Shown here piece by piece: positions 1 to 64,000 of a stretch of DNA of 64,000 nucleotides. The DNA is from an uncultured Pseudomonadota bacterium (lineage in GTDB: Bacteria > Pseudomonadota > Gammaproteobacteria > Burkholderiales > SG8-39). Each line of letters begins with the position of its first letter. Positions within the stretch are counted from its first letter, which is position 1. Below the pieces are notes generated by a model, which saw only the letters and a list, made by a program, of their open reading frames with translations, was not told where the DNA came from and searched no databases. The position numbers and the translations under genes were made by a program. The DNA lies in the NCBI GenBank assembly GCA_963739205.1, contig CAVTZJ010000002.1, positions 576,192-640,191 on the forward strand. Reading direction: 5' to 3'.

Positions 1-2
1 CC

Positions 3-1055
3 GTGATCATCGCCGGCCAGGAGCTGGCGACGCACGACGCATTCGCCGAGGCCGCCGAGCTCGCCGAGCTGCTCGGCGCCGCCGTGTACCAGCAGTCGGT
101 GCCCTACGCCGCGCAATTCCCGACCGCGCACCCGGCCTACATGGGCGCGCTGACCCGCAACCAGAAGCAGGTGCGCGCCGCGCTCGAGCCGCACGACCTG
201 CTGCTGTGCCTCGGCGCGGACCTGCTGCGCATGTCGGTGTACAGCCCGATCGATCCGCTGCCGCCGCACCTGACCGTGATGCACCTCAGCGAGCGCGACT
301 GGGAGCTCGGCAAGAACAATGCGACCGAGTTCGCCGTGCAGGCGAACGTGCTCGAGACCCTGCGCGCCCTGCTGCCGCTCGTGCGCGTGCGGCGCTCGGG
401 CGAGACGGCTGCGCGGGCCGCCCAGCGCCTGGCTGCGCTCCTGCCGCGCAACTGGGCCGCGCAGCGCGGCAAGGCGCGCCTCGCCGCGCTCGAGGCGGCC
501 GAGGAAAAGCCGATCGACCCGAGGTTCCTCATGCTGCGCATCGCCGAGTCGCTGCCGGCGGATGCGGTGGTGGTGGAAGAAGCGCTCACCTCGGCGAACG
601 CGCTGCCGCAGTTCCTCGAGCTGCGCGACCCGCGCTGCTTCTACGGTCTGGCGAGCGGCGGCCTGGGCTTCGGCATGGCGGGCGCCGTGGGCGTGGCGCT
701 CGCGCAGCCGGGACGGCCGCTCGCGGCGGTGGTCGGCGACGGCAGCGCGATGTACGGCATCCAGGCGCTGTGGACCGCCGCGCACCTGAAGCTGCCGATC
801 ACCTACGTGATCACCAACAACCGCAGCTACCGCATCCTCAAGGAGCGCCTGGTCTCGATGCGCGGCACCGACCGCTTCGTCGGCATGGACCTGCGCGACC
901 CGGCGATCGATTTCACGGGCCTCGCGCAGTCGATGGGCGTGCCGGCGCGGCGCATCACCGACCCGCAGGAATTCGCGCCCGCGCTGCGCGAGGCGATGGC
1001 GAGCGGCGCGCCGCGCCTCATCGAGGTGATGGTGGCGGACGGGTTTGGGGGCTGA
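3..1055 (+). CDS. Thiamine-diphosphate-dependent enzyme (benzoylformate decarboxylase / acetolactate synthase family), C-terminal part; 5' end outside window
   Basis: ORF is open from the window edge. TPP-binding motif VVGDGSAMYGIQALWTAAHLKLPITYVITNNRSY. Protein-like composition. Confidence 0.85.
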   Translation: MIIAGQELATHDAFAEAAELAELLGAAVYQQSVPYAAQFPTAHPAYMGALTRNQKQVRAALEPHDLLLCLGADLLRMSVYSPIDPLPPHLTVMHLSERDWELGKNNATEFAVQANVLETLRALLPLVRVRRSGETAARAAQRLAALLPRNWAAQRGKARLAALEAAEEKPIDPRFLMLRIAESLPADAVVVEEALTSANALPQFLELRDPRCFYGLASGGLGFGMAGAVGVALAQPGRPLAAVVGDGSAMYGIQALWTAAHLKLPITYVITNNRSYRILKERLVSMRGTDRFVGMDLRDPAIDFTGLAQSMGVPARRITDPQEFAPALREAMASGAPRLIEVMVADGFGG

Positions 1056-1062
1056 CCCCGGA

Positions 1063-1091
1063 TTGACGCCGGGCGCCATGCCCTGAATACT
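1063..1091 (+). promoter_or_regulatory. Candidate sigma70 promoter upstream of the cysK-like gene
   Basis: TTGACG (1063-1068), 17-nt spacer, AATACT (1086-1091), about 50 nt before ATG 1144. By eye only. Confidence 0.35.
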
Positions 1092-1143
1092 CCCGGCTGT
1101 TCCGTCGGGTCTTTGCTTCCATATCGCTCTGGAGGGTGGTGCC

Positions 1144-2193
1144 ATGGCAAAGCGCTATTCGAACATCCTGGAAACGATCGGCAACACGCCGGTCGTGCGC
1201 ATCAACCGGCTGGCGCCGGCGGGCGTGAACCTGTTCGTCAAGGTCGAGGCCTTCAATCCGCTCGGCTCGGTCAAGGACCGCCTTGCGATCGGCGTGATCG
1301 AGGCGGCGGAGAAGTCCGGGCAGCTCAAGCCTGGGCAGACCGTGATCGAAGCGACGAGCGGCAACACCGGCATCGGCCTGGCGATGGTGTGCGCCGCCAA
1401 GGGCTATCCGCTGGTGCTGATCATGGCCGAGCCATTCAGCGTCGAGCGGCGCAAGCTGATGCGCTTCCTCGGCGCCAAGGTGATCATCACCCCGGCCGCC
1501 GAGCGCGCCGTCGGCATGATCGTCAAGATGGAAGAGCTCGCCGCCAAGAACGGCTGGTTCATGACGCGCCAGTTCGAGAACGAGGCCAACCCCGAATACC
1601 ATGCGCGCACTACCGCGCGCGAGATCATCAACGACTTCGCCGGCGAGCGGCTCGACTACTGGGTGACGGGCTACGGTACCGGCGGCACGCTGAAGGGCGT
1701 GGCGCAGGTGCTCAGGAAGGAGCGACCGGAGACGAAGATCGTCGTGTGCGAACCGTCGGACGCGCCGCTCATCGGCAGCGGGGTCCAGCAGTCGCGCAAG
1801 GCCGACGGCACACCCGCCGCGCCGCACCCGAGCTTCAAGCCGCACCCGATGCAGGGCTGGACGCCGGACTTCATCCCGAAGCTGACCGGCGACGCCGTCG
1901 ACATGAAGCTGATCGACCGCCTCCTTCCGATCCCCGGCCCGGAGGCGATCCGCTGCAGCAAAGAGCTCGCGACCAAGGAGGGCATCTTCGTCGGCATCAG
2001 CTCGGGAGGAACCTTCGCCGGCGCGCTCAAGGTCGCCGCCGAAGCGCCCAAGGGCGCCAACATCCTGTGCATGCTGCCGGATACGGGCGAGCGCTACCTG
2101 AGCACGCCGCTCTTTGCCGACGTTCCGGCCGACATGACCCCGGAGGAGCTCGCGATCTCGCGCTCGACGCCGAGCGCGCAACTCAAGACCTGA
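1144..2193 (+). CDS. cysK: Cysteine synthase A-like PLP-dependent enzyme
   Basis: Colinear with E. coli CysK as recalled: TIGNTPVVRINRL, NPLGSVKDR, ATSGNTGIGLA, GTGGTL, SSGG, GERYLSTPLFAD. SD GGAGGG upstream of the ATG. Confidence 0.85.
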   Translation: MAKRYSNILETIGNTPVVRINRLAPAGVNLFVKVEAFNPLGSVKDRLAIGVIEAAEKSGQLKPGQTVIEATSGNTGIGLAMVCAAKGYPLVLIMAEPFSVERRKLMRFLGAKVIITPAAERAVGMIVKMEELAAKNGWFMTRQFENEANPEYHARTTAREIINDFAGERLDYWVTGYGTGGTLKGVAQVLRKERPETKIVVCEPSDAPLIGSGVQQSRKADGTPAAPHPSFKPHPMQGWTPDFIPKLTGDAVDMKLIDRLLPIPGPEAIRCSKELATKEGIFVGISSGGTFAGALKVAAEAPKGANILCMLPDTGERYLSTPLFADVPADMTPEELAISRSTPSAQLKT

Positions 2194-2206
2194 GCCGGGG
2201 TCGCGC

Positions 2207-3379
2207 TTGATCCCGATCTCGCGGCGGGCCGCGGCGGCGGATCGCGCCTTCGACGTCGTCAAGGACTTCTATTTCCACTCGCGCTACGGCGCGCGGCGCG
2301 GCGATCCGGGCATCGCGGACTTCACCTTCGGCAACCCTCACGAGATGCCCCTCGCAGGGCTCGTGGCGGCGATCCGCGAGGGGGCGCTGCCGCAGAACAA
2401 GGACTGGTTCGCCTACAAGTCGAGCGAGGAAGCGCCGCAGGCTTTCCTCGCCGCGGCGGTCGGCAGGGAGCTGGGCCTCGCGTTCGAGCCGCCGGACATC
2501 GCGCTCACCGCCGGCGCCTTCGCGGCGATCTCGGTCGCCTTCCGCCTCGTGCTCGACGCCGGCGACGAGGCGATCTTCTCCGAGCCGGCCTGGTTCTGCT
2601 ACGAGCCGATGCTGCTCGCCGCCGACGCCGTGCCGCGCAAGCTGGCGCTCAAGAAGCCGAAGTTCGATCTCGACCTCGACGCGCTCGACGCCGCGATCGG
2701 ACCGCGCACGCGGCTGGTGATCGTCAACACGCCGCACAATCCGACCGGCCGCATCTACGCGCGCGAGGCGCTCGCCGCGCTCGCCGAACGGCTCGAGCGC
2801 GCCTCGCAACGCATCGGCCGCCGCATCTTCCTCCTGTCCGACGAGCCCTACCGGCGCCTGCGCTTCGACGGGCGCGGCTTCGTCAGTCCGGCGGCCGTCT
2901 ATCCGTGGACGCTCGTCTCCTACAGCTACGGCAAGGTGCTGCTCGCGCCGGGACAGCGCCTGGGCTACCTGGCGATCTCGCCGCTCATGCCGGCCGCCGA
3001 GCGGCAGGCGCTGCGCGACGCGATGTTCGCCACGCAGATGGCGCTCGGCTGGTGCTTCCCGAACGCCGTCATGCAGAACGCCGTGCCGCAGCTCGAGCAG
3101 CTCTCGATCGACGTGCAGGCGCTCGCCCGCCGCCGCGACGCGCTCAGCGCGGCGCTCGCCAAGGGCGGCCACGCCGTGCTGCCGCCGGAGGGGACGTTCT
3201 ACCTGTGGGTCAAATGGGCGCCCGGCGACCCCGAGCGGCAATGGAACGCGCTCGCCGATCGCGGCGTGTTCGTCCTGCCGGGCGGCATGATGAACGCCCC
3301 GGATTACTTCCGCATCAGCCTGACCGCCTCCGACGAAATGGTGGCGCGCGCCCTCCCGGACTTCGCCCGGGCGTCGTGA
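2207..3379 (+). CDS. Class I/II PLP-dependent aminotransferase
   Basis: NTPHNPTGRIY and SYSYGKVLLAPGQRLGY (Lys region) motifs. TTG is the first in-frame start, so the start is uncertain. Confidence 0.8.
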   Translation: MIPISRRAAAADRAFDVVKDFYFHSRYGARRGDPGIADFTFGNPHEMPLAGLVAAIREGALPQNKDWFAYKSSEEAPQAFLAAAVGRELGLAFEPPDIALTAGAFAAISVAFRLVLDAGDEAIFSEPAWFCYEPMLLAADAVPRKLALKKPKFDLDLDALDAAIGPRTRLVIVNTPHNPTGRIYAREALAALAERLERASQRIGRRIFLLSDEPYRRLRFDGRGFVSPAAVYPWTLVSYSYGKVLLAPGQRLGYLAISPLMPAAERQALRDAMFATQMALGWCFPNAVMQNAVPQLEQLSIDVQALARRRDALSAALAKGGHAVLPPEGTFYLWVKWAPGDPERQWNALADRGVFVLPGGMMNAPDYFRISLTASDEMVARALPDFARAS

Positions 3380-4962
3380 GATTCGACCTCGTCGTGGTCG
3401 GCGCGGGCTTCGCCGGCCTGTACATGCTGCACCGCGCGCGCGGCCTCGGGCTCGCGGCGCGCGTGTTCGAGGCCGGCTCGGGCGTGGGCGGCACCTGGTA
3501 CTGGAACCGCTATCCCGGCGCGCGCTGCGACATCGAGAGCCTGGAGTACTCCTACCAGTTCGACGAGCGGCTGCAGCAGGACTGGCGCTGGAGCGAGCGC
3601 TTCGCTGCGCAGCCGGAGATCCTGCGCTACGCCGACCACGTCGCCGACCGCTTCGGACTGCGCAGCGACATCCAGTTGAACACGCGCGTCGTCGCCGCGC
3701 ACTTCGACGAGTCCGCGCGCCGCTGGACGGTGCGCACCGAAGAAGGGCAACAGGCCACGGCGCAGTTCCTCGTCATGGCCACCGGATGCCTCTCCGTGCC
3801 GAACAGGCCCGGGCTTCCAGGACTCGAGCGCTACGCGGGCGCGGTGTACCACACCGGCGCATGGCCGCACGAGAAGGTCGACTTCGGCGGCAAGCGGGTC
3901 GGCGTGATCGGCACCGGCTCCTCGGCCGTGCAATCGATCCCGCTCATCGCCGAAGAAGCGCGCGAGCTCTACGTCTTCCAGCGCACCGCGACCTACTCGG
4001 TGCCGGCCCATAACGGCCCGCTCGATCCGGCCTACGAGGCCCGCGTCAAGGCCGACTACGCCGGTTTCCGCGCGCGCAACAGCCAGATGCCGAACGCCTT
4101 CGGCTCGAACCTGCCGCGCAACGAGGCTTCCGCGCTCGCTGCGACGCCGCAGGAGCGGCACCGCGCGTTCCAGGCACGCTGGGGGCACGGCGGGCTGTTC
4201 TTTCTCGGCGCGTTCGGCGATCTCATCCTCGATGCGCGGGCGAACGAGACCGCGGCCGAGTTCGTGCGCGAAAAGGTCCGCGCCACCGTGCGCGACCCGG
4301 CGCTCGCCGAGCGCCTGCTGCCCAGGCAACGCATCGGCTGCAAGCGCCTGTGCCTCGACAGCGGCTACTACGAGACCTTCAACCGCGACAACGTCGAGCT
4401 CGTGGACCTGAACGAGGCGCCGCTCAAGGGCGCGACGCCTACGGGGCTGCGTGCCGGCGGGCGCGACTATGCGCTCGACGCCATCGTCTTTGCGACCGGC
4501 TTCGACGCGATGACCGGGGCGCTCGCGCGCATCGACATCCGCGGGCGCGGCGCTCGCTCGCTCAGCGACGCCTGGTCCGGCGGGCCGCGCAGCTACCTCG
4601 GCCTCGCGGTGGCGGGCTTTCCGAACCTGTTCACCATCACCGGACCGGGCAGCCCATCGGTACTCACCAACATGCTGGTGTCGATCGAGCAGCACGTGAA
4701 CTGGATCGCCGACTGCATCGCACAGCTGAACGCGCGCGGGCACGCCACGATCGAGGCGCTGCCGCAGGCGCAGGACGCCTGGGTCGCGCACGTGAATGCG
4801 GTCGCCGACCGCACCGTGTACCCCTTGTGCAATTCCTGGTACCTCGGCGCCAACGTGCCGGGCAAGCCGCGCGTGTTCATGCCGCTGCTCGGCTTCCCCG
4901 CCTACGTGAATAAGTGCGAAGACGTCGTCGCGCGCGGCTACGAGGGCTTCGCGCTCGCCTGA
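3376..4962 (+). CDS. Baeyer-Villiger (flavin-containing, cyclohexanone-type) monooxygenase
   Basis: GTG start overlaps the upstream stop (GTGA). FAD fold VVVGAGFAGL, BVMO fingerprint YAGAVYHTGAWP, second Rossmann VGVIGTGSSAVQ. The ORF-track 5' extension (2905-3375) overlaps the aminotransferase and is not used. Confidence 0.88.
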   Translation: MRFDLVVVGAGFAGLYMLHRARGLGLAARVFEAGSGVGGTWYWNRYPGARCDIESLEYSYQFDERLQQDWRWSERFAAQPEILRYADHVADRFGLRSDIQLNTRVVAAHFDESARRWTVRTEEGQQATAQFLVMATGCLSVPNRPGLPGLERYAGAVYHTGAWPHEKVDFGGKRVGVIGTGSSAVQSIPLIAEEARELYVFQRTATYSVPAHNGPLDPAYEARVKADYAGFRARNSQMPNAFGSNLPRNEASALAATPQERHRAFQARWGHGGLFFLGAFGDLILDARANETAAEFVREKVRATVRDPALAERLLPRQRIGCKRLCLDSGYYETFNRDNVELVDLNEAPLKGATPTGLRAGGRDYALDAIVFATGFDAMTGALARIDIRGRGARSLSDAWSGGPRSYLGLAVAGFPNLFTITGPGSPSVLTNMLVSIEQHVNWIADCIAQLNARGHATIEALPQAQDAWVAHVNAVADRTVYPLCNSWYLGANVPGKPRVFMPLLGFPAYVNKCEDVVARGYEGFALA

Positions 4963-4974
4963 GGCCGCCCGCGA

Positions 4975-6543
4975 TTACTCGGGCAGTCCGGCCAAGCGCA
5001 GGCCCTCTTCGTATTTGGCGACGTCTTCCGGCCGTCGATAGGGTCCGAGCACTTCTGCGAGCTTCGAAACCCGCAGCGTCGGATAGAGATCACGCAGCCT
5101 TGCTGCCGATTCACGCGCTCGCTCTAGCCGGCCCGCGAGCGCGTTACTCGCGGCGTCGATGCGTAACGCCCCCTGAAGATCGGGGTGGCTCCGCAGTGCC
5201 ATCGCTGCCCAAGACGATGCGTCATCGTACTGGCCCGTAAAAAAGTGGGCGTGCGCTATAGCGAACTGCATTCCCGGCATGCGCCGATCGAGTGGACTGA
5301 GGCGCATCGCGCGGGCGATGCGAGCGATCGCCTCGTCGGGCTCGCCAAGCCAGATCTTCACCCAGCCGCCCCAAAGCCATGCGTCCGCCAGGTTCGGATT
5401 GATCAACAGCGCCCGATCGACGAAGGCCGCACCGGCGTCGAGATCTCCCACGACATAGGCGAGCGCCCATGCTCCCGCGCCGAGCACGAATGCGTCGTCC
5501 GCGCCCAACTCCACCGCCCGCCGAGCCAGTGTCTTCGTTTCGTTCACTTCATTCGCGGGGTCGATCATCCAGCTGTGTCCCTTGCGCAGCACGTAGCAAC
5601 TGGCAGCCATGGCGTAAGCCGACGCGAAATCCGGATCGAGGTCGATCGCCCGGTTGAACAGACGCAACGCCTCGGCGTTGGCCTCTCGGCTCTCGAATCG
5701 GTAATAGCTTGCGAGGCCGCGCAGGTAATAGTCATACGCGTCGAGGCTCTCGGTCGGCTTGCGCCGTGCGCGATCGATCTCTGCCCGTTCCAGCTTCGGC
5801 GTGACGGCGCCGACGACGCTCGACGTGATCCGATCCTGCAAATCGAAGATGTCGTCGAGCTCGCCGTCGAAGCGGTCGGCCCAGATGTGCGCCCCCGTCG
5901 ACACATCGACGAGCTGCCCGGCAATGCGAACCTTGCTCCCCGCCTTGCGCACGCTCCCCTCCAGCACATAACGCACCGAGAGATCGCGCCCGACCTGTTT
6001 CACGTTCACGGCCTTTCCCTTGTAAACGAAGCTCGAATTTCGCGCGATCACGAAGAGCGAGCGCATGCGCGAGAGCGCCGTGATGAGCTCTTCCACCAGG
6101 CCATCGGCGAAATACTCCTGCTCGGGTTCGCCGCTCAGGTTCTGGAACGGCAGGACCGCAATCGACGGCATGTCCTGCGCCGGTGCAGGGGCGGGAATCG
6201 GGTCGGCCAGCACCTCGCCGTCGAAAAGATAACCCTGGCGCGCAACGGTCTTGATGAGGCTCGCCCCGGGCTCACCGAGGGCCGCGCGCAACTCGGTGAC
6301 GCACTGCGAAAGCGAGCCTTCGGCCACCACCGCCTTCGGCCACAGCGCGGCCAGGAGCTCGTCCTTGCCCAGGACCCGCCCCGGGCTGGCGACGAACAGC
6401 GTCAACAAGGCGTAGGTCTTCGGCCTTAGCGCGACGGGCTCGCCCGAACGCGTGAACTCCGCGCGCGCCGGGTCGAGCCGGAACTCATCGAATCGCACCG
6501 CCGCAGCCGGCGGTCGCCGCGCCTCAAGCTCACCCACGCCCAC
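4975..6543 (-). CDS. Winged-helix (OmpR/CadC-type) DNA-binding protein with TolB-N-like and TPR region
   Basis: N-terminal FDEFRLDPARAEF...LRPKTYALLTLFV...GKDELLAALW. Then IAVLPFQNLSGEPEQEYFADG, then TPR-like repeats. GTG start. Confidence 0.8.
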   Translation of the reverse strand: MGVGELEARRPPAAAVRFDEFRLDPARAEFTRSGEPVALRPKTYALLTLFVASPGRVLGKDELLAALWPKAVVAEGSLSQCVTELRAALGEPGASLIKTVARQGYLFDGEVLADPIPAPAPAQDMPSIAVLPFQNLSGEPEQEYFADGLVEELITALSRMRSLFVIARNSSFVYKGKAVNVKQVGRDLSVRYVLEGSVRKAGSKVRIAGQLVDVSTGAHIWADRFDGELDDIFDLQDRITSSVVGAVTPKLERAEIDRARRKPTESLDAYDYYLRGLASYYRFESREANAEALRLFNRAIDLDPDFASAYAMAASCYVLRKGHSWMIDPANEVNETKTLARRAVELGADDAFVLGAGAWALAYVVGDLDAGAAFVDRALLINPNLADAWLWGGWVKIWLGEPDEAIARIARAMRLSPLDRRMPGMQFAIAHAHFFTGQYDDASSWAAMALRSHPDLQGALRIDAASNALAGRLERARESAARLRDLYPTLRVSKLAEVLGPYRRPEDVAKYEEGLRLAGLPE

Positions 6544-6678
6544 GACACCCCCCGGCGCCGAATTTCATGAAAGCTTCGCGAAAGCTTCGGCGAGATTTGA
6601 AGACAGGTCAAGACCTCGGCAGGCACTGTCTCCTCTTCAGAAAGCGGCTTCACCGCCAAGCCCTGCGGGAGGCGTGCC

Positions 6679-7053
6679 ATGCAATATCCACTTGTTCGTG
6701 CAGCGCTGATTGGCCTCGCGCTCGTCTGCGACGGCGCCGATGCACGCGAAAACTTGGCACGCTTCGACTTTCCGGGCGCCCGCGGGTCGCTGCAGCTATG
6801 GACCGAGCCTTGTGCGGACGCGGCGATCGTGCGGCTCTACGACGACGACATGCCCGAGCCGTTCCTAACCGGCGCGCTCGATCTTCATGGGCGCGTCCTC
6901 AGCGGATGCTGGTACCAGGCGGATGGTCGCGTCTTCTTCACGGACAACGAGGGGAATCTGCTCGTGCCGCCGCCACGGGTCGACCAGTTCTGGTCTCCGG
7001 ACGGCCTGCAGCGATTCGATCAGGAGGCAATTCTTCACACGTACATTCGGTAA
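6679..7053 (+). CDS. Hypothetical secreted protein
   Basis: SD GGGAGG 6 nt upstream of the ATG. N-terminal signal-like MQYPLVRAALIGLALVCDGADA. No recognisable domain. Confidence 0.5.
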   Translation: MQYPLVRAALIGLALVCDGADARENLARFDFPGARGSLQLWTEPCADAAIVRLYDDDMPEPFLTGALDLHGRVLSGCWYQADGRVFFTDNEGNLLVPPPRVDQFWSPDGLQRFDQEAILHTYIR

Positions 7054-7132
7054 CACACTGTAAAGGACGCCGTGCGGCCCTGCGCGTTGAATGGAGCCGT
7101 AGCAACCCGTTCAACGACACAGGAGAAGCGAC

Positions 7133-7456
7133 ATGATCAGGAAGACAGTCTATCTGGCAGTGACCGCGGCGATGCTCGCCGTGAGCGGAGTGAGTTTCGC
7201 GCAGGCAAGCCATAACGGCGACGTGCGCGGCGACCGCCGCGAGCTGCGGCAGGACCGGCACGACCTGCGCGGCGACCGGCGCGACATGCGCCAGGACCGC
7301 CACGCGATGAGGCACGACCTGCGCACCGGAAATCGAGCGGGCGCGCGCGCGCAGCGCCGCGACCTGCGTGGTGACCGCCACGATTTCCCCGCGGACCGCC
7401 ACGACATGCGCGGCGACCGCCACGCGATGCACGTCGCCCGGAACGGCCAGCGCTAG
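7133..7456 (+). CDS. Small secreted Arg/Asp/His-rich heptad-repeat protein
   Basis: SD AGGAGA. Signal peptide MIRKTVYLAVTAAMLAVSGVSFAQA. Then about 10 repeats of R-x-D-R-x-D-[LM] (RGDRRELRQDRHDLRGDRRDMRQDRHAM...). Confidence 0.55.
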   Translation: MIRKTVYLAVTAAMLAVSGVSFAQASHNGDVRGDRRELRQDRHDLRGDRRDMRQDRHAMRHDLRTGNRAGARAQRRDLRGDRHDFPADRHDMRGDRHAMHVARNGQR

Positions 7457-7500
7457 CCACATTTCGCGCGCGCCGGCGGCCGCGCGGTCGCCGGCGCGCG

Positions 7501-8271
7501 CTATTTGCGGTCCGGGTAGCTCACCGCCATCCCCGCGCGCACGTCCTGCTGGATGCCGTACTGCGGGAACGGGTAGCGAAAGCCGTTCTTCGCCAGAGCC
7601 TGCATCCCGGCGATCGCGCCCGCGAGGCGCTCCGGCGGCAGCGCCATCAGCATCTCGTCGTCCTCCACTCCGCCGTAGCGGCGCTCGGCGAAGCACGGAA
7701 TCGACAGACTCGGCTCGCGCGTCCTGAGTGCGCGGCCCCAGGAGTCGGCGCAGGCCGACTCGCCCACCACGCTCCAGTCGAAGCGCTTGTAGCCCGACCA
7801 CTGCAGCCCGTTGATGAAATACATCATCGCGCCCGGCGTGGCGTAGAAGAGCGCGATGTCGGGCGGATCGAGCCGCCCGCTCGCCAGCGGTGCGACCGCG
7901 AGCGCTTCGTAGCGACCCTTCTGCACCACGTTCATCGCCGCCTGGTGGCGGCCCGCGTCCTCGAGCGTCGCGAACCATCTGCCGACCATGTGCTGCCCGG
8001 AATACCACTTGTCATCCTGCCCGCCCAGGCCGACCACCGAGCGGCACTGGTCGCCCACAAGGTCCTCGGCCGTCACGCCCACGGTCCAGCCCAGGCGCGC
8101 CGCCTGCGCCACCACCTGGTCGAGCGTGTGCACCGCCTTAGGCCGCCGGATCCTCGGCAGCGCCTCCATGTCCGCGCGCGACTCGAACAGCTTCATGCCG
8201 AAAGGGATGGTGCGCAGCCTGAGCAGCCGCTCCAGCTCCGCGGCGAGTTCCGGCCAATCGGTGTCGCTCAT
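7501..8271 (-). CDS. DUF169 (COG2043)-like protein
   Basis: 256-aa ORF with protein-like composition. N-terminal LRTIPFGMKLFES pattern as recalled for DUF169. Its ATG overlaps the upstream DGC stop (ATGA). Confidence 0.7.
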   Translation of the reverse strand: MSDTDWPELAAELERLLRLRTIPFGMKLFESRADMEALPRIRRPKAVHTLDQVVAQAARLGWTVGVTAEDLVGDQCRSVVGLGGQDDKWYSGQHMVGRWFATLEDAGRHQAAMNVVQKGRYEALAVAPLASGRLDPPDIALFYATPGAMMYFINGLQWSGYKRFDWSVVGESACADSWGRALRTREPSLSIPCFAERRYGGVEDDEMLMALPPERLAGAIAGMQALAKNGFRYPFPQYGIQQDVRAGMAVSYPDRK

Positions 8272-9341
8272 TTCTTTCCTTTCGCGTGGACCGGCTTCTT
8301 GTCGCTTTCGTGCTGCACGGTGCGATCCCTGCCGAGCTCCTTAGCGCGGTACAGCGCCCGGTCCGCGCAAGCGATCCATTCGCCGTGGTTGGCGAGCGTG
8401 TCGTCCGCGGTGGCCGTGCCGATGCTCACCGTGCAGCGGATGTCCTCGGAGTCCACCATCACCGCCGCTTCGATCGCCTTGCGGATGCGCTCGGCGATCA
8501 CCAGCGCGCCGGCCGCGTCGGTCTCGGGCAGGACGATGCCGAACTCCTCGCCGCCGTAGCGCCCGGCGACGTCGAACTCACGCATGCTCAGCCGCAGCAG
8601 CGCGCCGATGCCGCGTATCACCTGGTCGCCCACGAGGTGACCGAAAGTATCGTTGATGCGCTTGAAGTGATCGATGTCGAGCATCAGCAGGCTCACCGGA
8701 CGGCCGCTGCGACGGTGCCGCCTGAACTCGGTCGCCGCCGTCTCCTCCCAGGCGGTACGGTTCAGCAGCGTGGAGAGCCCGTCGGTGCGGCTCAGCTTGG
8801 CGAGCTGCCGGTTCTGCTCGCGCACACGGCGCGAGAGGTTGTAGGTGACCACCCCGACCGCGACCGGGTAGGCGACGAACAGCGGCATGCAGGCGATCAC
8901 GCTCAGCATGCTGGTGCGCGGCTCGAATTCGAAGCCGAACAGCAGCACCGTCGCGCCGCAGGCCAGCAGCTGCGCGGTCGCCGTGCGCGCCAACAGGCGC
9001 CAGCCGCCGAGGCTGATCTTGTCCATGCTCAGCATGGTGACGACCAGCACGCTTGGCAGCAGGTTGAACCCCATGAGCGCGACCCACGCGCCGCCGAGCG
9101 CCGAGTCGGTGGTCAGGTTGACCAGCTCGTAGCGGTACGGGTCGCGGCTGTAGCGCGCAATCAGGTAGGCGGCGTGCGGCCAGAGAAAGCACGTGGCGGC
9201 GAGGCCCGCCCAGGTCGGGCGGTCCGCGCCGATCTCGAGCAGCACCGAGCCGGCCGCGAGAAAGCCCATCGCCCAGCCGGTGATGCGCGGCAGGTAGAGG
9301 CGCCGCGCGAAGCGCAGGCCCCTGCGCTTGTCGATCGCCAC
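8268..9341 (-). CDS. Diguanylate cyclase, MASE2 membrane domain + GGDEF (AdrA/DgcC-like)
   Basis: GLRFARRLYLPRITGWAMGFL...WPHAAYLIA matches the E. coli AdrA N-terminus as recalled. GGEEFGIVL active site and RxxD-type region. Confidence 0.9.
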   Translation of the reverse strand: MAIDKRRGLRFARRLYLPRITGWAMGFLAAGSVLLEIGADRPTWAGLAATCFLWPHAAYLIARYSRDPYRYELVNLTTDSALGGAWVALMGFNLLPSVLVVTMLSMDKISLGGWRLLARTATAQLLACGATVLLFGFEFEPRTSMLSVIACMPLFVAYPVAVGVVTYNLSRRVREQNRQLAKLSRTDGLSTLLNRTAWEETAATEFRRHRRSGRPVSLLMLDIDHFKRINDTFGHLVGDQVIRGIGALLRLSMREFDVAGRYGGEEFGIVLPETDAAGALVIAERIRKAIEAAVMVDSEDIRCTVSIGTATADDTLANHGEWIACADRALYRAKELGRDRTVQHESDKKPVHAKGKK

Positions 9342-9365
9342 CCGTCGAGGGGGCCGCGGCCCCGC

Positions 9366-9752
9366 TCAGACCAGCTGCAGGAAGATCAGCGCCAGGCCGA
9401 CCACCGAAACCGCCCACACGCCGGTACGCAGCCAGGGAACGCCGACCAGGTACACCACTGCGTAGGCGAGCCGCGCCCAGAAGAAGAGTTGCGCCCCGAG
9501 CAGGGTCATCGCGTTCGTCTTGCCGGCCGCGACCGCGACCAGCACGAGCGCGGCGAACAGCACCAGGTTTTCGGTCATGTTGCGGTGCGCGCGCGCCGCG
9601 CGTCCCGCCCAGCCGGTGATCTCCGGGAATTTCTCGCGGTTGCCGACGAGCGTCAGCAGTCCGACCTGCATCTGCGCTCCCATTACCGCCACCACCACCT
9701 GCACAAACGCGAGCAACACGGACCACACCAGCAAGCTAAGTTCGGGGTTCAT
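9366..9752 (-). CDS. MAPEG family membrane protein
   Basis: 128 aa, 3-4 TM segments, AHRNMTENLVLFAALVL motif. Confidence 0.75.
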   Translation of the reverse strand: MNPELSLLVWSVLLAFVQVVVAVMGAQMQVGLLTLVGNREKFPEITGWAGRAARAHRNMTENLVLFAALVLVAVAAGKTNAMTLLGAQLFFWARLAYAVVYLVGVPWLRTGVWAVSVVGLALIFLQLV

Positions 9753-9869
9753 GGCAGCCTCCCTCCCAAGACAGGCTCACGCATGCTGCCCCCGCCGCCT
9801 GGGCGGCGTCAACTGCTCGCGCGGGCCGCTTCAAGGCCGCGCCTTCGCCATGCGCTAGACTCGGCGCCT

Positions 9870-10844
9870 ATGAAATCCTTCTGGATCCACGCCGAGCCCG
9901 GGCGCACGCGGCTCGAGGCGCGCGAGGTCGAGCGCCCGTCGCCGGGCGCCGGTCAGCTGCTCGTGAAAGTGCGCGCAGCGGGGCTGAACCGCGGCGAGTT
10001 CATCGCAGGGCTCGGGCTGCACGCCAAGGCGCCCGCGCCCAAGCCCGCCGGCGGCGAGGCGGCGGGCGAGGTCGCCGCGCTCGGCGCCGGGGTGACGGGC
10101 TTCTCGCAGGGCGCGCGCGTGATGGGCCGCGCGGCGGGCGCCTTTGCCGAGTTCGCGCTGATGGACGCGCGCGAGGCGCTGCTGATCCCCGAACGGCTGT
10201 CCTGGGAGCAGGCCGCCGCCGTGCCGCTCGTGTTCATGGTGGTGCACGACATGCTGATCGGCCAGGGGCGGCTGCGCGCCGGCGAGTGGCTGCTCGTCAC
10301 CGGCGTCTCCTCGGGCGTAGGCGTCGGCGCGCTGCAGGCGGGCAAGGCGCTCGGCGCAAGAGTGATCGGCACCTCGGGCTCGGGCGCCAAGCTCGAGCGC
10401 CTGAAGCCGCTCGGCCTGGACCTCGGCCTCGCGACGCGCAAGGGCGACTTTTGCGCGGCGGTGATGGAGGCAACGGGCGGCAAAGGCGCCAACCTGGTGG
10501 TCAATACCGTGGGCGGCAGCGTGTTTCCGGAATGCGTGCGCGCGCTCGCCTACGAGGGGCGGCTCGCGACGGTGGGCTACCTGGACGGCGTGCTGAAGAG
10601 CGAGATCGATCTCGACGCGCTGCACGCGAAGCGCCTCACGCTGTTCGGCGTGTCGAACAAGCTGCGCAGTGCCGCCGAGCGTGCCGCAACGGTGCGCGGC
10701 TTCGCCGCCGACCTGCTGCCGGCGATCGCCGACGGGCGCATCGTGCCCCTGATCGACCGCGTGTTCGATTTCGACGCGCTGCCGGCGGCCAAGGCCTACA
10801 TGGAATCCGACGCTCAGCTCGGCAAGATCGTCGTCAAGCTCTAG
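9870..10844 (+). CDS. Zinc-type alcohol dehydrogenase / NADPH:quinone oxidoreductase family
   Basis: MKSFWIHAEPG..., LLVKVRAAGLNRGE, nucleotide fold LVTGVSSGVGVGALQ. Only the last 325 codons of the 852-aa track ORF are coding. Confidence 0.85.
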   Translation: MKSFWIHAEPGRTRLEAREVERPSPGAGQLLVKVRAAGLNRGEFIAGLGLHAKAPAPKPAGGEAAGEVAALGAGVTGFSQGARVMGRAAGAFAEFALMDAREALLIPERLSWEQAAAVPLVFMVVHDMLIGQGRLRAGEWLLVTGVSSGVGVGALQAGKALGARVIGTSGSGAKLERLKPLGLDLGLATRKGDFCAAVMEATGGKGANLVVNTVGGSVFPECVRALAYEGRLATVGYLDGVLKSEIDLDALHAKRLTLFGVSNKLRSAAERAATVRGFAADLLPAIADGRIVPLIDRVFDFDALPAAKAYMESDAQLGKIVVKL

Positions 10845-11683
10845 CTTCCCTTGAACGCGGGCTTGCGCTTCTCCATGAATGCGCGCCGCCCTTCCTGGTA
10901 GTCACTGCTCTCGAAGCACTCCCTGACGAAGGCCTTGCACGCCGCCTCGTCGAACGAGCCCGGCGGCTTGAGCAGCTCGCGCACGATGCGCTTCGCGGTG
11001 CGCAGGGTGAGCGGCGCGTTGGAGGCGATGCCGGCGCAGGTCTCGAGCGCCTCGGCTTCGAGCGCTGCGGTCGGCACCACGCGGTGCACGAGGCCCATGC
11101 CGAGCGCCTCGGCGGCGCTGAACTGGCGCGCCGTGATCAGCATCTCGCGCGTGCGCGCCGGGCCGATCGTGTCGACCATGTTCTTGGTCGAGGAAACGCG
11201 GTAGCCGAGGCCCATCCTGGCCGCGGGGATGCCGAAGCGCGCGTCGTCGGCCGCGATCCTCAGGTCGCAGGTGAGCGCGATGTTGATGCCCGCACCCAGA
11301 CAGTAGCCGCGGATCATCGCCAGCACCGGCTTGTCGCAGTTCTGCAGGCGCAACTGCGCACCCTCGGCGATCTCCTCGTAGCGCTGCACGGCCTCCGCGC
11401 CCACGCGCTGGCTTTCGAACTGCGAGATGTCGGCGCCCGAGACGAACGCCTTGTCGCCGGCGCCCGCGAGCACGATCAGGCGCAGCTCGGGATCCGCTTC
11501 GAAACGGTCGAGCACGCGCGGAATCGCCTCCCACATGTCGACCGAGACCGCATTCCTGCGTTCGGGGTTGTTGAATACCAGCCAGCCCACCGGCCCCTGC
11601 TTCTCGGCGATCACGCGCGCGGTGAGCTCCCCCGGCGCGAAAAGCGCCTGGCGCGGGATCGATTGCAGCTCCTCTTTGGTCAT
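10841..11683 (-). CDS. Enoyl-CoA hydratase/isomerase (crotonase) family
   Basis: NNPERRNAVS, VLAGAGDKAFVSGADISQF, GYCLGAGINIAL. Confidence 0.9.
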   Translation of the reverse strand: MTKEELQSIPRQALFAPGELTARVIAEKQGPVGWLVFNNPERRNAVSVDMWEAIPRVLDRFEADPELRLIVLAGAGDKAFVSGADISQFESQRVGAEAVQRYEEIAEGAQLRLQNCDKPVLAMIRGYCLGAGINIALTCDLRIAADDARFGIPAARMGLGYRVSSTKNMVDTIGPARTREMLITARQFSAAEALGMGLVHRVVPTAALEAEALETCAGIASNAPLTLRTAKRIVRELLKPPGSFDEAACKAFVRECFESSDYQEGRRAFMEKRKPAFKGS

Positions 11684-12136
11684 GACGCGGCTCCCTGGAT
11701 CCTTTTCTTTGAGCGAGCCGCGATCTTAAGCCTGGCTTCAGACAGGCGGCACACACTGTTCGCTTTGCCAAGCGAAACGGGGGACACCTACCGTGAGCCT
11801 TTTCAGGATCGAAGATTACACGGCCGGAATCGCGGCCATTCTGTTCTTGGTGGCGGTGTCTCAGCTCGCGCTATGGCTCGGGCGAAACGCCCACGTGCCG
11901 CGCGACGAGGAACACAAGGACCACTAGTATCGCCGTCGGTCGTGGTGCCGGCGATGCTTCGCCGCCCAAAGCTGTAGCCGTTCCACATCCAGTAGCCCGC
12001 CGCCCCGATGTAACGAGATGTTTCGGGGCTGCGGCACGTCGCATTGCAGGACAACAATCTGTTACCAATTCCTTCCCGGCGCAGGACGCGCCGAGGGTAA
12101 GGTATCGCCATGAAGCAAGCGCCCGGAGCTCATCAC

Positions 12137-12490
12137 ATGAAGATGCGATACCCGCTGCTCGCCGCGCTCGCGCTGGCGCTCGGCGTCGCGTTCGCCGGCC
12201 CCGCGTCCGCGCACGGTCATGCCGACGTGCATTTCGGCCTGTACATGGGCGGACCGGTCGGCTGGCCCTACTACTATCCGCCCGCCTACTACCCGTCGCC
12301 GTATTACTACCCGCCGGCGGTCGTGCAACCTTCCGCGCCGCCGGTGTACATCGAGCGTGGCGACGCTGCGCCCGAGAGCGCGCCTTCGAGCTCGGACTGG
12401 TACTACTGCCAGGACGCGAAGGCCTACTACCCCTACGTCAAGCAGTGCCCGGGCGGCTGGCAGCGCGTCGCGCCCGAGCCGCCCCAGTGA
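12137..12490 (+). CDS. Secreted Pro/Tyr-rich protein with C-terminal Cys-x11-Cys motif
   Basis: Signal peptide MKMRYPLLAALALALGVAFAGPASA. YYYPPAYYPSPYYYPP tract. C-terminal WYYCQDAKAYYPYVKQCPGGWQRV. Start chosen at the ATG with GGAG upstream; 12110 is also possible. Confidence 0.6.
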   Translation: MKMRYPLLAALALALGVAFAGPASAHGHADVHFGLYMGGPVGWPYYYPPAYYPSPYYYPPAVVQPSAPPVYIERGDAAPESAPSSSDWYYCQDAKAYYPYVKQCPGGWQRVAPEPPQ

Positions 12491-12509
12491 TCAGCGGAGG
12501 AACCGGAAC

Positions 12510-13022
12510 ATGAAACCCATTGCTCTTGCGTCATTCGTCGCCGCGGCACTCGCGCTCGGCGGCTGCGTGGTCGCACCGCCAAGCGGCCCGAGCGTCATGG
12601 CGCTTCCCGGCGAGGGGCGCGGCTTCGATCAGTTCCGCAACGATGACTTCGAGTGCCGGCAGTACGCCGGCGGTCAGACCGGCGGCACGCCGCAGGACGC
12701 CTCGGTCAACAGCGGCATAGCGAGCGCCGCGGTCGGCACCGCCATCGGCGCGGCCGCAGGCGCGCTGATAGGCGGGCACGAAGGCGCCGCCGTCGGGGCC
12801 GGCACCGGCCTGCTGTTCGGCTCGGCCGCGGGCGTCGGCGCGGCGAACGCCTCCGGTTACACGCTGCAGCAGCGCTACGACATGGCCTATACGCAATGCA
12901 TGTACGCGAAGGGCGACAAGGTGCCTGCGGCCGGCGAGCAGCCCGCGCCGCACTATCGCCGCCGCGCGTACTACTCCGCTCCCCCGCCGCCGCCGCCGCC
13001 TCCGGGCTACTACCCGCGCTGA
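12510..13022 (+). CDS. Glycine-zipper lipoprotein with poly-Pro tail
   Basis: SD GGAGG. Lipobox LALGGC. Gly-zipper GTAIGAAAGALIGGHEGAAVGAGTGLLFGSAAGVGAA. C-terminal PPPPPPPPGYYPR. Confidence 0.7.
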   Translation: MKPIALASFVAAALALGGCVVAPPSGPSVMALPGEGRGFDQFRNDDFECRQYAGGQTGGTPQDASVNSGIASAAVGTAIGAAAGALIGGHEGAAVGAGTGLLFGSAAGVGAANASGYTLQQRYDMAYTQCMYAKGDKVPAAGEQPAPHYRRRAYYSAPPPPPPPPGYYPR

Positions 13023-13116
13023 AGCGAATCGCCGGGACGCCGGCAGGGGCATCGGTTCGCAGGAGGGTGACGAGCATCTGTTACCCTAGGCGCCCCGAAA
13101 TCAGAGGAGCAGGCGC

Positions 13117-14703
13117 TTGCCCCGCCTGGAGGAACGGCTGCGGGCCCTCGCGCCCGGACTGCTGCGCGGCATCCGGCGCGGCGTCGAGAAGGAGAGCCTG
13201 CGCGTGGCGGCCGACGGTTCGCTCGCGCGCACGCCGCATCCCGCCGGCCTGGGCTCGGCGCTCACGCATCCGCACATCACCACCGACTTCAGCGAGTCGC
13301 AGCTCGAGCTGATCACCGGCGCGCACGAGCGCGTCGAGGACTGTCTCGAAGAGCTGACGCGCATCCACCAGGAGGTCTACCGCCAAGTCGGCGACGAACT
13401 GCTGTGGGCGACGAGCATGCCATGCAGGCTGCCCGCTGAGGACGATATTCCGCTCGGCCGCTACGGGATCTCGAACGTCGGGCGCGCGAAGACCATCTAC
13501 CGGCGCGGCCTTTCCTACCGCTACGGCCGGCGCATGCAGACCATTTCCGGCGTGCACTACAACTTCTCGCTGCCCGAGGCCGCCTGGCCGGCGCTGCGCA
13601 GCGCCGACGGCCTCGCGGGCGACGACGGCACCTACCGCAACGACGCCTATTTCGCGCTGATCCGCAACTTCAGGCGCCACTCCTGGCTGCCGATCTACCT
13701 GATCGGCGCCTCGCCCGCGGTGTGCAGCACCTTCGTCGCGGGCCGCGGGCACCGCCTGCTGGAGCTCGCCCCCGGCACGCTGCACCTGCCGCACGGCACG
13801 TCGCTGCGCATGGGGCCGCTCGGCTACCAGAGCGAGGCGCAGGGCTCGCTCGCGGTGAGCTTCAACAGCCTGAAAAACTATGCCGCGTCGCTCTACCCGG
13901 CGCTCACCCGACCGTACCCGCCGTACGAGGCGATCGGCTTGCGCGACGGCGACGACTACCGCCAGCTCTCCACGACGCTGCTGCAGATCGAGAACGAGTT
14001 CTACGGCACGATCCGCCCCAAGCGCCGCATCGAGCCGGGCGAGCGCTCGCTGCGCGCGCTCGGCGCGCGCGGCGTCGAGTACGTCGAGGTGCGGCTGGTC
14101 GATCTCGATCCTTTCGACCCGATCGGCGTCGGCGCGCAGACGATGCGCCTGCTCGACGTGTTCCTGCTGCACTGCCTGCTCGCCGACAGCCCGCCCGATA
14201 CGCCCGAGGAGCTCGCCTTCATCTCGCGCAACCAGCATCGCGTCGCCGAGCGCGGCCGCGAGCCGGGGCTGCGCCTGGACCGCGGCGGGCGCGAAGTCGC
14301 GCTCGCCGACTGGGGCCGCGGCCTGCTGGAAGAATGCGCGCCGATCGCCGCGGCGCTCGACGCGGCGCACGCGGCCGGGCATTACACGGAGGCTCTCGAC
14401 GCAGCGCGCGCGGCGCTCGCCGACCCCTCGCGGCTGCCGTCGGCGCGCGTGCTCGCCGAGCTGCGCGACCGGTACGCCGGCTCCTACGTCGACTTCGCCG
14501 CCGCGCAGTCCGGGCGCCACCGCGAGGCTCTGCGCAGCCTCGCACCGGCGCCGCGCGCGCAGGGGACCTTCGAGCGCATGGCGGCCGAATCGATCGCCCA
14601 GCAAAAGGCGATCGAAGCGGCCGACCGCGTGCCGTTCGAGACCTATCGCCAGCAGTACCTGTCGCAGGACCTGCTCGTCGGCCCTTACCTGAGCGGCCTG
14701 TGA
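13117..14703 (+). CDS. gshA: Glutamate--cysteine ligase (E. coli type)
   Basis: RGIEKESLRV-type N-terminus (RGVEKESLRV), THPHITTDFSESQLELITG, GVHYNFSLP. TTG start with AGAGGAG SD. Confidence 0.9.
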   Translation: MPRLEERLRALAPGLLRGIRRGVEKESLRVAADGSLARTPHPAGLGSALTHPHITTDFSESQLELITGAHERVEDCLEELTRIHQEVYRQVGDELLWATSMPCRLPAEDDIPLGRYGISNVGRAKTIYRRGLSYRYGRRMQTISGVHYNFSLPEAAWPALRSADGLAGDDGTYRNDAYFALIRNFRRHSWLPIYLIGASPAVCSTFVAGRGHRLLELAPGTLHLPHGTSLRMGPLGYQSEAQGSLAVSFNSLKNYAASLYPALTRPYPPYEAIGLRDGDDYRQLSTTLLQIENEFYGTIRPKRRIEPGERSLRALGARGVEYVEVRLVDLDPFDPIGVGAQTMRLLDVFLLHCLLADSPPDTPEELAFISRNQHRVAERGREPGLRLDRGGREVALADWGRGLLEECAPIAAALDAAHAAGHYTEALDAARAALADPSRLPSARVLAELRDRYAGSYVDFAAAQSGRHREALRSLAPAPRAQGTFERMAAESIAQQKAIEAADRVPFETYRQQYLSQDLLVGPYLSGL

Positions 14704-14704
14704 G

Positions 14705-15211
14705 CTAGGGGTTGCCGATGAAGTCGCGCTTGCCGAGCTCCACGCCGTTGTGGCGCAGGATGTCGTAGGCGGTGACGACGTGGAAGTAGAAATTGGGCAA
14801 CGCGAAGCCGAGCAGGTACTGCATGCCGCGCCATTTCTGCTCGCTCTTGCCGAGCTTGAGCACGATCTCGCGCTCCTCGCTGCCGTCGATCTGGGCCGGC
14901 GTGAATCCCCTGATGAATTCCATGGTTCTGGCGATGCGCGCCTGGAGTTCCGGCAGCGTCTTTTCCACGTCCTCATGGCGCGGATTCTCGGCGCCGGCGA
15001 GGCGCGCCACCGCGCCCTTGGCGTTGTCGCACGCGACCTGCACCTGGCGCGTGAGCGGCAGCATGTCGGCATACAGCCGGCAACCGGGCAGGGTCGTCGG
15101 GTCGAGCTTCTTCTGCTCGGCGTAGGCCTGCGCCTTGTCCAGGATTGCCGATAGATTGCCGAGCGTGGCGAGGAAGCGCGGCGCGCTCGCCTGGTACATC
15201 GAGATGACCAT
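14705..15211 (-). CDS. DUF1993 family protein
   Basis: MVISMYQASAPRFLATLGNLSAILDKA...FALPNFYFHVVTAYDILRHNGVELGKRDFIG. SD GGAGG. The upstream part of the track ORF is not used. Confidence 0.85.
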   Translation of the reverse strand: MVISMYQASAPRFLATLGNLSAILDKAQAYAEQKKLDPTTLPGCRLYADMLPLTRQVQVACDNAKGAVARLAGAENPRHEDVEKTLPELQARIARTMEFIRGFTPAQIDGSEEREIVLKLGKSEQKWRGMQYLLGFALPNFYFHVVTAYDILRHNGVELGKRDFIGNP

Positions 15212-15317
15212 GGAAGCCCCTCCGGGGGTAGACGACGAGGAGGCGCATTCTAGCGCCCCGGCTTGCGGTACACTCGCCGCAGGAGGAGTAACCCGACACA
15301 CGAGGCTACGGGAGACG

Positions 15318-15689
15318 ATGCGCGAGATTCTGGGTGTCACGCAGGACTCGCCGCGCAAGCGGCGGCGCTGGTTTCACGACGATTACTTCGACCTTTTCGT
15401 ATCCCAGGCGAACGACGGCAACCTGGACCGCTTCGAGCTGTGCTACGGGCTGGATGCCACCGAGCGCGCGCTGGTCTGGGACCGCGAACGCGGCTACTTC
15501 CACGACGGCACCGATCTGCTGGCCGCGCAGGACATCGCGGGGCGCTTCGACTCGGTAGCGCGCGCGCTGCCCGGCGAGGTCGCGCAGGCGGTGCTGGGGC
15601 GCCTGCAGGAGTACGCCAAGCGCGGCGCGGTCGCGCAGTCGCGCCGCAAGCGCTTCCGGCGCGCCGACTGGCAGCAGCGCCAGGCCTGA
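15318..15689 (+). CDS. Hypothetical protein
   Basis: ATG preceded by GGGAGA. 123 aa with reasonable composition and no recognised domain. Confidence 0.45.
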   Translation: MREILGVTQDSPRKRRRWFHDDYFDLFVSQANDGNLDRFELCYGLDATERALVWDRERGYFHDGTDLLAAQDIAGRFDSVARALPGEVAQAVLGRLQEYAKRGAVAQSRRKRFRRADWQQRQA

Positions 15690-15705
15690 GCCCTCGCGGC
15701 GGGCC

Positions 15706-16293
15706 CTACAGGTCGAAGAACACCGTCTCCTTCGTCCCCTGCATGCGGATGTCGAAGCGGTAGGCCGCGCCGCCGGGATGCGGCTCGCGCCGCGCGACGA
15801 GCGTCGCGCGACGCTCGGGCGGCAGCGCGGCGAGCACCGGGTCGCGCGCGTTCGCCTCGGCCTCGTCCTCGAAGTACACGCGCGTGAAGGCGTGGCTCAA
15901 CATGCCGCGCATGGTGACGATGACGTCGATGTGCGGCGCCTCGCCGGGCGCGGCGGCGCCCGGCTTCACGGTGTCGAACCAGAAGTGCAGCGACGCGTGC
16001 GTGCCGGTGCCGCAGCGTCCGAAGCCGCGAAAGTCGCTCGCGCGCGCTTCCGAGACCGAGGCGACGAAGTGCCCCTCGGCGTCGGGCTGCAGGATCTCGA
16101 TCATCGCGTCGTTCACCGGCACGCCGTCGCCATCGAACACGCGCCCGGTGAGGCGGATGTGCTCGCCGCGCGCGTCGGGGCCGGCGAGCAGCGGGCCGAA
16201 CAGGCTCTTGTAGTCGTAGCCGTACTGCTCGGGCGTGAGCCCGTAGGCGAAGTACGGGCCTACGGTCTGCGAGGGGGTCTGCTTGAGCGTCAT
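15706..16293 (-). CDS. pcaG: Protocatechuate 3,4-dioxygenase alpha subunit
   Basis: TPSQTVGPYFAYGL, intradiol dioxygenase fold, immediately downstream of pcaH. Confidence 0.9.
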   Translation of the reverse strand: MTLKQTPSQTVGPYFAYGLTPEQYGYDYKSLFGPLLAGPDARGEHIRLTGRVFDGDGVPVNDAMIEILQPDAEGHFVASVSEARASDFRGFGRCGTGTHASLHFWFDTVKPGAAAPGEAPHIDVIVTMRGMLSHAFTRVYFEDEAEANARDPVLAALPPERRATLVARREPHPGGAAYRFDIRMQGTKETVFFDL

Positions 16294-16296
16294 GGC

Positions 16297-17007
16297 CTAT
16301 CTCCCCATCGGCGTTTGCGCCGCGCCGCGCAGCACGATGTCGAACTCGAAGCCGAGCGCGAAGCCCGGCTCGCCCACCGCCTCGAGCGCAAGGTGCGAGA
16401 CGAGCCGCTCGCGCGCGCCCTCGGGCGCGCTCTGGTAGATGGGATCGAACGCGAGCAGCGGGTCGCCGGGGAAGAACATCTGCGTCACCAGGCGGCTGGC
16501 GAAGTACTCGCCGAACAGCGAGAAGTGGATGTGGTTCGGGCGCCAGCCGTTCGGGTGGTTGCCCCACGGATAGGCGCCCGGCTTGACGGTAAGGAAGCGG
16601 TAGCGGCCTTGCGCGTCGGTGAGGCAGCGCCCGGCGCCGAGGAAATTCGGATCGAGCGGCGCGTGGTGCTGGTCGATCTTGTGCACGTAGCGCCCGGCGG
16701 CGTTCGCCTGCCAGATCTCGACCAGCGTGTTCGCGACCGGCCGCCCGCCTTCGTCCAGCACGCGGCCCGTGACCACGATGCGCTCGCCGAGCGGCTCGCC
16801 GTTCCTGGCCGCGTTCTTCGTCAGGTCGTTGTCCAGGGGCCCGATGTCTTCGTGCCCATATACCGGCGCGCGGCGCCGCGCGAGTGCGTCCGCGAGCGGC
16901 ACTAGCGGCCTGGTCGGACCGCGCTTGATGGTCGACTTGTAAGCAGGGTAGACGTACGGCGGATGACTTGACCAGTCACGCGGGGAAAGAGGAGAAGACG
17001 CTGCCAT
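16297..17007 (-). CDS. pcaH: Protocatechuate 3,4-dioxygenase beta subunit
   Basis: VEIWQANAAGRYVHKIDQH, GAGRCLTDAQGRYRFLTVKPGAYPWGNH...RPNHIHFSLFG. Start taken at MAASSP with GAGGAG upstream. Confidence 0.9.
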   Translation of the reverse strand: MAASSPLSPRDWSSHPPYVYPAYKSTIKRGPTRPLVPLADALARRRAPVYGHEDIGPLDNDLTKNAARNGEPLGERIVVTGRVLDEGGRPVANTLVEIWQANAAGRYVHKIDQHHAPLDPNFLGAGRCLTDAQGRYRFLTVKPGAYPWGNHPNGWRPNHIHFSLFGEYFASRLVTQMFFPGDPLLAFDPIYQSAPEGARERLVSHLALEAVGEPGFALGFEFDIVLRGAAQTPMGR

Positions 17008-17087
17008 GCGCGGTTCCTTGTTGATCGGGGTCAACAAATCTAGCTGCGACGAAAAGTTATGTATATTGACGTTTTTTCTCAAGTTCC

Positions 17088-17102
17088 ATAACCGTAGGTT
17101 AT
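17088..17102. promoter_or_regulatory. LysR-type T-N11-A palindrome (candidate PcaQ-like operator)
   Basis: Perfect inverted repeat ATAACC-GTA-GGTTAT in the pcaH / LysR divergent intergenic region. Confidence 0.45.
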
Positions 17103-17108
17103 AGATTC

Positions 17109-18038
17109 ATGCTGGACGGACGCCTGAAGCTGCGTCACCTCCAATGCTTCCTCGCGGTCGCCGAGGAACGCTCGATCCAGCGCGCAGCCGAGCGGCTCGC
17201 GATCACGCAGCCCGCGGTGTCGAAGACGCTGCGCGAGCTGGAAGAGATTCTCGGCACGCCGCTGTTTCGCCGCGGCCGCCGCGGCGCGGTGCCGACCGCC
17301 GCGGCCGAAGTGTTCCTGCGCCACGCGCGCGCGAGCGTCGCCGCGCTCGAGCAAGGCGTCGACAGCCTGGCGCAGGCGCAGCGGCGCGGCGGCGTCGTGC
17401 TGCGCCTCGGGCTGCTGCCCTCGGTCGCGCCGTGCTTCGCGCCGCCCGCGGTACTGCGCTTTCGCGCCGAGATGCCCGGCGCGCTCCTGCGCGTGGCGAG
17501 CGGACCGAACGCGCAGCTGCTCGCGCAGCTGCAGCATCGCGAGCTCGACGTCGCGCTCGTGCGCCTGTCCGACCCCGAGCACATGACCGGCCTGAGCTTC
17601 GAGCATCTGTATGCCGACGCGCTCGCGCTCGCCGTGCATCCGGACCACCCGCTGCTCGGCGAGCGCGAGCCGGGCCTGGAGCGCGCGCTGCGCTACCCGG
17701 CGATCGTCGCCACCCCGGGCACCACGCTGCGCCAGAGCGCCGAGAGCCTGCTCGCGGCGCACGGTCTTGCGCTGCCGGAGGATCGCGTCGAGACGCTGTC
17801 GGTTTCCTTCGCGCGCGCGCTCGCGCGCGCCGGCGACATGGTGTGGTTCGCGCCGATCGGCGCGATCGAGATCGACCTCGCCGCGGGACTGCTCGCGCGC
17901 GTTCCGCTGTCGACCGCGGGCACCGAGGAGCCGATCGGACTGGCGCTGCGCGCCGATGCGGCGCCCGGCCCCGCGCTGCAGGCGCTTATCGGCGCGATCC
18001 GCGCGGAGTCCGCGCGCTGGCGCCAGGAGCGCGCCTAG
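17109..18038 (+). CDS. LysR family transcriptional regulator (PcaQ-like, divergent from pcaHG)
   Basis: N-terminal HTH LRHLQCFLAVAEERSIQRAAERLAITQPAVSKTLRELE. Divergent arrangement with pcaHG. Confidence 0.85.
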   Translation: MLDGRLKLRHLQCFLAVAEERSIQRAAERLAITQPAVSKTLRELEEILGTPLFRRGRRGAVPTAAAEVFLRHARASVAALEQGVDSLAQAQRRGGVVLRLGLLPSVAPCFAPPAVLRFRAEMPGALLRVASGPNAQLLAQLQHRELDVALVRLSDPEHMTGLSFEHLYADALALAVHPDHPLLGEREPGLERALRYPAIVATPGTTLRQSAESLLAAHGLALPEDRVETLSVSFARALARAGDMVWFAPIGAIEIDLAAGLLARVPLSTAGTEEPIGLALRADAAPGPALQALIGAIRAESARWRQERA

Positions 18039-19035
18039 GCGCCCCGCGCCGGTCGATGAAATAGCGCTTGCCGACCGCCGAGGGGGCCAGCTCCTCCTCG
18101 CCGAAGGCTTGCGACAGCGCCGAGAGCGCGCGCCAGCCCGTGCAGTGCCCGGGCGCGAGCAGCTTGGGCCCGAGCTTTTTCAGGTCGCGCACCGTGTCGG
18201 GAATCGCCTTCTCGGTGACGCCGGCGAGGTGAAATCCGCCCAGCACGCCGTAAAGCGGCACGTCGGGGAACAGCTCGGCGGCGTGCCTGAGCACGTTGAT
18301 CACGCCGGCGTGCGAGCAGGCGGTGAGCACGACTAGGCCCTTGCCCTTCACGCGCACCGCCACGAAGCGCTCGTCCATCAGCAGCGGATCGGGCTCCCAG
18401 GATTTGCCGTCGGCGCTGCGCCGCACGTGTCCCGGCAGCCCTACCTCGTAGGACGTGCGGCGCGGGATCTCGCCGCTCAGATAGAACGCGCCGCCGCACA
18501 GGAGCTGCGGCTCGCGCGTGTTCACCACGCGAGCACCGGCGTCCGCGAGCAGCACCGGGTCGGGCACCGGCTCATGCACGAACAGCTGCCCGCCCGGCCG
18601 CTGCACGGCGCGCTGCGCGAACATGCCCGGGTGCACGTAGCACTCGACGCCGCCCTTGCCGCGGTCGCGCACGACCGCCTCGAGCGCCGCGAGCAGCCCG
18701 CCGGCGTGGTCCCAGTGGCCGTGCGACAGCACCACCGCCTCGATGCCAGCGAAGTCCACGCCGAGGATGCCGGCGTTGCGCAGGAACGCCGCGCCCTCGG
18801 GCCCGGCGTCGAGCAGCAGCGCGCGGCGCGTCGCGCCCACCTGCGCCGTGACGAGCAGCGACAGGCCGTGGTTCGCGCAGCAGATCGCCGCGCCCGACAG
18901 GATGTGCATGCGCCCGCCGGTCAGCAGGCCGGTCCATTCCGGCAGCACGCTCTTCGGCGTGCTCGACAAGCTGTCGGTCGTGTTGTCGACCAGCACCAGC
19001 ACTTCCAGGCCATCGACGGCGAGAGGTTCCAGCAT
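17986..19035 (-). CDS. MBL-fold metallo-hydrolase
   Basis: SHGHWDHAGG motif. Start taken at MLEPLAV. The 3' end overlaps the convergent LysR gene by 53 nt. Confidence 0.8.
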   Translation of the reverse strand: MLEPLAVDGLEVLVLVDNTTDSLSSTPKSVLPEWTGLLTGGRMHILSGAAICCANHGLSLLVTAQVGATRRALLLDAGPEGAAFLRNAGILGVDFAGIEAVVLSHGHWDHAGGLLAALEAVVRDRGKGGVECYVHPGMFAQRAVQRPGGQLFVHEPVPDPVLLADAGARVVNTREPQLLCGGAFYLSGEIPRRTSYEVGLPGHVRRSADGKSWEPDPLLMDERFVAVRVKGKGLVVLTACSHAGVINVLRHAAELFPDVPLYGVLGGFHLAGVTEKAIPDTVRDLKKLGPKLLAPGHCTGWRALSALSQAFGEEELAPSAVGKRYFIDRRGAPRRAPGASARTPRGSRR

Positions 19036-19069
19036 GATCGGAGTAAGCTTAACCGAAGAGGTCCCGCCC

Positions 19070-19909
19070 ATGGGTGCAGAACGCCACATTACAGACCACT
19101 ACAGCCGCGGCACGCTGCTTGCGCGCCTCGCCGCGGCGCTCGCCGAGGACGGCGTCGATCCCGCGCGGCCGAGCCTCGAGGCGCTCGCGGCGTACGACCA
19201 ATTCCACACTCGCGGCCTGGAAGCGACGCGCGAGCTCGCCGATCCGCTCGAGGTCGAGGCCGCACACCACCTGCTCGACGTCGGCAGCGGCATCGGCGGA
19301 CCCGCGCGCTACCTCGCGCGCCGCTTCGGCTGCCGCATCACCGGCATCGACCTCACGCCCGAGTTCTGCGAGGTCGCGCGCCACCTCACGGGCCTGCTCG
19401 ACCTCGCGGAGCGCGTGCGCTTCGAGCAGGGCGACGCGCTCGCGATGCCGTTCGCCGACGCGAGCTTCGAGGGCGCCTACTCGATGAACGTGTCGATGAA
19501 CATCGCCGACAAGGACGCGCTCTATCGCGAGATCTGGCGCGTGCTGAAGCCGGGTGGCTGGCTGATGCTGTCAGAAATCGCACGCGGGCCCGGGCCCGAG
19601 CCCGACTACCCGATGCCCTGGGCGGCGAGCGCCGCGGCGAGCTTCCTGGCCACGCCCGAGCAGACGCGGCGCGGGCTCGAGGCCGCCGGCTTCGAGATCC
19701 TGCGCTTGCGCAGCACCGCGGACGAGGCGCTCGCCTTCGGCGCGCGCTCGCGCGAGATCGTCGCGCGCGGCGAGAAGCCGCCGCATCGCGCGGTAATGCT
19801 CATCCACGGCGAAGGTGCGCGCGAGATCATGGCCAACACCTCGCGCGGCGTGGCGCAGGCGCGCATCGTGCCGATCGAGGCGCTGGCACGGCGGCGCCGA
19901 GCAGCCTAG
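19070..19909 (+). CDS. Class I SAM-dependent methyltransferase
   Basis: LLDVGSGIGGPARYLA motif I, LKPGGWLMLSE. An alternative in-frame ATG lies at 19034. Confidence 0.8.
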   Translation: MGAERHITDHYSRGTLLARLAAALAEDGVDPARPSLEALAAYDQFHTRGLEATRELADPLEVEAAHHLLDVGSGIGGPARYLARRFGCRITGIDLTPEFCEVARHLTGLLDLAERVRFEQGDALAMPFADASFEGAYSMNVSMNIADKDALYREIWRVLKPGGWLMLSEIARGPGPEPDYPMPWAASAAASFLATPEQTRRGLEAAGFEILRLRSTADEALAFGARSREIVARGEKPPHRAVMLIHGEGAREIMANTSRGVAQARIVPIEALARRRRAA

Positions 19910-20766
19910 TCTGCGAACTTCTTCTTGAAGTACGTGCGCGTCTGGGCCGCTTTCGCCCGGTCCATGTGCGGGCGGAACAGCGTCTCCACCGCGTACTTGA
20001 TGCGCTCGTAGTCGCCGTCGCAGTTCTTCGCGCGCCACTCCGGCAGGTAGCCCTTCGTGACGACGTCGGCGAACACTTTGGGCTGGCCGCCGTAGGCGAA
20101 GCAGAGCAGCGTATAGAAGCGCGCCTGCGTGAGCGGATGCTCTTCGGCCAGATCCTCCTTTTCGAAGGTCTTTTTCTGCTCCTCCGCCTTGCGCGCGTAC
20201 ATGTACGCCACGCCGCCGATCGCCGAGCGGGCGAACTTGGGCCCGAACTGCATCATAGTGTAGGCGGCCACCGCGTCGGCCGAGTCTTCTTCCGGCCCGA
20301 GCAGCGGCATGTGGTACTGGTGAAACAGCATGTGCGCGCCCTCGTGCAGGAACACTTCGGCCGTAGGTCCGATGATCGCGTCCTGACGCGTGATGCCGGC
20401 GGCGGTCGTTTCCGTCGGCGCGTGATCGACCACGTCCTGCAGGTACTCGTAGCAGGTCGTGATCGAATAGTCCTCGTCGTCCCACCACGCGTTGCGCACG
20501 CCGTCGCAGCCCTTCACGCGCAGCGTGATGGTACGCGGCAGCTTGAAGGGGCTGAGCACCATCCGGATCTGCTCGAGGAGCTGGCGCTCCTTGAGCACCT
20601 TGTACAGCTCCTCGAACTTCGCCTCCTTGGGCGGCACGTATTCGATCAGGATCTTGCCGGGCCTGTTCGGCGCCAGCTTCTCGGTGGCGGCGCTCGCGCC
20701 CGAGGCGAAGATCAGCCCGCCAATGGCGATGAAGAGGATTGCCACGAGTCTCGAAACAGCCGGCAT
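19906..20766 (-). CDS. Putative secreted metallopeptidase (DUF4344-like)
   Basis: Signal peptide. HEGAH (HExxH) followed by GPEEDSADAVAAY, as recalled for DUF4344. Confidence 0.7.
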   Translation of the reverse strand: MPAVSRLVAILFIAIGGLIFASGASAATEKLAPNRPGKILIEYVPPKEAKFEELYKVLKERQLLEQIRMVLSPFKLPRTITLRVKGCDGVRNAWWDDEDYSITTCYEYLQDVVDHAPTETTAAGITRQDAIIGPTAEVFLHEGAHMLFHQYHMPLLGPEEDSADAVAAYTMMQFGPKFARSAIGGVAYMYARKAEEQKKTFEKEDLAEEHPLTQARFYTLLCFAYGGQPKVFADVVTKGYLPEWRAKNCDGDYERIKYAVETLFRPHMDRAKAAQTRTYFKKKFAD

Positions 20767-20803
20767 CGGATTCTCCAGAGTCGACGGGCGCGCGCAGCGC
20801 TGC

Positions 20804-21016
20804 TTACTTCTTGGGGTCTTTCGCGTAGTCGCTCTCTTTCTTCTTCGGGTCCTTGGCGTAATCGCTTTCCTTCTTCTTGTTCGATTCCTTGGCGTAGTCG
20901 CTCTCCTTCATCGACTCTTTCGCGTGCTCGCTCTCCTTCATTTTCTCTGCGGAGATGGCGATAGTGCTGCTGGCCGCGAACAGCGCGGCGACGAGGACGG
21001 ACAACAATGTTTTCAT
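20804..21016 (-). CDS. Small secreted Lys/Glu-rich repeat protein
   Basis: Signal peptide MKTLLSVLVAALFAASSTIAISA, then KESxxAKES / KKKESDYAKDPKK tandem repeats. Confidence 0.5.
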   Translation of the reverse strand: MKTLLSVLVAALFAASSTIAISAEKMKESEHAKESMKESDYAKESNKKKESDYAKDPKKKESDYAKDPKK

Positions 21017-21133
21017 GTAGGACTCCCGGTGGAGGTAGGGGTCGGGGGGCTGCAACTGCGCGTAGCCGGCACATGCTAGGCGGGACGTCACCCCCGGGAT
21101 TTGATCTATGTCAACATGTTGTCAGCCGGCTAT

Positions 21134-22384
21134 TTACACTCCACGCGTCGCAAGCGATGCGAGCCGGCGCTGCAGGAAGCGGCGCACGGCGGGATCGGAC
21201 TCCAGGCCGACCGCGCGCCGGTAGGCCTGCGCGGCGTCCGCGCCCCGGCCGCTCTGCGCGAGCAGCGCGGCGCGCGCCGCCCAGTACGGCTGGTAATCGA
21301 GCAGGCGCGCGTCGGGCTCGAGCGCCTCGAGCGCGGCGAGGCCCGCCGGCGCGCCGCGCGCGCCGGCGATCGCGACCGCGCGGTTGATCGCCACGACGGG
21401 CGAGGCGGTGAGCGCGAGCAACGCGTCGTACAGCCGCTCGATCGTCGCCCAGTCGGTGCGGCCCGTCACGCGCCGCGCGGCGTGCGCCGACTGCACGGCG
21501 GCTTCGAGCTGCAAGCGGCCGATCGTGCCCAGGCCGCTCGCGCGCCGCAGCAGCTCTTCCGCCTCGTCGATCAGCGCGCCGTCCCAGGCCGCCGGGTCCT
21601 GCTCGTCCAGCGGCACGTACTCGCCCGCGGCGTCGCGCCGAGCGTCGCGCCGCGCCTCGGCGTGCAGCATGAGCGCGAGCAGGCCGAGCGCCTCGGGCTC
21701 GCCGGGCAGCAGCGAAGCGACCAGGCGTCCGAGCCAGATCCCCTCCTGCGACAGGTTGTGCCGGCGCGCGGCCGTGCCCGCGGGATCGGACCAGCCTTCG
21801 GCGTAGGCCGTGTAGATCGCCTCGAGCACCGCGTCGAGGCGCTCGCCCAGGTCCTGCATCTCGGGCACGCGGAACGGGACGCCCGCCAGCCGGATGCGGC
21901 TCTTGGCGCGCACCAGCCGCTGGCCCATGGTCGTCGGCGAGACGAGAAAGGCGGAAGCGATCGTCGCGGCGTCGAAGCCGAGGATCGTCTGCAGGATGAG
22001 CGGCGCGCGCACGCCGGGCTCGATCGCCGGGTGCGCGCAGGCGAACATGAGGCGCAGCCGGTCGTCGGGAATTTCGCCTTGCACGGCGGAGTCGCCCTGT
22101 GCGTCGTCCGCCGCGAGCAGGAGCTCTTCGGTCGCCTGCTCGGCGGTCGTCCTGCGGCGTGCGGCGTCGATCAGCTTGCGGCGCGCGACCGTGAGCAGCC
22201 AGGCCTCGGGCGCGCGCGGCACGCCGCTCGCCGGCCAGTCGGCGAGCGCCGCAGCAAAGGCCTCGGACAGCGCGTCCTCGGCCCCCGCGACGTCGCGCGT
22301 GCGCGCGGCGAGATAGGCCACGAGCTTGCCGTAGCTCGCGCGCGCGACCGCCTCGGCGGTGCGCCGGACCGTCTCGTCGCTCAC
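21134..22384 (-). CDS. ECF42-type RNA polymerase sigma factor with C-terminal TPR-like extension (COG4941-like)
   Basis: Region 2 AEDALSEAFAAALADWPASGVPRAPEAWLLTVARRKLIDAARRR. Region 4, then a long C-terminal extension. GTG start overlaps the YCII stop (GTGA). Confidence 0.85.
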   Translation of the reverse strand: MSDETVRRTAEAVARASYGKLVAYLAARTRDVAGAEDALSEAFAAALADWPASGVPRAPEAWLLTVARRKLIDAARRRTTAEQATEELLLAADDAQGDSAVQGEIPDDRLRLMFACAHPAIEPGVRAPLILQTILGFDAATIASAFLVSPTTMGQRLVRAKSRIRLAGVPFRVPEMQDLGERLDAVLEAIYTAYAEGWSDPAGTAARRHNLSQEGIWLGRLVASLLPGEPEALGLLALMLHAEARRDARRDAAGEYVPLDEQDPAAWDGALIDEAEELLRRASGLGTIGRLQLEAAVQSAHAARRVTGRTDWATIERLYDALLALTASPVVAINRAVAIAGARGAPAGLAALEALEPDARLLDYQPYWAARAALLAQSGRGADAAQAYRRAVGLESDPAVRRFLQRRLASLATRGV

Positions 22385-22728
22385 ATCGTCCAGATCGGGC
22401 GCACTTCCACCGTGCCGTGGCTCGCGCCGGGGCAACGCGCGGCCCAGGAGATCGCCGCGTCGAGGTCCGGCGCCTCGATCATGAAATACCCGCCGAGCTG
22501 CTCCTTGGTCTCGGCGTAGGGACCGTTCAGCACCTGCGTCTTGCCGTTCGAGGCGCGCACCGTGGTGGCGGCCTCGCTCGGCTTCAGGCGGTTGCCGCCC
22601 ACGATCACCCCGGCCTTCCTGAGCGCCTCGCCGTAGGCGGTGTAGGCCGCTAGCGTCGTCTCGATCTCGGCCTTGCTGCGCCCCTGCATCTGCTTTTCGT
22701 TGCTGTAAATCAGTAGCATGTATTGCAT
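22381..22728 (-). CDS. YCII-related (DGPF) domain protein
   Basis: MQYMLLIYSNE..., NGPYAETKEQLGGYFMIEAPDLDAAISWAARCP. Confidence 0.85.
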   Translation of the reverse strand: MQYMLLIYSNEKQMQGRSKAEIETTLAAYTAYGEALRKAGVIVGGNRLKPSEAATTVRASNGKTQVLNGPYAETKEQLGGYFMIEAPDLDAAISWAARCPGASHGTVEVRPIWTM

Positions 22729-22824
22729 GGCGGTCTCCTTGTCGCGTCGTGGCGGGCATTATGCGCCGCCCGACATTGACGTTCGGAGCCGCCCCGCTTC
22801 GACGGGCAGCCTCGCCTTCGCTGG

Positions 22825-23064
22825 CTAGAAGCGCTCTCCGGAAATGAACTCGCGCTTCAGGCGGGCGACCTGGCGCCTGAGCGCCTCGATCTCCGCCTGG
22901 GCGGCCCGGACCTTTAGCACCAACTCGTCGTCCGCTGCGCCGTCACCCTGCGCGACCCGGCGGGCCGAGAGCTCTTCATGGACCACGCGATGACGCTCGA
23001 TGGCCGCGTTCCAGCGTTCGACCAGTTGCTGCTCCTGCCGTCTCCAAACCGCGAGCTTCTGCAT
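22825..23064 (-). CDS. Hypothetical small coiled-coil protein
   Basis: 79-aa ORF from ATG 23064 with a heptad-like Arg/Glu/Ala sequence. Weak support. Confidence 0.35.
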   Translation of the reverse strand: MQKLAVWRRQEQQLVERWNAAIERHRVVHEELSARRVAQGDGAADDELVLKVRAAQAEIEALRRQVARLKREFISGERF

Positions 23065-23093
23065 GCGATCGGCGCCTCCCAAAGTCGTGCGAT

Positions 23094-23723
23094 TCAGATC
23101 TGCGCGAGGGCCCTGCCGCCCCAAGTCGCCCAGTATTCGTCCGCGCGCTTCTCCACGCGCAGCTGCAGCACCATGGCGGGATCCGCGCCCGCCACGCTGC
23201 GCGCCTTGTCCTCGGGCAGCGCGCCCTCGATGCGCTCGCCGTAGACCAGCACGCCCTCGGCAATGCCGCGCTCCGCGGCCTTCAGGCAATGCTCCAGCCG
23301 TTCCTGGCCTCCGGGCGAATCCGACCAGGGGCGCGAGCCCTCGACGTTCGGCGCCCAGAGCAGGTACTGGCACGCGCCGTCGGCCGCCTTCACGTCATCG
23401 GCCCACAGCACCAGCACCACCGTGCCGTCGCTCGGCCTCACGCCGCCGCGGCTCCAGAACGGGTTGCGCAGGGTGACGCCGCGCAGGCCGAGCGCCTGCG
23501 TGCGCGACACCAGGTGCCGCGCCTCGCCTTTGGGCCTGGGCTTGCGTGGCGCCGGCGGCCGCCCGCGGGGCCGCGCGTCGAGCACCTCGTCGCACACCGC
23601 CGCGATCTCGGACTCGGCCAGGCGCAGCGCGTTGGCGTGCAACTGGCGCACCTCTTCCGTGCTCAACGACTCGATCTTCTCGCGGGTCCACAGCTCGACC
23701 CGCGCGCGCTGGAATTTCTGCAT
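23094..23723 (-). CDS. Hypothetical protein (209 aa)
   Basis: Protein-like composition, no recognisable motif. Preceded by an intrinsic terminator, so probably its own transcription unit. Confidence 0.55.
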   Translation of the reverse strand: MQKFQRARVELWTREKIESLSTEEVRQLHANALRLAESEIAAVCDEVLDARPRGRPPAPRKPRPKGEARHLVSRTQALGLRGVTLRNPFWSRGGVRPSDGTVVLVLWADDVKAADGACQYLLWAPNVEGSRPWSDSPGGQERLEHCLKAAERGIAEGVLVYGERIEGALPEDKARSVAGADPAMVLQLRVEKRADEYWATWGGRALAQI

Positions 23724-23750
23724 GATTTCCGTCCTAGCCGAACATGAAAC

Positions 23751-23775
23751 AAAAAAGCCCGGTTTCCCGGGCTTC
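23751..23775 (-). terminator. Rho-independent terminator
   Basis: On the minus strand: GCCCGG-GAAA-CCGGGC followed by TTTTTT. Confidence 0.6.
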
Positions 23776-23936
23776 GATTGCGCTCGTCGGAGAAATCACT
23801 CCGCCGACCGGATATTGATCGCGCGCGGCCCTTTGGGCCCTTCGGCGGTCTCGAACTGCACCTTCTGGTGCCAGATCGTTATACAGGCCGGGGAGCAGCG
23901 GGTCAATGAAACTAATTTGATGCCCTGCGCAGCCGC

Positions 23937-24764
23937 TCACCTGCGCTTCTTCGTTTTCGATCTTCGCGGCAAGGGCGCCGGGTTCGGTATCTCCTCCGCG
24001 ACGACGAAGGCGCCGCCCTGGTACAGCTCCGCGGTCGGATCGCCCGGCTTCTCGCGCGCGAGCACTTCCTTGGCGAAAGCTTCCGAGTCGTCGCGCGGCT
24101 CGTAGCCGAGCCGGAAGGCGTTCGAGTTGTCGTACCAGCCGCGCGTGTTGTTCGACACGCCGTACACGATCTCGAAGCGGATGTCGGGATGCTCGATGCC
24201 GATCGTCACGAGCTGCGCGAGGTCGCGCGGCGAGAGCCAGATCGACAGGCGCCGCCTGTCGATCGGCGCCGGATTGACGTTGCCGATGCGGATGCACAGC
24301 ACCTGCATGTCGTACTTGTCCGCGTACAGGCTCGCGAGCGCCTCGCCGAACACCTTCGACACGCCGTAGCGGCTGTCGGGCTTCGGATAGACGCGGTGGT
24401 CGATCAGGTGCTCGCGGCGGTAGAAGCCGGCCGCGTGGTTGGACGAAGGAAACACGATGCGCTTGACGCCATTCCTGCGCGCCGCTTCGAACACGTTGTA
24501 GCAGCCGACGATGTTCGCCGACAGGATCTCCGGCCACGGACCCTCGACCGAGTAGCCGCCGAGGTGCACCACGGCGTCGACGCCCTTCGTGATGCGCAGC
24601 GCGTCGGCGAGCTTCGAGACGTCGGCGCGCACGAAGCGCTCCGCCTTGTCGAATTTCTTCAGCGGACGGAGGTCGGACACCCTGAGCGCGTACCGCCCGG
24701 CGAGCTCGCGCCGAAGATGGGTGCCGACGTCTCCCGCGGCACCGGTGATGAGCACGGTCTTCAT
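23937..24764 (-). CDS. NAD-dependent epimerase/dehydratase (uronate dehydrogenase-like SDR)
   Basis: ITGAAGDVGTHL Rossmann motif, SSNHAAGFY, YGVSK catalytic pair. Confidence 0.85.
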   Translation of the reverse strand: MKTVLITGAAGDVGTHLRRELAGRYALRVSDLRPLKKFDKAERFVRADVSKLADALRITKGVDAVVHLGGYSVEGPWPEILSANIVGCYNVFEAARRNGVKRIVFPSSNHAAGFYRREHLIDHRVYPKPDSRYGVSKVFGEALASLYADKYDMQVLCIRIGNVNPAPIDRRRLSIWLSPRDLAQLVTIGIEHPDIRFEIVYGVSNNTRGWYDNSNAFRLGYEPRDDSEAFAKEVLAREKPGDPTAELYQGGAFVVAEEIPNPAPLPRRSKTKKRR

Positions 24765-25075
24765 GCGCCGACGGACTGCACGACTTCGACGAAGTCGCGG
24801 CTGCGCTTCACCCTGTCGCCCCAGGCCTGGTCGAATTCCCCCACGAGGCGTTTCAGCGCCTCCGATCCCTGGATCGCGCGCGCACGTCCGATGTCGTCGA
24901 ACTCGTAGAAGGCGTAGTGCACGCCCTCGTCAGCGTCGCTCCAGCCGCGCCACGCGCGGCGCGCGCCGAACGCCTTGAGCGCGTCGGGCAGGTGCTCCTC
25001 CTGGTACCAGCGGTCGAAGGCGTCCTCGATGCTGGCGTCGACGACCTGGGCGCGCACGATGAAACAGGCAGTCAT
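24761..25075 (-). CDS. Small dimeric alpha/beta-barrel protein (EthD/DUF4286-like)
   Basis: 104 aa. Its stop overlaps the downstream ATG (ATGA). Family assignment is from general resemblance only. Confidence 0.5.
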   Translation of the reverse strand: MTACFIVRAQVVDASIEDAFDRWYQEEHLPDALKAFGARRAWRGWSDADEGVHYAFYEFDDIGRARAIQGSEALKRLVGEFDQAWGDRVKRSRDFVEVVQSVGA

Positions 25076-25172
25076 GTCGGCCTCCTCCCCGGATGTCCCT
25101 GCAACGGCGTGCGCTAGCCTACACCCTGAGCGAACCCGCTAGTCGATCGCCCAGAATGATCCTGCTGTTCGA

Positions 25173-25919
25173 TCAGGTCGATAGCAGACGCGGCACCCGG
25201 CTGCGCAGGCCTGCGTACTGTTTTTTGATGTAGCGATAGCACTCGCAGGCCTTTCGCTCGAGCCGTCGCTCGTCGAGAACGGCGACGCGCCCGCGCCGAT
25301 AGCGGATCAACCCGGCGTTTCGCAGGCCCGCGGCGGCGTTCGAGACACCGGAGCGCCGCGCTCCCAGCATCGCGGCGATGGACGCGTGCGACATCACGCA
25401 ATCGTCCGGATAGGCGTAGTCGTGCATCGTCAAGATCCAGCGCGCGACGCGCTGCTCCACGCTATGGTGCTGGCTGCAGGCGACCAGTTGGCTGATCACG
25501 GCCAGGAGCACCTGCGTGTAGTGGATCAGCACCCGCTGCAGCGGGCTGCCGAACTGAAGCTCCGCTTTCAGGTCCCTGGATCTCATTCGCAGCGCGCGGC
25601 CGGCAAGCTGCACGATCGCCTTGTCGGGCGTGCTGAGGCCGCCCAGGAAGATGTTGATGCCCGTCATTCCTTCGCTGCCGATGACGCCGACCTCGACCGT
25701 GCGGTCGTCCTTCGTGGTGTCCACCATGGCGACCACGGCGTCCTCCGGGAAATACACGTACTCGATGTCCTGCCCGGCTCGATACAGGACCGTGCCGTGC
25801 GCCAGCTCGACGTGTTCCATCTTGGCGACCAGACGCCGGTATTCCGTACGCAGGAGCGCGCTGAGGATGCCGTTGCTTACGGCTACTGCCCTGCCGGACG
25901 ACCGGCTGTTGCGTGTCAT
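25173..25919 (-). CDS. Crp/Fnr family transcriptional regulator
   Basis: cNMP-binding-like N-terminus (VYFPEDAVVAMV...VEVGVIGSEGMTG). C-terminal HTH SHASIAAMLGARRSGVSNAAAGLRNAGLI. Paralog of 26583-27335. Confidence 0.85.
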   Translation of the reverse strand: MTRNSRSSGRAVAVSNGILSALLRTEYRRLVAKMEHVELAHGTVLYRAGQDIEYVYFPEDAVVAMVDTTKDDRTVEVGVIGSEGMTGINIFLGGLSTPDKAIVQLAGRALRMRSRDLKAELQFGSPLQRVLIHYTQVLLAVISQLVACSQHHSVEQRVARWILTMHDYAYPDDCVMSHASIAAMLGARRSGVSNAAAGLRNAGLIRYRRGRVAVLDERRLERKACECYRYIKKQYAGLRSRVPRLLST

Positions 25920-26365
25920 ATCGCGCGCCGGGGCGCCACGTATTCTATTCCGGAGCGCTCGATGGCTATGAGCGCGGGAAGCACGTCGCCGCGAACGATG
26001 GCGAGCGGCGCGACGATCGCGCCATCGGCGCATTGGACGTTGGTCGCTCCCCCGCAAAATCTCTGCTTCGCCAGGTCGATCGACACGGAAATCTGCTCGC
26101 CCCGCCTATTCGTCGTGAAGATCGGGATGAGGCAAGCGAGCGCAGCCGCCGCGATGTCCAGCGCGCAAGCATATTCGTGCGGGGACAGCAGTTCTTCGCA
26201 GGTGCGGCGCGTCTGGTGGAACGTAAAAGCTGCCGCCACGGAAAGCGGCACCAGGGACTCCTGGCTGCCGCTCCATATCTGCGCGACCTGCGCGCAGTCT
26301 TTGCGCAGGTCTACCACGGCCAGAAAAAAGACCCCGCCTGGGAAGGCGGGGTCGGATTCCCACAT
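25916..26365 (-). CDS. Hypothetical protein, translationally coupled to the downstream Crp/Fnr gene; true start uncertain
   Basis: High GC3 and protein-like composition from about 26300 downward. Stop overlaps the Crp ATG (ATGA). ATG 26365 has no SD, and codons 5-15 form a terminator-like hairpin. Confidence 0.45.
   Translation of the reverse strand: MWESDPAFPGGVFFLAVVDLRKDCAQVAQIWSGSQESLVPLSVAAAFTFHQTRRTCEELLSPHEYACALDIAAAALACLIPIFTTNRRGEQISVSIDLAKQRFCGGATNVQCADGAIVAPLAIVRGDVLPALIAIERSGIEYVAPRRAI
26324..26353 (-). terminator. Rho-independent terminator-like hairpin + U6
   Basis: On the minus strand: GACCCCGCC-TTCCCA-GGCGGGGTC followed by TTTTTT. Confidence 0.5.
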
Positions 26366-26455
26366 ACGCTATAAAGGGAGGGAGGAGGCACGTATGTAAG
26401 GGACAAACAGACAAAAAGCAGTGCGCGTTGATCCATCCAGAGCCTGTTTGCCGCA
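26324..26455 (-). ncRNA. Candidate small RNA or 5' leader (C/U-rich anti-SD-like tract + intrinsic terminator)
   Basis: Lower-GC intergenic stretch. CCUCCUCCCUCCCUUU (26373-26388) lies upstream of the terminator and downstream of the Crp-type palindrome. The 5' end is not defined. Confidence 0.3.
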
Positions 26456-26485
26456 TTAAGTTTCGCTCTTTCGCCTTCGCAGCTC

Positions 26486-26501
26486 TGTGCGCTAGCGCAC
26501 A
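26486..26501. promoter_or_regulatory. Crp/Fnr-type operator candidate
   Basis: Perfect 16-bp palindrome TGTGCGCTAGCGCACA (TGTG-N8-CACA) between the divergent Crp/Fnr paralogs. Confidence 0.5.
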
Positions 26502-26582
26502 CAATGAATATACTTTTCGCACCGTAAACCTGGTCATCCGGAACTCTGGAACGGTTCCGCGCCAGGGAATTCGAGGAGACCC

Positions 26583-27335
26583 ATGCCCGCGACCCCCGCC
26601 GCGACGCCGCCGCATCCTCCCGCCGGAAATCTTCTGCTCGCGGCGTTGCCCCCTCCGGACTATGAGCGCCTGCTGCCGCACCTGGAGCCCGTCGCGCTGC
26701 CGCTGGGATGGGCCCTCTACGAATCCAGCATCCGCATGGCGCACGTGTATTTCCCGACCGAGGGCATCGTTTCCCTGCTTTACGTGATGGAAAACGGCGC
26801 CTCCGCGGAGATCGCGGTGACCGGCAACGAGGGCGCGGTCGGAATTTCCCTGTTCATGGGAGGGGGAAGCACGCCGAGCCGCGCGGTCGTGCAGAGCGCC
26901 GGTCATGCCTACCGCCTCGGTGCGGAGATCCTGCGTCGGGAATTCGAACGCGGCGGGGATCTGCAGCACCTGCTGCTGCGCTACACCCAGGCGCTGATCA
27001 CGCAGATGGCGCAGACCGCGGTGTGCAATCGCCACCATACGGTGGAGCAGCAGCTGTGCCGCTGGCTCCTGCTGAGCCTTGACCGTCTGCCTGCCAACAA
27101 GATCCGCATGACCCAGGAGCTCATCGCGAACATGCTGGGCGTGCGGCGCGAGGGCGTCACCGAGGCGGCGGGACGCCTGCAGGACGCGGGACTGATTCAC
27201 TACCAGCGCGGCGAGATCACGGTGCTGGACCGGCCGAAACTGGAACGGCGGGTGTGCGAGTGCTACGCCGTCGTCAAACGCGAATCCGACCGTCTGCTCA
27301 CCTACGCGAACGGCCCGGGGAAGACACCGCCCTAA
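26583..27335 (+). CDS. Crp/Fnr family transcriptional regulator
   Basis: SD GAGGAG. VYFPTEGIVSLLY...AVTGNEGAVG. HTH TQELIANMLGVRREGVTEAAGRLQDAGLI. Confidence 0.85.
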   Translation: MPATPAATPPHPPAGNLLLAALPPPDYERLLPHLEPVALPLGWALYESSIRMAHVYFPTEGIVSLLYVMENGASAEIAVTGNEGAVGISLFMGGGSTPSRAVVQSAGHAYRLGAEILRREFERGGDLQHLLLRYTQALITQMAQTAVCNRHHTVEQQLCRWLLLSLDRLPANKIRMTQELIANMLGVRREGVTEAAGRLQDAGLIHYQRGEITVLDRPKLERRVCECYAVVKRESDRLLTYANGPGKTPP

Positions 27336-28786
27336 GGCGCCGACCTCGCGAGCACGCGCCCCGGCCGCGCGCCGGTGGATCTTGCCGTCGCGCCAGACGA
27401 GCTCGCCGTTGACGATCACGGCGTCGATGCCCTTCGCCGGCTGGATCGGACGCGCGAAGCTCGCCGCCTCGTCCACCGCGCCCGCGTCGAACACGGTGAT
27501 GTCGGCGGCGTAGCCTTCCTTCAGCACGCCGCGCCCGGCGAGGCCGAAGGTGCGCGCGGCGAGGCCGGTCATCTTGTGCACCGCCGTCTCGAGCGGAAAG
27601 AGCCCCAGGCCGCGCGCGTAGTGGCCGAGCACGCGCGGGAAAGTGCCCCACAGCCGCGGGTGCGGCGCCGCGTCGTGCGGCAGGCCGTCCGAGCCGATCA
27701 TCGTGCGCTCGAAGGCGAGGATGCGCTGCACGTCGGCCTCGTCCATCGAGAAGTAGATCGCGCCTGCCGGAAGGAGCTTTTCGATCGCCGCATCCACGCC
27801 GAGGCCCATCCTGCGCGCGATCTCGGCGAGCTCCATGCCGGCGAACTCGGGATGCGGCTTCGACCAGGTGACGAGCACCTTCGAGGCGACCCCGACGCGG
27901 CTCGCCGTGAGGATCGTCGAGGACGCGCAGTACGGATAGCAATCGAGGCCGATCTCCTGCTGCCGCGCATGCGCGCCTCGATGAGCGGCAGCGTTTCGGC
28001 GGAGCGGCCGTGATTGGGCAGGCCCATGACCTTGTGGTGCGAGATCACCACCGGCACGCCGAGCTCGCGTCCGATGCGGAAGGTCTCCTCGAGCGAATCG
28101 AGCACCTTGTCCGCTTCGTCGCGCATGTGCGTGCAGTAAAGGCCCTTGCGCGCGGCGAGCGGGCGGCACACCTCGATCACTTCTTCGGTGGGCGCCGCGG
28201 CGGCCGGCTCGTACCACAGCCCGGTCGAGATGCCGATCGCGCCGGCGGCGAGCGCTTCGTCGGCGAGCGCGCGCATGCGCGCGATCTCCGCGTCGCTCGC
28301 CGGCCGCTCGAAGCGGTCCATCGTCTGCGCGCGCAGCGAGGTGTGCCCGACGAGCAGCGCGCAGTTCGTTGCCGCCGGGCGCGCGCGCAGCTCCTCGACG
28401 TACGCGGCGAAGCTCGGGAAGCGGAACCAGCCGCCTTCGGCATCGAGCAGGTCGAGCGGCGGCGGCACGGGCCGCGGCATGCCGTTCGGCGCCGGCGCGA
28501 GCGACACGCCGCAGTTGCCGGCGACCACGGTGGTCACGCCCTGGCTCGCCTTGGGCGCCATGTCCGGCCCGGAAAGGAGCAGCCGGTCGTCGTGCGTGTG
28601 CGCGTCGATGAAGCCCGGCGCGACGATACGGCCCGAGGCGTCGAGCTCCCGCTCGGCGCGCGCCCCATCGAGCCGGCCGATCGCTGCGATGCGGCCATCC
28701 CTGACGGCGAGGTCGGCCGCGTAGCGCGGCGCGCGCGTGCCGTCGATCAGGATGCCGTTGCGGACGAGGAGGTCGTAGGGGGCCAT
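27332..28786 (-). pseudogene. N-acyl-D-amino-acid deacylase (D-aminoacylase), disrupted by two frameshifts
   Basis: N-terminal frame has GFIDAHTHDD and VISHHKV up to about 27975. The middle (GLDCYPY...MIGSDGLPH...) is in a second frame. The conserved tail GARPGRVLARSAP-stop returns to the first frame at about 27380. Confidence 0.8.
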
Positions 28787-28817
28787 GTGCGGCAGCGCAG
28801 GGCGCGGCCCCCGGACC

Positions 28818-29021
28818 TTACAGCGGCTTGATGTTCGTCGCCGACGGACCCTTCTGTCCCTGCGTTATCTCGAAGGACACCTTCTGGCCCTCTTTCAGCG
28901 ACTTGAACCCCGCACCCTGGATGGCGCTGTGATGGGCGAACAGGTCCTTACCGCCGTCGTCCGGCGTAATGAAGCCGTAGCCCTTCGCATCATTGAACCA
29001 CTTAACCGTACCTGTAGGCAT
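28818..29021 (-). CDS. cspA: Cold-shock protein (CspA family)
   Basis: [35 protein letters not shown]..., 67 aa. Confidence 0.95.
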
Positions 29022-29100
29022 GTCGTTCCTTTTCCTGAAATTGAAGTGTTTACGCGACGCTGTCCGAGCCCGCTGCGGGCACGAAAATGTAGCACGGGTC
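29022..29100 (-). promoter_or_regulatory. csp 5' UTR / promoter region with blocks shared with the second csp gene
   Basis: TCCGAGCCCGCTGCGGGCACGA (29063-29084) and AAATGTAGCACG (29085-29096) recur at 32742-32764 and 32855-32867. Confidence 0.4.
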
Positions 29101-29143
29101 CTTACGTAGCGGCCACTTGGCCCCCCGGGGGTCGCCCGGATCC

Positions 29144-30778
29144 CTAAGCGGCGGCCAGCGCCACCCCTGCGCCAGCGACGTAGTCCTCGTAGCTGCCGCG
29201 GAAGTCGATCACCGTCGCCGGCGCGCCCGCCTCGCCGGGCCTGAGCTCGATGATGCGCGTGGCGAGCGAGGAGACGAACTCGCGGTCGTGCGAGACGAAG
29301 ACGAGCGTCCCCGTGTACTTGTCGAGCGCGCCGTTTAGCGATTCGATCGACTCCATGTCGAGATGGTTGGTCGGCTCGTCGAGCAGCATCACGTTCGGCA
29401 TCTGCAGCACCAGCCGCCCGATCAGCATGCGCTGGGCTTCGCCGCCCGAGATCACCTTGACCGACTTCTTCTGGTCGTCGCCCGAAAAGAGCAGCTGCCC
29501 GAGCGTCGCGCGCACGATCTGCTCGTCCTGGGCGCGGTCCTTCAGGCGCCAGCGGCCCAGCCAGTCGGAGAGCGTCTCGTCCCCTTTGAATTCGTCGGCC
29601 GGGTCCTGCGGCCAGTAGCCGGGACGCGCCCTCTCGGCCCACTTCACGCTGCCGGCGTCGGCTTCCAGGTTCCCCGCGATGCAGCGCAGCAGCGTGGTCT
29701 TGCCCACGCCGTTGGGGCCGATGATCGCCACCTTCTCGCCCGCCTCGATGGACAGATCGAGGTTCCTGAAGAGATTTTTCTCGCCCCAGGATTTGGAAAG
29801 GTGCTTCGCCTCGACCGCCAGACGGTGCAGGTTCTCCTTCGGGTCGACGAGAAAGCGGATGTACGGGTACTGCCGGCTCGAAGGCTTCACGTCCTCGACC
29901 TTGAGCTTCTCGATCTGCTTCATGCGCGAGGTCGCCTGGCGCGCCTTGGCCTTGTGCGCGCGGAAGCGGCGCACGAAGTCCTCGAGATCCGCGATGCGGT
30001 CCCTGGCTTTGGCGTTGTCCTTCTCCAGCTGCTGCTTGGCGAGCGCCGAGGCTTCCATGTAGTCGTCGTAGTTGCCCGGATAGACGCGGATGCCGCCGTA
30101 GTCGACGTCCGCCATGTGCGTGCAAACGCTGGAGAGGAAGTGGCGGTCGTGCGAGATGATGACCATGGTGCTCGTGCGCCGGTTGAGCACGTCCTCGAGC
30201 CAGCGGATGCTGTGGATGTCGAGGTTGTTGGTCGGCTCGTCCAGCAGCAGGATGTCCGGATCGCCGAACAGGGCCTGCGCCAGCAGCACGCGCAGCTTCC
30301 AGCCCGGCGCCACCGCGCTCATCGGTCCCTGGTGCTGCGCGCTCGGCACGCCGAGCCCGAGCAGCAGCTCTCCCGCGCGCGCCTCGGACGTGTAGCCGCC
30401 GTACTCCGCGTACTTCGCCTCGAGGTCCGCCGCGCGCAGGAACTCCGCCTCCCCGGCCTCGGGGCTCGCGTAGATCGCGTCGCGCTCGCGCATCGCCGCC
30501 CACATCTCGGCGTGGCCCATCAGCACCACGTCGAGCACGCGCTCGTTCTCGTAGGCGAACTGGTCCTGGCGCAGCCTCCCCACGCGCTCGTTGGCGTCGA
30601 TCGCCACCGTCCCCGCGCTCGGCTCGAGCTCACCGCCGAGGATCTTCATGAACGTCGACTTGCCGCAGCCGTTGGCCCCGATCAGGCCATAGCGGTTGCC
30701 GCCGCCGAACTTGACGGAAACGTCGGAGAAAAGGGGCTTGGCCCCGAACTGCATGGCAACGCCGGAGGCGACGATCAC
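29144..30778 (-). CDS. ybiT: ABC-F family ATPase (YbiT-like)
   Basis: Colinear with E. coli YbiT as recalled: [40 protein letters not shown]. Two Walker A / LSGG cassettes. GTG start. Confidence 0.9.
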
Positions 30779-30795
30779 TTGAGGGGTTCCGGAAA

Positions 30796-30823
30796 CAAAA
30801 AAGCTGGCCGCGGCCAGCTTTTA
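30796..30823 (-). terminator. Rho-independent terminator
   Basis: AGCTGGCCGCGGCCAGCT hairpin followed on the minus strand by TTTTTT. Lies between the nitroreductase pair and ybiT. Confidence 0.6.
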
Positions 30824-30830
30824 ATAGGGT

Positions 30831-31568
30831 CTAACTGCGAGGCCGTATTGTACCAGCCCGGGCCCTGCGGCCATAGGGCGGCAGCGTGGTGAGGCGCGGA
30901 TCGTCCACGTAGCCGCCTACGGTGAAGTGATACAGGGACTGGAAAGCGAGGTCCTTGAAGCCGAATGCCTGGTGCACCGGGTCGTCGAAGAAGCAGCCGA
31001 TGCCGGTCGCGCGCACGCCGGCCGCTTCCGCCTCCAGGTACAGCACCTGGCCGATCGCGCCGGCTTCCCAGAACAGCCGCCGGTAGAACGACGGTCCGTG
31101 CGCGAGCAGGCTCGCCTGGTACTCGGCGATCATGCCGAGAGAAAACGCGCCGTCGCCCGCGATGTCCTGGCGGCAGCTCAGTTGCGTCGCGAGCGGCCTC
31201 GCGTCGCCGCGCTCGAGCAGATAAAGCGGGAGCGTCCCGGGACATCCCGGCGGCACTTCCCAGGCGAAGCGTGCGTGCATGCCGTTCTTGAGCTTCTCCA
31301 GCTTGCCGGGATCGCGCGCCATCGCGTACAGGCCGGGCTCGATGCCCTCCACGCGGTGCACGAACAGGCCGAAGTGGATCGCCGGGTCCCAGGGAATCGC
31401 GTCCCAGGGCATGGGCCGGCGTGCGACCTCCAGCTCGACGCGCGGCATGGCGCGCGCGAGCATGCGGAAGAAGCGCTGCGCCGGGATCGAGGTCCTGCCG
31501 TCGCACGCGAGCAGGCTGCGCCGCTGGCGGATGATCTGCGCCGCGGAAGGTCCGCCGGAGGCATTCAT
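30831..31568 (-). CDS. Nitroreductase family protein
   Basis: 245 aa. Its ATG overlaps the upstream stop (ATGA). Nitroreductase-like C-terminus GIGCFFDDPVH. Confidence 0.75.
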   Translation of the reverse strand: MNASGGPSAAQIIRQRRSLLACDGRTSIPAQRFFRMLARAMPRVELEVARRPMPWDAIPWDPAIHFGLFVHRVEGIEPGLYAMARDPGKLEKLKNGMHARFAWEVPPGCPGTLPLYLLERGDARPLATQLSCRQDIAGDGAFSLGMIAEYQASLLAHGPSFYRRLFWEAGAIGQVLYLEAEAAGVRATGIGCFFDDPVHQAFGFKDLAFQSLYHFTVGGYVDDPRLTTLPPYGRRARAGTIRPRS

Positions 31569-32482
31569 CCTTTGCGCGACGCCTCAGCCACGCGGTCGAT
31601 CGCTTCCCAGGGCACCGGATCGCCGACGCTGAGGCGGTTCGCTTTCCCGTACCAGCGCTGACTCTTAAGCTCCCGCACCGCCTCCGCCTCGAGGCGCGCG
31701 GTTCCCGCCGCGACATCTCCCGGCCAGAGCGCGATCACGAGCTCCGCGCTTTCGCGCTCGGCGCCGTCGAAGTCCGCGCTGCGGTCGAGCCCGAGCAGCG
31801 CCTCGATCGTCTCGTCCGCGACCTCGTCGAGCACCAGCGCCGACCAGCCGAGCGTCGCCGCCGCGATGCGCAGCGCGCCGATCGCGTGGCCGATGTCGTG
31901 CTGGCAGTAGCGGAAGGCGCGCTCGCCGTATTTCCAGGCCTCGCGCCAGTGGACCGACGTGAGGCCGACGAGAAACGCCTGCGGCGGGAAGCCGCCCAGC
32001 AGCCGCGCGAAGAGCGCGTCCGGGCAGTCGGCGCGCCGCTCGAGGCCGTGCTCGCGCGGTGCGTAGTGGAACAGTCCCGGCGATGCGCCGGGCTCGGGAA
32101 TCCCGCCGATCAGCACGTAGCCTTCGGTGGGATGGAGATTGCCGCTCGAGGGGTTCGCGCGCAGCGCCCAGCGCGTGCCGCCGGCCTGCTTCCACGCCGA
32201 CAGCGCGAGCGCGTATTCGAGCAGGCGCGAGAGCGTGCGCAGCGTCACCGCGGCGGCCGGCACTGCGCCGCGCGCATACAGGCTCTCGTAGGCGGGCGAG
32301 AGCGGCGGATCAGAGGGCCCGAGGATCGGCAGCCGCGTGAGCGCCGCGCCCGCGTAGCGCCGGAACGGATCGGGCTGGTTCGCCCAGTCGAGCACGCCGG
32401 GCCCGTCGGCGAAGCGGTTGAAGTGGTGCTTGCTGCGCTCGTGATAGCGCAGCACCGCTTCGAGCTTCGAGGCGTCCGGCAC
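31565..32482 (-). CDS. SagB/ThcOx-type nitroreductase-domain protein
   Basis: N-terminal LRYHERSKHHFNRFADGP...DWANQPDPFRRY, typical of SagB-type dehydrogenase domains as recalled. Confidence 0.75.
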   Translation of the reverse strand: MPDASKLEAVLRYHERSKHHFNRFADGPGVLDWANQPDPFRRYAGAALTRLPILGPSDPPLSPAYESLYARGAVPAAAVTLRTLSRLLEYALALSAWKQAGGTRWALRANPSSGNLHPTEGYVLIGGIPEPGASPGLFHYAPREHGLERRADCPDALFARLLGGFPPQAFLVGLTSVHWREAWKYGERAFRYCQHDIGHAIGALRIAAATLGWSALVLDEVADETIEALLGLDRSADFDGAERESAELVIALWPGDVAAGTARLEAEAVRELKSQRWYGKANRLSVGDPVPWEAIDRVAEASRKG

Positions 32483-32511
32483 GGATCGGCGCGGCGCTCG
32501 CCGCCGCGCGG

Positions 32512-32715
32512 TTACAGCGGCTTGATGTTCGCCGCGGCCGGACCCTTCTGTCCCTGCGTCACGTCGAAAGAGACTTTCTGCCCCTCTTTCAGCGATTTGA
32601 AACCCGAGCCCTGGATCGCGCTGTGATGCGCGAACAGATCCTTGCCGCCGTCATCCGGCGTAATGAATCCGAAGCCCTTCGAGTCGTTGAACCACTTCAC
32701 GGTACCGGTAGGCAT
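32512..32715 (-). CDS. Cold-shock protein (CspA family), paralog
   Basis: [35 protein letters not shown]..., 67 aa. Confidence 0.95.
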
Positions 32716-32928
32716 ATCAATTCCTGAGTTTGCGCGAGGCTATCCGAGCCTGCTTCGGGCACGATGATCAAGAAGGGAATTGACGGCCACTGTGAAGCCG
32801 CTTTTGGCGGTAGACGGGACGGGCATTCGCGTGTGCTTGAGATCCTGCGGCCCCAAATGTAGCACGATGCCGGTGAAAAGTGGGCCCCGGGCCCCCGGCC
32901 CCGCGTCACAGCACCACGAAGGCAAAAA

Positions 32929-34284
32929 TCACGCGGCCGGCTGCGCGGCGCGGCGCGCAGCGAAGGCCCGTCCCCACGCCAGCCCGCTCGCCATGCCGAA
33001 GGCGATGATGCCGCCGAAGAGAATGAAGCCGGCGACCACGATCCAATACACCGTCTCGAGCGAGCTCGCCCCGTACAGGCTGCCCGCCGCGAGCAGGACG
33101 AGCAGGCGCACGACGCCCCCCGCGAACGGCCAGGCCATCCGGCCCGCGCCCTGGCTGGCGAAGTACAGCGCCATGCTCACGCCGTAGAGCCAGTAGAACG
33201 GCCCGAGGCGCGTCAGGTACGCCGCGCCCGCGGCCGCCACCGCGGCTTCGCGGCTGAACAGGCCGATCCAGGCCTGCGGGAAGAGCGCGGCCACGAGGCC
33301 GATCACGCCCACGGCGAGCGCCGAGATCAGAGCGCCGGTCCAGGCGATGCGCACCGCGCGCGCGTGCTGGCCCGCGCCCACGTTGGTACCGACCATCGTC
33401 ACCGAGGCCGTGCCGAGCGCAAACAGCAGCGGCACCAGCACGTAGTCCAGGCGCGACGCGATGCCGAAGCCGGCGATCGCGTCGGTGCCGTACGCGCCCA
33501 CCAGCGCGGTGGCGACGACGACCGAGGTGTTGGCCACCACGGTGCCGAGGGCCGAGACCAACCCCACCTTGAGGACGTCCGCGAACAGGCGCCGTTCGAG
33601 ACGGACGCGCGCCAGGCGCACCGGGCTCGCCGACGAGCGCATGAACAGCGCGAGCGCGGCGACCGAGCCGAGGCTGAACAGGATCATGGACAGGCCCGCG
33701 CCGGCGACGCCCATGCGCAGGCCGAAGATGAACAGCGGCGACAGCCCGAGCGTGGCGATCGAGCCCGCCGCCGTGACGAGTGCCGGCACGCGCACGTTGC
33801 CCGCGCCGCGCAGCGCCGCGGCCAGCAGGCTCGCGATCCAGTACGGGATCGCGGCGAGGAAGACAAGGTTCGAGTAGAGGAGCGCGTTGCCGAGCGCGCC
33901 GCCCCCGCCGCCCATCAGCCGATAAAGCGCCGGCCCGCCGAGCGAGGCGCCGAGCGTGAACAGCGCGCCGAAGGCCGCGCCGAGCACCACGGCGTGCGTC
34001 ACCAGCGCGTCGGCGTCGGCGCGGCGGCCCGCGCCGATCGCGCGCGCCACGGCCGAGGACACGCCGCCGCCGATGCCGCCGTTGGACATCATCGCCATCA
34101 GCATGAACACGGGGAAGACCAGCGCGACCCCGGCCAGCGCGTCGGTGCCGAGGAAGGAGACGAACCAGGTTTCGGTCACGCCGACGAAGGTCTGCAGCGC
34201 GAGCACCACGAGCACGGGCCACGCCAGGCGCAGCAGCTGGCCGGTGATCGGCCCGTGGAGGAGCGGGGAGCGGACGGGGTTCAT
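32929..34284 (-). CDS. MATE family efflux transporter
   Basis: 451 aa, about 12 TM segments, N-terminal LLRLAWPVLVVLALQTFVGVTETWFV. Confidence 0.9.
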   Translation of the reverse strand: MNPVRSPLLHGPITGQLLRLAWPVLVVLALQTFVGVTETWFVSFLGTDALAGVALVFPVFMLMAMMSNGGIGGGVSSAVARAIGAGRRADADALVTHAVVLGAAFGALFTLGASLGGPALYRLMGGGGGALGNALLYSNLVFLAAIPYWIASLLAAALRGAGNVRVPALVTAAGSIATLGLSPLFIFGLRMGVAGAGLSMILFSLGSVAALALFMRSSASPVRLARVRLERRLFADVLKVGLVSALGTVVANTSVVVATALVGAYGTDAIAGFGIASRLDYVLVPLLFALGTASVTMVGTNVGAGQHARAVRIAWTGALISALAVGVIGLVAALFPQAWIGLFSREAAVAAAGAAYLTRLGPFYWLYGVSMALYFASQGAGRMAWPFAGGVVRLLVLLAAGSLYGASSLETVYWIVVAGFILFGGIIAFGMASGLAWGRAFAARRAAQPAA

Positions 34285-34352
34285 GGCGTTTCCGGGAGCT
34301 TCACTATTTTTACTGTAGTCACTTGCTTTTCTGTTGTCAACCCCCTACAGTC

Positions 34353-34676
34353 ATGGCCGTGACGCGAAGCTATCGCCAGAAGAAGTGCCCGGTCGCGCGC
34401 ACCCTCGACCTGATCGGCGAGCGCTGGTCGCCGCTCATCCTGCGCGACCTCTTCCTGCACGGGCCGCGCCGCTACCAGGACTTCCAGGAGTCGCTCGCCG
34501 GCGTGGCGCCGAACACGCTCTCGGCGCGGCTCAAGGCGCTGGAAGCGGGCGGCCTGATCGAGCGCAAGCTCTACAACGAGCGCCCGCCGCGCCTCGAATA
34601 TCACCTCACCGACAAGGGCCGCTCGCTCGGCCCGGTGATGAAGGCCCTGCGCGAGTGGGGCAAGGAGCACACGTGA
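34353..34676 (+). CDS. HxlR family transcriptional regulator
   Basis: CPVARTLDLIGERWSPLILRDL...ERKLYNERPPRLEYHLTDKG. Divergent from the MATE gene. Confidence 0.85.
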   Translation: MAVTRSYRQKKCPVARTLDLIGERWSPLILRDLFLHGPRRYQDFQESLAGVAPNTLSARLKALEAGGLIERKLYNERPPRLEYHLTDKGRSLGPVMKALREWGKEHT

Positions 34677-34719
34677 GACCACGGCGTCGCGGCCTGCTCG
34701 CGGATGCCGCGGTCTTCGC

Positions 34720-35652
34720 TCAGGACATGGCTCCGGTGGCGCTGAAGATGAGAAGTCCGAGCACGCCGCCGACCAGCGTGCCGTTGACGCGGATGTACTG
34801 CAGGTCCTTGCCGATCGCGAGCTCGATCGCGCGCACCGCGCTGCGCGCGTCCCAGGCCTTGACCTGCGCCGAGACGAACTCGGCGATCTCGTGCTTGTGG
34901 CGCTCGGTGAGCGCGCCGGCGCGCGAGGCGAGCCAGCCGTTCAGCCGGCCGCGGAACTCCTCGTCGCCCTGCAGCCGCCCGGCCGAGGCCTCGAGGAATT
35001 CCTCGAAGCCGCCGAGCACGAAGCCGCGCAGCTCGGCGCGCAGGGGATGCGCCGCGTCCGCGCGCACTTCGGCGACCAGCGACTGCGCCGCGGCGCCGAG
35101 CCGCGCGAGCAGGTAGGCGTCGGCCTGGAAGAAGCGCGCGAGCGAGGGCAGCTCGGCGCGGATGCGCTCGCGGATCGCCTCCTGCGCGGCGGGCTCGGCG
35201 AGCAGCGCCTCGATCCGCTCGAGCAGCCCGACCTCGTCGCGCAGCGCCTCGCGCTCGGCCTGCGCCACCGCGCGCGCGCGGTTCTCCGGCTCGGCCAGCC
35301 AGCGGCCGGCCGCGGCCGCGGGGTCGAGCTGCAGGATCTTCTCGGTCACGCGCTCGCCCGCGAGGAAGTGCTGCGCGATGAACGCGCCCAGCTGGTCGGC
35401 GATGCGCGCCTGGTTGGCGGGAATGATCGCGGTATGCGGCAGCCTGAGGCCGAACGGGTGGCGAAACAGCGCCACCACCGCGTACCAGTCGGCGAGCGCG
35501 CCGATGATGGCGGCCTGGGCAAAGGCCGCCACGTAATCCAGCCGCGCGTATCGGGCGGCGACGAAAACGACCACGCACAGCGCGACCAGCCCGGTCGCCC
35601 AGGCCTTCTGGCGCGCGAGCGCGCGTTCGGCGAACTCCTCTGTCGGCGGCAT
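34720..35652 (-). CDS. DUF445 family membrane protein
   Basis: GALADWYAVVALFRHPFGLRLPHTAIIPANQARIADQLG signature. Confidence 0.8.
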   Translation of the reverse strand: MPPTEEFAERALARQKAWATGLVALCVVVFVAARYARLDYVAAFAQAAIIGALADWYAVVALFRHPFGLRLPHTAIIPANQARIADQLGAFIAQHFLAGERVTEKILQLDPAAAAGRWLAEPENRARAVAQAEREALRDEVGLLERIEALLAEPAAQEAIRERIRAELPSLARFFQADAYLLARLGAAAQSLVAEVRADAAHPLRAELRGFVLGGFEEFLEASAGRLQGDEEFRGRLNGWLASRAGALTERHKHEIAEFVSAQVKAWDARSAVRAIELAIGKDLQYIRVNGTLVGGVLGLLIFSATGAMS

Positions 35653-35727
35653 CGTTCCTCCCGTCTCGAGCGTGCACTGTAGCTTGAGCGGGAGGCGATT
35701 GCAGCTGCGCGGCCCGGCCGGCCGGGT

Positions 35728-36084
35728 TCACCGCATGCACACCGCCTCGACGTTGTTGCCGTCGGCGTCGAGCACGAATGCAGCGTAGTAATTGGGCGCG
35801 TAGTCGGTGCGCAGGCCCGGCGCGCCGTTGTCCTGCGCGCCCGCCTTCAGGCCCGCGGCGTGGAAGCGGTCCACCGCCTCGCGGCTCTCGGCGCGCAGCG
35901 CGACGTGCGCGCCGCCGCCCTTCTTGTCCAGGTGCAGCCAGAGCGCGGGCTTGCCCTTCGGGCCGAAGCCCGCGTATTCCTTGCCGCTCGCGCCCGGCAC
36001 GTGGCCGAGCGGCGCGAGCATCGCCGCGTACAGGCGCGCGGCCGCCTCGAGGTTCTTCACCCGCAATCCGACGTGATCGAACAT
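35728..36084 (-). CDS. VOC (glyoxalase/bleomycin-resistance) family protein
   Basis: MFDHVGLRVKNLEAAARLY...AFVLDADGNNVEAV. Confidence 0.85.
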   Translation of the reverse strand: MFDHVGLRVKNLEAAARLYAAMLAPLGHVPGASGKEYAGFGPKGKPALWLHLDKKGGGAHVALRAESREAVDRFHAAGLKAGAQDNGAPGLRTDYAPNYYAAFVLDADGNNVEAVCMR

Positions 36085-36115
36085 GGAAGCCTCCTTCGTT
36101 GACGGAAGAGGCAGC

Positions 36116-36961
36116 TTAGGCCGCGCGCGCGAGGCGATCTTGGAAAATCTTGCGCTCGCCGCGCGCCGCGCGGCGGAAGCCGCCCGGCGACACCCCCGCG
36201 GCGCGGCGGAAGCTGCGCACGAAGTTGGACAGATCCTCGAAGCCCACGTCGAGCGCCACCTCGGTGACCGCGCGCCCGCCCTCGGCGAGCAGCCGCGCCG
36301 CGCGGCGCAGCCGCGTGCGCACCAGGTACTGGTGCGGCGTCACACCGAGCACCCGCGAGAACACGCGCAGGAAATGAAACGGCGACAGCCCCGCTTCGCG
36401 CGCCGCCGCCTCGAGGCCGATCTGCTCGGCCGAGTGCGCCTCCAGCCACAGCGCCGCCCCGACCGCGCGGCTGCGCTCGCGCGGCGTCACGTTCGTTCGA
36501 CCCGCCTCCTTGCCGCGCACCGTCTCGGCGAACTTCGCCGCGAAGGCGAGCGCCGCCTCGTCCGCGCCGACGTCGCTCTTCCCCTCGGCCGCGGCCTGCG
36601 CGAGCTCGCCCAGCACCATGAGCTGCGGCAGCGGCGGCACGCGCCCGAGCGCCCACGCCGCGCTTCCCGCGCCCAGCGACTCCGCGAGCTCCGGCGCGAG
36701 CTTGAGCGACAGGCACTCGTCGCCGCAGGCGTGGTGCTCGTGCGTCGCCACGTACTCCTGGCCCGGCCGGCCGACCAGCACCGCGCCCGCCACCAGCTCG
36801 TGCGACGCCCCGAGCGTGCGGCAGCCGAAGCTGCCGCGGCGCACGAACGCGAGCGAATGGCTGCGAAACGCCTCGACGAACGGCTTCTCGCCCGGCCGCG
36901 CGTCGCAGCGCGCGTCGTAGATCGACAGCCCCGGCCCTTCGTGGATCGTCGTGACCCGCAT
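36116..36961 (-). CDS. AraC family transcriptional regulator
   Basis: C-terminal double [31 protein letters not shown]...[25 protein letters not shown]. Confidence 0.85.
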
Positions 36962-37065
36962 GGGCCACGACTGTACTGCGGTTTTTCCTATGCCGGGCGC
37001 GAATGCGACACGAGCGTTTCGCGCATGGCAGACTCCGTCTCGTCTCTCACCACGAGGAGGAAGCG

Positions 37066-37488
37066 ATGGCCAAGGCAGCGACCCGCAAGGCGCCCGCACG
37101 GCGCAGCAAGGCGTACGACGACGGACTGAAGATCAGGCGCCGCTGGCTGGGCAAGGACTACGTCGACCGCGCGTTCCGCGACGCCGACGCGTTCACCATC
37201 GACGTGCAGCACTTCGTCACCGAGCACGGCTGGGGCGCGAGCTGGGCGCGCGGCGGGCTGCCGCTCAAGACGCGCTCGATCATGAGCCTGTCCATGATCG
37301 TCGCCCTCAACCGCCCGCGCGAGCTGGAAATCCACCTGCGCGCCGCGCTGCGCAACGGCATCACGCCGGCCGAGATCAAGGAGCTCCTGCTGCACGCGGC
37401 GGTCTATTGCGGCGCGCCGGCCGCTCTCGACGGCTTCCACGTCGCGAAGCGCATCCTCGCCGAGCCGGCGCAGGCCTCCGGACGGTAG
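37066..37488 (+). CDS. Carboxymuconolactone decarboxylase (CMD/PcaC-like) family protein
   Basis: [59 protein letters not shown]. Confidence 0.85.
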
Positions 37489-37572
37489 GGGCAGCGGGGA
37501 GGCGGATCCGGCCTCACTTCACGGCCACGGCATGGCCTTGACACAGCGGTCGACCGGTTCCACCTTTCTCAA

Positions 37573-37989
37573 ATGACCACCGAGATAATGTGGACCCCGG
37601 AAGGGGAGAACGAGACGGACCTGATTCCCGCCCACGTCACGCGGGTGATGAAAGTCGGCCGTGAATTGCGGATCTTCTTCTCGGGCAAGGAAGGTGAGTA
37701 CGGTGACAAGTTCGAAGGTGTACTAAGCATTCGGCTGCGCCTGGGTACCCAGAAGATCAAGGGCAATCAGAGCTACAAGCACGAGGATGACGAGTGGGAG
37801 CTCGTTCCCTACTCCGTTATCGGGCAATTCGATGACCGTCGATTTGAAACCTTCTCGGGAACCTGGACTGAACAGGGAACGCGTTGCCGGGTCGATGTCC
37901 TCGGACTTCCGCCAACGGTCAAACCAGCCGCAAAGAAAAAGAAAGCGGCCAAAGCGAGAAAATCGCGAAAGCGACGAGCCTCTAGGTGA
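37573..37989 (+). CDS. Hypothetical protein with Lys/Arg-rich tail (island border)
   Basis: Low-GC ORF with reasonable composition. C-terminal KPAAKKKKAAKARKSRKRRASR. Convergent 8-nt overlap with hsdR. Confidence 0.45.
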   Translation: MTTEIMWTPEGENETDLIPAHVTRVMKVGRELRIFFSGKEGEYGDKFEGVLSIRLRLGTQKIKGNQSYKHEDDEWELVPYSVIGQFDDRRFETFSGTWTEQGTRCRVDVLGLPPTVKPAAKKKKAAKARKSRKRRASR

Positions 37990-40900
37990 CCGCCTCGAAT
38001 ATGCTGCGACCGTCTCCGGCATACGCTTCGTAGACGTGCTCGAATAGGGCCTCGGTTTTCTTCGCGTACAGCTCCTTTGTATAGGCACGCGGCAACCCTT
38101 CATCCAGCGTGTCCTCGATGGTGATCCGCACCTTTGCCCGCGCCTGGACCTTCTGCCGCCAGCCGAGAACGAGCAGCGCGTGCAACCGCTCGAGCAGCTG
38201 GCGCGCCACCTTCTTGACTTCTTCGCGCTCTTCGCTGGACAGCTCCGGTCCCGGCCGGGTGAGGATATCGAAGACCGTGAGCTCCTCCTCCTTTAGATGC
38301 TCCCGGACGTGGCGCTCCTGCTCGTCGGTGAGCACCTTCGACAGCGCGACCAGGTCGCGGAAGATGTCCTCGATGTTGCGGCTTCCCGCGTTGTAGGCGT
38401 CGATCAAAGCCTGGAACTTGTCCAGGTAGTCGGCGCGCGTTCGGTTGAGCTGCACCATGCGCTCGACTTGAGCCCGCACCGCCGCTCGCAAGCGCTCGAG
38501 GTCGCTGTTTGTGGGCGCCTTCTTCTCGAAGCGCTTGGCCAAGGCCTCGAAGTCGATCTTCGACAGGTCGATCGTCGGGTAGGCACCCGACCGATCCTCG
38601 ATCTTGAATGGCTGTGCGCCGATCGAACGGTCGAGCAGCTCCTGGATTCCCTGCATGACGTGAGAGATGTCCGGCGGATCGCTCAAGTTGCGAATGTAGT
38701 CGGCGAGCGCGCGGATCGTCCCGCAGCGCACCGCGAACTCGACCGCCACCGCGTCGGGTTTGACGGCCTCGTACAGCGCCTCCACGAGCCGCGACCGGGA
38801 GACGAAATCGCGCCTCACCGACTCCGGCGCCAGAAGACGGTCGCCACCGTCCTTCACTGCTTGCGCCCGCTCGAACTTCTCCGCCGACGCTCCTTCGATC
38901 CTTGCGAGATCGACGCCGCGCGCCTTGCAAAAATTCGTCGCATCGGCCACCGCCAGCCGAAGCTCGGCCACCAGCGCCTTCTTGTCGCGCACCGGCCGCT
39001 CGCCACCGCGGCCCTTGCCGTAGATCGCCAGCGCGCGCTCGAGCGACGCGAACACGTTGGCGTAGTCGACGATCACGCCGCTGTGCTTGCCCGGGAACAC
39101 CCTGTTCGCGCGCGCGATGGTTTGCATCAGAGTGTGGTTGCGCATTGGCTTGTCGAGGTAGATCGTCGAGCAGCTCGGCGCGTCGAACCCGGTGAGCCAC
39201 ATCGCGCACAGGAACACGAGCCGCAGCGGGTCGTCCGGGTCCTTGAATTTCTCGTCGAGCGCCTGCTCGTTCATACGCTTCCGGTGCGGGACGATGTCCA
39301 GGCCGAGCCTCTTCATCTGCTCGACCTCGTTCTGGCCCGGCGAAACCACGACCGCCATGTCGGTCGAGTCCATCTTGGGCCAGAGCTTGCGCACCTTGTC
39401 GTACATGCGAAGGGCGGTCGCCTTGTCGATCGATACCACCATCGCCTTGCCCTGGAAGCCCCGCCCGGTGAAGTGACGCACGATGTCCTTCGCCACCGTG
39501 TCGAGCCGGTCGTCGCGCGTGATGAGGTGGTACTGGCGCGAGAGTTCCCTCTCCAGCCGCGCTTCCTGCTCCGGGTCGAGCTGCGCCGCCTCGACCAGGT
39601 CGTAGATCTCGTCGTTCAGGTCCGGGTTGTCGAGGTGCAGTTCGGGTGTACGGTTCTCGTAATAGAGCGGTACCGTGGCCCCGTCCTCGATCGACTGCTG
39701 GAAGTCGTAAATCGAGACGTAGTCCCCGAACACGTCCTTCGTCTTCTCCTCGCCCGCGATCAGCGGCGTGCCGGTGAAGGCGAGGAACAGCGCCTTCGGC
39801 ATCGCCGCGCGCATGTTCATCGCCAGCGTGTCGTACTGGCTGCGATGCGCCTCGTCGGTGAGCACGATCACGTCCGGCCGGTCGCACAGCACCTCTGGCG
39901 TCTGGAACTTCTGGATCAGCGTGAATACGTAGCGGTGGTTCTCGGAAAGAAGCTTGCGCAGCTCCGCCCCGCTCTGCGCGTGGCACACGTTACTCTCGGC
40001 CTCCGTCACCGCGCCGCAGGCCTTGAAGGTCTTGGCGATCTGGTCGTCCAGCTCCATCCGGTCGGTCACGACGACGAAGGTCCAGTTGCCCGGCACCTTG
40101 CGCAGGATCTTCTGCGCGAAGAACACCATCGAGAAGCTCTTGCCCTGACCCTTGCGTCTGCCAGAACACCCCGCCGCGGCCGTGGCCGCGCTTGCGCGCC
40201 TCGAGCGTCGCCGCGATGGCGTTGTTCACGCCGAGGTACTGGTGGTTCTGCGCCATCGCCTTCACCAGGCCGGACTTGTGCTCCGAGAAGAGCGTGAAGT
40301 TCTCCGCAATGTCCAGGAGACGCACGGGCGCGCAGGTGCCGCGCAGCATCACTTCCAGCGACACTCGACGCGGCTCGTCCTCGCGCTCGATCCGCTTCCA
40401 TTCGCCGAACCGCTCCCAGTCCGCCGTGATCGTCCCGATCCGGCTCTCCGTGCCGTTCGAGGCGATCAGGAACGCGCTGTACCAGAAGAGCTGCGGAATC
40501 CCGTTCTGCGGGTGCTTGTAGCTCGTCAGGTTCTCATCGAACGCCTGCCGCGCCGCCACCCCCGGCTTCTTCAGCTCGATCACCACCCACGGCAACCCGT
40601 TCACGAACCCGATCAGATCCGGCCGGCACGTATAGAGCTGCCCCGTGACCGTCATCTGCGAGACCAGCAGGAAATCGTTCGCGGCGGGATTCTCCCAATC
40701 CACCACCCGCACCCGCTCCTCCCTCAACCCGCCCCGCTCCGGGTCCGGCACCGAAACCTTCACGCCGTCCTTCAGCAGCCCGCAGATCTCCCGATTCGCG
40801 CCGGCAAGCGTCATCGCCGACCGGTCACGCGTCAGCTCGTCCAAGGCACTGGCGATCGCTTCAGGGGGAAACTTCGGATTCAACTTCTCCAGAGCCGCCC

Positions 40901-41063
40901 GCAATCGCGGCACCAGCACTACTTCGCCCGATGTCTCTCGTCCGAGCGTGCCGCTCGGGCCGAACATCTCCTCCATCGCAGACAACGTTTGCCAACCCAG
41001 ATCCGCGAATAGACCGATGGCCGGCTGCTCGACAAGCTGATCTTCGGTGTAAGCGTGAGACAT
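37982..41063 (-). pseudogene. hsdR: Type I restriction enzyme R subunit, one frameshift inside Walker A
   Basis: The N-terminal ORF ends in GVFWQTQGSG, then goes out of frame. The C-terminal ORF starts at ...MVFFAQKILRKVPGNWTFVVVTDR, with DEAH box LTDEAHRSQ. Removing one nt near 40142 gives GSGKSFSMVFF. Confidence 0.9.
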
Positions 41064-41081
41064 TCTGGACCGACTGGGGCC

Positions 41082-42161
41082 TTATCTCTTCTTGGCAGCA
41101 CCACGCTTAGGACCGTGGGACGCCCAGACCTCTTCTTTAGGGTGTCTTTTCATAGCCTCTTCTATGACCGGGATTGCCTTTTGAGAATAGCGGTCGAACA
41201 GCGCCTTTCCGATGGAGATCCGCTTAAAACACTCACGGTCGTCCTGTAGTTTCAAAAACCGAATATAAGAAGTCGTCCCGGGTCCACTGAGCCCAACTTT
41301 TTGAGCGAGTTGGTCTCGACCGAGATTGTAGAAGCCAAGTTCGTCAACACGCTTCACGGCAACGACAGCTGCTCCTGGCGTACCCTCCGGGACGAGTTGC
41401 ACAGGTGTGCCCGTCTTTGTTATCCGCAGTTCGATCGACGGGCCGTAACCTTTAGTCGTGAGTGTGACAGTCGCGACTCCTGGGAAAATCTCATTCCACG
41501 CTTTCTTATCCGCAGCGATATCCGCGGCAAGCTTTTTTAACTCTCCTACTCCCGGCTGCACCTTCTCCCCACTCAGCGATTTCTCAATGATCGCAAGCGA
41601 CCGAAGCTTTGCCTCTGCTTCTGTATGCCGACGAGCACCCGGTGCCAACAGTTTCCTAATCTCTTTCGTCTCGTTGTCGAATAGTTTCGCCAGATCTGTT
41701 GGAGGGCTTGTGGAAAGTGGCAGAACGCGAACCGGAAGATGGGTTTGCAAGTCTTCGCCAAATACCGACTTGAAGACATCCCGAAACAGGCTTAGGCCCG
41801 CCTGGGACTGAATGTACAAGTGCTGTTCAGACATATCGAGAAGGTGATGTTGTGCAGCGTCTCTCAGACTGTTGATCATCTGAACTGTAAGCGCCTGGTT
41901 ATCCGTCAGGAACTTCACACTCGCGTCAGAAAGCCCTTTCCGAACAGACGCATCGAAACCAATAGTCTGTTTGGCTCGGGGCTCACGGATTCGTCCTCCT
42001 CGATGCAGGATCGCCGCCTTGAAGAGCATTTCAAATGCATGGTCAAGCGAAATGAGAACACTGTGTGTGCGCCCGGTATCGGAGGGGCGGTTGAAAAGCT
42101 CAACGCTCAGCATCAACGACTCAATCGCTTTCGTTCTTAGGAGCTTGACCTCCTTCTTCAC
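41082..42161 (-). CDS. Uncharacterised protein embedded in the R-M operon (DUF3644-like N-terminus, possible wHTH C-terminus)
   Basis: GTG overlaps the hsdS stop (GTGA) and the ORF ends 18 nt before hsdR. AIESLMLSVELFNRP...LISLDHAFEMLFKAAIL. Lowest-GC part of the window. Confidence 0.7.
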   Translation of the reverse strand: MKKEVKLLRTKAIESLMLSVELFNRPSDTGRTHSVLISLDHAFEMLFKAAILHRGGRIREPRAKQTIGFDASVRKGLSDASVKFLTDNQALTVQMINSLRDAAQHHLLDMSEQHLYIQSQAGLSLFRDVFKSVFGEDLQTHLPVRVLPLSTSPPTDLAKLFDNETKEIRKLLAPGARRHTEAEAKLRSLAIIEKSLSGEKVQPGVGELKKLAADIAADKKAWNEIFPGVATVTLTTKGYGPSIELRITKTGTPVQLVPEGTPGAAVVAVKRVDELGFYNLGRDQLAQKVGLSGPGTTSYIRFLKLQDDRECFKRISIGKALFDRYSQKAIPVIEEAMKRHPKEEVWASHGPKRGAAKKR

Positions 42162-43363
42162 GAATTGAGTTCCCGAAGTATCGCCCGTCCCGCTAGCATC
42201 CTCGGCAGCAGCAGGTCACGCGTCCGTCGGAGGTTTTGGATCTGAAAAATAAGGGTCTGTTGCTGCTCGATGGTCTCGGCGAACAGCGCAGAGAATTGCT
42301 CAACGACTTTGCCTTTCGGGATCACGACTTTGTATTTCTCCAACACGTCCCAGTTCGCGCGCGGCATCTTCGCTCCATTCGCGGTTGCGCTCGCTTCCGC
42401 AACGAATGCGTCGCTGGAGACGCACGCCACGACAAAGGCGTAATGCTCGGGGCGACGAGAACGTACGACGATGGTGTCGGCGGAGCATAGGCCGTCGAAC
42501 GGCGCGACGCTGACCTTGTGGAAATAAGGCCGAATCTTGCCGAACAGGACTTCACCTTTCTTGAACTCAAGTTTATTCGAGCCGAGGTTGGTCGCTGTTT
42601 CCCAAGCGTTAAGTGCGAGCGAGCGACGTGGGATGTGCTCGAGGCCGACGTATGGTTTTGGCTCGTCGAGGTCTCCCTTCGACACATTGCGGCGCGTGTT
42701 CTCAGCGATGTCGCCAAGCGTTTTCACTTCCCAGCCTTTGGGGATGTCGCCTAGGGGAGAGGCGACGCGCGGGAGCTTTTCGTGGCCGGGGAAGCGGAAA
42801 TGGACGAACCACTCGTGGTAAAGGGCGCGGGCCATTTCCTCCAAGATCCGAATGCGCCGCTGGTTGTTTTCGATCAACTCGTCATAGGCCGACAGTATTG
42901 CTGCAATGCGTTGCTGAACACCCCGAGGCGGCAGATCGGGAAGCGCTAGTTCCCGCACATCCTTCATGTTCAGGTGGGGCACCGTTACGCCATTTGTCTT
43001 GGCGTGGATGACTCGTTGCACCTGAGGACCATTCAGGAGGTAGTTCAGAAAGGACGGTTCAACCTTTGACCGATTAGGGCGAATCAGAAGGGTCCGCTGC
43101 CCAAGGCAGACCTTCAGCCCCTCAGGAACAATTGCCGCGTTGCCAACTGGCGCCTCGCGCGCCATGATGATGTCGCCCGGTCGAGGAACCGCGCGCTTTG
43201 TCCAGAGGCGGTAGGTGTCCTCCGATACTCGATTCACGCCGTCGAGGATGAAGAAGCCCCTTCCAATGTTCGGCGTACGGATCGATGGATAGCCTTCTGC
43301 CTGTGTTGGCGCAGTCTTATGCTCGCAGTCCACTATCATTTCGCTGATATCGGCGAGCCTCAT
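42158..43363 (-). CDS. hsdS: Type I restriction enzyme specificity subunit
   Basis: Two target-recognition domains separated by the conserved helix QQRIAAILSAYDELIENNQRRIRILEEMARALYHEWF. Distal repeat LIFQIQNLRRTRDLLLPRMLAG. Intact. Confidence 0.9.
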   Translation of the reverse strand: MRLADISEMIVDCEHKTAPTQAEGYPSIRTPNIGRGFFILDGVNRVSEDTYRLWTKRAVPRPGDIIMAREAPVGNAAIVPEGLKVCLGQRTLLIRPNRSKVEPSFLNYLLNGPQVQRVIHAKTNGVTVPHLNMKDVRELALPDLPPRGVQQRIAAILSAYDELIENNQRRIRILEEMARALYHEWFVHFRFPGHEKLPRVASPLGDIPKGWEVKTLGDIAENTRRNVSKGDLDEPKPYVGLEHIPRRSLALNAWETATNLGSNKLEFKKGEVLFGKIRPYFHKVSVAPFDGLCSADTIVVRSRRPEHYAFVVACVSSDAFVAEASATANGAKMPRANWDVLEKYKVVIPKGKVVEQFSALFAETIEQQQTLIFQIQNLRRTRDLLLPRMLAGRAILRELNS

Positions 43364-43366
43364 ACC

Positions 43367-44992
43367 CTACGCTTCGAGAATCTCTGCCACGTTGCCGGCA
43401 ATAGTCTCTTCGAGTTCGCGCGCTCGCGCGTTGAGCGCTTCGAGTTCCTCATTCAGCGTTTCGAGCTGTTCCTTGAAGTCTTCGTCGCTGACATCTTCGC
43501 CAGGCGCAACGCCGACGTAGCGGCCGGGGTTGAGCGACCACCCTTGGGCTTCGATCTTCTTTGAGTGTGGCGGCCTTGCACAGGCCAGCAACGTCGGCGT
43601 ATTTCGGTTTCTTGCCGAAGATTTCGACGAGCTTTGCGTTCGCTTCGTCGCCGCCGAGGGTGAAGTCGGGCTCTTCGCCGCGGTAGAGGCGCACGAGGTT
43701 GGCGAGGAAGCCGACCTGCGCTTCGGTCCAGTCGCGGTGGGCGCGGTCGATCTGGCGGTAGATGTGGCGGGCGTCGATGAAGAGGACTCGTGTCGGCGCG
43801 CGGGGTTTTCTTCTTGCCGCGGTCGAGGAACCACAGGGTGCAGGGCAGCGTGACGGTGTAGAACATGTTCGGGCCGACGGCGACGATCACGTCCACGGCG
43901 CGGGACTGGATGAGCTGCTTGCGGATTTCCAGTTCGGAGGCGCGGGCGTCGCTGGCGGAGTTGGCCATGACGAAGCCGGCGCGGCCTTTGTCGTTGAGCG
44001 AGGAGTAGAAGAGCTGGATCCAGAGGTAGTTGGCGTTGTCGGTGCGCGGCAGGCCGAAGGGGAAGCGGCGGCCCGGGCCGACGGCGTCCTTGAGGCGGTC
44101 CTTGTCCACGGCGTTGACGTTGAACGGCGGATTGGCGAGGACGAAGTCGAAGGCGCCGACGGCCTTGTGCGGGTCGTCGTAGTAGCTGTTGACCTCGCCG
44201 CCGTGGCGGATGTCGCCCTCCAGGCCGTGCACGGCGAGGTTCATGCGGCACAGGCGCCCGGTTTCGTCGGTCTTTTCGACGCCGAAGATGGAGAGCTCGG
44301 ACGCGGGGTTTTTCTTGTGCTCGGCGACGAAGCGCGCGGACTGGACGAACATGCCGCCTGAGCCGCAGGCGGGGTCGAGGATGCGGCCGTGGAAGGGTTC
44401 GAGGATCTCGACCATGCAGGCGCACGATGGGCGCCGGGGTGTAGAACTCGCCGCCCTTCTGCCCCTCGGTGCGGGCGAACTGGCCGAGGAAGTATTCGTA
44501 GATGCGCCCGAAGGCGTCGAAGTCGAGGCTGACGGGGATCTCGGAGACTTTCTTCAGCAGTTCCTTGAGCAGGGTGCCGTTGAAGATCTGGTAGTTGCGC
44601 GGCAGCACGCCCGCGAGCTGCGGGTTGTGCTTCTCGATGTCGGCCATCGCCTCGTTGACGGCCTTGCCGACGTTGCTGCCTTCGGGCCGCGCGAGCAGGT
44701 AGTCGAAGCGGGAGTTCGGCGTGAGGAAGAGGACGCCTTCGGCCTGGTAGGCCTTGGGGTCGTCGATGCGCGAGGTGCCGCGGCGCGCCGAGGTGCCCGC
44801 CTTCTCCAGTTGCGCGCGGCGCTGCGCGAAGCGCGCCTCGGCGAAGCGCAGGAAGATCAGGCCGAGGACCGGCCCGGAGTATTCGCCGGCCTTGAGGCCG
44901 GAGTTGGCGCGGAACTGGTCCGCCGCGGCCCAAAGGCGCTTCTCCAGCTGGTGGTTGGCTTCGTCTTTCTCGGTCGGCGCGACCCAGCGCAT
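43367..44992 (-). pseudogene. hsdM: Type I restriction enzyme methylase subunit with three 1-nt insertions
   Basis: HsdM_N and GGEFYTP are in frame [11 protein letters not shown] and NPPFN are in frame [11 protein letters not shown]... is in frame C. The tail [15 protein letters not shown] is back in frame A. Junctions lie near 44416, 43788 and 43556. Confidence 0.9.
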
Positions 44993-45028
44993 GTCCTCTC
45001 CCCGATATGGTTCGCAGCCGCAAAGATA

Positions 45029-45440
45029 GCGCAGCGGCGGTCAACCCGGGGCGCGCGGTCGGCGTTGTGTCGTCAGGAATGGGGACGAAAAGGACAATCG
45101 GACAAGCAATCGAGCCGCGCATCCTGATGCTGCGCGGCCAGCGGGTCATGCTGGATTCCGATCTCGCCAGGCTCTACGAAGTCGAGGTGAAGGCGCTGAA
45201 CCAGGCGGTAAGGCGCAACCCGGCACGCTTCCCTGCCGACTTCATGTTCCGGCTGACCAGGGAGGAGGCCGAACGTTCAAGGTCACAAACTGTGACCTTG
45301 AAAGGCGCGGGCGGGAGGGGACGCAACATCAAGTACCTGCCCTACGCGTTTACCGAGCAGGGTGTCGCGATGCTCTCCTCGGTGCTGAAAAGCGAACGGG
45401 CGGTCCAGGTGAACGCGGAGATCATGCGCGCCTTCGTGCG
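45029..45440 (+). repeat. Copy A of a 412-bp direct repeat (ORF6N gene plus leader)
   Basis: Colinear with 53645-54056. Shared leader GCGCAGCGGCGGTCAACCC...CGGCGTTGTGTC and a colinear 121-codon reading frame. Confidence 0.7.
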
Positions 45441-45492
45441 CCCGAGCGAGCGGCGCGTCAGCGCAGCGCCCGGTAGAGAAACGGCAAGCTGA
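45079..45492 (+). CDS. ORF6N (KilA-N-like) domain protein, C-terminally truncated copy
   Basis: [35 protein letters not shown]...[24 protein letters not shown]. Homology to the paralog stops after ...MRAFVR. The tail is antisense to the esterase 3' end. Confidence 0.7.
45276..45302. repeat. Perfect 12-bp-arm inverted repeat inside ORF6N copy A
   Basis: TTCAAGGTCACA-AAC-TGTGACCTTGAA, 197 nt after the ATG. Confidence 0.8.
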
Positions 45493-46551
45493 CATCCATC
45501 CGGTAGTCGATGTCGGAGTGGTCGTCGTCGAATTCTTCGTAGCGGTGGCGGATGCCGGCCGCGGCGAGGCGCTGCGACAGCAGGCGCGTGCCGTAATGGA
45601 TGTGGTACTGGTCGCGCCAGCCGCAGTCGATGTAGATGCCGCGCAGCGACTTGAGGTTGGCGCGGTAGCGCGCGACGAGGTTGATCGGGTCGTGGCGGCG
45701 CCAGTTGCGCCAGCGCTCCTCGATCGCTTCGCCCGTTTCCGCGTTGAACGGGATGCGAAAGCCGTTCGGCGCGCGCGGATCGGGGTCGTAGGTGGCGGCC
45801 ATGCAGAGGTTCATGATGCAGTGGACTTCGCCGCCCGAGAGCTTCTCCTTCTTCCACACGTGCGCGAGGAAGCGCCTGATGCGGCCGTCGTCCAGACCCG
45901 GCTTCGAGTTTTCTGTTTGCCGGGAATTTCTGTGGGCCGGCTTTTCGCTTCGGCGCGCGGTACTTGGCGATCTCGTTCAGCGTGTTCGGCCAGTCGTGCC
46001 AGTAGACGAAGTCGAAGTACGCGTCGCCCGAGTGGTCGGCGATCGCGCCCCAGTACTGCGGCGTACTTCATGCCGTGGATGATCGCGCCGTAGCCGCCGG
46101 ATGACTTGCCGAAGCAGCCGCGGTGCTCCCGGCCCGCGAGGGTGCGGAATTCGCCGTCGACGAAGGGGATGATCTCGCGCGTGAGGTAGTCGGCGTAGTC
46201 GCCGATCGCGGAGGAGTTGACGTACTGGTTGCCGCCGAGCGCGGTGAAGCAGTCCGGGAAGACGATGATCGCGGGCCCCATCTTCTGCTCGTGCATGAGT
46301 CGCGCGGCGCGCTCGGGGACGTTGTCGCCGAAGGGCTTCCAGTTGGCGTGCGCGAGCCCCGAGCCGGTGAAGCCGACGAGGTCGTAGAGCACCGGGTAGC
46401 GCTGCGAGCGGCGCGCGTCGTACTGCGGCGGCAGCCACACGCCGAGCTTTCGCACGTGCGGGTCGCCGAGCGGGTTGCCCTTGAGAATTCTCGATTCGTG
46501 CTCGAGCACGACCAGCGTGCCCGGCGAACCCTTGGCGCGCTTCAGTGCCAT
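45458..46551 (-). pseudogene. Esterase (PF00756-type alpha/beta hydrolase), two frameshifts
   Basis: N-terminal frame runs to ...GKSSGGYGAIIHGMKY. YWGAIADHSGDAYFDFVYWHDWPNTLNEIAKY is in a second frame. GLDDGRIRRFLAHVWKKEKLSGG...DCGWRDQYHIHYG is in a third. Junctions lie near 46057 and 45895. Confidence 0.8.
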
Positions 46552-46572
46552 CCGACGGCGTCCGGTTGCGTT

Positions 46573-46914
46573 CTATCCATAAGCCTCCCGAATCGGCCTC
46601 ACCGGCCTGACCTCCACCGACCCCACCGCCGCCGGCGGAATCCGCGCAGCGATCTGCAGCGCCTCGTCCAGGTTCTTCGCCTCGATCATGTAGAAACCCG
46701 CCAGGCACTCCTTGGTCTCGGCAAAGGGACCGTCGGTGACGGTCGCTTTGCCGTTGCGCACGCGCACGGTGGTGGCGGTAGCGGCCGGCTGCAGGGCCTC
46801 GGAGGCGATGCAGTGGCCGCTACTCCGGATGGACTGGTCGAAGGCGAGGCAGTGGCGGTCGTCCACGCTGCGGATCTTATCTTCCTCGCCGTAGACCAGG
46901 CACAGGTACTTCAT
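46573..46914 (-). CDS. YCII-related (DGPF) domain protein
   Basis: MKYLCLVYGEE...TDGPFAETKECLAGFYMIEAKNLDEALQIAARIP. Confidence 0.8.
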   Translation of the reverse strand: MKYLCLVYGEEDKIRSVDDRHCLAFDQSIRSSGHCIASEALQPAATATTVRVRNGKATVTDGPFAETKECLAGFYMIEAKNLDEALQIAARIPPAAVGSVEVRPVRPIREAYG

Positions 46915-46925
46915 GCGCGCTCTCC

Positions 46926-47354
46926 TTAGCCGACTTGCTTCATGCCGGCGATGATCATCCAGGGTACGCCGAACTTGTCGGTAACCATGCCGAAGGCCCT
47001 GGCGAAGAAGGTCTCCGACAGAGGCGCGGTGACCTTGCCGCCGGCGGAGAGCGCCTCGAAGCGCTTCTTCGCGTCGGCCTCGTCCTTCGCATCGTACGAC
47101 AGGGAAAAGCCGGCGAAGTTGGGCTTGCCGCTGCAGAAGCCGTCGGAGGCCATGAGCATCGTGCCGCCGACGAGCGCCGCGGCGTGCATGACCTTGTCGG
47201 ACGGCGGCGTGCTGCCGTCGGGGCACTTGGCGGTGCCGCCGGGCGCGTCGCGGTAGCGCATCAGCATCTGCGTCTGCGCGCCGAGCGCCTTGCCGTAGAA
47301 CTGCAGCGCTTCCTCGGTCCTGCCTTCGAAAAACAGATACGGTTGGGTGGCCAT
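46926..47354 (-). CDS. VOC family protein, PhnB/YjdN-like
   Basis: PYLFFEGRTEEALQFYGKALGA...FGMVTDKFGVPWMI. Confidence 0.8.
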   Translation of the reverse strand: MATQPYLFFEGRTEEALQFYGKALGAQTQMLMRYRDAPGGTAKCPDGSTPPSDKVMHAAALVGGTMLMASDGFCSGKPNFAGFSLSYDAKDEADAKKRFEALSAGGKVTAPLSETFFARAFGMVTDKFGVPWMIIAGMKQVG

Positions 47355-47358
47355 GGCT

Positions 47359-47772
47359 TCAGTCCTTTTTCCAGGTGTCTTTCATGCGCTCGACCGCCGG
47401 GCTGTCGCCGAAGTCCTCGAGCGCGAAGAACTGGCGAACCTCGATCTCTCCCTCGCTGCCGTCGATCGCGGGATTGGGGAAACGCCTGGTCCAGGCAAGC
47501 GCCTCCTCGCGCGACTTGACGTCGATGATGGTATAGCCGGCGACGAGTTCCTTGGACTCCGTGAACGGGCCGTCGACGAAGCTGCGCTTGCCGCCCTTGC
47601 CGTACTTGATGCGCCAGCCGGTCGAGGTGGGCTTCAGGCCGTTGCCGTCGACGAGGATGCCGGCCTTCGCCATCTCGTCGTGGAAGCCGCCCATCTCGGC
47701 GAGCAGGGACTCGGGCGGCATCTTGCCGGCCTCGGAATCCCCGGTCGCCTTGACCAGGATGATGAATTTCAT
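47359..47772 (-). CDS. YCII-related (DGPF) domain protein
   Basis: MKFIILVKATGDSEAG...VDGPFTESKELVAGYTIIDVKSREEALAWTRRFP. Confidence 0.85.
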   Translation of the reverse strand: MKFIILVKATGDSEAGKMPPESLLAEMGGFHDEMAKAGILVDGNGLKPTSTGWRIKYGKGGKRSFVDGPFTESKELVAGYTIIDVKSREEALAWTRRFPNPAIDGSEGEIEVRQFFALEDFGDSPAVERMKDTWKKD

Positions 47773-47814
47773 GACGTCGCTCCTAAGAAGGTTGGTAGTG
47801 TCCTGCACCCTCTG

Positions 47815-47841
47815 GTCGAACGGCAAAAGGCCGATTCGACA
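47815..47841 (-). promoter_or_regulatory. Candidate ECF42-type promoter upstream of the DGPF gene
   Basis: On the minus strand: TGTCGA (47841-47836), 16-nt spacer, TCGAC (47819-47815), about 45 nt before ATG 47772. The motif identity rests on my recollection of the ECF42 consensus. Confidence 0.35.
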
Positions 47842-47852
47842 TCTCCTTGAGA

Positions 47853-49019
47853 CTATTTTTCGAGCTCGGCGATCCGCCGCTCGAGGAACCGGCGTTCGGG
47901 CCCCTGCCTGCTGAGGGAGAGGGCCTTCGCGTAGGCCTCGGCAGCCTCGGGCTTCCGGCCCAGGCGGCGAAACAGGTCGGCGCGCACGGCGTGGGCGAGG
48001 TGGTAGCCCTGGAGCTCTCGCATCAACCCGTCCACGAGTGCGAGCCCGGCCGCAGGGCCGTCGCGCATTGCGACCGCCACCGCGCGGTTGAGCTGGATCA
48101 CGGGCGACGCATCGAGGCGCGAGAGCACGTCGTAGAGCCCGATGATCTCGCTCCAGTCGGTCTCCTTCGCGCTCGGCGCCTCGGCGTGCACCGCGGCGAT
48201 CGCCGCCTGCAGGCAATACGGCCCGAACATGCGCGTGCGCAGCGCCCGCGTGGTGAGCTCGACCCCTTCGCCGATGAGCGCCCTGTTCCACAGGCCGCGG
48301 TCCTGGTCCTCGAGCAGAACGAGCTCCCCGTCCGGCCGCGAGCGCGCGGCGCGGCGCGACTCCTGGATCAGCATGAGCGCCAGGAGCCCCATCGCCTCGG
48401 CCTCGGGCAGCAGCTCAACGAGCAGCCGCCCGAGGCGTATCGCTTCCTGCGACAGCTCCGCGCGCGTCACCGAATCGCCCGAGGACGCCGAGTACCCCTC
48501 GTTGAAGACGAGGTACACGACGCGCAGCACCGCCTCCAGCCGCTCCGGCAGCTCGGCCTTCCCCGGAACTTCGTAGGGAATCTTCGCGTCGCGGATCTTG
48601 GTCTTCGCGCGCACGATGCGCTGCGCGAGCGCCGATTCCTGCGCGAGGAACGCGCGCGCGATCTCGCCGGTCGTCAGCCCGCACACCTCGCGCAGCGTGA
48701 GCGCCACCTGCGTATCCGGCGCGAGCGCGGGGTGGCAGCAGGTGAAGACGAGCCGCAGCCGGTCGTCCTCGATCCCTTCCCTCTCGGCTTCGGGTTCGGC
48801 GGGGACGGCCTCGAGCGCCTCCGGATCGACGTACGAGAAGCGCTCCTGCCGCCGGATCGCGTCGATCGCCTTGAACCGTCCGGCCGAGACCAGCCACGCG
48901 CGCGGATTCGCCGGAACGCCTTCGCTCGGCCACTGCTCCATCGCCGCGCGGAAAGCCTCGGACATCGCCTCCTCGGCAAGGTCGAAGTCGCCGAGCAGGC
49001 GAATGAGCGTCGCCAGCAC
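47853..49019 (-). CDS. ECF42-type sigma factor with C-terminal TPR-like extension; start unresolved
   Basis: LATLIRLLGDFDLAEEAMSEAFRAAMEQWPSEGVPANPRAWLVSAGRFKAIDAIRR. Similarity to the paralog extends upstream to about 49064, but there is no in-frame ATG/GTG/TTG there. 49019 is the first canonical (GTG) start. Confidence 0.8.
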   Translation of the reverse strand: MLATLIRLLGDFDLAEEAMSEAFRAAMEQWPSEGVPANPRAWLVSAGRFKAIDAIRRQERFSYVDPEALEAVPAEPEAEREGIEDDRLRLVFTCCHPALAPDTQVALTLREVCGLTTGEIARAFLAQESALAQRIVRAKTKIRDAKIPYEVPGKAELPERLEAVLRVVYLVFNEGYSASSGDSVTRAELSQEAIRLGRLLVELLPEAEAMGLLALMLIQESRRAARSRPDGELVLLEDQDRGLWNRALIGEGVELTTRALRTRMFGPYCLQAAIAAVHAEAPSAKETDWSEIIGLYDVLSRLDASPVIQLNRAVAVAMRDGPAAGLALVDGLMRELQGYHLAHAVRADLFRRLGRKPEAAEAYAKALSLSRQGPERRFLERRIAELEK

Positions 49020-49111
49020 GCGGCGCGACTCACTGCGATACAGCGCGTCGAATCCGGGATCACGCGCCGCAGGATAGCAAGGGCGGCCGGCGCGCGGCCG
49101 CCCCCGCGCCG

Positions 49112-49645
49112 CTAGACGCGCGCTTCGGCGAGGCTCTGCTCGAAGTCCTTCATCTCGCGCGCGTGCGTCGAGAAGAAGGGCCGCGGCTTCGCGCCCTTCA
49201 GCTGGTCTTCGAGGATGCCCACGTGCGTGGCCCAGCCGCCGCCGACCGCGATCTTCAGGCCCGCGTCGTCGGGCAGCCGGTGGTGGATGGTGAGCAGCAC
49301 GTCCTTGCCGCGCGGGGCGAGCTCGTAGGTCACCTCGGACATCCCGCCTTCCCAGCCCCAGGTGTGCGCGAGGAGCTTCATCGGTTCGAGCCGCGTGATC
49401 ACGCCCTCGGCCCGGTGGGGAGCCGCGCCGCGCGCGCCGGCGGGCGGCGTCTCGTCGGTGATCCGGCTGTTGTCGAACAGGAGCTCGATCTTGCCGCCCA
49501 CGCGCAGGTCGAACTCGCCGGCGGCGAGCCACAGCGCGCGCTTCTTCGACTCGGTGAGATAGGCCCAGACGCGCTCGACGGGCCCGGGGAGCAGGCGCTC
49601 GAAGCGCACGGTGGACGGCTGGATCAGGGTGGCACGGGCAGTCAT
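49112..49645 (-). CDS. SRPBCC (AHSA1/START-like) domain protein
   Basis: FERLLPGPVERVWAYLTESKKRALWL. Downstream of ArsR with a 4-nt overlap. Confidence 0.85.
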   Translation of the reverse strand: MTARATLIQPSTVRFERLLPGPVERVWAYLTESKKRALWLAAGEFDLRVGGKIELLFDNSRITDETPPAGARGAAPHRAEGVITRLEPMKLLAHTWGWEGGMSEVTYELAPRGKDVLLTIHHRLPDDAGLKIAVGGGWATHVGILEDQLKGAKPRPFFSTHAREMKDFEQSLAEARV

Positions 49646-50013
49646 GGCTTTCTCCTTCGTTTGGCAGCAGGTTTGCGGGAAGAGGCCTTCGCGGCCTCGA
49701 TGGCGTCCTCCGCTCGCAAGGCGGCCTCCAACCGGTCGAGGCGCGCGGCCCAGGCGGCGCGCTCGCGCCGGATCCAGGCCGAGATCTGGTCCATCGGCTT
49801 CGGGTCGAGCGAGAGAAAGTGGTCGCGCCCGGAGACGCGCCGGCGCACGAGCCCGGCGCGCTCCAGGATGCGGATGTGCTTGGAAACGGAGTTGAGCGAG
49901 ATGTCGTACGGCGCGGCGATCTCCGTCACGCGCGCTTCCCCCGCCGCCAGCCGCTGCAGGATGCTGCGGCGGGTCTCGTCGGCGAGGGCGACCAGGGTGT
50001 CGTCGAGGTCCAT
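49642..50013 (-). CDS. ArsR/SmtB family transcriptional regulator
   Basis: LADETRRSILQRLAAGEARVTEIAAPYDISLNSVSKHIRILERAGLV. Only the last 123 codons of the 624-aa track ORF are coding. Confidence 0.85.
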   Translation of the reverse strand: MDLDDTLVALADETRRSILQRLAAGEARVTEIAAPYDISLNSVSKHIRILERAGLVRRRVSGRDHFLSLDPKPMDQISAWIRRERAAWAARLDRLEAALRAEDAIEAAKASSRKPAAKRRRKP

Positions 50014-50151
50014 GGCCGCGACGTTAACCCAAAAGGGTGAACGTTGCAAGCCCCCCCTGGCGCGCACACCGCTTAACCCGTTTTCGCCCCTCCTCCGTTT
50101 ACGGTCATGTGCCCCGCAAGCACCGGGGGCGAGGACGATTCGGAGGAAGAC

Positions 50152-51741
50152 ATGAAGAAGCAAAAATTCCTGCGGCGGCTGCCCGCCGCGGTCGGGGCGG
50201 CGCTGGTATGCGCGGCGGGCGTCGCGTACGGCGAAAACGCATCGAAGATCACCGCGGTGACGCTCTACCCCGGCAGCGCCACGGTCGAGCGGACGGCACG
50301 CATCACGCCCGGGATGACGCTGCTCGCCATTTCCGGCCTGCCCGCGAATTTCGATCCGCAGTCGGTCCGCGTAGACGCGGACGAAGGCGTGCGAGTCGGC
50401 GAGGTGTCCACGCAGGACACTGCGCACACCCGAGCGCCCGATCCGCGCGAGGCGCAGCTCGAGGACAGGATCCAGGCGCTCAAGGATAGGCAATCCGCGC
50501 TCGACGCCGAGGTGAAGTCCGCCGAGATGGTGAACGAGTTCCTCTCGCGTCTCGGCGGGCCGGGAGAGAAGCCGGCGCCGGTTCCCGACGCGCGCTCGCT
50601 CGCCGGGGTGATCGAGCTGATCCGCAAGAACTCGAGCGAGTCGCTCTCGCGCGTCGAGCGCGCGAAGGTACAGAAGCGCGAGGCCGGGAAGCGAATCGCG
50701 GCCCTGGAGCGCGATCTCGCGCGGCTGAGTAGCGACGCGAAGGACACGCGCACGATTCTCGTCGGCGTGTCGGGCGAGGGCACCGCGCGCGTGTCCTACC
50801 AGGTGAACGGCGCGGGCTGGCACCCCGCGTACCGCGCGAGCCTCGATTCGAGCGCGTCGAAGCTCGAGCTCGTCCGCCAGGCGATCGTCGAGCAGCGCAC
50901 GGGCGAGGACTGGAGCGCAGTGAAGCTCAAGCTCTCCACCGGCCTGCCGCGACTCTCCCCGCAAGGACCGGATCCCCGGACGTGGTACGTGTCGCTGGTG
51001 GAACCGCGGTCGTACCCACGCGTCCTGGGACAGGCGTTCATGGCTCCCGAGGCCGCGATGCAGCGCGAGATGAGCGCGAACCGCGCCGATGCTCCTGACG
51101 AAAAGCCGGTCGAGGTGCAGACGACCTTCGCGACCGAGTTCGAGGTGCCGGGGCTCGTGACCCTGCCCTCCGACGGAAGGAAAGTGACGCTGGCGCTCGC
51201 GAAGCTCGCGCTGCCCGCCAAGATGCGGCTGCGCGTCGCGCCGCGGCAGGACGCCGCGGCGATCGTGACGGCCGAAGCCAAGCGCCCCGATGGCGTGTGG
51301 CTGCCGGGAAGGATCGAGCTCGCGCGCGACGGCAACTACGTCGGCTCGACCGCCTGGAATCCGCAGGCGGACGGCGACCTGGTGCTGCCCTTCGGGCGCG
51401 ACAGCCTGGTGCGCGTCAAGGTGGACCGCGTGAAGAACCGCAACGGCTCGGCCGGCCTGATCGGCGGCAAGAACGAGCGCGAGGTGACCGACCTGGTGAC
51501 CCTCACCAGCTTGCACAAGAAGCCGCTACCGCTCCTCGTGCTCGAGTCCTCGCCCGTGTCCACCGACGACCGCATCGAGGTCAGGGCCGAATTCCAGCCC
51601 AAGCCGCAGCTCGAGAGCTGGGAGGACCGCCAGGGCGTGGTCGCCTGGGAGCGCGACATCGCGCCGGGTGAGACCGTGAAGATCTCCGCCCACTACACGC
51701 TCATCTATCCTAAGGAGGTCGCGGTAGTCGGACTGCCCTGA
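50152..51741 (+). CDS. DUF4139/DUF4140 (MuiA-like) secreted protein
   Basis: SD GGAGGA. Signal peptide. ITAVTLYPGSATVERTA start, a coiled-coil segment, then a long beta-rich C-terminus. Confidence 0.8.
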   Translation: MKKQKFLRRLPAAVGAALVCAAGVAYGENASKITAVTLYPGSATVERTARITPGMTLLAISGLPANFDPQSVRVDADEGVRVGEVSTQDTAHTRAPDPREAQLEDRIQALKDRQSALDAEVKSAEMVNEFLSRLGGPGEKPAPVPDARSLAGVIELIRKNSSESLSRVERAKVQKREAGKRIAALERDLARLSSDAKDTRTILVGVSGEGTARVSYQVNGAGWHPAYRASLDSSASKLELVRQAIVEQRTGEDWSAVKLKLSTGLPRLSPQGPDPRTWYVSLVEPRSYPRVLGQAFMAPEAAMQREMSANRADAPDEKPVEVQTTFATEFEVPGLVTLPSDGRKVTLALAKLALPAKMRLRVAPRQDAAAIVTAEAKRPDGVWLPGRIELARDGNYVGSTAWNPQADGDLVLPFGRDSLVRVKVDRVKNRNGSAGLIGGKNEREVTDLVTLTSLHKKPLPLLVLESSPVSTDDRIEVRAEFQPKPQLESWEDRQGVVAWERDIAPGETVKISAHYTLIYPKEVAVVGLP

Positions 51742-51793
51742 CGCCGGTTCGCCGCGTGCCGTGCGGCGCCCCATGAGACCCGACTGCTCAGAG

Positions 51794-52399
51794 TCAGCGC
51801 GCGGCGGCAGCGCGAAAGTAGAAGTCGAGCATCGCGCCGAGCGGCGCCGGGCTGCCCCTCAGCCGGCTGCGCAGCGCCGCGCCTTCCCAGCAGTCCACGA
51901 GCAGGCTCGCGAGGCGCTTGGGATCGGAGTCGGCCGCGATGTCGCCGCGCTTGCGCGCCTCTTCCAGGGTGGCGGCGATGCGGCGCGCGATCTCGGAGAA
52001 GCACTGCTCGACCTTGCGCCGGAACACTTCGCTCACGCCGGAGAGCTCCTGGCCGAGCCCGCCGAGCAGGCAGCCGAGGTAGCCCTCGCGGCGGTAGCTC
52101 TGCTGCGTCTGCTCGAAGAACCTGCGCACGAGCACGAGCGGCGGCAGGGTCGCGTCGCCGAGGCAGGCGTCGAGGCCCGCGTGCACGTGCTTCATGTACT
52201 CGTCGATCGCCTGCAGCGCGAAGTCTTCCTTGTCCCTGAAGTGGTGGTAGAAGGAGCCCTTCGGCGTGCCGGTCTCCTCGAGCAGGGCCTGCAGGCCGAG
52301 GTCGTGGTAGCCGTGCTTGAGCAGCATGGCGATCCCGGCGTCGAGCAGACCCTGCTTGGTCGCGTGCGTCTGCTCCATGGAAGGCGTTCGGGAAGGCAT
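51794..52399 (-). CDS. TetR family transcriptional regulator
   Basis: GYHDLGLQALLEETGTPKGSFYHHFRDKEDF HTH. Confidence 0.85.
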   Translation of the reverse strand: MPSRTPSMEQTHATKQGLLDAGIAMLLKHGYHDLGLQALLEETGTPKGSFYHHFRDKEDFALQAIDEYMKHVHAGLDACLGDATLPPLVLVRRFFEQTQQSYRREGYLGCLLGGLGQELSGVSEVFRRKVEQCFSEIARRIAATLEEARKRGDIAADSDPKRLASLLVDCWEGAALRSRLRGSPAPLGAMLDFYFRAAAAR

Positions 52400-52431
52400 G
52401 GCGGGAAGCCGCGGCGCGGCCTCCCGGTATC

Positions 52432-52824
52432 TTAACCCTTGACCTTCCGGATCATGTGGTCGATGACGTGGCTGTGCTCGTGCTGCGGGCTGAACATCAC
52501 GATCTCCGCGTCGGCGTCGACCCTGACATTGTGCCCGGGCGGCCAGTAGAACAGGTCGTTCGCCTTCACCGTCTCCTCCACGCCCAGCGCGTCGGTCGTC
52601 GTGAGCTGGCCGCGCAGCACGAAGCCCCAGTGCGGGCACTGGCACATGTCGCCGTCCAGCCCCTTGAACAGCGGGCTCGTGTCCACGCCCGCCGCGAGCG
52701 TGAAGCACTCGCCGCTGATCTGGCCGCAGCCGCTCGCGTTGCCGAAATCCGTGTGCTGACGGATCACCGCGCCCGGGATCTCCATCCGGACGTCCACCTG
52801 GTCCTTTGGCACTCGCATCGTCAT
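52432..52824 (-). CDS. Cupin domain protein
   Basis: 130 aa. CPHWGFVLRGQL...FYWPPGHNV beta-barrel pattern. Upstream of TetR in the same operon. Confidence 0.7.
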   Translation of the reverse strand: MTMRVPKDQVDVRMEIPGAVIRQHTDFGNASGCGQISGECFTLAAGVDTSPLFKGLDGDMCQCPHWGFVLRGQLTTTDALGVEETVKANDLFYWPPGHNVRVDADAEIVMFSPQHEHSHVIDHMIRKVKG

Positions 52825-52855
52825 CCCCCCTCGGTGGTGTTGGCGACCGCCCGAC

Positions 52856-52896
52856 TAGACCGGTCGGTCTATCCGTAGAATAGACCGCTCGGTCTA
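52856..52896. promoter_or_regulatory. Tandem TetR-type operator candidates
   Basis: TAGACCGGTCGGTCTA (52856-52871) and TAGACCGCTCGGTCTA (52881-52896), each TAGACC-N4-GGTCTA, 32-72 nt upstream of the cupin-TetR operon. Confidence 0.5.
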
Positions 52897-52911
52897 ATGC
52901 TGTCAACCAGC

Positions 52912-53469
52912 CTAGCGGTCAAGCCGCGCGAACGCGAGCGGGGCGGCGACGAGCAGCGCGAGCAGGATCGCGGCGATCGCCGGCGCGAAGTTCAGCAGCA
53001 TTGCGAACGGGGCGGCCACGAACGCGGCCGCGTACAGCCAGGGCACGCGGGGCGCACGGCCAAGGTCGGCGCCGAGCTTCTTGCGGATCCAGCGCACCGC
53101 CCTGGGCTCGTGGGCCGCGCGGCGTCCCAGCGTGCGCACGAGCGAGCGCTCCTCCAGCCAGGAAATGAACATCAGTGCGAGCACGAACAGGCTGCCGATC
53201 AGCATCGCGGGCGCGAGCAGCAGCCCCGCGAGCGCCGAGACGGCGCGGGCGCCCACCAGCACCAGGATCGGGGCTAGCCCGCAGGCGAGCGCCGTCACCC
53301 CGATCAGGACCAGCATTGGGGTCACCAGGTGCGCGCGTTGGTTGACGTAGCGACGGAACGCATCGACGTCGCGGTAGCGGCCCGCGAGCGCCATCGCGTC
53401 CTCGAGCGGGCCGAGCAACTGCCGGCCGACCCGCCGCTGCAACTCTTCCTTATCCAGAATCGCCAACAT
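52912..53469 (-). CDS. Hypothetical integral membrane protein
   Basis: 185 aa with 4 predicted hydrophobic segments. No recognised family. Confidence 0.55.
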   Translation of the reverse strand: MLAILDKEELQRRVGRQLLGPLEDAMALAGRYRDVDAFRRYVNQRAHLVTPMLVLIGVTALACGLAPILVLVGARAVSALAGLLLAPAMLIGSLFVLALMFISWLEERSLVRTLGRRAAHEPRAVRWIRKKLGADLGRAPRVPWLYAAAFVAAPFAMLLNFAPAIAAILLALLVAAPLAFARLDR

Positions 53470-53644
53470 CGCCGCGCCTCCCTGCTGTCAAAATCGGTAA
53501 GGGCAGCATACGTAACCGCCGCCCAAAATGCGGCGAAAAAATCCGCACTTCGTCCTAGCAGCGGATGCGCAGCGGGATGAGCACGGCCTGCCCGAAATCT
53601 TCGCAGCTCGAGACGTCTCTGCCGTCGGGGTAGCCCGACGGCCC

Positions 53645-54056
53645 GCGCAGCGGCGGTCAACCCGAGGGAACCGACCGGCGTTGTGTCTTCACGTATGGTC
53701 GCGAAGCGAACGATCGGACAGGCGGTGGATGCGCGCATCGTCGTCCTGCGCGGTCATCGCGTCATGCTGGATTCGGATCTGGCTGAGCTCTACGGCGTCG
53801 AAGTCAGGGCACTCAACCAGGCCGTCAAGCGCAACCCGGGCCGCTTCCCGCCTGACTTCATGTTTTCGCTTACGCAACAAGAAGTTGCGCTTTTGAGATC
53901 ACAAAATGTGATCTCAAACGCCCCCTTGCCGGCTCGCGGAGGTCGGCGCACCTTGCCCTTCGCATTCACGGAGCAGGGCGTCGCCATGCTCTCCTCGGTC
54001 CTGAAAAGCGAACGCGCGGTCCAGGCGAACGTAGAGATCATGCGCGCCTTCGTACG
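53645..54056 (+). repeat. Copy B of the 412-bp direct repeat (ORF6N gene plus leader)
   Basis: Colinear with 45029-45440. Confidence 0.7.
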
Positions 54057-54222
54057 TCTGCGAAGCATGGCCACACAGAACCTCGTGCTGGCTCGGCGGC
54101 TCGACGAACTGGAGTCCAGGTACGACCGTCAGTTCAAAGTCGTGTTCGACGCGATCCGCGAGTTGATGACCCCACCGGCACCGACACCTAAGCGCCGCAT
54201 CGGCTTCATTGCCGGCGAATAG
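53695..54222 (+). CDS. ORF6N (KilA-N-like) domain protein, full length
   Basis: [35 protein letters not shown]...[24 protein letters not shown] plus a C-terminal coiled-coil [26 protein letters not shown]. Confidence 0.8.
53892..53918. repeat. Perfect 12-bp-arm inverted repeat inside ORF6N copy B
   Basis: TTTGAGATCACA-AAA-TGTGATCTCAAA, 197 nt after the ATG, the same offset as in copy A. Confidence 0.8.
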
Positions 54223-54313
54223 CCTGCTCTACGAAGTTTGATGCATCATTCGTTTTCCCCCCGGACCCCGCTCGCCTCACGGCGGGCGTGCCCGACCGAG
54301 ACGAGGAAACGCC

Positions 54314-54835
54314 ATGGCATTCTTGCTTTTCGATCTCTGCGTGCCGAGTTACCGCCAGACGCTGGGCGCGGTCTCCGGCTTTCTCGAGAAGGCGCTCGGT
54401 CACTTCCAGGCGCACGGCGTTTCGCCGGACGAAGTAGTCGAGACGCGCCTCTATCCGGACATGCTGCCGTTCCGCTTCCAGATCCAGTCGGTCGTGCATC
54501 ACTCGATCGGCGCGCTCGAGGGCGTGAAGAACGGGGTCTTCCGTCCGCCCTCGGATCTGCCGCAGCACGATTACCGCGCCTTGCAGCAGATCGTGAGCGA
54601 CGCGCGCCACGCGATGGACAATCTCTCGCGCGAAGCGGTCGACTCGCTCGAGGGCGCGAGCCTGATGTTCGAGTTTCGCGACAGGAAGCTGCCTTTCACG
54701 GCGCTGGATTTCCTAACGTCGTTCTCGCTGCCCAACTTCTACTTCCATACCACGACCGCCTACGACATCCTGCGCTCCAAAGGCGTGCCCGTCGGAAAGC
54801 GCGACTATCTGGGACAGCTGCGCCTGAAGAAGTAG
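54314..54835 (+). CDS. DUF1993 family protein (paralog of 14705-15211)
   Basis: FSLPNFYFHTTTAYDILRSKGVPVGKRDYLG and colinearity with the other copy. Confidence 0.85.
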   Translation: MAFLLFDLCVPSYRQTLGAVSGFLEKALGHFQAHGVSPDEVVETRLYPDMLPFRFQIQSVVHHSIGALEGVKNGVFRPPSDLPQHDYRALQQIVSDARHAMDNLSREAVDSLEGASLMFEFRDRKLPFTALDFLTSFSLPNFYFHTTTAYDILRSKGVPVGKRDYLGQLRLKK

Positions 54836-55049
54836 AGGCGGTCAGGCCCTCCTAAGCCTGCGGCGTGCACCTTTGCCTCCATCGCGTCCGTCGACGTCGC
54901 CTCTGGCACAGGCGCGACCGGCGCGCTACTGTGCCAACACGTTCGAATAAAACAAGGAGCTTTCATGGCGATCCTCGTTCCGATCTCCGACGCGCGCGAG
55001 CGCGCGCGCGTCGACGGCCGCGCGGCGTGGTCGAGCTCCTCGCGCCCGC

Positions 55050-56219
55050 CTAGGGAACCGTGCCGCGCATCGAGGCGGGGTGCCCCGGCAGCTCGACGCG
55101 CTTCCCGGTGTTCTTGACGTGCGTCCCGCTCACCTTGAGGATCGAGATGTCGTTGTCGATGTAGTTCCCGACGTAGAGGTATTTCCCGTCCGGGCTGAAC
55201 ACCGCGCCCTCGGGCAGGCCGCGTACCTCGACCTCGGCGATCTTCTTCACTTTCTTGCCGTCGATCGCGAGCACCGCCACCGAGCCGTTGCGGTGGTAGA
55301 AGAACGCAGACTTCGACGCGTTGCTGCCGCGGAGGAGCATCGCGACCGCGATCTTGCCCGTCGGGCTGATCGCCAGTCCCTCGGGTCCGTCGCCCACGAC
55401 GACCTCGTCGATCACGCGCGGCGGCTTCGCTTCCAGGTCGATGACGCCGACCGTATCGATGTTGCCGTCGGCGGAGCCGAGAGCGCCGTTGTTCGCCGTC
55501 AGGCCTAGCTTGCCGTTCGGCGTGATCGCGATGTTGTACGGAAACATCCCGACCAGCATGTCGTACTTCGAGTAGGTGACCTTGTCGCCGTCGATGTCGA
55601 GCACGGCGGCCTTGTTGGTGACGTTCTTCGACACCAGCGCACGCTTGCCGTCCGGCGTGAAGGCGACCGCCGACACCTGCTCGCCGATAGGAACGGTGTC
55701 GATCACCTTGACCTCTTTTCCGCTGATCGAAAGGACGCTTACCGAGTTGTCGGCGCGGTTCGCGACGAGCGCGAGGTTGCCCGCGCGGTTGATCGCCATG
55801 CCCGACGGCTGCTTGCCGCCCTTGACCGTCGCGATCAGCGCCGGCGGATTTGCCTTGAGATCGATGACGAAGATGTCGCTCCCCGGGACGCCTTTCCACT
55901 TACCCTCTTCCTGCACCCAGTCCATGGAGTTGGCGACGAGGGCGAGGCTGTCGTCCGGCGTGATCGCGAGATTCACCGGCGGCCCGAACACCGAGTTCAC
56001 GAGCGGCAGGGTGGCGACGATCTTCGGGTTCTCGCGGTTCTTGATGTCGAGGATGACGACCGCGTCCTTGTCGGGCGGCGATGTCATCATCTTGCCGTCG
56101 GCGTCCCAGGACACCTTGTTGTCGATTCCGACGACGATGTGCTGCGCGAAGACCGGTGTTACGAATGCCCCCAGGCACGAGGCCAGGGCGACGCTCCGTG
56201 CGATTCTCAGCTTGTTCAT
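55050..56219 (-). CDS. Secreted beta-propeller protein (YVTN/YncE-like repeats)
   Basis: Signal peptide MNKLRIARSVALASCLGAFVTPVFA. Repeated ...PxGLAISPDGK...VAN...VSVLD-type blades. Confidence 0.8.
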   Translation of the reverse strand: MNKLRIARSVALASCLGAFVTPVFAQHIVVGIDNKVSWDADGKMMTSPPDKDAVVILDIKNRENPKIVATLPLVNSVFGPPVNLAITPDDSLALVANSMDWVQEEGKWKGVPGSDIFVIDLKANPPALIATVKGGKQPSGMAINRAGNLALVANRADNSVSVLSISGKEVKVIDTVPIGEQVSAVAFTPDGKRALVSKNVTNKAAVLDIDGDKVTYSKYDMLVGMFPYNIAITPNGKLGLTANNGALGSADGNIDTVGVIDLEAKPPRVIDEVVVGDGPEGLAISPTGKIAVAMLLRGSNASKSAFFYHRNGSVAVLAIDGKKVKKIAEVEVRGLPEGAVFSPDGKYLYVGNYIDNDISILKVSGTHVKNTGKRVELPGHPASMRGTVP

Positions 56220-56292
56220 GGTGTCTCCTCCTTGGCGACCTTCGTGAACGCGTTGCGAAAAAGAATGCCGGCACGCGGCGCGGCCTGCGCGG

Positions 56293-57279
56293 CTATTTCT
56301 CGAGCAAGTAGCGGTCGCGCTGCGCCTTCCCGCAAGCGCCCATCACCTGCAGGCCACGGACCACCGCGTCGTTGCCGATCGCGAACGGGTTCGATGCCGC
56401 GCCCTTGCGCAAGGCGGCGAGCTTATCGATCGCGCCGTCGTAGCCCGCGTGGTTGGAAATCATCACATCGATCCCTTCCGCCTTCGCGATGCGCGCCATG
56501 CGCTCAGTCGCGTCGATGTAACTCTGCAGCCGCGGTATATCGTTGCCGAAGTTGAAGGCCGTGCCGCCCCAGAGCAGCACACGGTGCGTGCGGCCCCCGT
56601 CGCGCACGTCGAACGTGGGCGAGATGGTGCCGTGCGTGTGGCCGGCCGTGACATTCAGAGTCACCGACACGTCGCCCAGCGCGAGCTTGTCGCCGTCTTT
56701 CACCCGCAGGTCGCGGCCCGGGTCGTACTTCGGCGGCCGCCCCCAGTGCTGCGAATCGAACTCGAGCTTCTCTTCCGTTTGCTGCCAGTCGACCTCGCTC
56801 ATCACTACGCTGGGGTGATAGCGCGAGACCAAGTAGTCCACGCCGCCGTAGTGGTCCCCATGGGCGTGCGTTACGAGGATGTACTTCACGGTCGAAGGAT
56901 CGAGACCCAGCCTGCGCATCCCGCCGTCGATCAGGTGCTCCGCCTCCGTCGCGTTATCCAGCGCGTCGATCAAGATCACTCCCTGCGACGTCTTGATTGC
57001 CCAGGCGCTCACCCAGGCGGCGCCGATGTAGTACAAGTTGTCGAAGGCCCGCCCCGGCTCCGGCGCTGGCCGGGCCATCTGCGTCGCCAGAAATTTGTCG
57101 ACCGCCGCCTGCGGCGGCCTCGCCGCCGGCGCCGGGTTGCAGAGCGCGAGCAGCGGCTTCAGGTCGTCGCCCGCGAGCTTGTGGGCCTCCGAGACGTAGG
57201 CGGAGATCGTCTCCTGCGATGCGGGCGGTGGCGTGTGGGCGCACGCAGCGACACCGAACGCCGCGACCACCGCGGCCAT
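56293..57279 (-). CDS. MBL-fold metallo-hydrolase, probably exported
   Basis: THAHGDHYGG motif. MAAVVAAFGVAACA signal/lipobox-like start. ATGs further upstream (57330, 57354) are possible. Confidence 0.8.
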   Translation of the reverse strand: MAAVVAAFGVAACAHTPPPASQETISAYVSEAHKLAGDDLKPLLALCNPAPAARPPQAAVDKFLATQMARPAPEPGRAFDNLYYIGAAWVSAWAIKTSQGVILIDALDNATEAEHLIDGGMRRLGLDPSTVKYILVTHAHGDHYGGVDYLVSRYHPSVVMSEVDWQQTEEKLEFDSQHWGRPPKYDPGRDLRVKDGDKLALGDVSVTLNVTAGHTHGTISPTFDVRDGGRTHRVLLWGGTAFNFGNDIPRLQSYIDATERMARIAKAEGIDVMISNHAGYDGAIDKLAALRKGAASNPFAIGNDAVVRGLQVMGACGKAQRDRYLLEK

Positions 57280-57404
57280 CCTGGCGGGTACCGGCGTAAT
57301 TGTTGTTCTCCCTGAAAGATCTGACAGCATCTGCTCGCCGTCGCAGGCTGTCAATCAGGCGCGCGACCCTCGATGCACTGAGCAGATGTGTGCGGGGAGG
57401 TTCA

Positions 57405-57602
57405 TCAAAACGCGCGGATCTGGTCCAGGTCCTCGACCGCCGAGGTCTGCCAGGGCACGTCGGTGCGATCGACGCTGCTGCCATAGAACTGCGCGCACGA
57501 GATGTGCTTCGGCTGCCCGTGCGTCGGCCTGGCGACGAACAGGCAGACACCGAGGAGAACCGCGCCGGCGAACGCCGCACGGAGGAGGTGTTTGGCGCTC
57601 AT
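57405..57602 (-). CDS. Small secreted hypothetical protein
   Basis: SD GAGGGAG. Signal-like MSAKHLLRAAFAGAVLLGVCLFVA. 65 aa. Confidence 0.4.
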   Translation of the reverse strand: MSAKHLLRAAFAGAVLLGVCLFVARPTHGQPKHISCAQFYGSSVDRTDVPWQTSAVEDLDQIRAF

Positions 57603-57638
57603 GGCGGGCTCCCTCGGTAAGGGGTTGCAGGCACGGGC

Positions 57639-57842
57639 CTAGTTGCGGCCGAGCCAGGTGTAGTTGGAGGCGAAGATGAAGTCCTCGGGCACGCCCTGTT
57701 GCGTCGCGTGCTGGGCCTGGATCTGCGGCGCGGCGATCGGCTGGAAGGCCTGGGCGGCGCTCATGCTGGCCGGGAGCACTCCGGAGCCGATGCCGAGAAC
57801 CAGAGCGGTGACGGCGGCTTGCAGGATCAGTTTGGCGTTCAT
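57639..57842 (-). CDS. Small secreted hypothetical protein
   Basis: SD GGAGG upstream of the MNAKLILQAAVTALVLGIGSG start. 67 aa. Confidence 0.4.
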   Translation of the reverse strand: MNAKLILQAAVTALVLGIGSGVLPASMSAAQAFQPIAAPQIQAQHATQQGVPEDFIFASNYTWLGRN

Positions 57843-58005
57843 GGCGTCCTCCGTGTCTTGATGCTTCACAGAGTAAAGATCGGACGCCGGGAACTCAGCG
57901 ACGCATGGCGCAGGGAAAAAGTGACGGATTCACATTCGGGCCCGCTTCGTGGCCGTCAGAGACACTGAAAGACGGAATTCAGCGCCGACGCCCTTTGGCC
58001 GCCGC

Positions 58006-58057
58006 TTGACATGCAAGGCGTTACTTGCCTATCATTCAGGCAAGCAATGACTTGCCT
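58006..58057 (+). promoter_or_regulatory. Candidate sigma70 promoter with overlapping ArsR-type operator half-sites
   Basis: TTGACA (58006-58011), 18-nt spacer, TATCAT (58030-58035). Half-sites CTTGCCT (58024-30), AGGCAAG (58038-44), CTTGCCT (58051-57). Confidence 0.4.
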
Positions 58058-58064
58058 ATAGAAC

Positions 58065-58399
58065 ATGGCCGAGCGCCGCGACACCGACGTGCTGTTCAAG
58101 GCCCTGGCCGATCCCAGCCGGCGCAAGCTCCTCGACCTGCTTGCACGCGCACGACGGCCAGAACGCTCAACGAGCTGTGCGAGCACCTGGACATGACCCG
58201 GCAGGGCGTGACGCAGCACCTGGGCCTGCTGGAGGCGGCGAACCTGGTCGCCACCGTGTGGCGCGGCCGCGAAAAGCTGCACTTCCTCAATCCGGTGCCG
58301 CTGCAGGAGATCTACGAGCGCTGGATCGCCAAGTTCGAAAAGCCGCGCCTCAAGGCGCTTTCCGACCTCAAACGACGACTGGAGAAGACCCATGGCTAA
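58065..58399 (+). pseudogene. ArsR/SmtB family regulator with two closely spaced frameshifts
   Basis: The ATG frame gives MAERRDTDVLFKALADPSRRKLLDLL, then stops. HAHDGQ is in frame +1. TLNELCEHLDMTRQGVTQHLGLLEAANLV... is in frame +2 (the track ORF 58025-58399). Confidence 0.7.
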
Positions 58400-58868
58400 A
58401 TCGACCTTCGTTTACGTGACCTACATCCGCACCACGCCGGAGAAGCTGTGGTCCGCGCTGACCGACGCGGCGTTCATGGAGCAGTACTGGTTCGGCGCGC
58501 GCTGCGAAAGCCGGTGGACGGCGGGATCGCCGTGGAAGCTGGTGTCCGGCGACGGCCAGATCCTGGACGCCGGCGAGATCGTCGAGGCAGTTCCGCCGCG
58601 GCGCCTGGTGATCCGCTGGCAGAACCAGTTCAGGCCCGAGCTCAAGGCCGAAGGCGCGTCGCTCTGCACGATGGAGCTGGAACCAAGCGGCACGGCGGTG
58701 AGGCTCTCCATCACCCACACGATCGAGCGCGAGCCCTCGAAATTCATCGAGGCGGTGTCGGGCGGCTGGCCGAAGGTCCTCTCCAACCTCAAGTCGCTGC
58801 TGGAGACCGGCGCCATCGCTATCCAGGACCCCTACCCCAAATATGCCGCCCAGCCCGCGAAGGCATAG
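58392..58868 (+). CDS. SRPBCC (AHSA1/START-like) domain protein
   Basis: VTYIRTTPEKLWSALTDAAFMEQYWFG. Overlaps the ArsR 3' end by 8 nt. Confidence 0.85.
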   Translation: MAKSTFVYVTYIRTTPEKLWSALTDAAFMEQYWFGARCESRWTAGSPWKLVSGDGQILDAGEIVEAVPPRRLVIRWQNQFRPELKAEGASLCTMELEPSGTAVRLSITHTIEREPSKFIEAVSGGWPKVLSNLKSLLETGAIAIQDPYPKYAAQPAKA

Positions 58869-58923
58869 CGCGGGAGGCGGTATAGACTTCCGTTTGCCCC
58901 GTCGATTCTGAAAGGAGCCGGCC

Positions 58924-60126
58924 ATGGCAGCCACGCGCGGCGAGAAGAGGAAAGCGGTTTCCGCGAAAGGCCGGTCCGCCCGGGCGCGCGCCGCGCCCCG
59001 CACGATCGTGCTCGTGGCGACGCGCAAGGGCGCGTGGCTATTTCACGGCGACGCGGCGCGCAGAACATGGCGCGCGGACGGGCCGCATTTCCTCGGCCAT
59101 AACGTGAGCCACCTCGTGCTCGACCCGCGCGACGGCCGCACGCTGCTCGCGGCGGCGAAGACCGGCCATCTCGGGCCGACCGTCTTCCGCTCCACCGACC
59201 TCGGCAAGACCTGGAAGGAAGCGGCGAAGCCGCCCGCGTTCGCGAAGGCGCCGGAAGGGCAGACCGGGCGCTCGGTCGACCACACGTTCTGGCTCGCGCC
59301 GGGCCGCGCCGAGGACAGGGATCTCTGGTACGCGGGCACCTCGCCGCAGGGCCTGTTCCGCTCGACCGACGGGGGGATTACGTGGGAGCCCTACTCGATC
59401 ATCAACGACGACCCGCAATTCCGCGAGTGGATGGGCACCGTGCAGGACGGCACGCCGGACGGGCCGAAGCTGCATTCGATCATCGTCGATCCGCGCGACG
59501 GCGAGCATCTCTACATCGGCATGTCCGGCGGCGGCGCGCACGAAACGCGGGACGGCGGCCGCACCTGGAAAGCGCTCATCAAGGGCATGGACGTGGTCGA
59601 GGGCTTCGGCTTCGATCCGGCCAAGCCCACCTTCCACGACCCGCACTGCATGCGCCTGTGCGCGACCAATCCGGACCGGCTCTACCAGCAGAATCACTGC
59701 GGCATCTACCGCCTCGACCGGCCCTCCGACACCTGGGTGCGCATCGGCCGCAGCATGCCGAAGACGGTCGGCGACATCGGCTTTCCGCTCGTGCTGCACC
59801 CGCGCGATCCGGACGTCGCCTGGGTGTTCCCGATGGACGGCACGCAGGTCTGGCCGCGCACGAGCCCCGGCGGCAAGCCGGCGGCCTACGTCACCCGCAA
59901 CGGCGGCAAGACCTGGCAACGGCTCGACGCCGGCCTGCCGAAGAGCCAGGCGTGGTGGACGGTGAAGCGCCAGTGCATGGCGGCGGACGCGTGCGACTCC
60001 GTCGCGCTCTACCTCGGCAACAGCCAGGGCGAACTGTGGATCGGCCGCGACGAAGGCCGGCGCTGGTCCTGCATCGCGCAGCATCTGCCCGAAATCTACG
60101 CCGTCGAGACCGCCGCGCTTCGCTGA
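58924..60126 (+). CDS. BNR/sialidase-like beta-propeller protein
   Basis: SD AAAGGAG. Repeated SxDxGxTW motifs: STDLGKTWK, STDGGITWE, TRDGGRTWK, TRNGGKTWQ. Confidence 0.8.
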   Translation: MAATRGEKRKAVSAKGRSARARAAPRTIVLVATRKGAWLFHGDAARRTWRADGPHFLGHNVSHLVLDPRDGRTLLAAAKTGHLGPTVFRSTDLGKTWKEAAKPPAFAKAPEGQTGRSVDHTFWLAPGRAEDRDLWYAGTSPQGLFRSTDGGITWEPYSIINDDPQFREWMGTVQDGTPDGPKLHSIIVDPRDGEHLYIGMSGGGAHETRDGGRTWKALIKGMDVVEGFGFDPAKPTFHDPHCMRLCATNPDRLYQQNHCGIYRLDRPSDTWVRIGRSMPKTVGDIGFPLVLHPRDPDVAWVFPMDGTQVWPRTSPGGKPAAYVTRNGGKTWQRLDAGLPKSQAWWTVKRQCMAADACDSVALYLGNSQGELWIGRDEGRRWSCIAQHLPEIYAVETAALR

Positions 60127-60131
60127 AATCA

Positions 60132-60389
60132 ATGAAGGTGCTGATTCCCAGCGCGCTGCTCTCCTACACCGAGCGCAGCCAGACCGAGGCGAGCGGCCCC
60201 ACCCTCGCGGCGCTGCTGACCGACCTCGATCAGCGGTACGCGGGCATCCGCTTTCGCATCATCGACGAGCAGGACCGCATCCGGCGCCACATCCGCATCT
60301 TCGTCAACGGCGAGCAGGCGCGCGACCTCTCCCGGCCGCTCTCCGCGGCCGACGAAGTCGTCATCGTGCAGGCGTTGTCGGGGGGTTGA
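60132..60389 (+). CDS. MoaD/ThiS-like ubiquitin-fold protein ending in Gly-Gly
   Basis: 85 aa. ...IRIFVNGEQARDLSRPLSAADEVVIVQALSGG-stop. Starts 5 nt after the propeller gene. Confidence 0.8.
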   Translation: MKVLIPSALLSYTERSQTEASGPTLAALLTDLDQRYAGIRFRIIDEQDRIRRHIRIFVNGEQARDLSRPLSAADEVVIVQALSGG

Positions 60390-60509
60390 CTGCGGGGCGG
60401 CTGACCGCGGGTCCGCGCCACATCGGTCGCGCCTGGCGCCGTTCAATTGCGCTTCGCCCAATAGTGCCGGGACGCGCGCTGCGCCGTGTGAGCATAATCC
60501 GGCAGCGAA

Positions 60510-61664
60510 ATGGACCTCGGGGGGGAGGCCATGCTCGAGCAGAAGATCAACGAGTTTTTCGGCGACAGCGACCCGACCGGATTCGGCACCGGCTGGTGGA
60601 GCGGGGTGCTGTCGGCCTTCTTTGGGGTGCTCGCGCTCGGGGCGGTCGTCTGCCTGCATTTTCCGCAACTGCTGACGTCTCCGGAGCTGCGGCCGCACTA
60701 CCCGATCGACCTCATCCGCCTGCTGATCCAGGCGGTCATCGCCGCGGCGATGCTGCTCGGGGTCATCTCCGCGTTCCTGCGCCGCAAGAAGGTGCTGGCC
60801 CTGACCGGGATGCTGCTCGCGCTCGCCGCGACGCTGCTGGGCGGCGCCAGCGTCCCGATCAACGGGCCGCTCGGCGACGGCCCGGCGATCGGCCTGGACT
60901 GGTTCCTGCTCGACATGCTGCTGATGACGCTGGTCTTCTCGCCTATCGAAGTGCTCTGGCCCGCCTATCCGAAGCAGAGCGTCTTCCGGCCCGATTGGCT
61001 GCAGGACATCGTGTACTTCCTGTCCACGCACCTGCCGATCCAGATCACGTCATTCCTGATCCTGCTGCCCGCCACCCAGCTCACCGCGGTTTTCGGCGTT
61101 CCCGGCGTGGTGGCCGCGGTGGGCCGCCTGCCCTGGCCGGTACAGTTCTTCCTCGCCGTCCTGGTGGCGGACCTCGCCGAATACGCCATCCACCGGCTCT
61201 TCCACACGGTGCCGTTCCTGTGGCGCTTCCACGCCATTCACCATTCGTCCAAGGCGCTCGACTGGATCGCGGGCTCGCGCGCCCACATCGTGGAAGACGT
61301 CGTGGTGCGGGGATTCATGCTGATTCCGATGATGTTCATCTTCCCCCGGGACATGATCGTGGCCTACCTGCTTTTCGTCACCATCCACGCCACCTGGGCG
61401 CATTGCAATTTCGGTCCGACGATCAAGTGGCTGGAGCCGTACCTGATCCAGCCGAGGTTCCACCACTGGCATCACACGTCGCAGGTAGAGGCGATCGACC
61501 GGAACTTCGCCATCCACTTCCCGTGGATCGACAAGCTCTTCGGAACGCATTACTTCCCCAAGGACAAGTGGCCGGACACCTACGGCCTGCATAACGAGAA
61601 GATCCCGGCCGGCTTCTGGGCGCAGACCTTCTATCCGTTCACGCGCAGGAAGGCCGCGGCCTAG
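60510..61664 (+). CDS. Sterol desaturase / fatty acid hydroxylase superfamily membrane protein
   Basis: His boxes HRLFH, HAIHHSS, HHWHH. Multiple TM segments. Confidence 0.85.
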   Translation: MDLGGEAMLEQKINEFFGDSDPTGFGTGWWSGVLSAFFGVLALGAVVCLHFPQLLTSPELRPHYPIDLIRLLIQAVIAAAMLLGVISAFLRRKKVLALTGMLLALAATLLGGASVPINGPLGDGPAIGLDWFLLDMLLMTLVFSPIEVLWPAYPKQSVFRPDWLQDIVYFLSTHLPIQITSFLILLPATQLTAVFGVPGVVAAVGRLPWPVQFFLAVLVADLAEYAIHRLFHTVPFLWRFHAIHHSSKALDWIAGSRAHIVEDVVVRGFMLIPMMFIFPRDMIVAYLLFVTIHATWAHCNFGPTIKWLEPYLIQPRFHHWHHTSQVEAIDRNFAIHFPWIDKLFGTHYFPKDKWPDTYGLHNEKIPAGFWAQTFYPFTRRKAAA

Positions 61665-61670
61665 CGCGCG

Positions 61671-62528
61671 CTAGAAGTTCAGCGACGCCAGCCGGACGTC
61701 CCCCGGCAGCTCCGCGCCCGTCGTCGTCGCGCGCACCAGGCCCAGCGCCTTCATGACCTTGACAGCCGCGAGCCCGAAGTCGTATTCGGACTCGTCGTGG
61801 CTCAGGCGGAGCAGCCCCGGCGAGTGGTGGTGGTTGTTCTGCAGGCAGGCGCTGAACGTGATAATGACCGGCAGCAACTCGCCGATGTTCATCGCATTGT
61901 CGCGCTCGTCGTCGTAGCGCCGGTAGCCGAACCGGCGGTCGTGGGTCCAGTAGTTCTGGACCATGTTGACCCAGAGCGCGAAGACGCGGAACACGATCCA
62001 CATCGCGGCCGCGAAGAGCAGATCGCCCACGAGCACCCAGAGCAGCCAGAAGTTGAAGACCTGGGAAACTACGGCGAACACCGGGTTCGAGACGATGCGG
62101 AACGCCCAGGAATGCAGTATCGCGTCGTTGGCCACGTTGGCCACGCAACTGTAGGGGAAGAGGCACAGATAGAGCGTTCGCCAGAAGCCGTCGGAGGAAA
62201 GCTTGTTGGGATCGCCGGGGTGGTCGGAAAACCGGTGATGGTGCCGGTGCCGGTTCACCCAGGTGACCGGATTGATGTAGACGCCGAAGGTGTTGTTGAC
62301 GACGGTGATCGCCTTGACGAACCACTCCTTGTATTCGAGCGCGCGGTGGGCGATTCCCATGTGAATGACGCAGGACAGGTACACCCCGGCGACGAACCAG
62401 CACGCGATGAAGTAGGCCGCGCCGATCAGGAGGCCCATCCAGGGGCCGATCGCCGGCGGCGCGAAGTACAAGCAGGCGAGCGCATAGACGAGGATGATCG
62501 AATACCCGGCGACGTTGTAGATATTCAC
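61671..62528 (-). CDS. Acyl-CoA (delta-9-type) fatty acid desaturase
   Basis: His boxes HMGIAH, HRHHHRFSDHPGDPN, HNNHHHSP. Confidence 0.88.
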   Translation of the reverse strand: MNIYNVAGYSIILVYALACLYFAPPAIGPWMGLLIGAAYFIACWFVAGVYLSCVIHMGIAHRALEYKEWFVKAITVVNNTFGVYINPVTWVNRHRHHHRFSDHPGDPNKLSSDGFWRTLYLCLFPYSCVANVANDAILHSWAFRIVSNPVFAVVSQVFNFWLLWVLVGDLLFAAAMWIVFRVFALWVNMVQNYWTHDRRFGYRRYDDERDNAMNIGELLPVIITFSACLQNNHHHSPGLLRLSHDESEYDFGLAAVKVMKALGLVRATTTGAELPGDVRLASLNF

Positions 62529-62529
62529 G

Positions 62530-62715
62530 GCGTACTCCCTGTAGTTCTTGTTCGGCGAGTGTAGCCGAGCACCGTTGTGGAAGGGTGCGTAGTTGTACCG
62601 CGGCTTTGAGCTATTCGTCCTGTTTGAAGCGCAGTCCGTGAACGATGTCCGACTTCGTCGAGTGGAAGAACGACTCGATATAGGCGTTATCGTTGCTCGT
62701 GCCGCATCGGTTCAT
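62530..62715 (-). mobile_element. Relic of an IS3-family transposase (OrfB C-terminus), frameshifted
   Basis: GTSNDNAYIESFFHSTKSDIVHGLRF (DDE third-Glu region), then in another frame RYNYAPFHNGARLHSPNKNYREY (YN..R.HS..SP..Y-type tail). No N-terminal part and no inverted repeats seen. Confidence 0.55.
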
Positions 62716-62720
62716 GTCGC

Positions 62721-62901
62721 GGCGCTGCTCGCCGACCTCGATCAGCAGTACACGGGCATCCGCTTTCGCATCATCGACGAGCAGGACCGCATCCGGCGCC
62801 ACATACGCATCTTCGTCAACAGCGAGCAGGCGCGCGACCTCTCGCAGCCGCTTGCCGCAGCCGTCGAAGTCATCATCCTGCAGGCGCTCTCGGGCGGCTG
62901 A
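62721..62901 (+). pseudogene. 3' fragment of a second MoaD/ThiS-like gene
   Basis: AALLADLDQQYTGIRFRIIDEQDRIRRHIRIFVNSEQARDLSQPLAAAVEVIILQALSGG is a near-copy of 60204-60389. The upstream part of the 102-aa track ORF is antisense to the IS relic. Confidence 0.65.
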
Positions 62902-63028
62902 GGGCGGATTCGCGCGACGCTGCTTCAGGCCAAGAACTATTCGACCTACACCGGTGGTCGCCAAGGCGGGCGAAGCCTCATTGGAGGCGTAGTATGGCCG
63001 GACTTCAAATCGTCTTTGGGGCGATTCA

Positions 63029-64000
63029 GTGGTGGATCGGCGAACGTTCATCGGCGGTGTTGCGGGTGGTCTCCTCGTCGTGCCCCTTATTGCTAGCGCA
63101 CAGCAGCCGGCAATTCCTGTAATCGGATACCTTAACAGCAGGGCGGCCGGCGATGACCCACACCTTCTGGCCGCGTTCCGCCAAGGTCTGAAAGAAGTCG
63201 GCTACGTCGACGGCCAGAACGTGGCGATCGAATACCGCTTCGCGGAGGGTCAAGACGATCGGCTGCCAGCACTGGCTGCCGATCTGGTTCGCGGTCACGT
63301 CGCCGTGATTGCCGCGAATGGACTTGCGGCCCAGGCGGCAAAGGCAGTAACCGCGACGATTCCGATCGTGTTCTCCGCAGGGTACGACCCGGTCGAGGTG
63401 GGGCTTGTGGCCAGCATGAGCCGGCCAGGTGGCAACATCACGGGCGTCAGCATCCTGGACGTGGAGCTAGGACCGAAGCGCCTCGAGCTGCTGCACCGGT
63501 TGGTCCCATCGGCGACCATCATTGCCGTACTTGTCAACCCGGCCGATCCCGCTCGTGCCGAAACCATAACGAGAAACACGCAGGTGGCGGCCCGCAACCT
63601 CAGGCTGCAGCTCCATGTCCTTCATGCCACCAGCGACCGCGACTTCGATGCGGTGTTTGCCAGCTTGGCCCAGCTCCGGGCAGGCGGGCTCGTGATCGGC
63701 GGTGACCCGTTCTTCAATAGCCGGAGCAGACAGCTCGGTGCGCTGACCCTTCGGCACGTGGTACCTACCATTTACCAGTTTCGCTCATTCGCGGCTGCCG
63801 GCGGCCTGGCGAGCTACGGCGCCGATCTAACGGATTCGTACCGTCTAGTCGGCGTCTACACCGGTCGGATTCTCCACGGCGAGAAGCCGGGCGACCTTCC
63901 CATCCAGGGAGCCTCCAAATTCGAGTTGGTCATCAATCTTAAGACAGCTAAAGCGCTCGGGCTGTCGATCCCGCAATCGCTGGTCGTGAGCGCGGACGAG
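63029..64000 (+). CDS. ABC transporter substrate-binding protein (PF04392-like), 3' end outside window
   Basis: Not in the ORF track, because the frame is open to the window edge. GTG start. Tat-like DRRTFIGGVAGGLLVVPLIASA. IPVIGYLNS..., PIVFSAGYDPVEVGLVASMSRPGGNITG, KFELVINLKTAKALGLSIPQSL. Confidence 0.8.
   Translation, partial: MVDRRTFIGGVAGGLLVVPLIASAQQPAIPVIGYLNSRAAGDDPHLLAAFRQGLKEVGYVDGQNVAIEYRFAEGQDDRLPALAADLVRGHVAVIAANGLAAQAAKAVTATIPIVFSAGYDPVEVGLVASMSRPGGNITGVSILDVELGPKRLELLHRLVPSATIIAVLVNPADPARAETITRNTQVAARNLRLQLHVLHATSDRDFDAVFASLAQLRAGGLVIGGDPFFNSRSRQLGALTLRHVVPTIYQFRSFAAAGGLASYGADLTDSYRLVGVYTGRILHGEKPGDLPIQGASKFELVINLKTAKALGLSIPQSLVVSADE

Follow-up and report, generated by a model that had tools for sequence, protein, structure and literature searches.

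A conserved double-hairpin RNA with an anti-Shine-Dalgarno loop, located between a predicted Crp-type operator and an operon in an uncultured Burkholderiales bacterium

Introduction

Several bacterial small RNAs, including FnrS of Escherichia coli, AniS of Neisseria, and CyaR, end at a terminator, are transcribed from promoters that depend on Crp/Fnr-family regulators, and pair with ribosome-binding site (RBS) regions. Others, e.g., rnTrpL of Sinorhizobium and SreA and SreB of Listeria, arise by premature termination within a 5' leader. Okamoto and Freundlich are said to have described, in 1986, an E. coli RNA that is divergent from the crp promoter, activated by CRP, and coupled to crp autorepression. 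In Burkholderia cenocepacia, the RNAs ncS03, ncS05, ncS27, and ncS62 of Rfam family RF02278 act against RBSs through CU-rich unpaired regions (PMC5688073, PMC10987360). A longer primary form of ncS27 is processed to a double-hairpin core (PMC5688073), and overexpression of this RNA slows growth (PMC5688073, PMC10987360). The Cuckoo family is characterized by CCUCCUCCC loops, compensatory stems, and a co-transcribed small gene (PMC4615179, PMC8034643).

Here, we describe an RNA that shares features with each of these systems, found in a 64-kb stretch of DNA (the window) from an uncultured Burkholderiales bacterium. An earlier note on this DNA had proposed that the gap between two divergent Crp/Fnr paralogs encodes either an sRNA or a leader attenuator.

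Results

Judged from its sequence and that of its homologs, the minus strand from 26417 to 26323 is a structured, double-hairpin RNA of ~95 nt that was previously without annotation. From 5' to 3', it consists of a U-rich motif (a candidate Hfq site or RNase E processing site), hairpin 1, the linker GGGAAUCC, a terminator hairpin, and a U-run.

26323-26417, minus strand: RNA core, covariance-model match of 104 bits
26400-26417, minus strand: U-rich 5' motif TTTTTGTCTGTTTGTCCC, consensus YTTTTTGTCCC, kept in alignments A3 and A4
26358-26403, minus strand: hairpin 1, a 12-pair stem with a 2-nt bulge and a 20-nt loop (26389-26370)
26324-26353, minus strand: intrinsic terminator, GACCCCGCC-TTCCCA-GGCGGGGTC followed by TTTTTT

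The 16-nt pyrimidine tract CCTCCTCCCTCCCTTT (26388-26373, minus strand), to which the earlier note had drawn attention as complementary to Shine-Dalgarno (SD) sequences, lies inside the 20-nt loop of hairpin 1, where the anti-SD sequence is the 16S rRNA-like CCUCCUCCCUCCC. Within the window, CCTCCTCCC occurs three times vs. 0.68 expected, a weakly significant excess; its third copy, at 45260, has no similar RNA around it. Covariance model R1, built on the RNA, matched 30/32 metagenomic loci encoding ORF133, the first gene downstream, with scores of 67-104 bits. It recovered seven loci that were not in its seed, six of them at 70-88 bits and a truncated copy (L106) at 33 bits. R1 gave one match over the 64-kb window and one copy per locus, and had no match in 79 loci that share only the Crp-like gene (crpB-only loci). 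All related loci come from uncultured organisms, and when 72,556 plasmid records were searched by blastn with the RNA as query, only terminator-like fragments were recovered. The search of homologous intergenic regions that the earlier note had called for thus found the palindrome (described below), the tract hairpin, and the terminator kept in 30/32 loci and, since they recur in this manner, the features of the RNA are beyond chance. GC content is 0.51-0.53 over 26325-26549 and 0.63-0.72 in the flanks.

When the window sequence and 20 homologs (21 non-redundant sequences) were each folded alone by minimum free energy (MFE), every one adopted this two-hairpin form, the CU tract being looped out. 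Changes on both sides were seen in 7/11 pairs of the hairpin 1 stem and in 10/20 pairs of both helices, with helix 2 (the terminator) also showing compensatory change; these pair counts derive from A4, an alignment that was fitted to the model. Paired cells amounted to 88.7% vs. 27-57% in slid controls, and only 0-1 of 500 shuffles reached the observed pairing values. This covarying double hairpin, together with a best Rfam likeness to anti-SD sRNA families (see Discussion), supports the earlier suggestion of a C-rich anti-SD sRNA. The earlier note also offered a plus-strand reading, with the purine tract acting as a strong SD ahead of the mini-ORF ATG-TAA (26393-26398); some other plus-strand product is a further variant. 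AGGAGG-N5-ATG-TAA does occur in the window. However, this ATG belongs to the 5' side of the covarying hairpin 1 stem, most homologs have another sequence in its place (e.g., GCGTACGC or GCATGCGC), and the orientation of the terminator suits the minus strand alone, so that we give this reading practically no credence.

The RNA is flanked by the following genes, of which the first three, along with an epimerase gene, are arranged as ORF133-crpA-DUF4286-epimerase.

25916-26317, minus strand: ORF133, GTG start at 26317, no SD; homolog alignment begins at [M/V]VDLR
25173-25919, minus strand: crpA, Crp/Fnr-family paralog (Pfam HTH_Crp_2 and cNMP_binding)
24761-25075, minus strand: DUF4286 gene, same operon, with an extended SD upstream
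26583-27335, plus strand: crpB, divergent Crp/Fnr-family regulator (Pfam), adjacent in most ORF133 loci

The ATG of crpA overlaps the stop codon of ORF133 (ATGA). By synteny, crpA is restricted to the window's subclade, and it is 41% identical to crpB. ORF133 shows mismatches of 394/246/754 at the three codon positions and, in its 133-aa version, an AF2 model with a pLDDT of 92.7; despite this confident model, comparison with Pfam, NCBIfam, and PDB folds gave no match. The annotated ORF is longer, at 149 aa, and its first codons run through the terminator hairpin. If that annotation were correct, the hairpin and T-run would be N-terminal coding sequence (MWESDPAFPGGVFF...) and the pyrimidine tract would be incidental. 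The frame is indeed open from ATG 26365, a 30-nt insertion in L001 preserves it, and gene callers annotate versions of 149-160 aa in close relatives. However, protein conservation begins only at codon 17, only 7/25 loci have the in-frame ATG, the frame is interrupted by stops in L083, L086, L088, and L102, and 10 loci have an ATG start 3 nt past the U-run. In addition, the base changes seen here compensate one another in the RNA pairing, and the confident model was obtained with the 133-aa version. Neither the upstream extension of ORF133 nor the reading frame across the RNA element is conserved, and the N-terminal extension through the hairpin that the L001 insertion had suggested was rejected on this ground and for its non-conserved ATG. 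We consider a coding role for the hairpin very improbable. On the comparative evidence, ATG 26365 is not the true start of the ORF and GTG 26317 is, which corrects a gene-caller error across the clade, whereby the hairpin was translated as 16-27 extra residues.

Upstream of the RNA, an operator is accompanied by two predicted promoters.

26486-26501, no strand assigned: operator, the perfect 16-nt palindrome TGTGCGCTAGCGCACA (TGTGCG-CTAG-CGCACA), read from the sequence
26459-26464, minus strand: predicted -10-like hexamer GAAACT of the RNA/operon promoter, a GAnAGT box at fixed spacing
26509-26514, plus strand: predicted -10 box TATACT of the divergent crpB promoter, TATAAT consensus

The palindrome, correctly located in the earlier note, recurs in homologous loci, and its position is constant in 27 ORF133 loci. 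It has CRP-type spacing (TGTG-N8-CACA), and would be common to two back-to-back promoters. TGTG-N8-CACA occurs once in the window vs. 0.31 expected, which is weakly significant, and a site with ≤2 mismatches is found upstream of a crp homolog in 44/80 loci (background, 0.10 per 380 nt). TGTGCG-N4-CGCACA is thus probably the operator of the adjacent Crp-like regulator, a member of an uncharacterized but widespread Crp subfamily. The crpB product is the presumed binder, the support being this co-occurrence of the site with its homologs (44/80 loci). A "second palindrome" at 25108-25123 (13/16 match) was rejected as an operator; only its left half, GGGTGTAGGCTAG, is conserved elsewhere.

Positions +22 to +27 past the palindrome read G24 A24 n A25 G20 T24 (n = 27 loci), i.e., a GAnAGT hexamer whose invariants, mainly A at 2, A at 4, and T at 6, partly follow the pattern expected of a -10 box. 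With this hexamer as the -10 box, the RNA would start near 26452 and the operator would be centered at -41.5, the class II activation position. The site is symmetric, and its placement would be that of a class II promoter, with the value of -41.5 holding only if GAnAGT is the -10. The spacing between GAnAGT and the operator is also exact where crpB is not adjacent (L085, L088, L092, L103, and L110). Of these, L092 lacks the RNA, keeps the operator and the GAnAGT box, and has its predicted start site 4 nt before the ORF's ATG. On the opposite strand, loci with a neighboring crpB have a TATAAT consensus at a constant 7 nt from the palindrome. It would place the crpB start site near 26521, 69 bp from that of the RNA, and the operator center at -27.5, a repressing position. 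Control by a Crp/Fnr-type regulator, as the earlier note had envisaged, is therefore consistent with the conserved operator and its class II spacing to the -10-like box. The two -10 boxes that had been assigned to the minus strand required revision: TATATT (26507-26512) is really the plus-strand TATACT (26509-26514) of the divergent crp, and CTTAAT (26460-26455) is 4 nt off the conserved hexamer, GAAACT (26464-26459). Pairing of the conserved GGGACAGT box with UUGUCCC as an RNA helix was also considered and rejected, since the box is GCGAAA in the window, L087, and L099, with GUCCC kept and hence no compensation.

The predicted -10 hexamer GAAACT is weak, and no promoter was picked up by a generic sigma-70 scan. 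Conservation is lacking in the 35 nt (26452-26418) that separate the predicted start site from the conserved core, and the operator lies 56-85 nt from the core, depending on the locus. Because of these 35 nt, the real 5' end possibly lies nearer the core, and the operator possibly serves crpB autoregulation only. The RNA would then come from an unrelated promoter near the core, e.g., an A/T-rich box just before YTTTTTGTCCC, and would not be under Crp control. The occurrence of the site upstream of crpB homologs in 44/80 genomes that lack the RNA favors this explanation, as do the unconserved segment and the variable distance. Against it stands the exact GAnAGT spacing in 27 loci, including the five named above that have no adjacent crpB; moreover, in L092, this box alone stands between the operator and the ORF. 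We therefore consider an operator that serves crpB alone to be quite unlikely.

The terminator, as identified in the earlier note, was independently picked by a terminator scan (10 pairs, 8 of them G-C, a 4-nt loop, and T6), and its folding energy is -21.4 kcal/mol. As is typical of intrinsic terminators, a GC-rich stem-loop precedes a U-run, which has 6-9 U across homologs; the loop carries a conserved UCCC. Since the terminator is strong, the terminated RNA should be the main product. A start codon follows 3-5 nt past the U-run in the window and 10 other loci, and ORF133-crpA-DUF4286-epimerase has no room for its own promoter next to the RNA. Because ORF133 starts directly past the U-run, it would be transcribed by terminator read-through, and the RNA would consequently be both an sRNA-like product and an obligatory operon leader. 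Both readings of the earlier note, sRNA and leader, are thus supported at once, as a conserved anti-SD RNA is followed by an ORF start past the U-run. From the leader proposal, the leader itself and the downstream start (GTG 26317) stood. The classical attenuator did not; no conserved antiterminator pairing appeared in single-sequence or consensus folds, which gave the two-hairpin form alone, and we found no leader peptide, aptamer, or Rfam riboswitch match.

A purely cis-acting leader, without any trans function, would set or tune read-through into ORF133-crpA-DUF4286-epimerase and/or mask the SD of DUF4286 and, in some loci, that of ORF133. The dependence of the operon on read-through, indicated by the ORF start past the U-run, agrees with this possibility, as does the strict linkage of the RNA to ORF133 (30/32 loci vs. 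0/79 crpB-only loci, and once in the window). In L095 and L111, moreover, a GGAGG upstream of the ORF could be masked by the loop. However, in the window there is no SD in front of ORF133 that could be sequestered, the MFE structure of each homolog is the two-hairpin terminator form, with no conserved antiterminator pairing, and the energy and U-run of the terminator (-21.4 kcal/mol, 6-9 U) predict a terminated RNA as the main product. Furthermore, the design matches that of the trans-acting RF02278 RNAs (PMC5688073). We regard a leader acting solely in cis as an unlikely alternative to an RNA that is both released and a leader.

The site predicted to pair best with the CU-rich loop lies within the operon itself, a location that also suits a cis-acting leader.

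25081-25090, minus strand: extended SD GGGGAGGAGG of the DUF4286 gene

At -32.3 kcal/mol, the duplex of the loop with GGGGAGGAGG was the best non-self pairing among 31,986 windows across the 64-kb stretch (mean -10.9, sd 4.1), by a small margin over the next-best site (-30.1 kcal/mol). GGGGAGGAGG is invariant in all six RNA-linked DUF4286 loci and absent from all four unlinked loci, which have ordinary SDs. Correspondingly, pairing energies were -23.7 to -25.5 kcal/mol in linked and -11.0 to -14.9 kcal/mol in unlinked DUF4286 loci; since the six linked loci are orthologous, they are not independent. Target specificity is uncertain because anti-SD loops pair with any strong SD. These results suggest that the DUF4286 RBS is the best candidate target of the anti-SD loop, and the two constitute a concrete, testable sRNA-target pair.

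Discussion

Taken together, we favor, with moderate confidence, a Crp-controlled, structured anti-SD RNA that is released by termination and doubles as the operon leader. The palindrome at 26486-26501 would be bound by a Crp-family dimer, most likely of the crpB product, which from this single site would activate the RNA promoter (-41.5, class II) and repress its own promoter (-27.5). The transcription unit for the structured RNA would extend on the minus strand from ~26452 to 26323. Most transcripts would end at the terminator, yielding a small RNA of ~95-130 nt that may undergo trimming at its U-rich 5' motif, and the read-through fraction would provide mRNA for ORF133, crpA, DUF4286, and the epimerase. 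Pairing of the anti-SD loop with RBSs would block translation initiation; pairing with GGGGAGGAGG, whether in trans or within the read-through transcript, could create an incoherent feed-forward loop.

A more elaborate version, which we regard as doubtful, combines three functions in one device: a bidirectional operator; a ~95-nt anti-SD RNA released by termination or by cleavage at the U-run; and an ORF133 mRNA, beginning 3-5 nt farther on, that would be essentially leaderless and SD-independent. Through GGGGAGGAGG, acting as a co-evolved "super-SD", the RNA would then gate the distal cistrons DUF4286 and the epimerase specifically. Were this the case, an intra-operon incoherent feed-forward loop would uncouple the proximal from the distal genes.

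Both CU-rich-loop sRNAs and Crp/Fnr-driven sRNAs are already well known, and no principle is overturned by the RNA described here. Represented by ~28 distinct sequences and a covariance model, it forms a well-supported, unannotated addition to the anti-SD sRNA families of betaproteobacteria. Its wiring is distinctive in two respects: the anti-SD RNA stands behind a predicted Crp-type class II operator that would be common to the regulator's promoter, and the operon to whose front it is joined begins with a gene that lacks an SD and starts directly past the terminator.

At gathering thresholds, Rfam had no match in the whole 64-kb window. The best match below them was to RF02278 (35.5 bits, E = 1.5e-5 over 451 nt), along the full length of the model. 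Its gathering score of 50 bits was reached neither by the window nor by orthologs (L081, 38.1 bits; L084, 35.2; L083, 34.2). Similarities to anti-hemB, ar14, and CcsR1 were weaker. Like ncS03, ncS05, ncS27, and ncS62 of RF02278, the RNA has two stem-loops, the second an intrinsic (Rho-independent) terminator, and CU-rich unpaired sequence complementary to RBSs (CCUCCUCCCUCCC in the 20-nt loop, along with UCCC in the terminator loop). The linkers are similar (GGGAAUCC here, GGAUUC in RF02278), and both RNAs belong to the order Burkholderiales. However, the CU tract of RF02278 is at the 5' end or in a stem, whereas here it occupies the loop of a longer, covarying stem. RF02278 RNAs are independent short transcripts of 57-92 nt with several copies per genome (3-5 in Burkholderia), and the family is characterized by growth inhibition on overexpression, including toxicity in E. 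coli. The present RNA occurs once in the 64-kb window and once per locus, heads an operon whose ORF starts right past the U-run, and has a predicted Crp-type class II promoter.

The Cuckoo RNAs (alphaproteobacterial ar14, CcsR1-4, and RSs0680) share with this RNA the exact CCUCCUCCC anti-SD motif in a hairpin loop, compensatory stem variation, and an associated, co-transcribed small gene of unknown function. They are defined by two to four adjacent hairpins that each carry CCUCCUCCC; here, the motif is confined to hairpin 1, with no second copy nearby in the window, and the terminator loop carries UCCC only. Scores with the ar14 and CcsR1 models were 21.9 and 13.5 bits vs. thresholds of 58.8 and 65.3 bits, respectively. 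The host group also differs, and the RNA lies upstream of its partner gene, whereas the Cuckoo RNAs lie downstream of theirs.

With FnrS, AniS, and CyaR, the RNA would share the logic of a terminator-ended product that pairs with RBS regions and is driven by a Crp/Fnr-family dimer site, at the class II position by the geometry predicted here. Homology to FnrS, to which the earlier note had likened the architecture, was not borne out: FnrS (RF01796) was not among the 16 Rfam families with E ≤ 10 for 26200-26650, the two share no sequence or structural homology, and the operator is of the CRP type (TGTG-N8-CACA), not the FNR type (TTGAT-N4-ATCAA). In addition, unlike these three sRNAs, the RNA doubles as an operon leader. 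A single promoter that yields a terminated short RNA, possibly active in trans, along with a read-through mRNA would be reminiscent of rnTrpL and SreA/SreB, although no leader peptide, ligand-binding aptamer, or antiterminator alternative was detected. Finally, as reported for the divergent RNA of E. coli crp, a Crp-type site lies between a crp gene and a divergent non-coding transcript; unlike its E. coli counterpart, the transcript predicted here is a conserved, structured RNA that carries an anti-SD loop and continues into an operon.

Structure of the element in the window

An earlier note had drawn attention to a palindrome, a pyrimidine tract and an intrinsic terminator between two Crp/Fnr-family genes, and direct reading of the sequence located all three. 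RNA folding predicted two hairpins for the minus strand.

Features of the element and its neighbors (coordinates in the window)
26486-26501: perfect palindrome TGTGCGCTAGCGCACA, read directly
26388-26373, minus: CU-rich pyrimidine tract CCTCCTCCCTCCCTTT, read directly
26403-26358, minus: hairpin 1, from folding; its 20-nt loop holds the entire CU tract
Between hairpin 1 and the terminator hairpin with its U-run, minus: linker GGGAAUCC, from folding
26353-26324, minus: intrinsic terminator GACCCCGCC-TTCCCA-GGCGGGGTC-TTTTTT, read directly
25916-26317, minus: ORF133, GTG start, 133 aa
25173-25919, minus: crpA, Crp/Fnr family
26583-27335, plus: crpB, Crp/Fnr family

The terminator hairpin (-21.4 kcal/mol) was also called by an independent terminator scan, with 10 pairs, 8 of them G-C, and GC content across the element is 0.51-0.53 vs. 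0.63-0.72 in the flanks. Motif counts showed the short motifs by themselves to be only mildly unexpected within the window; the case for the element comes from comparison with other loci.

Conservation and covariation

A genome scan with crpB produced 80 loci (69-92% identity) from many Beta- and Gammaproteobacteria, of which only the closest, L001 from a Burkholderiales MAG, has the RNA in common with the window; there, 26412-26324 is almost invariant but 26470-26415 has been scrambled. When the ORF alignment was used to query metagenomes, 32 loci were returned, and in most of them the same architecture was recognizable by eye. Each of 21 non-redundant sequences, folded singly, adopted this two-hairpin form and placed the CU tract in a loop of 15-21 nt, and RNAalifold on a plain MAFFT alignment showed compensatory changes in 8 of 17 pairs. 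The earlier note had proposed a search for tract and terminator in homologous intergenic regions; R1, the RNA's covariance model, recovered the RNA in 30 of the 32 loci at 67-104 bits, seven of them outside the model-building set. In the model-based alignment, 88.7% of cells were paired vs. 27-57% with partners slid, both sides had changed in 10 of 20 pairs, and 0-1 of 500 shuffles attained the observed values. The element is real. R1 matched the window once (26417-26323, 104 bits) and the 79 other crpB loci not at all. A perfect 12-bp inverted repeat, TTCAAGGTCACA-GTT-TGTGACCTTGAA, lies at 45276-45302 between minus-strand ORFs, 8 nt from a further CCTCCTCCC (45268-45260, minus); because R1 finds no match there, a second RNA copy is ruled out, and the repeat could be an operator or terminator.

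Two natural deletion variants were found. L092 (940-1020) lacks the RNA wholly, and L101 (~2440-2503) has lost everything from loop through terminator, keeping the 5' strand of hairpin 1. The RNA is thus ancestral to the ORF133 group yet dispensable for ORF133, and these loci would make useful natural controls. In L111 (~2470-2510), the RNA's U-rich 5' motif is doubled in tandem (GATCTTTTTGTCCCG...GATCTTCTTGTCCCG), which hints that it is a discrete functional unit.

ORF133 and gene order

The 75 homologues of the gene downstream of the RNA, first annotated as a 149-aa ORF, are all unnamed and come only from metagenomes or Burkholderiales MAGs. Since their alignment is conserved from [M/V]VDLR onward, i.e., from codon 17, the true start is the GTG at 26317-26315, downstream of the annotated one as the earlier note had suspected. 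The supposed N-terminus, MWESDPAFPGGVFF, comes from hairpin DNA read as codons: an in-frame ATG occurs in only 7 of 25 loci, and stops shut the frame through the hairpin in L083, L086, L088, and L102. Ten loci have a conserved ATG start 3 nt past the U-run, and no SD precedes the start used in the window. Gene callers have systematically over-extended the family's N-terminus through the RNA gene. Mismatches by codon position (394/246/754) and the AlphaFold model of the 133-aa form (pLDDT 92.7, pTM 0.87) show that ORF133 is genuinely coding. It belongs to no Pfam or NCBIfam family, and its model has no fold relative in the PDB (best Foldseek E = 0.69). Elsewhere in the family's loci, two tRNA genes lie directly 3' of the ORF133 homologue in L085 (762-935, minus), and L099 (4614-4992, plus) has a cspA-thermoregulator match below threshold (43 vs. 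78 bits).

Starting from the divergent crpB, the order is conserved as operator, RNA, ORF133, DUF4286 and an NAD-dependent epimerase. The window's subclade (the window, L001, and L081-L084) is alone in carrying crpA, a paralogue 41% identical to crpB, as an insertion after ORF133 and before DUF4286. The crpA start codon overlaps the stop codon of ORF133 (ATGA), an arrangement suggestive of translational coupling.

Operator and predicted promoters

A TGTGCG-N4-CGCACA-like site (≤2 mismatches) occurred in the 350 nt preceding the crpB homologue in 44 of 80 loci, against a background of 0.10 per equivalent length; in L002-L080 it takes the form TGT[G/A]CG-N4-CG[C/T/A]ACA, about -40 to -350 from the crp homologue. 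This excess indicates that the palindrome is probably the autoregulatory operator of this Crp subfamily, irrespective of the RNA, and it offers a handle on regulon prediction.

When 27 ORF133 loci were aligned by their palindrome, the RNA strand showed a hexamer, GAnAGT, at exactly +22 to +27 (G24, A24, A25, G20, T24; n = 27), and on the opposite strand TATAAT begins 8 nt from the palindrome.

26464-26459, minus: GAAACT, -10-like, the window's version of GAnAGT
26509-26514, opposite strand to the RNA: TATACT, the window's version of TATAAT

If GAnAGT is a -10 box, transcription would start at ~26452 and the operator center would lie at -41.5, a class II activation position; by the same geometry, it would lie at -27.5 of the predicted crpB promoter, a repressing position. 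A generic sigma-70 scan found no promoter, and the 35 nt following the predicted start are not conserved. The assignment is supported by L092, which retains operator and GAnAGT box despite the absent RNA and has its ORF ATG 4 nt past the predicted start, suggesting that ORF133 may tolerate a near-leaderless mRNA.

A candidate target

We scored pairing of the loop with every 30-nt window on both strands (n = 31,986; mean -10.9, sd 4.1 kcal/mol). With the RNA's own antisense left out, the top site was the DUF4286 RBS (25079-25108, -32.3 kcal/mol), followed by one at -30.1 kcal/mol.

SD sequences and loop duplexes at DUF4286 loci
RNA-linked (6/6): SD GGGGAGGAGG, 25090-25081 in the window, invariant; -23.7 to -25.5 kcal/mol
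Without the RNA (4/4 independent contexts): SD GGGAGAG, GAGGGGA, GAGGGAGA, GAAGGAG; -11.0 to -14.9 kcal/mol

These values are suggestive of the DUF4286 RBS as the loop's target, with the caveats that the six linked loci are orthologous and that strong SDs are favored by any anti-SD loop. A motif, GGGTGTAGGCTAG (25114-25126, minus), lies ~35 nt upstream of the DUF4286 SD; it is kept in all six RNA-linked loci, missing from the four unlinked ones, and extends in the window to a 13/16 palindrome match. Candidate roles are those of an internal promoter (-10 TAGGCT) or a half operator.

Proposed mechanism

We propose that the shared operator is occupied by a dimer of a Crp-family protein, most likely CrpB, which would repress crpB and activate the minus-strand promoter. 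The strong terminator would stop most transcripts, releasing an RNA of ~95-130 nt whose loop mimics the anti-SD sequence of 16S rRNA, while read-through would supply mRNA for ORF133 and downstream genes. The RNA might be trimmed at its U-rich 5' motif, much as ncS27 is trimmed to a shorter form (PMC5688073). Acting in trans or inside the read-through transcript, the loop would block translation from RBSs that match it, with DUF4286 as the leading candidate. Of this scheme, the sequence comparisons establish the structure, its covariation, the linkage, the spacing, the true ORF start and the target ranking, while the transcription start, control by CrpB, the balance of termination and read-through, and pairing in vivo are inferred. 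The earlier note's hedged choice between anti-SD sRNA and leader was essentially right, with details corrected. While not a conceptual surprise, the element is of interest because of how it is wired and because it offers a clean module of sRNA, target and regulator, open to testing, in uncultured Burkholderiales.

Comparison with known RNAs

Across the entire window, no Rfam family reached its gathering score. The best match of a permissive local scan was RF02278 (Betaproteobacteria toxic small RNA; E = 1.5e-5), which covers the full model at 35.5 bits and fails the gathering score of 50; orthologues reached just 34-38 bits. Weaker matches were to anti-hemB, ar14, and CcsR1, all CU-rich anti-SD sRNAs. 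FnrS, AniS, and CyaR are sRNAs driven by Crp/Fnr-family regulators, and the element resembles them in that logic only; FnrS was not among the permissive matches. Terminated-leader sRNAs such as rnTrpL and SreA arise as one of two products from a single promoter, as proposed here, but no attenuator switch was detectable.

The element also shares the exact CCUCCUCCC loop motif with Cuckoo RNAs, which are defined by 2-4 motif-bearing hairpins, an arrangement that it lacks (PMC4615179). In the double-hairpin RNAs of RF02278, unpaired stretches rich in C and U are directed against RBSs; one such RNA, ncS27, shuts down metabolism upon nutrient deprivation (PMC5688073, PMC10987360). The element differs from RF02278 in CU-tract placement, in being an operon leader and, as far as visible, in copy number. 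It has their double-hairpin layout and CU-rich unpaired tract, appears to work in the same way, and probably shares a common origin with them.

Follow-up and report, generated by a model that had tools for sequence, protein, structure and literature searches.

Introduction

In 2013, DUF3644 (PF12358) was assigned to the HEPN superfamily as family 'EC042_2821', whose members share a conserved motif, are fused to wHTH, REase or ZnR modules and occur in restriction-modification (R-M) operons (Anantharaman et al., PMC3710099). The type protein of this family carries a C-terminal REase-fold domain, and some members possess an N-terminal wHTH. A DUF3644 protein with validated anti-phage activity is HEC-08 (Hma-embedded candidate 08): its N-terminal HEPN domain, related to SO_3166 (5YEP) in the PDB, is joined to C-terminal zinc-finger or zinc-ribbon-like domains, it is embedded in a multi-gene defense system, and the histidine of its Rx4-6H motif is essential for defense. 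In Ishtar (ist1, XZW63086.1; ist2, MGQ1310977.1) from Acinetobacter baumannii, a single protein that joins an N-terminal HEPN domain (DUF4145 or DUF3644) to a C-terminal mixed alpha/beta domain whose function is unknown (5-7 strands, 3 helices) clears the plasmid RP4 with little loss of viability; the genes are described as standalone, lying in the remains of an integron or flanked by core genes, and are patchily and horizontally spread near defense genes (bioRxiv 10.64898/2026.07.06.735840).

Two further groups share the HEPN fold. PrrC and RloC occupy the slot between hsdS and hsdR and stand for the concept of a second line of defense: an N-terminal ABC-ATPase regulatory domain is combined with a nuclease domain that likewise belongs to a HEPN family of R-M operons (PMC3710099), and PrrC is hardly ever embedded outside type I systems. 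Toxins of the HepT/MntA type (SO_3166, 5YEP, 7BXO) are standalone proteins of about 130 aa with an Rx4H motif, which are neutralized by an MNT nucleotidyltransferase. Finally, the PDC models of PADLOC denote candidates from a guilt-by-embedding screen, for which genes lying inside BREX, DISARM or type I R-M systems served as the source (Payne et al. 2024, bioRxiv 10.1101/2024.01.29.577857). Here, we compare with these systems gene X, which is located in a 64 kb stretch of bacterial DNA that was analyzed as a whole and is referred to as the window.

Results and Discussion

Gene X Is Part of a Type I R-M Operon

X is a real gene between hsdS and hsdR: the gene order is hsdM-hsdS-X-hsdR, all on the minus strand, which places X in the slot of prrC (Table 1). 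A sequence-only reading of this DNA had described a GTG start overlapping the hsdS stop codon, an end 18 nt ahead of hsdR, and a gene inserted as cargo into a type I R-M operon at the position known from prrC. All three statements hold, as the GTGA overlap and the succession of TAA, spacer and ATG were confirmed in the sequence and the flanking genes are hsdS and hsdR by Pfam. The start codon is backed by the homologs, which all open with MKKE(V/A)K. X is co-transcribed with and tightly coupled to its two neighbors, between which and X there is no room for a further ORF; promoter and terminator predictions around X were no more numerous than expected by chance, with none at either junction of X with its neighbors, and by eye no strong Shine-Dalgarno sequence was seen in the spacer to hsdR. 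Among the 64 one-kb bins, positions 41001-42000 have the lowest GC content (0.530, with a background near 0.70), in agreement with the earlier remark that this is the lowest-GC stretch of the window.

Table 1. Positions of gene X, its predicted parts and the neighboring genes in the window.
Feature	Position	Strand	Description and evidence
Gene X	41082..42161	(-)	359 aa, GTG start; HEPN (DUF3644) + winged-helix protein, PADLOC PDC-S19
Predicted N-terminal HEPN domain, residues 1-135	41757..42161	(-)	AF2 pLDDT about 85-97; Foldseek
Rx4H catalytic-type motif R100 D A A Q H105 (AGA GAC GCT GCA CAA CAT)	41847..41864	(-)	Sequence
Middle helical region, residues 157-230	41472..41693	(-)	Three long helices + short ones; AF2; no fold match
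Beta hairpin (232-237, 244-249) + conserved loop 250-273 (PVQLVPEGTPGA..VKRVDE)	41343..41471	(-)	AF2, low confidence
Winged helix-turn-helix (H282-289, H293-303, wing strands 312-317, 320-325) + two C-terminal helices (329-349)	41112..41342	(-)	AF2 pLDDT 90-95
GTGA, overlap of X start codon with hsdS stop (TGA)	42158..42161	(-)	Read from sequence
18-nt spacer, X stop (TAA) to hsdR ATG at 41063	41064..41081	(-)	Read from sequence
hsdS, intact, 401 aa	42158..43363	(-)	Methylase_S x2; PADLOC Specificity_I E 1.4e-106
hsdM, three +1 frameshifts (near 44417, 43800, 43556)	43367..44992	(-)	HsdM_N + N6_Mtase; tblastn
hsdR, one +1 frameshift at about 40146	37982..41063	(-)	HSDR_N + SWI2_SNF2 + T1R_D3 + T1RH-like_C
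Divergent ORF6N-domain gene, PDC-S05-like, same island	45007..45492	(+)	Pfam ORF6N E 9.8e-33; PADLOC PDC-S05 E 2.5e-48

X Belongs to the DUF3644 Family and the PDC-S19 Subfamily

The N-terminus of X had been said to resemble DUF3644, and the Pfam and PADLOC searches proposed along with that impression substantiate it: Pfam DUF3644 matches residues 10-165 with 51.3 bits (gathering cut-off 27.6; E 1.4e-13), and the PADLOC PDC-S19 model PDLC04951 matches residues 1-351 over positions 1-351 of its 357 (489 bits; E 1.8e-147). A second PDC-S19 model, PDLC04947, also aligns over the full length of X (E 4.7e-94), while the five other models cover only the N-terminal ~55-166 residues, which fits a conserved effector whose C-terminal half is variable. 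The PADLOC scan returned models of PDC-S19 only, the Pfam scan DUF3644 alone and the NCBIfam scan no match; searches of the PDB with the single X sequence and with a 57-sequence profile were equally devoid of matches, including any sequence-level similarity to HepT/MntA, and the exact sequence of X is absent from a collection of 15 billion proteins.

X is a single-polypeptide protein of the DUF3644/'EC042_2821' HEPN family and of the PDC-S19 subfamily, from which it shows no difference at the sequence level, and a type I R-M operon carries it as embedded cargo. The embedding that underlies the PDC models is found here on the same strand of a type I R-M system and likewise in at least 30 of 80 related loci. 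The label 'uncharacterized', in the sense of unknown, therefore does not fit X, as its HEPN family has been known from R-M operons since 2013 (PMC3710099) and has since become a PADLOC candidate. PDC-S19 is a bioinformatic phage-defense candidate, which makes X a good lead and not a new one: X opens no new category, since the family, its HEPN nature and its embedding in R-M operons are already in the literature. We found no paper on 'PDC-S19' and no published experimental test of it; the supplements of Payne et al. contain neither PDC-S19 nor DUF3644/PF12358, and PDC-S19 is not among the candidates tested in a published validation study of other PDCs.

The N-Terminal Domain Carries an Invariant Rx4H Motif

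In the AF2 model of X (pLDDT 82 overall), the N-terminal ~135 residues form a predicted HEPN helical bundle with helices at residues 3-23, 31-53, 69-78, 87-105 and 112-134, arranged in the all-alpha up-down manner of this superfamily. The top domain matches in a Foldseek search against the PDB are HEPN proteins, namely 2hsb (probability 1.00, TM-target 0.78), the HepT toxin 7bxo_G and SO_3166 (5yep_B). The HEPN matches as a whole span TM-target values of 0.67-0.78, with 0.67-0.70 for the HepT-type toxins, at probabilities of 0.97-1.00, and they disappear once residues 1-156 are removed from the model. Because the E-values of these matches are weak (0.15-0.8), the fold calls rest on consistent match classes together with the motif. 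HepT, despite the structural likeness, differs in that X is a multidomain protein of 359 aa whose operon contains no MNT gene. In BFVD viral structures, Foldseek returned only small HTH, Cox or excisionase matches with E about 1, none of them meaningful.

The sequence-only reading had seen neither an Rx4-6H motif nor any other recognizable catalytic motif, which has to be revised: R100 and H105, within LRDAAQH, are invariant in 36 close homologs (alignment A1, 61-80% identity) and also in 57 distant ones (alignment A5, 29-57% identity). N24, R31, E44 and K48 are further invariant residues of the HEPN domain. Strict invariance of these six residues is typical of an active site.

The C-Terminal Half Ends in a Predicted Winged Helix

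The Foldseek matches listed for the C-terminal model of X are winged-helix proteins only (MarR, ArsR/SmtB, ScpB and TubR as well as a partition protein; 59-72 aligned columns), with weak E-values of 0.3-2, so that this fold call, too, rests on a consistent class of matches. The AF2 model displays a helix-turn-helix with a beta-hairpin wing, which bears out the earlier assignment of a winged-helix module to the last ~90 aa. The preceding loop 250-273 is modeled at pLDDT below 50 although P253, V257, E259, G260 and A264 are near-invariant. Two negative statements of the same reading were likewise borne out. Inspection revealed no P-loop of the type GxxxxGK[ST], and neither Pfam, with DUF3644 as its sole match, nor NCBIfam reports an ATPase; the invariant residues of the X family in alignments A1 and A5 include no D...(D/E)xK pattern. 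We also considered a REase fold for the C-terminal half, prompted by EC042_2821_CTD, and rejected it with no REase among the 50 listed Foldseek matches. Zinc fingers as in HEC-08 were dismissed, as X has a single cysteine (C311).

These features position X among the described proteins. With its Pfam match, Rx4-6H motif, wHTH fusion and R-M operon, it has the traits of the EC042_2821 family; in contrast to the type protein it lacks a REase signature, and its wHTH is C-terminal. It resembles HEC-08 in its N-terminal domain, its relative SO_3166 and its embedding in a multi-gene defense system, whereas its C-terminal half is helical and wHTH-containing.

The wHTH could mean DNA binding and regulation. 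X might be a controller of its R-M operon, analogous to C-proteins, or an RNA-binding factor on a HEPN scaffold, as suggested by the MarR- and ArsR-type repressors among its structural matches, its mid-operon location and the existence of regulatory, non-catalytic HEPN families such as MtlR (PMC3710099). The strict conservation of R100, H105 and four more polar HEPN residues down to 29% identity argues against this role, as does the occurrence of the family behind many unrelated operons. Moreover, controller proteins are small and usually encoded upstream of the genes under their control. We therefore regard a non-catalytic regulator as very unlikely.

The comparison with Ishtar raises another option: X could be a HEPN RNase that acts mainly against incoming conjugative plasmids, for example by destroying the replication primer or transfer transcripts, and thereby causes plasmid loss instead of abortive infection. 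Both proteins begin with a HEPN domain, of the DUF3644 type in X, and the C-terminus of X comprises in the AF2 model 4 confident strands (~7 with the low-confidence loop) and 3-4 helices, next to 5-7 strands and 3 helices in Ishtar, but also an extra three-helix region; furthermore, plasmids are also targets of restriction, and the X family shares with Ishtar a patchy, horizontal spread near defense genes. However, neither PDC-S19 nor HEC-08 is called in the PADLOC lists of the A. baumannii strains that carry Ishtar, suggesting that Ishtar constitutes a different subfamily, and the Ishtar genes are described as standing alone and not as embedded in R-M operons. A primarily anti-plasmid function thus appears rather improbable to us.

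X Homologs Occur in Diverse Defense Contexts

Sequence searches identified 3115 homologs of X at E<=1e-3, which fall into 827 clusters at 50% identity. Proteins 54-79% identical to X are found across about ten phyla and in one archaeon, which points to horizontal spread. Phage genomes contributed one marginal partial match, indicating that X is not a phage gene. The N-terminal extensions of three homologs (125-145 aa; P0160, P0181, P0230) were discarded as domain fusions, since they contain no extra Pfam domain and probably reflect mis-called starts.

We surveyed 80 homologous loci from many phyla. Type I R-M loci account for 46 of them (13 with the order S-X-R as in the window, 17 S-X-cargo-R, 3 X-R, 1 S-X and 12 other arrangements), so that X directly follows hsdS with hsdR downstream in 30/80. 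The most frequent upstream neighbor is Methylase_S (31/75), followed by ResIII, N6_N4_Mtase, Eco57I, AbiEii, AIPR and GmrSD_N, whereas downstream HSDR_N (13), SLFN_AlbA_2 (7) and Abi_C (3) are encountered. At loci other than type I, the gene ahead of the homolog is a type III-like methylase, another helicase or of the Abi type. Homologs are thus overwhelmingly located in or beside R-M and defense genes. A locus survey had been suggested in the sequence-only reading, and together with the PDC-S19 call its outcome sustains the view of X as defense cargo in a type I slot. The link to R-M is frequent and not obligatory, given that 34/80 loci (about 42%) encode no protein similar to the Hsd proteins of the window.

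This distribution bears on whether X is a guard of the PrrC kind, which would lie latent on HsdM/HsdS(/HsdR) and be freed as an RNase when a Stp-like peptide or a DNA mimic such as Ocr or ArdA disables the enzyme, with the winged helix or loop 250-273 serving as contact or sensor surface. The shared slot, the GTGA overlap and 18-nt spacer in the window, the HEPN nature of the PrrC nuclease domain and the 30 loci with X behind hsdS speak for such a guard, as does the 4-nt start/stop overlap with the upstream gene in 29/68 homologous loci. Yet the coupling is equally tight behind unrelated genes (a type III-like Mod, another HsdR, AIPR, DUF499/HEPN_Swt1 and helicases), and plasmid homologs are either standalone or, in one case, adjoin a type II R-M system. 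Moreover, X is more conserved (54-60%) than the surrounding Hsd proteins (about 30-45%), which implies that it hops between unrelated type I systems, a behavior not readily compatible with a specific protein-protein interface. In addition to missing the ABC-ATPase regulatory domain of PrrC, the X family differs from PrrC in that its members also follow genes of type III-like and type II systems and genes unrelated to R-M. This diversity of contexts, including the loci devoid of Hsd similarity, argues against latency via the R-M enzyme and activation by anti-restriction; we find no support for a PrrC-like guard role and judge it unlikely.

Proposed Function of X

We favor, with somewhat better than even confidence, the reading that X is an R-M-embedded HEPN RNase defense effector that acts autonomously and does not need contact with the Hsd complex. 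The Rx4H residues would constitute a putative metal-independent RNase site, likely formed across a dimer as in other HEPN defense proteins and kept silent as long as the cell is uninfected. The variable C-terminal part may serve as a sensor or regulator that responds to invader-derived nucleic acid or protein, upon which activated X would cut host and/or invader RNA, be it tRNA, mRNA or a replication primer. The cell might then abort the infection, arrest its growth or lose the element, and X would thereby provide a second line of defense behind restriction. We infer RNase activity, dimerization, target and trigger alike. A cognate antitoxin or inhibitor of X is not visible.

If X is an active RNase effector, it adds one more case to a growing pattern of R-M operons with a second, RNA-targeting layer of immunity between hsdS and hsdR. 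Because the PDC-S19 subfamily is very widespread and unusually conserved, a functional result on X would annotate thousands of genes.

Apparent Exchange and Frameshifts in the R-M Island

The hsdS-X block is 99.4-99.7% identical to that of contig L081, while the flanking hsdR and hsdM are only 68-92% identical; between the two copies of X there are 6 nt and 2 aa differences. Near-identity within diverged flanks implies that hsdS and X moved together recently, apparently by a joint swap between two related genomes, and hints at cassette exchange. Such a swap bears on how type I systems change their specificity yet keep their cargo. The movement as a unit is a further point in favor of a guard. 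A more far-reaching and rather doubtful version is that X represents a guard analogous to PrrC and assembled from other parts (HEPN and winged helix, without an ATPase), which would monitor the integrity of the restriction complex or sense DNA-mimic anti-restriction proteins via its winged helix. Together with hsdS, it would then form a 'specificity + guard' cassette that moves as one and is exchanged by recombination among type I loci.

The sequence-only reading had pointed out that X and hsdS are intact while hsdM and hsdR are frameshifted, which is literally true but misleading: a neighboring esterase-like gene has two frameshifts (about 46060 and about 45900) and a D-aminoacylase-like gene near 27970 has one. 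In hsdM, tblastn with the HsdM protein of contig L004 showed the reading frame to change three times; in hsdR, the cause is an extra G within the Walker A motif QGSGKS. Altogether, six +1 frameshifts are located within 38-46.6 kb (three in hsdM, one in hsdR, two in the esterase-like gene), each of them the insertion of one base and all shifting the frame the same way, a pattern that resembles an assembly artefact more than decay. Uniform sequencing error was rejected as their full cause, since 6/7 detected frameshifts are clustered in 8.6 kb of the 64 kb; the cluster could stem from real decay or from a local assembly problem. Two of the four R-M frameshifts, 43556 in hsdM and 40146 in hsdR, are absent from the closely related contig L081 and may be recent events or sequencing errors. 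The local density predicts ~1.7 frameshifts for the 2.3 kb that hsdS and X span, and finding none there is not statistically unusual, with a probability of about 0.18. The hint that X has a function that outlived restriction is therefore not upheld, given frameshifts beyond the R-M genes, their partial absence from L081 and this probability.

The same numbers, together with the frameshift cluster itself, would also agree with an island that erodes as a whole and in which X is intact merely by chance. Against this stand the full length of X, its small distance from the L081 copy, the retention of every family-invariant residue, the two frameshifts missing from L081 and the uniform, artefact-like direction of the insertions, and we deem a decaying remnant most improbable. 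The island moreover contains the divergent ORF6N-domain gene listed in Table 1, and a sister contig carries a dGTPase defense gene.

Family, motif and predicted fold of the inserted protein

The gene set between hsdS and hsdR (here X) belongs to a family that is already known: DUF3644, also named EC042_2821, was placed among the newly recognized HEPN families in 2013 (Anantharaman et al. 2013, PMC3710099), and the subfamily containing X is the PADLOC phage defence candidate (PDC) PDC-S19. A Pfam scan matched residues 10-165 to DUF3644 (E 1.4e-13, 51.3 bits vs a cut-off of 27.6), so that the resemblance noted in an earlier sequence-only reading was right, and PADLOC returned a full-length PDC-S19 match (PDLC04951, E 1.8e-147, residues 1-351). 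A second PDC-S19 model also covers the full length; the remaining five cover only the N-terminal ~55-166 residues. Neither NCBIfam nor the PDB sequences gave a match.

The sequence-only reading had seen no HEPN Rx4-6H motif, but the protein contains one: R100-D-A-A-Q-H105 (nt 41847-41864), preceded by NSL and followed by a further histidine, is an Rx4H motif. Aligning 36 homologs (61-80% identity) showed no variation at R100, D101 and H105, and the sole residues of the whole protein that are invariant among 57 representatives (29-57% identity) are N24, R31, E44, K48, R100 and H105, all of which fall within the N-terminal domain. In HEC-08 (Hma-embedded candidate 08), which has an N-terminal DUF3644 HEPN, mutation of the motif histidine abolishes defence (Payne et al. 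2024, 10.1101/2024.01.29.577857). That X is a non-catalytic regulator seems to us very improbable.

The predicted fold was obtained from a full-length AF2 model (mean pLDDT 82, pTM 0.64), whose elements are listed in the table. Its best domain-sized Foldseek matches in the PDB are HEPN proteins, namely AF_0298 (2hsb; probability 1.00, TM-target 0.78), the HepT toxin (7bxo_G) and SO_3166 (5yep_B; probability 0.97, TM-target 0.69), at E-values of only 0.15-0.8. When residues 157-359 were modelled on their own (pLDDT 80), every HEPN match was lost and winged-helix proteins alone were matched (MarR, ArsR/SmtB, ScpB, TubR, AspA and a partition protein; 59-72 columns, E 0.3-2), in keeping with the C-terminal winged helix proposed earlier. 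For these models, the matches are weak one by one and consistent in class. The loop at residues 250-273 is among the best-conserved stretches of close homologs (P253, V257, E259, G260 and A264 invariant), has a pLDDT <50 in both AF2 models and may be a partner- or substrate-binding segment. A restriction endonuclease fold was considered and rejected: there is no such match and, as read earlier, no conserved PD-(D/E)xK pattern. Likewise, no P-loop was seen on re-inspection, and the single cysteine means that there is no zinc finger.

Coordinates of the genes, frameshifts and predicted structural elements
Feature	Position	Strand	Details
X ORF	41082..42161	-	359 aa, GTG start
hsdS	upstream of X		Pfam Methylase_S
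hsdM			Pfam HsdM_N + N6_Mtase
hsdR	downstream of X		Pfam HSDR_N + SWI2_SNF2 + T1R_D3-like + T1RH-like_C
ORF6N gene	45007-45492	+	divergent, upstream of hsdM; Pfam ORF6N
ORF at hsdR-distal island edge	37573-37989	+	138 aa
hsdM frameshifts	near 44417, 43800, 43556		three frame changes
hsdR frameshift	~40146		extra G within Walker A motif QGSGKS
Esterase-like gene frameshifts	~46060 and ~45900 in 45458-46551		two shifts
D-aminoacylase-like gene frameshift	~27970; ORFs 27698-28786, 26106-28217	-	one; …IEARMRG / QEIGLDCYPY…
X helical bundle	residues 3-23, 31-53, 69-78, 87-105, 112-134		AF2
X linker	after helical bundle		AF2, low-confidence
X three long helices	residues 157-217		AF2
X beta hairpin	residues 232-237, 244-249		AF2
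X conserved loop	residues 250-273; window 41343-41414	-	TGTPVQLVPEGTPGAAVVAVKRVDE; AF2, low confidence
X helix-turn-helix	residues 282-289, 293-303		AF2; beta-hairpin wing 312-317, 320-325
X two final helices	C-terminal		AF2

Proposed mechanism and related defence candidates

X is a real, conserved R-M-embedded gene combining predicted HEPN and winged-helix modules. We consider it reasonably likely that it encodes a latent HEPN RNase: the variable C-terminal half would sense infection or a foreign element, activation would lead to RNA cleavage, and the outcome would be an aborted infection, arrested growth or the loss of that element. An anti-plasmid action comparable to that of Ishtar, two standalone A. 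baumannii proteins that clear plasmid RP4, is unlikely. The Ishtar proteins do share the general architecture, with an N-terminal HEPN (DUF4145 or DUF3644) followed by an uncharacterized C-terminal alpha/beta domain (preprint 2026, 10.64898/2026.07.06.735840); their genes stand alone, whereas X is embedded in an R-M operon. Moreover, PADLOC lists of Ishtar-carrying strains call neither PDC-S19 nor HEC-08, and by these strain-level lists the Ishtar proteins probably form another subfamily, outside PDC-S19.

The 145 candidate PDCs added to PADLOC go back to genes that lie inside BREX, DISARM and type I R-M loci (Payne et al. 2024, 10.1101/2024.01.29.577857). PDC-S19 bears the PDC label in PADLOC-DB 2.0.0; the name was found neither in the supplements of Payne et al. 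nor in any other paper, and it is not among the eight candidates tested in one PDC study. X is well conserved but belongs to a candidate family already listed, and a specialist is unlikely to be surprised by it.

Operon position and homologs in other genomes

The ORF was recovered exactly where the sequence-only reading had placed it, and both junctions read as described there: The hsdS frame ends in AAT TCG TGA, and the GTG of X is drawn from the TCG and TGA codons, giving a GTGA overlap at 42158-42161; the TAA stop of X is followed by 18 nt and the hsdR ATG at 41063. The start is backed by the homologs, all of which open with MKKE(V/A)K. No promoter- or terminator-like site falls between hsdS, X and hsdR, the counts of such sites around X do not exceed chance, and X is operonically coupled. 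Also borne out was the low GC content: 41001-42000 has the minimum of all 64 one-kb bins (0.530), followed by hsdS (0.570), against a background of ~0.70.

The family comprises 3115 proteins at E<=1e-3 among the scored candidates, in 827 clusters at 50% identity that mostly share the same ~350-370-aa architecture, and is essentially absent from the phage genomes searched. For its context we sampled 80 loci from one-genome-per-species contigs, which cover Verrucomicrobiota, Planctomycetota, Acidobacteriota, Bacteroidota, Myxococcota, Nitrospirota, Chloroflexota, Actinomycetota, Thermus, Pseudomonadota and one Thermoplasmatales archaeon. Homologs are 54-79% identical to X across these phyla, which, as far as identities tell, fits horizontal transmission under strong constraint. 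The archaeal homolog (MAG JdFR-43; hsdS-X-(cargo)-hsdR, 60% identity) stems either from transfer between the domains or from contamination at the binning step.

With the Hsd proteins of the window as tblastn queries, 13 of the 80 loci repeat the direct hsdS-X-hsdR order and 17 carry 1-7 kb of further cargo between X and hsdR; X-hsdR occurs in three, hsdS-X in one, otherwise arranged type I genes in 12, and 34 are without similarity to these Hsd proteins. By Pfam, the ORF immediately upstream is Methylase_S in 31/75 cases, the other families in this position being ResIII, N6_N4_Mtase, DEAD, N6_Mtase, Eco57I, AbiEii, AIPR and GmrSD_N, and downstream ORFs include HSDR_N (13), SWI2_SNF2 (9), SLFN_AlbA_2 (7), Abi_C (3) and GmrSD_N (2). 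Ten loci without Hsd similarity were inspected one by one: a ~690-aa type III-like methylase adjoins X in four, helicases in two, and another HsdR, DUF499 with HEPN_Swt1, AIPR, and HD with a methylase in one each. In four Bacteroidota loci (L008, L010, L014, L015) the start of X overlaps the stop of the ~690-aa N6_N4_Mtase by 4 nt, this type III-like Mod gene standing where the window has hsdS; the X cassette is thus wired into another R-M class. A plasmid-borne Xanthomonas homolog (32% identical) adjoins a dcm/Eco29kI type II system, and one on an Azospirillum plasmid lies amid hypothetical genes with an integrase nearby. X is systematically embedded in R-M and defence loci, and the survey of related loci that had been suggested earlier clearly finds it conserved and repeatedly R-M-linked. 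In 29/68 loci its start and the upstream stop share 4 nt, and in 54/68 the two lie <=30 nt apart, whatever the upstream gene: tight upstream coupling is a trait of the family.

Probable exchange of the hsdS-X block

We compared positions 40500-43330 of the window with a metagenome contig (L081; ENA ERZ25039463 contig_132743) that occupies the same chromosomal site, has the CMD gene as flank and is ~92% identical overall at the nucleotide level. Identity is 99.7% in hsdS, 99.4% in X, where 6 nt and 2 aa differ, and ~97% in the first ~550 nt of hsdR, falls to ~92% and then 68-83% deeper in hsdR, and is 85-90% at the hsdM 3' end. Taken with this identity profile, the GC trough (0.50-0.61 vs 0.62-0.69 in hsdR), which spans exactly hsdS and X, suggests that this block was recently exchanged by recombination within conserved hsd genes.

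Such co-transfer, together with the hsdS-X-hsdR slot, makes a PrrC-like guard attractive, and yet we hold this reading to be improbable, if somewhat less so than the anti-plasmid one: X is without the ATPase domain of PrrC, is coupled as tightly to unrelated upstream genes, and is 54-60% conserved vs ~30-45% for the surrounding Hsd proteins, which argues against a specific Hsd interface.

Frameshifts and other genes of the island

With locus L004, whose operon is intact, as guide, the frame changes in hsdM and hsdR were located. Each of the six shifts in 38-46.6 kb (8.6 kb) inserts one base and moves the frame the same way; together they sit in the ~5.8 kb that hsdR, hsdM and the esterase-like gene occupy. 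At this density hsdS and X, with 2.3 kb, would be predicted to carry ~1.7, and zero are seen (P ~0.18). The D-aminoacylase-like split is the only other candidate outside the island in a GC3 phase scan. L081 is without the extra bases at 43556 and 40146 and carries indels of its own; the window's frameshifts may be real decay or local assembly error. In either case the earlier suggestion that X has a function that outlived restriction is not supported, non-restriction genes being shifted as well. That X is a remnant on a decaying island is the least probable of the readings considered.

The ORF6N gene, which lies on the same island as X, matches PADLOC PDC-S05 (E 2.5e-48), of which one member is reported to protect E. 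coli against T7, T5 and T4 (PMC12881386); the window copy is short, with 161 aa and the ORF6N part only. At the hsdR-distal edge of the island, the 138-aa ORF has no Pfam or PADLOC match, and the corresponding L081 site (5810-7141) holds, next to hsdR, a 443-aa HD/HD_assoc gene matching the PADLOC model for dGTPase defence (E 7.3e-80). The edge looks like a variable defence slot adjoining the R-M operon.

Follow-up and report, generated by a model that had tools for sequence, protein, structure and literature searches.

The ORF6N genes and their surroundings

Two paralogous genes of the ORF6N family lie on the plus strand of the stretch analysed here (the window, 64,000 nucleotides long, with a G+C content of 68%), and each carries a perfect palindrome within its coding sequence. 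The first, copy A, diverges from the hsdM gene of a type I restriction-modification system, while the second, copy B, belongs to a compact module delimited by comparison with an empty site (locus L302). The features to which the text refers are as follows.

42158-43363, minus strand: hsdS (Pfam Methylase_S), type I restriction-modification, context only and not part of the element
43367-44992, minus strand: hsdM (Pfam HsdM_N and N6_Mtase), divergent from copy A
45039-45066, plus strand: motif GGTCAAC-N17-CGTTG, 15-40 nt 5′ of the ATG of copy A
45079-45492, plus strand: ORF6N copy A, 137 aa (Pfam PF10543, E = 6e-33, 113.4 bits)
45276-45302, no strand assigned: palindrome A, TTCAAGGTCACA-AAC-TGTGACCTTGAA, within copy A, encoding (R)SRSQTVTLK
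53550-54236, plus strand: ORF6N module, with about 145 nt of upstream sequence, the coding sequence and 14 nt past the stop, as compared with the empty site
53655-53682, plus strand: motif GGTCAAC-N17-CGTTG, about 15-40 nt 5′ of the ATG of copy B
53695-54222, plus strand: ORF6N copy B, 175 aa, full length (Pfam PF10543, 114.2 bits, E about 1e-33)
53892-53918, no strand assigned: palindrome B, TTTGAGATCACA-AAA-TGTGATCTCAAA, within copy B, encoding (L)LRSQNVISN

Both proteins exceed the gathering threshold of PF10543 (27.8 bits), and ORF6N is the sole domain recognised in them, with no nuclease, HUH or recombinase domain. The AlphaFold model of copy B (mean pLDDT 71) comprises an N-terminal alpha/beta domain and a long C-terminal helix (residues 106-158), and the residues encoded by the palindrome (66-75) run from the end of a helix into the first part of a loop (71-84) where pLDDT is below 50. 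A search for relatives of solved structure found none by sequence and none significant with Foldseek (best E = 0.2), so that DNA binding rests on the view of the ORF6N/KilA-N class held in the literature. The weak Foldseek matches include MerR-family proteins.

When copy A is aligned with copy B and with other homologs, its homology is lost past IMRAFVR, the remainder being either truncated or replaced (45440-45492), and the C-terminal coiled coil is missing. The break does not fall at the palindrome, which is still perfect despite the early end of the gene. On the 3′ side of copy A lie minus-strand ORFs, among them a putative esterase (45811-46551) and an ORF (45342-45857) that overlaps the 3′ end of copy A.

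Upstream of the two genes, the motif AAC-N17-CGT is kept not only in both window copies but also in the betaproteobacterial ORF6N loci L001, L002, L164 and L165. We take it to resemble a promoter of the ECF-sigma type, and it may be read as the promoter of copies A and B. A G+C-rich hairpin, GCCGTCGGG-GTAG-CCCGACGGC, is also found upstream of copy B, inside the module (53621-53642), and the same hairpin occurs in L161.

The hsdM/ORF6N arrangement seen at copy A recurs in L001, and in Treponema the homolog stands between hsdM and hsdS. Nevertheless, no conserved partner gene was found near ORF6N genes, whose neighbours are diverse, mostly housekeeping genes and some type I restriction-modification genes. 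Copy B matches three PADLOC models of PDC-S05 (E = 9e-53, 2.5e-49 and 3e-36), and its PHROG match is an anti-repressor family. By the PDC-S05 match, copy B is a candidate defence gene. A preprint reports a 10- to 1000-fold drop in plating for the phages T7, T5 and T4 with one PDC-S05 representative; the protein tested there carries a RhuM domain, and the preprint is silent on the palindrome (10.1101/2024.09.26.614923).

Two palindromes at homologous codons

Each palindrome consists of perfect 12-bp arms around a 3-nt centre and starts 197 nt past its ATG (45079 in copy A, 53695 in copy B), and that of copy B can be extended to 53889-53921, with 15-nt arms and one mismatch. An earlier note on this DNA had given these coordinates, sequences and the 197-nt offset, and on re-reading the window sequence all of them proved exact for both copies. 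It had also observed that the arms of A and B differ at three positions, each difference being mirrored in the opposite arm, and that the encoded peptides differ; both observations stand. Its further remark, that the codons used in the palindromes are atypically A/T-ending for a GC-rich genome, agrees with the codon usage of the window, in which TCA makes up 6% of Ser codons, TTG 4% of Leu codons, CAA 27% of Gln codons, and AGA and AGG 2% and 4% of Arg codons.

Such structures are rare by chance. The window contains four perfect palindromes whose arms reach 12 bp or more around a loop no longer than 5 nt, as against 0.075 in Markov-simulated windows, and two of the four sit at homologous codons of the two ORF6N paralogs. 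The other two, GATCGACAGGCG-C-CGCCTGTCGATC at 24240-24264 and AAAAGCTGGCCG/CGGCCAGCTTTT at 30799-30822, bear no sequence relation to the ORF6N element.

Conservation throughout the family

Homologs were collected by peptide patterns lying outside the palindrome, a procedure that is blind to the palindrome itself, and the set comprises 80 loci from genomes of many phyla (54-69% amino acid identity) together with 80 loci from viral contigs. A stem of 10-16 Watson-Crick pairs (mode 13) is present at the same codon in 110 of the 112 distinct DFMF..FTEQG segments, and palindrome A occupies the codon position homologous to this family-wide palindrome. When 84 genes, thinned to less than 85% identity, are placed in a protein-guided alignment, 76 of them have the best odd palindrome of the whole gene at one and the same aligned codon, with the first base of that codon as its centre. 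Furthermore, an internal palindrome, at residues 53-70, is found in all ten distant plasmid-borne homologs considered (32-50% amino acid identity), which come from Legionella, Segatella, Butyrivibrio, Treponema, Haliovirga and Sulfuricurvum.

The conserved core reads GGTC-R-CAA-W-TTG-Y-GACC, and co-varying flanks bring the arms to 11-16 bp. Every ORF6N-type copy found, coding or non-coding, is odd-centred on one base, a result to be read with the fact that the scans for extra copies partly demanded an odd centre.

In several genes the palindrome motif is tandemly duplicated (L004, L038, L045, L056/L062 and L060, for instance as LRCQIGTSK...LKYQIETSK), giving two adjacent palindromes per coding sequence.

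Selection acts on the nucleotides

A palindrome could follow trivially from a conserved SQxVT peptide written in common codons. This explanation is ruled out by three lines of evidence: codon resampling, codon entropy and variants read in a shifted frame. When synonymous codons are resampled according to the usage of each locus, the mean longest arm is 4.7 bp, compared with the 10.0 bp observed, and for 58% of the genes the observed arm is reached in none of 300 resamplings. Synonymous-codon entropy is about maximal all along the gene and collapses only at the roughly ten codons of N-L-R-S-Q-I-V-T-S-S, where one codon dominates at position after position (TTG 65/78, TCA 54/66, CAA 70/74, ATT 30/31, GTG 53/54, TCA 65/66 and AGT 33/39).

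The frame itself is not fixed, since in two subfamilies the palindrome lies in another reading frame. In L113 and L148 the core ATCACA..TGTGAT is one base out of phase and is read as E-L-I-T-x-C-D-K, and in the Legionella and Segatella genes the palindrome is translated as E-L-V-E-N-F-D-R-F. Within the usual frame, complementarity forces residues to change in pairs: S with V (TCA/GTG), S with A (TCG/GCG), C with G (TGC/GGC), Y with G (TAC/GGT), F with G (TTC/GGA) and F with E (TTT/GAA).

The same constraint appears as covariation. In an alignment of 99 sequences, 13 of the 15 pairs show changes on both sides and 85% of the cells are paired, against 24-43% when the partners are slid; none of 500 shuffles matches any of the observed covariation measures.

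The earlier note had proposed that the dyad or hairpin itself is selected, overriding protein and codon constraints, and had named two comparisons that bear on this proposal. One was a broad alignment of homologs, in which the idea could have failed through absence of the palindrome; its presence in 110 of 112 segments lends the proposal strong support. The other was a covariation analysis, and the 13 double-sided pairs stand above all shuffles and slid controls. Together with the suppressed synonymous variation and the changes of peptide and phase, the covariation supports the proposal as it was made. The palindrome is a nucleic-acid element kept by compensatory change, and it is firmly a part of the ORF6N gene family. 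On the evidence of these sequences, it can be described as a functional signal hidden in coding sequence and kept even at the cost of the protein.

Copies outside the coding sequence

In about one lineage in five (approximately 20% of loci) a further copy lies 15-130 nt 5′ of the start codon or across it. Examples are L010, L018-L023, L027, L031, L033, L041, L043, L059, L061, L064, L066, the L084 group, L113 and L290; no such upstream palindromes arise in shuffled loci. In L290 and L031 the copy stands 14-17 nt ahead of the ATG, in L018 and L023 it overlaps the start, and in loci that have both kinds of copy the upstream one is 215-310 bp from the internal one. Upstream copies sometimes come as tandem pairs with a spacing of 37-54 nt. 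Among the 112 distinct sequences, an internal copy is missing only from L059 and L064, each of which has an upstream copy. Copies A and B of the window, like most loci, have the internal palindrome only.

Copies are also found at the other end of the gene. In Legionella plasmids, one directly follows the stop codon of a 298-aa ORF6N gene (L169:4912-4936 and L299:2001-2028).

Twenty-five non-coding copies, drawn from several phyla and from unbiased sources, give the consensus TTTGAGGTCACAAATTGTGACCTCAAG, of the form TTTGAGGTCACAA-W-TTGTGACCTCAA, in which core positions are 88-100% conserved and 90% of the pairs are Watson-Crick. A scan of metagenome contigs with the exact pattern returned 129 matches. 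At least 95 of these fall within the coding sequence of an ORF6N gene and at least 15 a short way upstream of one, so that about 90% lie in or beside ORF6N genes and about 12 (some 9%) are orphans.

A perfect orphan copy, TTTGAGGTCACAAATTGTGACCTCAAA, is present on a Sulfurospirillum plasmid between a Sir2 gene and dinB, with no ORF6N gene nearby (L298:2501-2528). A match in unannotated intergenic sequence of IncY, P1-like E. coli plasmids, TTTAAGGTCACAAATTGTGGCCTTGAT (L297:1501-1527, about 77 E. coli records), was not accepted as a true copy, being weak (E = 7) and possibly due to chance.

DNA or RNA?

The mismatches of the stem bear on the level at which it acts. Of the 858 core pairs of the thinned set, 824 are Watson-Crick, and the remainder comprises 7 G·T, 13 A·C and 14 mismatches of other kinds, while the non-coding copies hold 10 G·T against 10 A·C; in neither case is there a significant wobble-pair bias from which a strand could be assigned. 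A functional RNA stem should tolerate G·U far better than A·C, and a symmetric spectrum, in which G·T is no commoner than A·C, argues for DNA over RNA and is compatible with a constraint that acts on the duplex, or on the two strands alike.

This evidence weighs against an mRNA hairpin, formed inside the coding sequence and at some loci also in the 5′ UTR, across the ribosome-binding site or start codon, or immediately past the stop, that would control the translation, the processing by a host RNase or the mRNA stability of a potentially toxic defence gene, an explanation that we regard as unlikely. Several observations would suit it. As single strands, palindromes A and B are predicted to fold at -13 to -16 kcal/mol as DNA and at -18 to -23 kcal/mol as RNA, a stable stem with a folding z of -4.7 to -6.4 for the palindrome segments (about -5 to -6); extra copies occur where leader or 3′-end hairpins act (L290, L031, L018, L023, L169 and L299); a universal host RNase would explain the absence of a partner gene; and the outer arms co-vary without a fixed sequence. 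However, unlike in typical structured RNAs, G·U is not favoured (7 vs 13 A·C vs 14 other in the core, 10 vs 10 in the non-coding copies), and a plain stem needs neither the conserved core nor the constant odd spacing of the non-coding copies.

Two more specific RNA identities were rejected. An intrinsic terminator is excluded because the element has no U-tract (3′ of the stem comes AGGCGC or CGCCCC at the two window copies and, for most homologs, AGTTGGGG) and because the stems are A/T-rich at the centre. As for a structured RNA element, covariation is present, but G·U is not favoured and Rfam yields no match to the palindrome at E values up to 1. Among the roles that the earlier note had left open, namely an operator, a recombination site or an RNA stem, the data lean towards a DNA-level dyad bound by protein.

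Non-adaptive maintenance can also be envisaged: in a quasi-palindrome that already exists, template switching within a strand at replication would transfer a change from one arm to the other, and the arms would evolve in concert with no function under selection. Template switching at quasi-palindromes is an established mechanism, and it would yield one-step compensatory changes, strict pairing, equal numbers of G·T and A·C, and residue changes dictated by the DNA. Nevertheless, we consider it highly improbable as the explanation here, given that it leaves unexplained the retention of the palindrome at the same codon across many phyla, the conserved core of the non-coding copies, the position of copies at the 5′ and 3′ ends of genes, and the presence of an upstream copy in both of the genes that lack the internal one.

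Signs of mobility in the ORF6N module

ORF6N genes are solitary and occur in unrelated contexts of many phyla at 54-69% identity, with two copies in this window and three each in L060 and L072. At L302, on a closely related contig, the genes that flank the module in the window (a 185-aa ORF and a DUF1993 gene, the latter 93% identical) stand 153 nt apart with no ORF6N gene between them, the module of about 690 nt replacing about 22-29 nt of that locus (690-735). This empty site indicates that the module at 53550-54236 is a recent gain or loss. Comparison of the module with the empty site revealed no convincing terminal repeats or target duplication at its ends, and these do not fall at the palindrome.

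Small replicons carry the gene as well. In two Segatella copri plasmids (L166, 2955 bp, and L167, 4140 bp) the only annotated genes are a replication initiator and ORF6N, and each of these ORF6N genes has its own internal palindrome. A tyrosine integrase adjoins ORF6N in three Legionella plasmid loci, and in L094 the tail of the upstream ORF looks, by reading, like a tyrosine integrase. The order integrase - ORF6N - YfjI in L299, along with a YfjI gene about 2 kb downstream in L169, is reminiscent of a small integrative island.

A hairpin or cruciform in the DNA might in turn be the recombination, transfer or replication site by which the single-gene ORF6N module would be moved, copied or rearranged, with REP/RAYT, the ends of IS200/IS605, integron attC sites and origins within rep genes as analogues. 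Strict Watson-Crick pairing on both strands around an A/T-rich centre would be expected of it, and the solitary gene in unrelated contexts, the several copies per genome, the presence or absence relative to the empty site, the orphan copies, the tandem arrays at 37-54 nt, the tandem duplication of the motif in some genes and the integrases beside the Legionella loci and in L094 all point in the same direction. We nonetheless hold this account to be quite unlikely: the module lacks terminal repeats and target duplications and ends away from the palindrome, there is one hairpin per module and it lies mid-module, nothing in the protein can be recognised as a nuclease, HUH or recombinase domain, truncations such as that of copy A do not break at the palindrome, and orphans make up only about 9% of the exact copies.

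Comparison with known systems

The closest parallels, which are analogies and imply no membership, come from sites that lie within genes. The parS site is reportedly found inside the spo0J (parB) gene of Bacillus subtilis. It measures 16 bp and also occurs at several other places in the chromosome, and ParB works with ParA and CTP. As in that case, the ORF6N palindrome lies within the coding sequence of its own, here putative, DNA-binding protein, so that gene and site are inherited together; unlike parS, it extends over 27-35 bp, has no ParA-like partner and is linked to the gene in about 90% of its copies.

Intragenic operators such as lacO2 in lacZ and the PurR operator in purB serve regulators that are encoded elsewhere. 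They share with the ORF6N site the position of a dyad hundreds of bases into a coding sequence, sometimes with a promoter-proximal site. The ORF6N site differs from them in being conserved across phyla by compensatory non-synonymous change, and most ORF6N loci are without a promoter-proximal copy.

Plasmids of the pT181 family have an origin with the cruciform-forming IR-II inside repC, RepC being a nicking initiator whose nick site lies in the loop. Here too, an inverted repeat capable of forming a hairpin is placed in a gene whose product acts on that repeat (putatively so for ORF6N), with strict pairing at the DNA level; in contrast to RepC, ORF6N lacks a catalytic motif, and the loop has 1-3 nt.

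REP elements and their RAYT genes resemble the present case in that the palindromes are short, change in a compensatory way in the stem, form tandem arrays and lie on either side of an associated gene. REPs, however, are extragenic, occur in tens to hundreds of copies in a genome and have GTAG at the 5′ end, and RAYTs are HUH-Y1 enzymes. Membership of this group was rejected, the main ORF6N copy being inside the coding sequence, orphans being rare and the protein having only the ORF6N domain. The integron attC site was rejected likewise: attC is an imperfect palindrome (R″-L″...L′-R′) of 57-141 bp with extrahelical bases, adjoined by cassettes and IntI, whereas the ORF6N palindrome is perfect, spans 27-35 bp, lies inside a coding sequence and has no integron context.

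The outer arms of the family, CTTGAGG...CCTCAAG, match what we take to be the heptamers of the SoxR box in the soxS promoter (CCTCAAGTTAACTTGAGG), in everted order, a likeness that is probably coincidental.

A proposed site for the ORF6N protein itself

It is quite possible, and we tentatively favour this reading, that the palindrome is a dyad-symmetric cis element acting at the DNA level as the cognate binding site of the ORF6N protein itself. Both the binding and its effect are here inferred. With a predicted DNA-binding domain and a long dimerising helix, the protein would read the dyad as a dimer, and the gene and its site would travel together as one compact, self-contained module. By binding to the internal site, the protein would control the expression of its own horizontally mobile, defence-associated gene, an autogenous control to which the copies upstream of or overlapping the start, present in about one locus in five, would add; or else the site would serve as a nucleation point for the protein on the locus that encodes it. 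The site lies in a structurally permissive stretch, at the end of a helix and in the first part of a loop of low model confidence, where the peptide is free to follow the DNA.

Several links lead to this proposal. With no partner gene conserved beside ORF6N, the simplest candidate for reading the site is the ORF6N protein. The shared core and constant spacing of the non-coding copies argue that recognition is sequence-specific and not just structural; moreover, the almost exclusive linkage of the element to ORF6N genes, along with the extra copies at their 5′ end, favours a site for the encoded protein, and the membership of that protein in a DNA-binding class, with its long C-terminal helix, supports the same reading. 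The element has two marks of an operator, namely two-fold symmetry with fixed half-site spacing and conserved bases in the non-coding copies.

Some observations nevertheless run counter to it. An internal site about 200 nt into the coding sequence, and no other, as in most loci, would be an unusual place for an operator. Complementarity that reaches 13-16 bp per arm, longer than a typical half-site, counts against it as well. The arm sequences vary between close relatives, the putative recognition helix being nearly invariant, and the upstream and internal copies of one locus can differ in their outer arms (for example in L084/L093 and L061). These varying outer arms and the long complementarity would be better explained by a constraint on a hairpin or cruciform than by base-specific read-out. 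Furthermore, the truncated copy A keeps a perfect palindrome without the dimerising helix, which also counts against the proposal.

ORF6N genes might instead be minimal self-recognising modules in which the encoded protein reads the hairpin or cruciform in a structure-specific manner, and on this interaction a widespread antiphage or selfish mobile system, made of a single gene, would depend for its working. We judge this improbable. The interaction would then serve, for example, as a sensor or trigger, or as the site for copying the gene between genomes, and, if true, this would constitute a new class of element in which a peptide and a binding site are the same DNA, co-evolving by complementarity.

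What the palindrome means for ORF6N genes

A full-text search of the literature on ORF6N, KilA-N, PDC-S05 and RhuM phage defence found no description of the palindrome, nor any work that pairs KilA-N with a palindrome. The genes themselves are very common, with at least 8000 relatives in one search, and their settings include plasmids and prophages as well as defence islands, type I restriction loci and integrative islands. A cis element conserved more strongly than its own peptide offers a concrete, testable handle on what ORF6N proteins recognise.

Beyond this family, the palindrome is a clear natural case of selection at the nucleotide level that overrides the protein sequence, and even the reading frame, across phyla. 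It calls for caution in analyses based on codon models and dN/dS. The same caution applies to gene synthesis and codon optimisation of defence candidates such as PDC-S05, in which recoding would destroy the element unnoticed.
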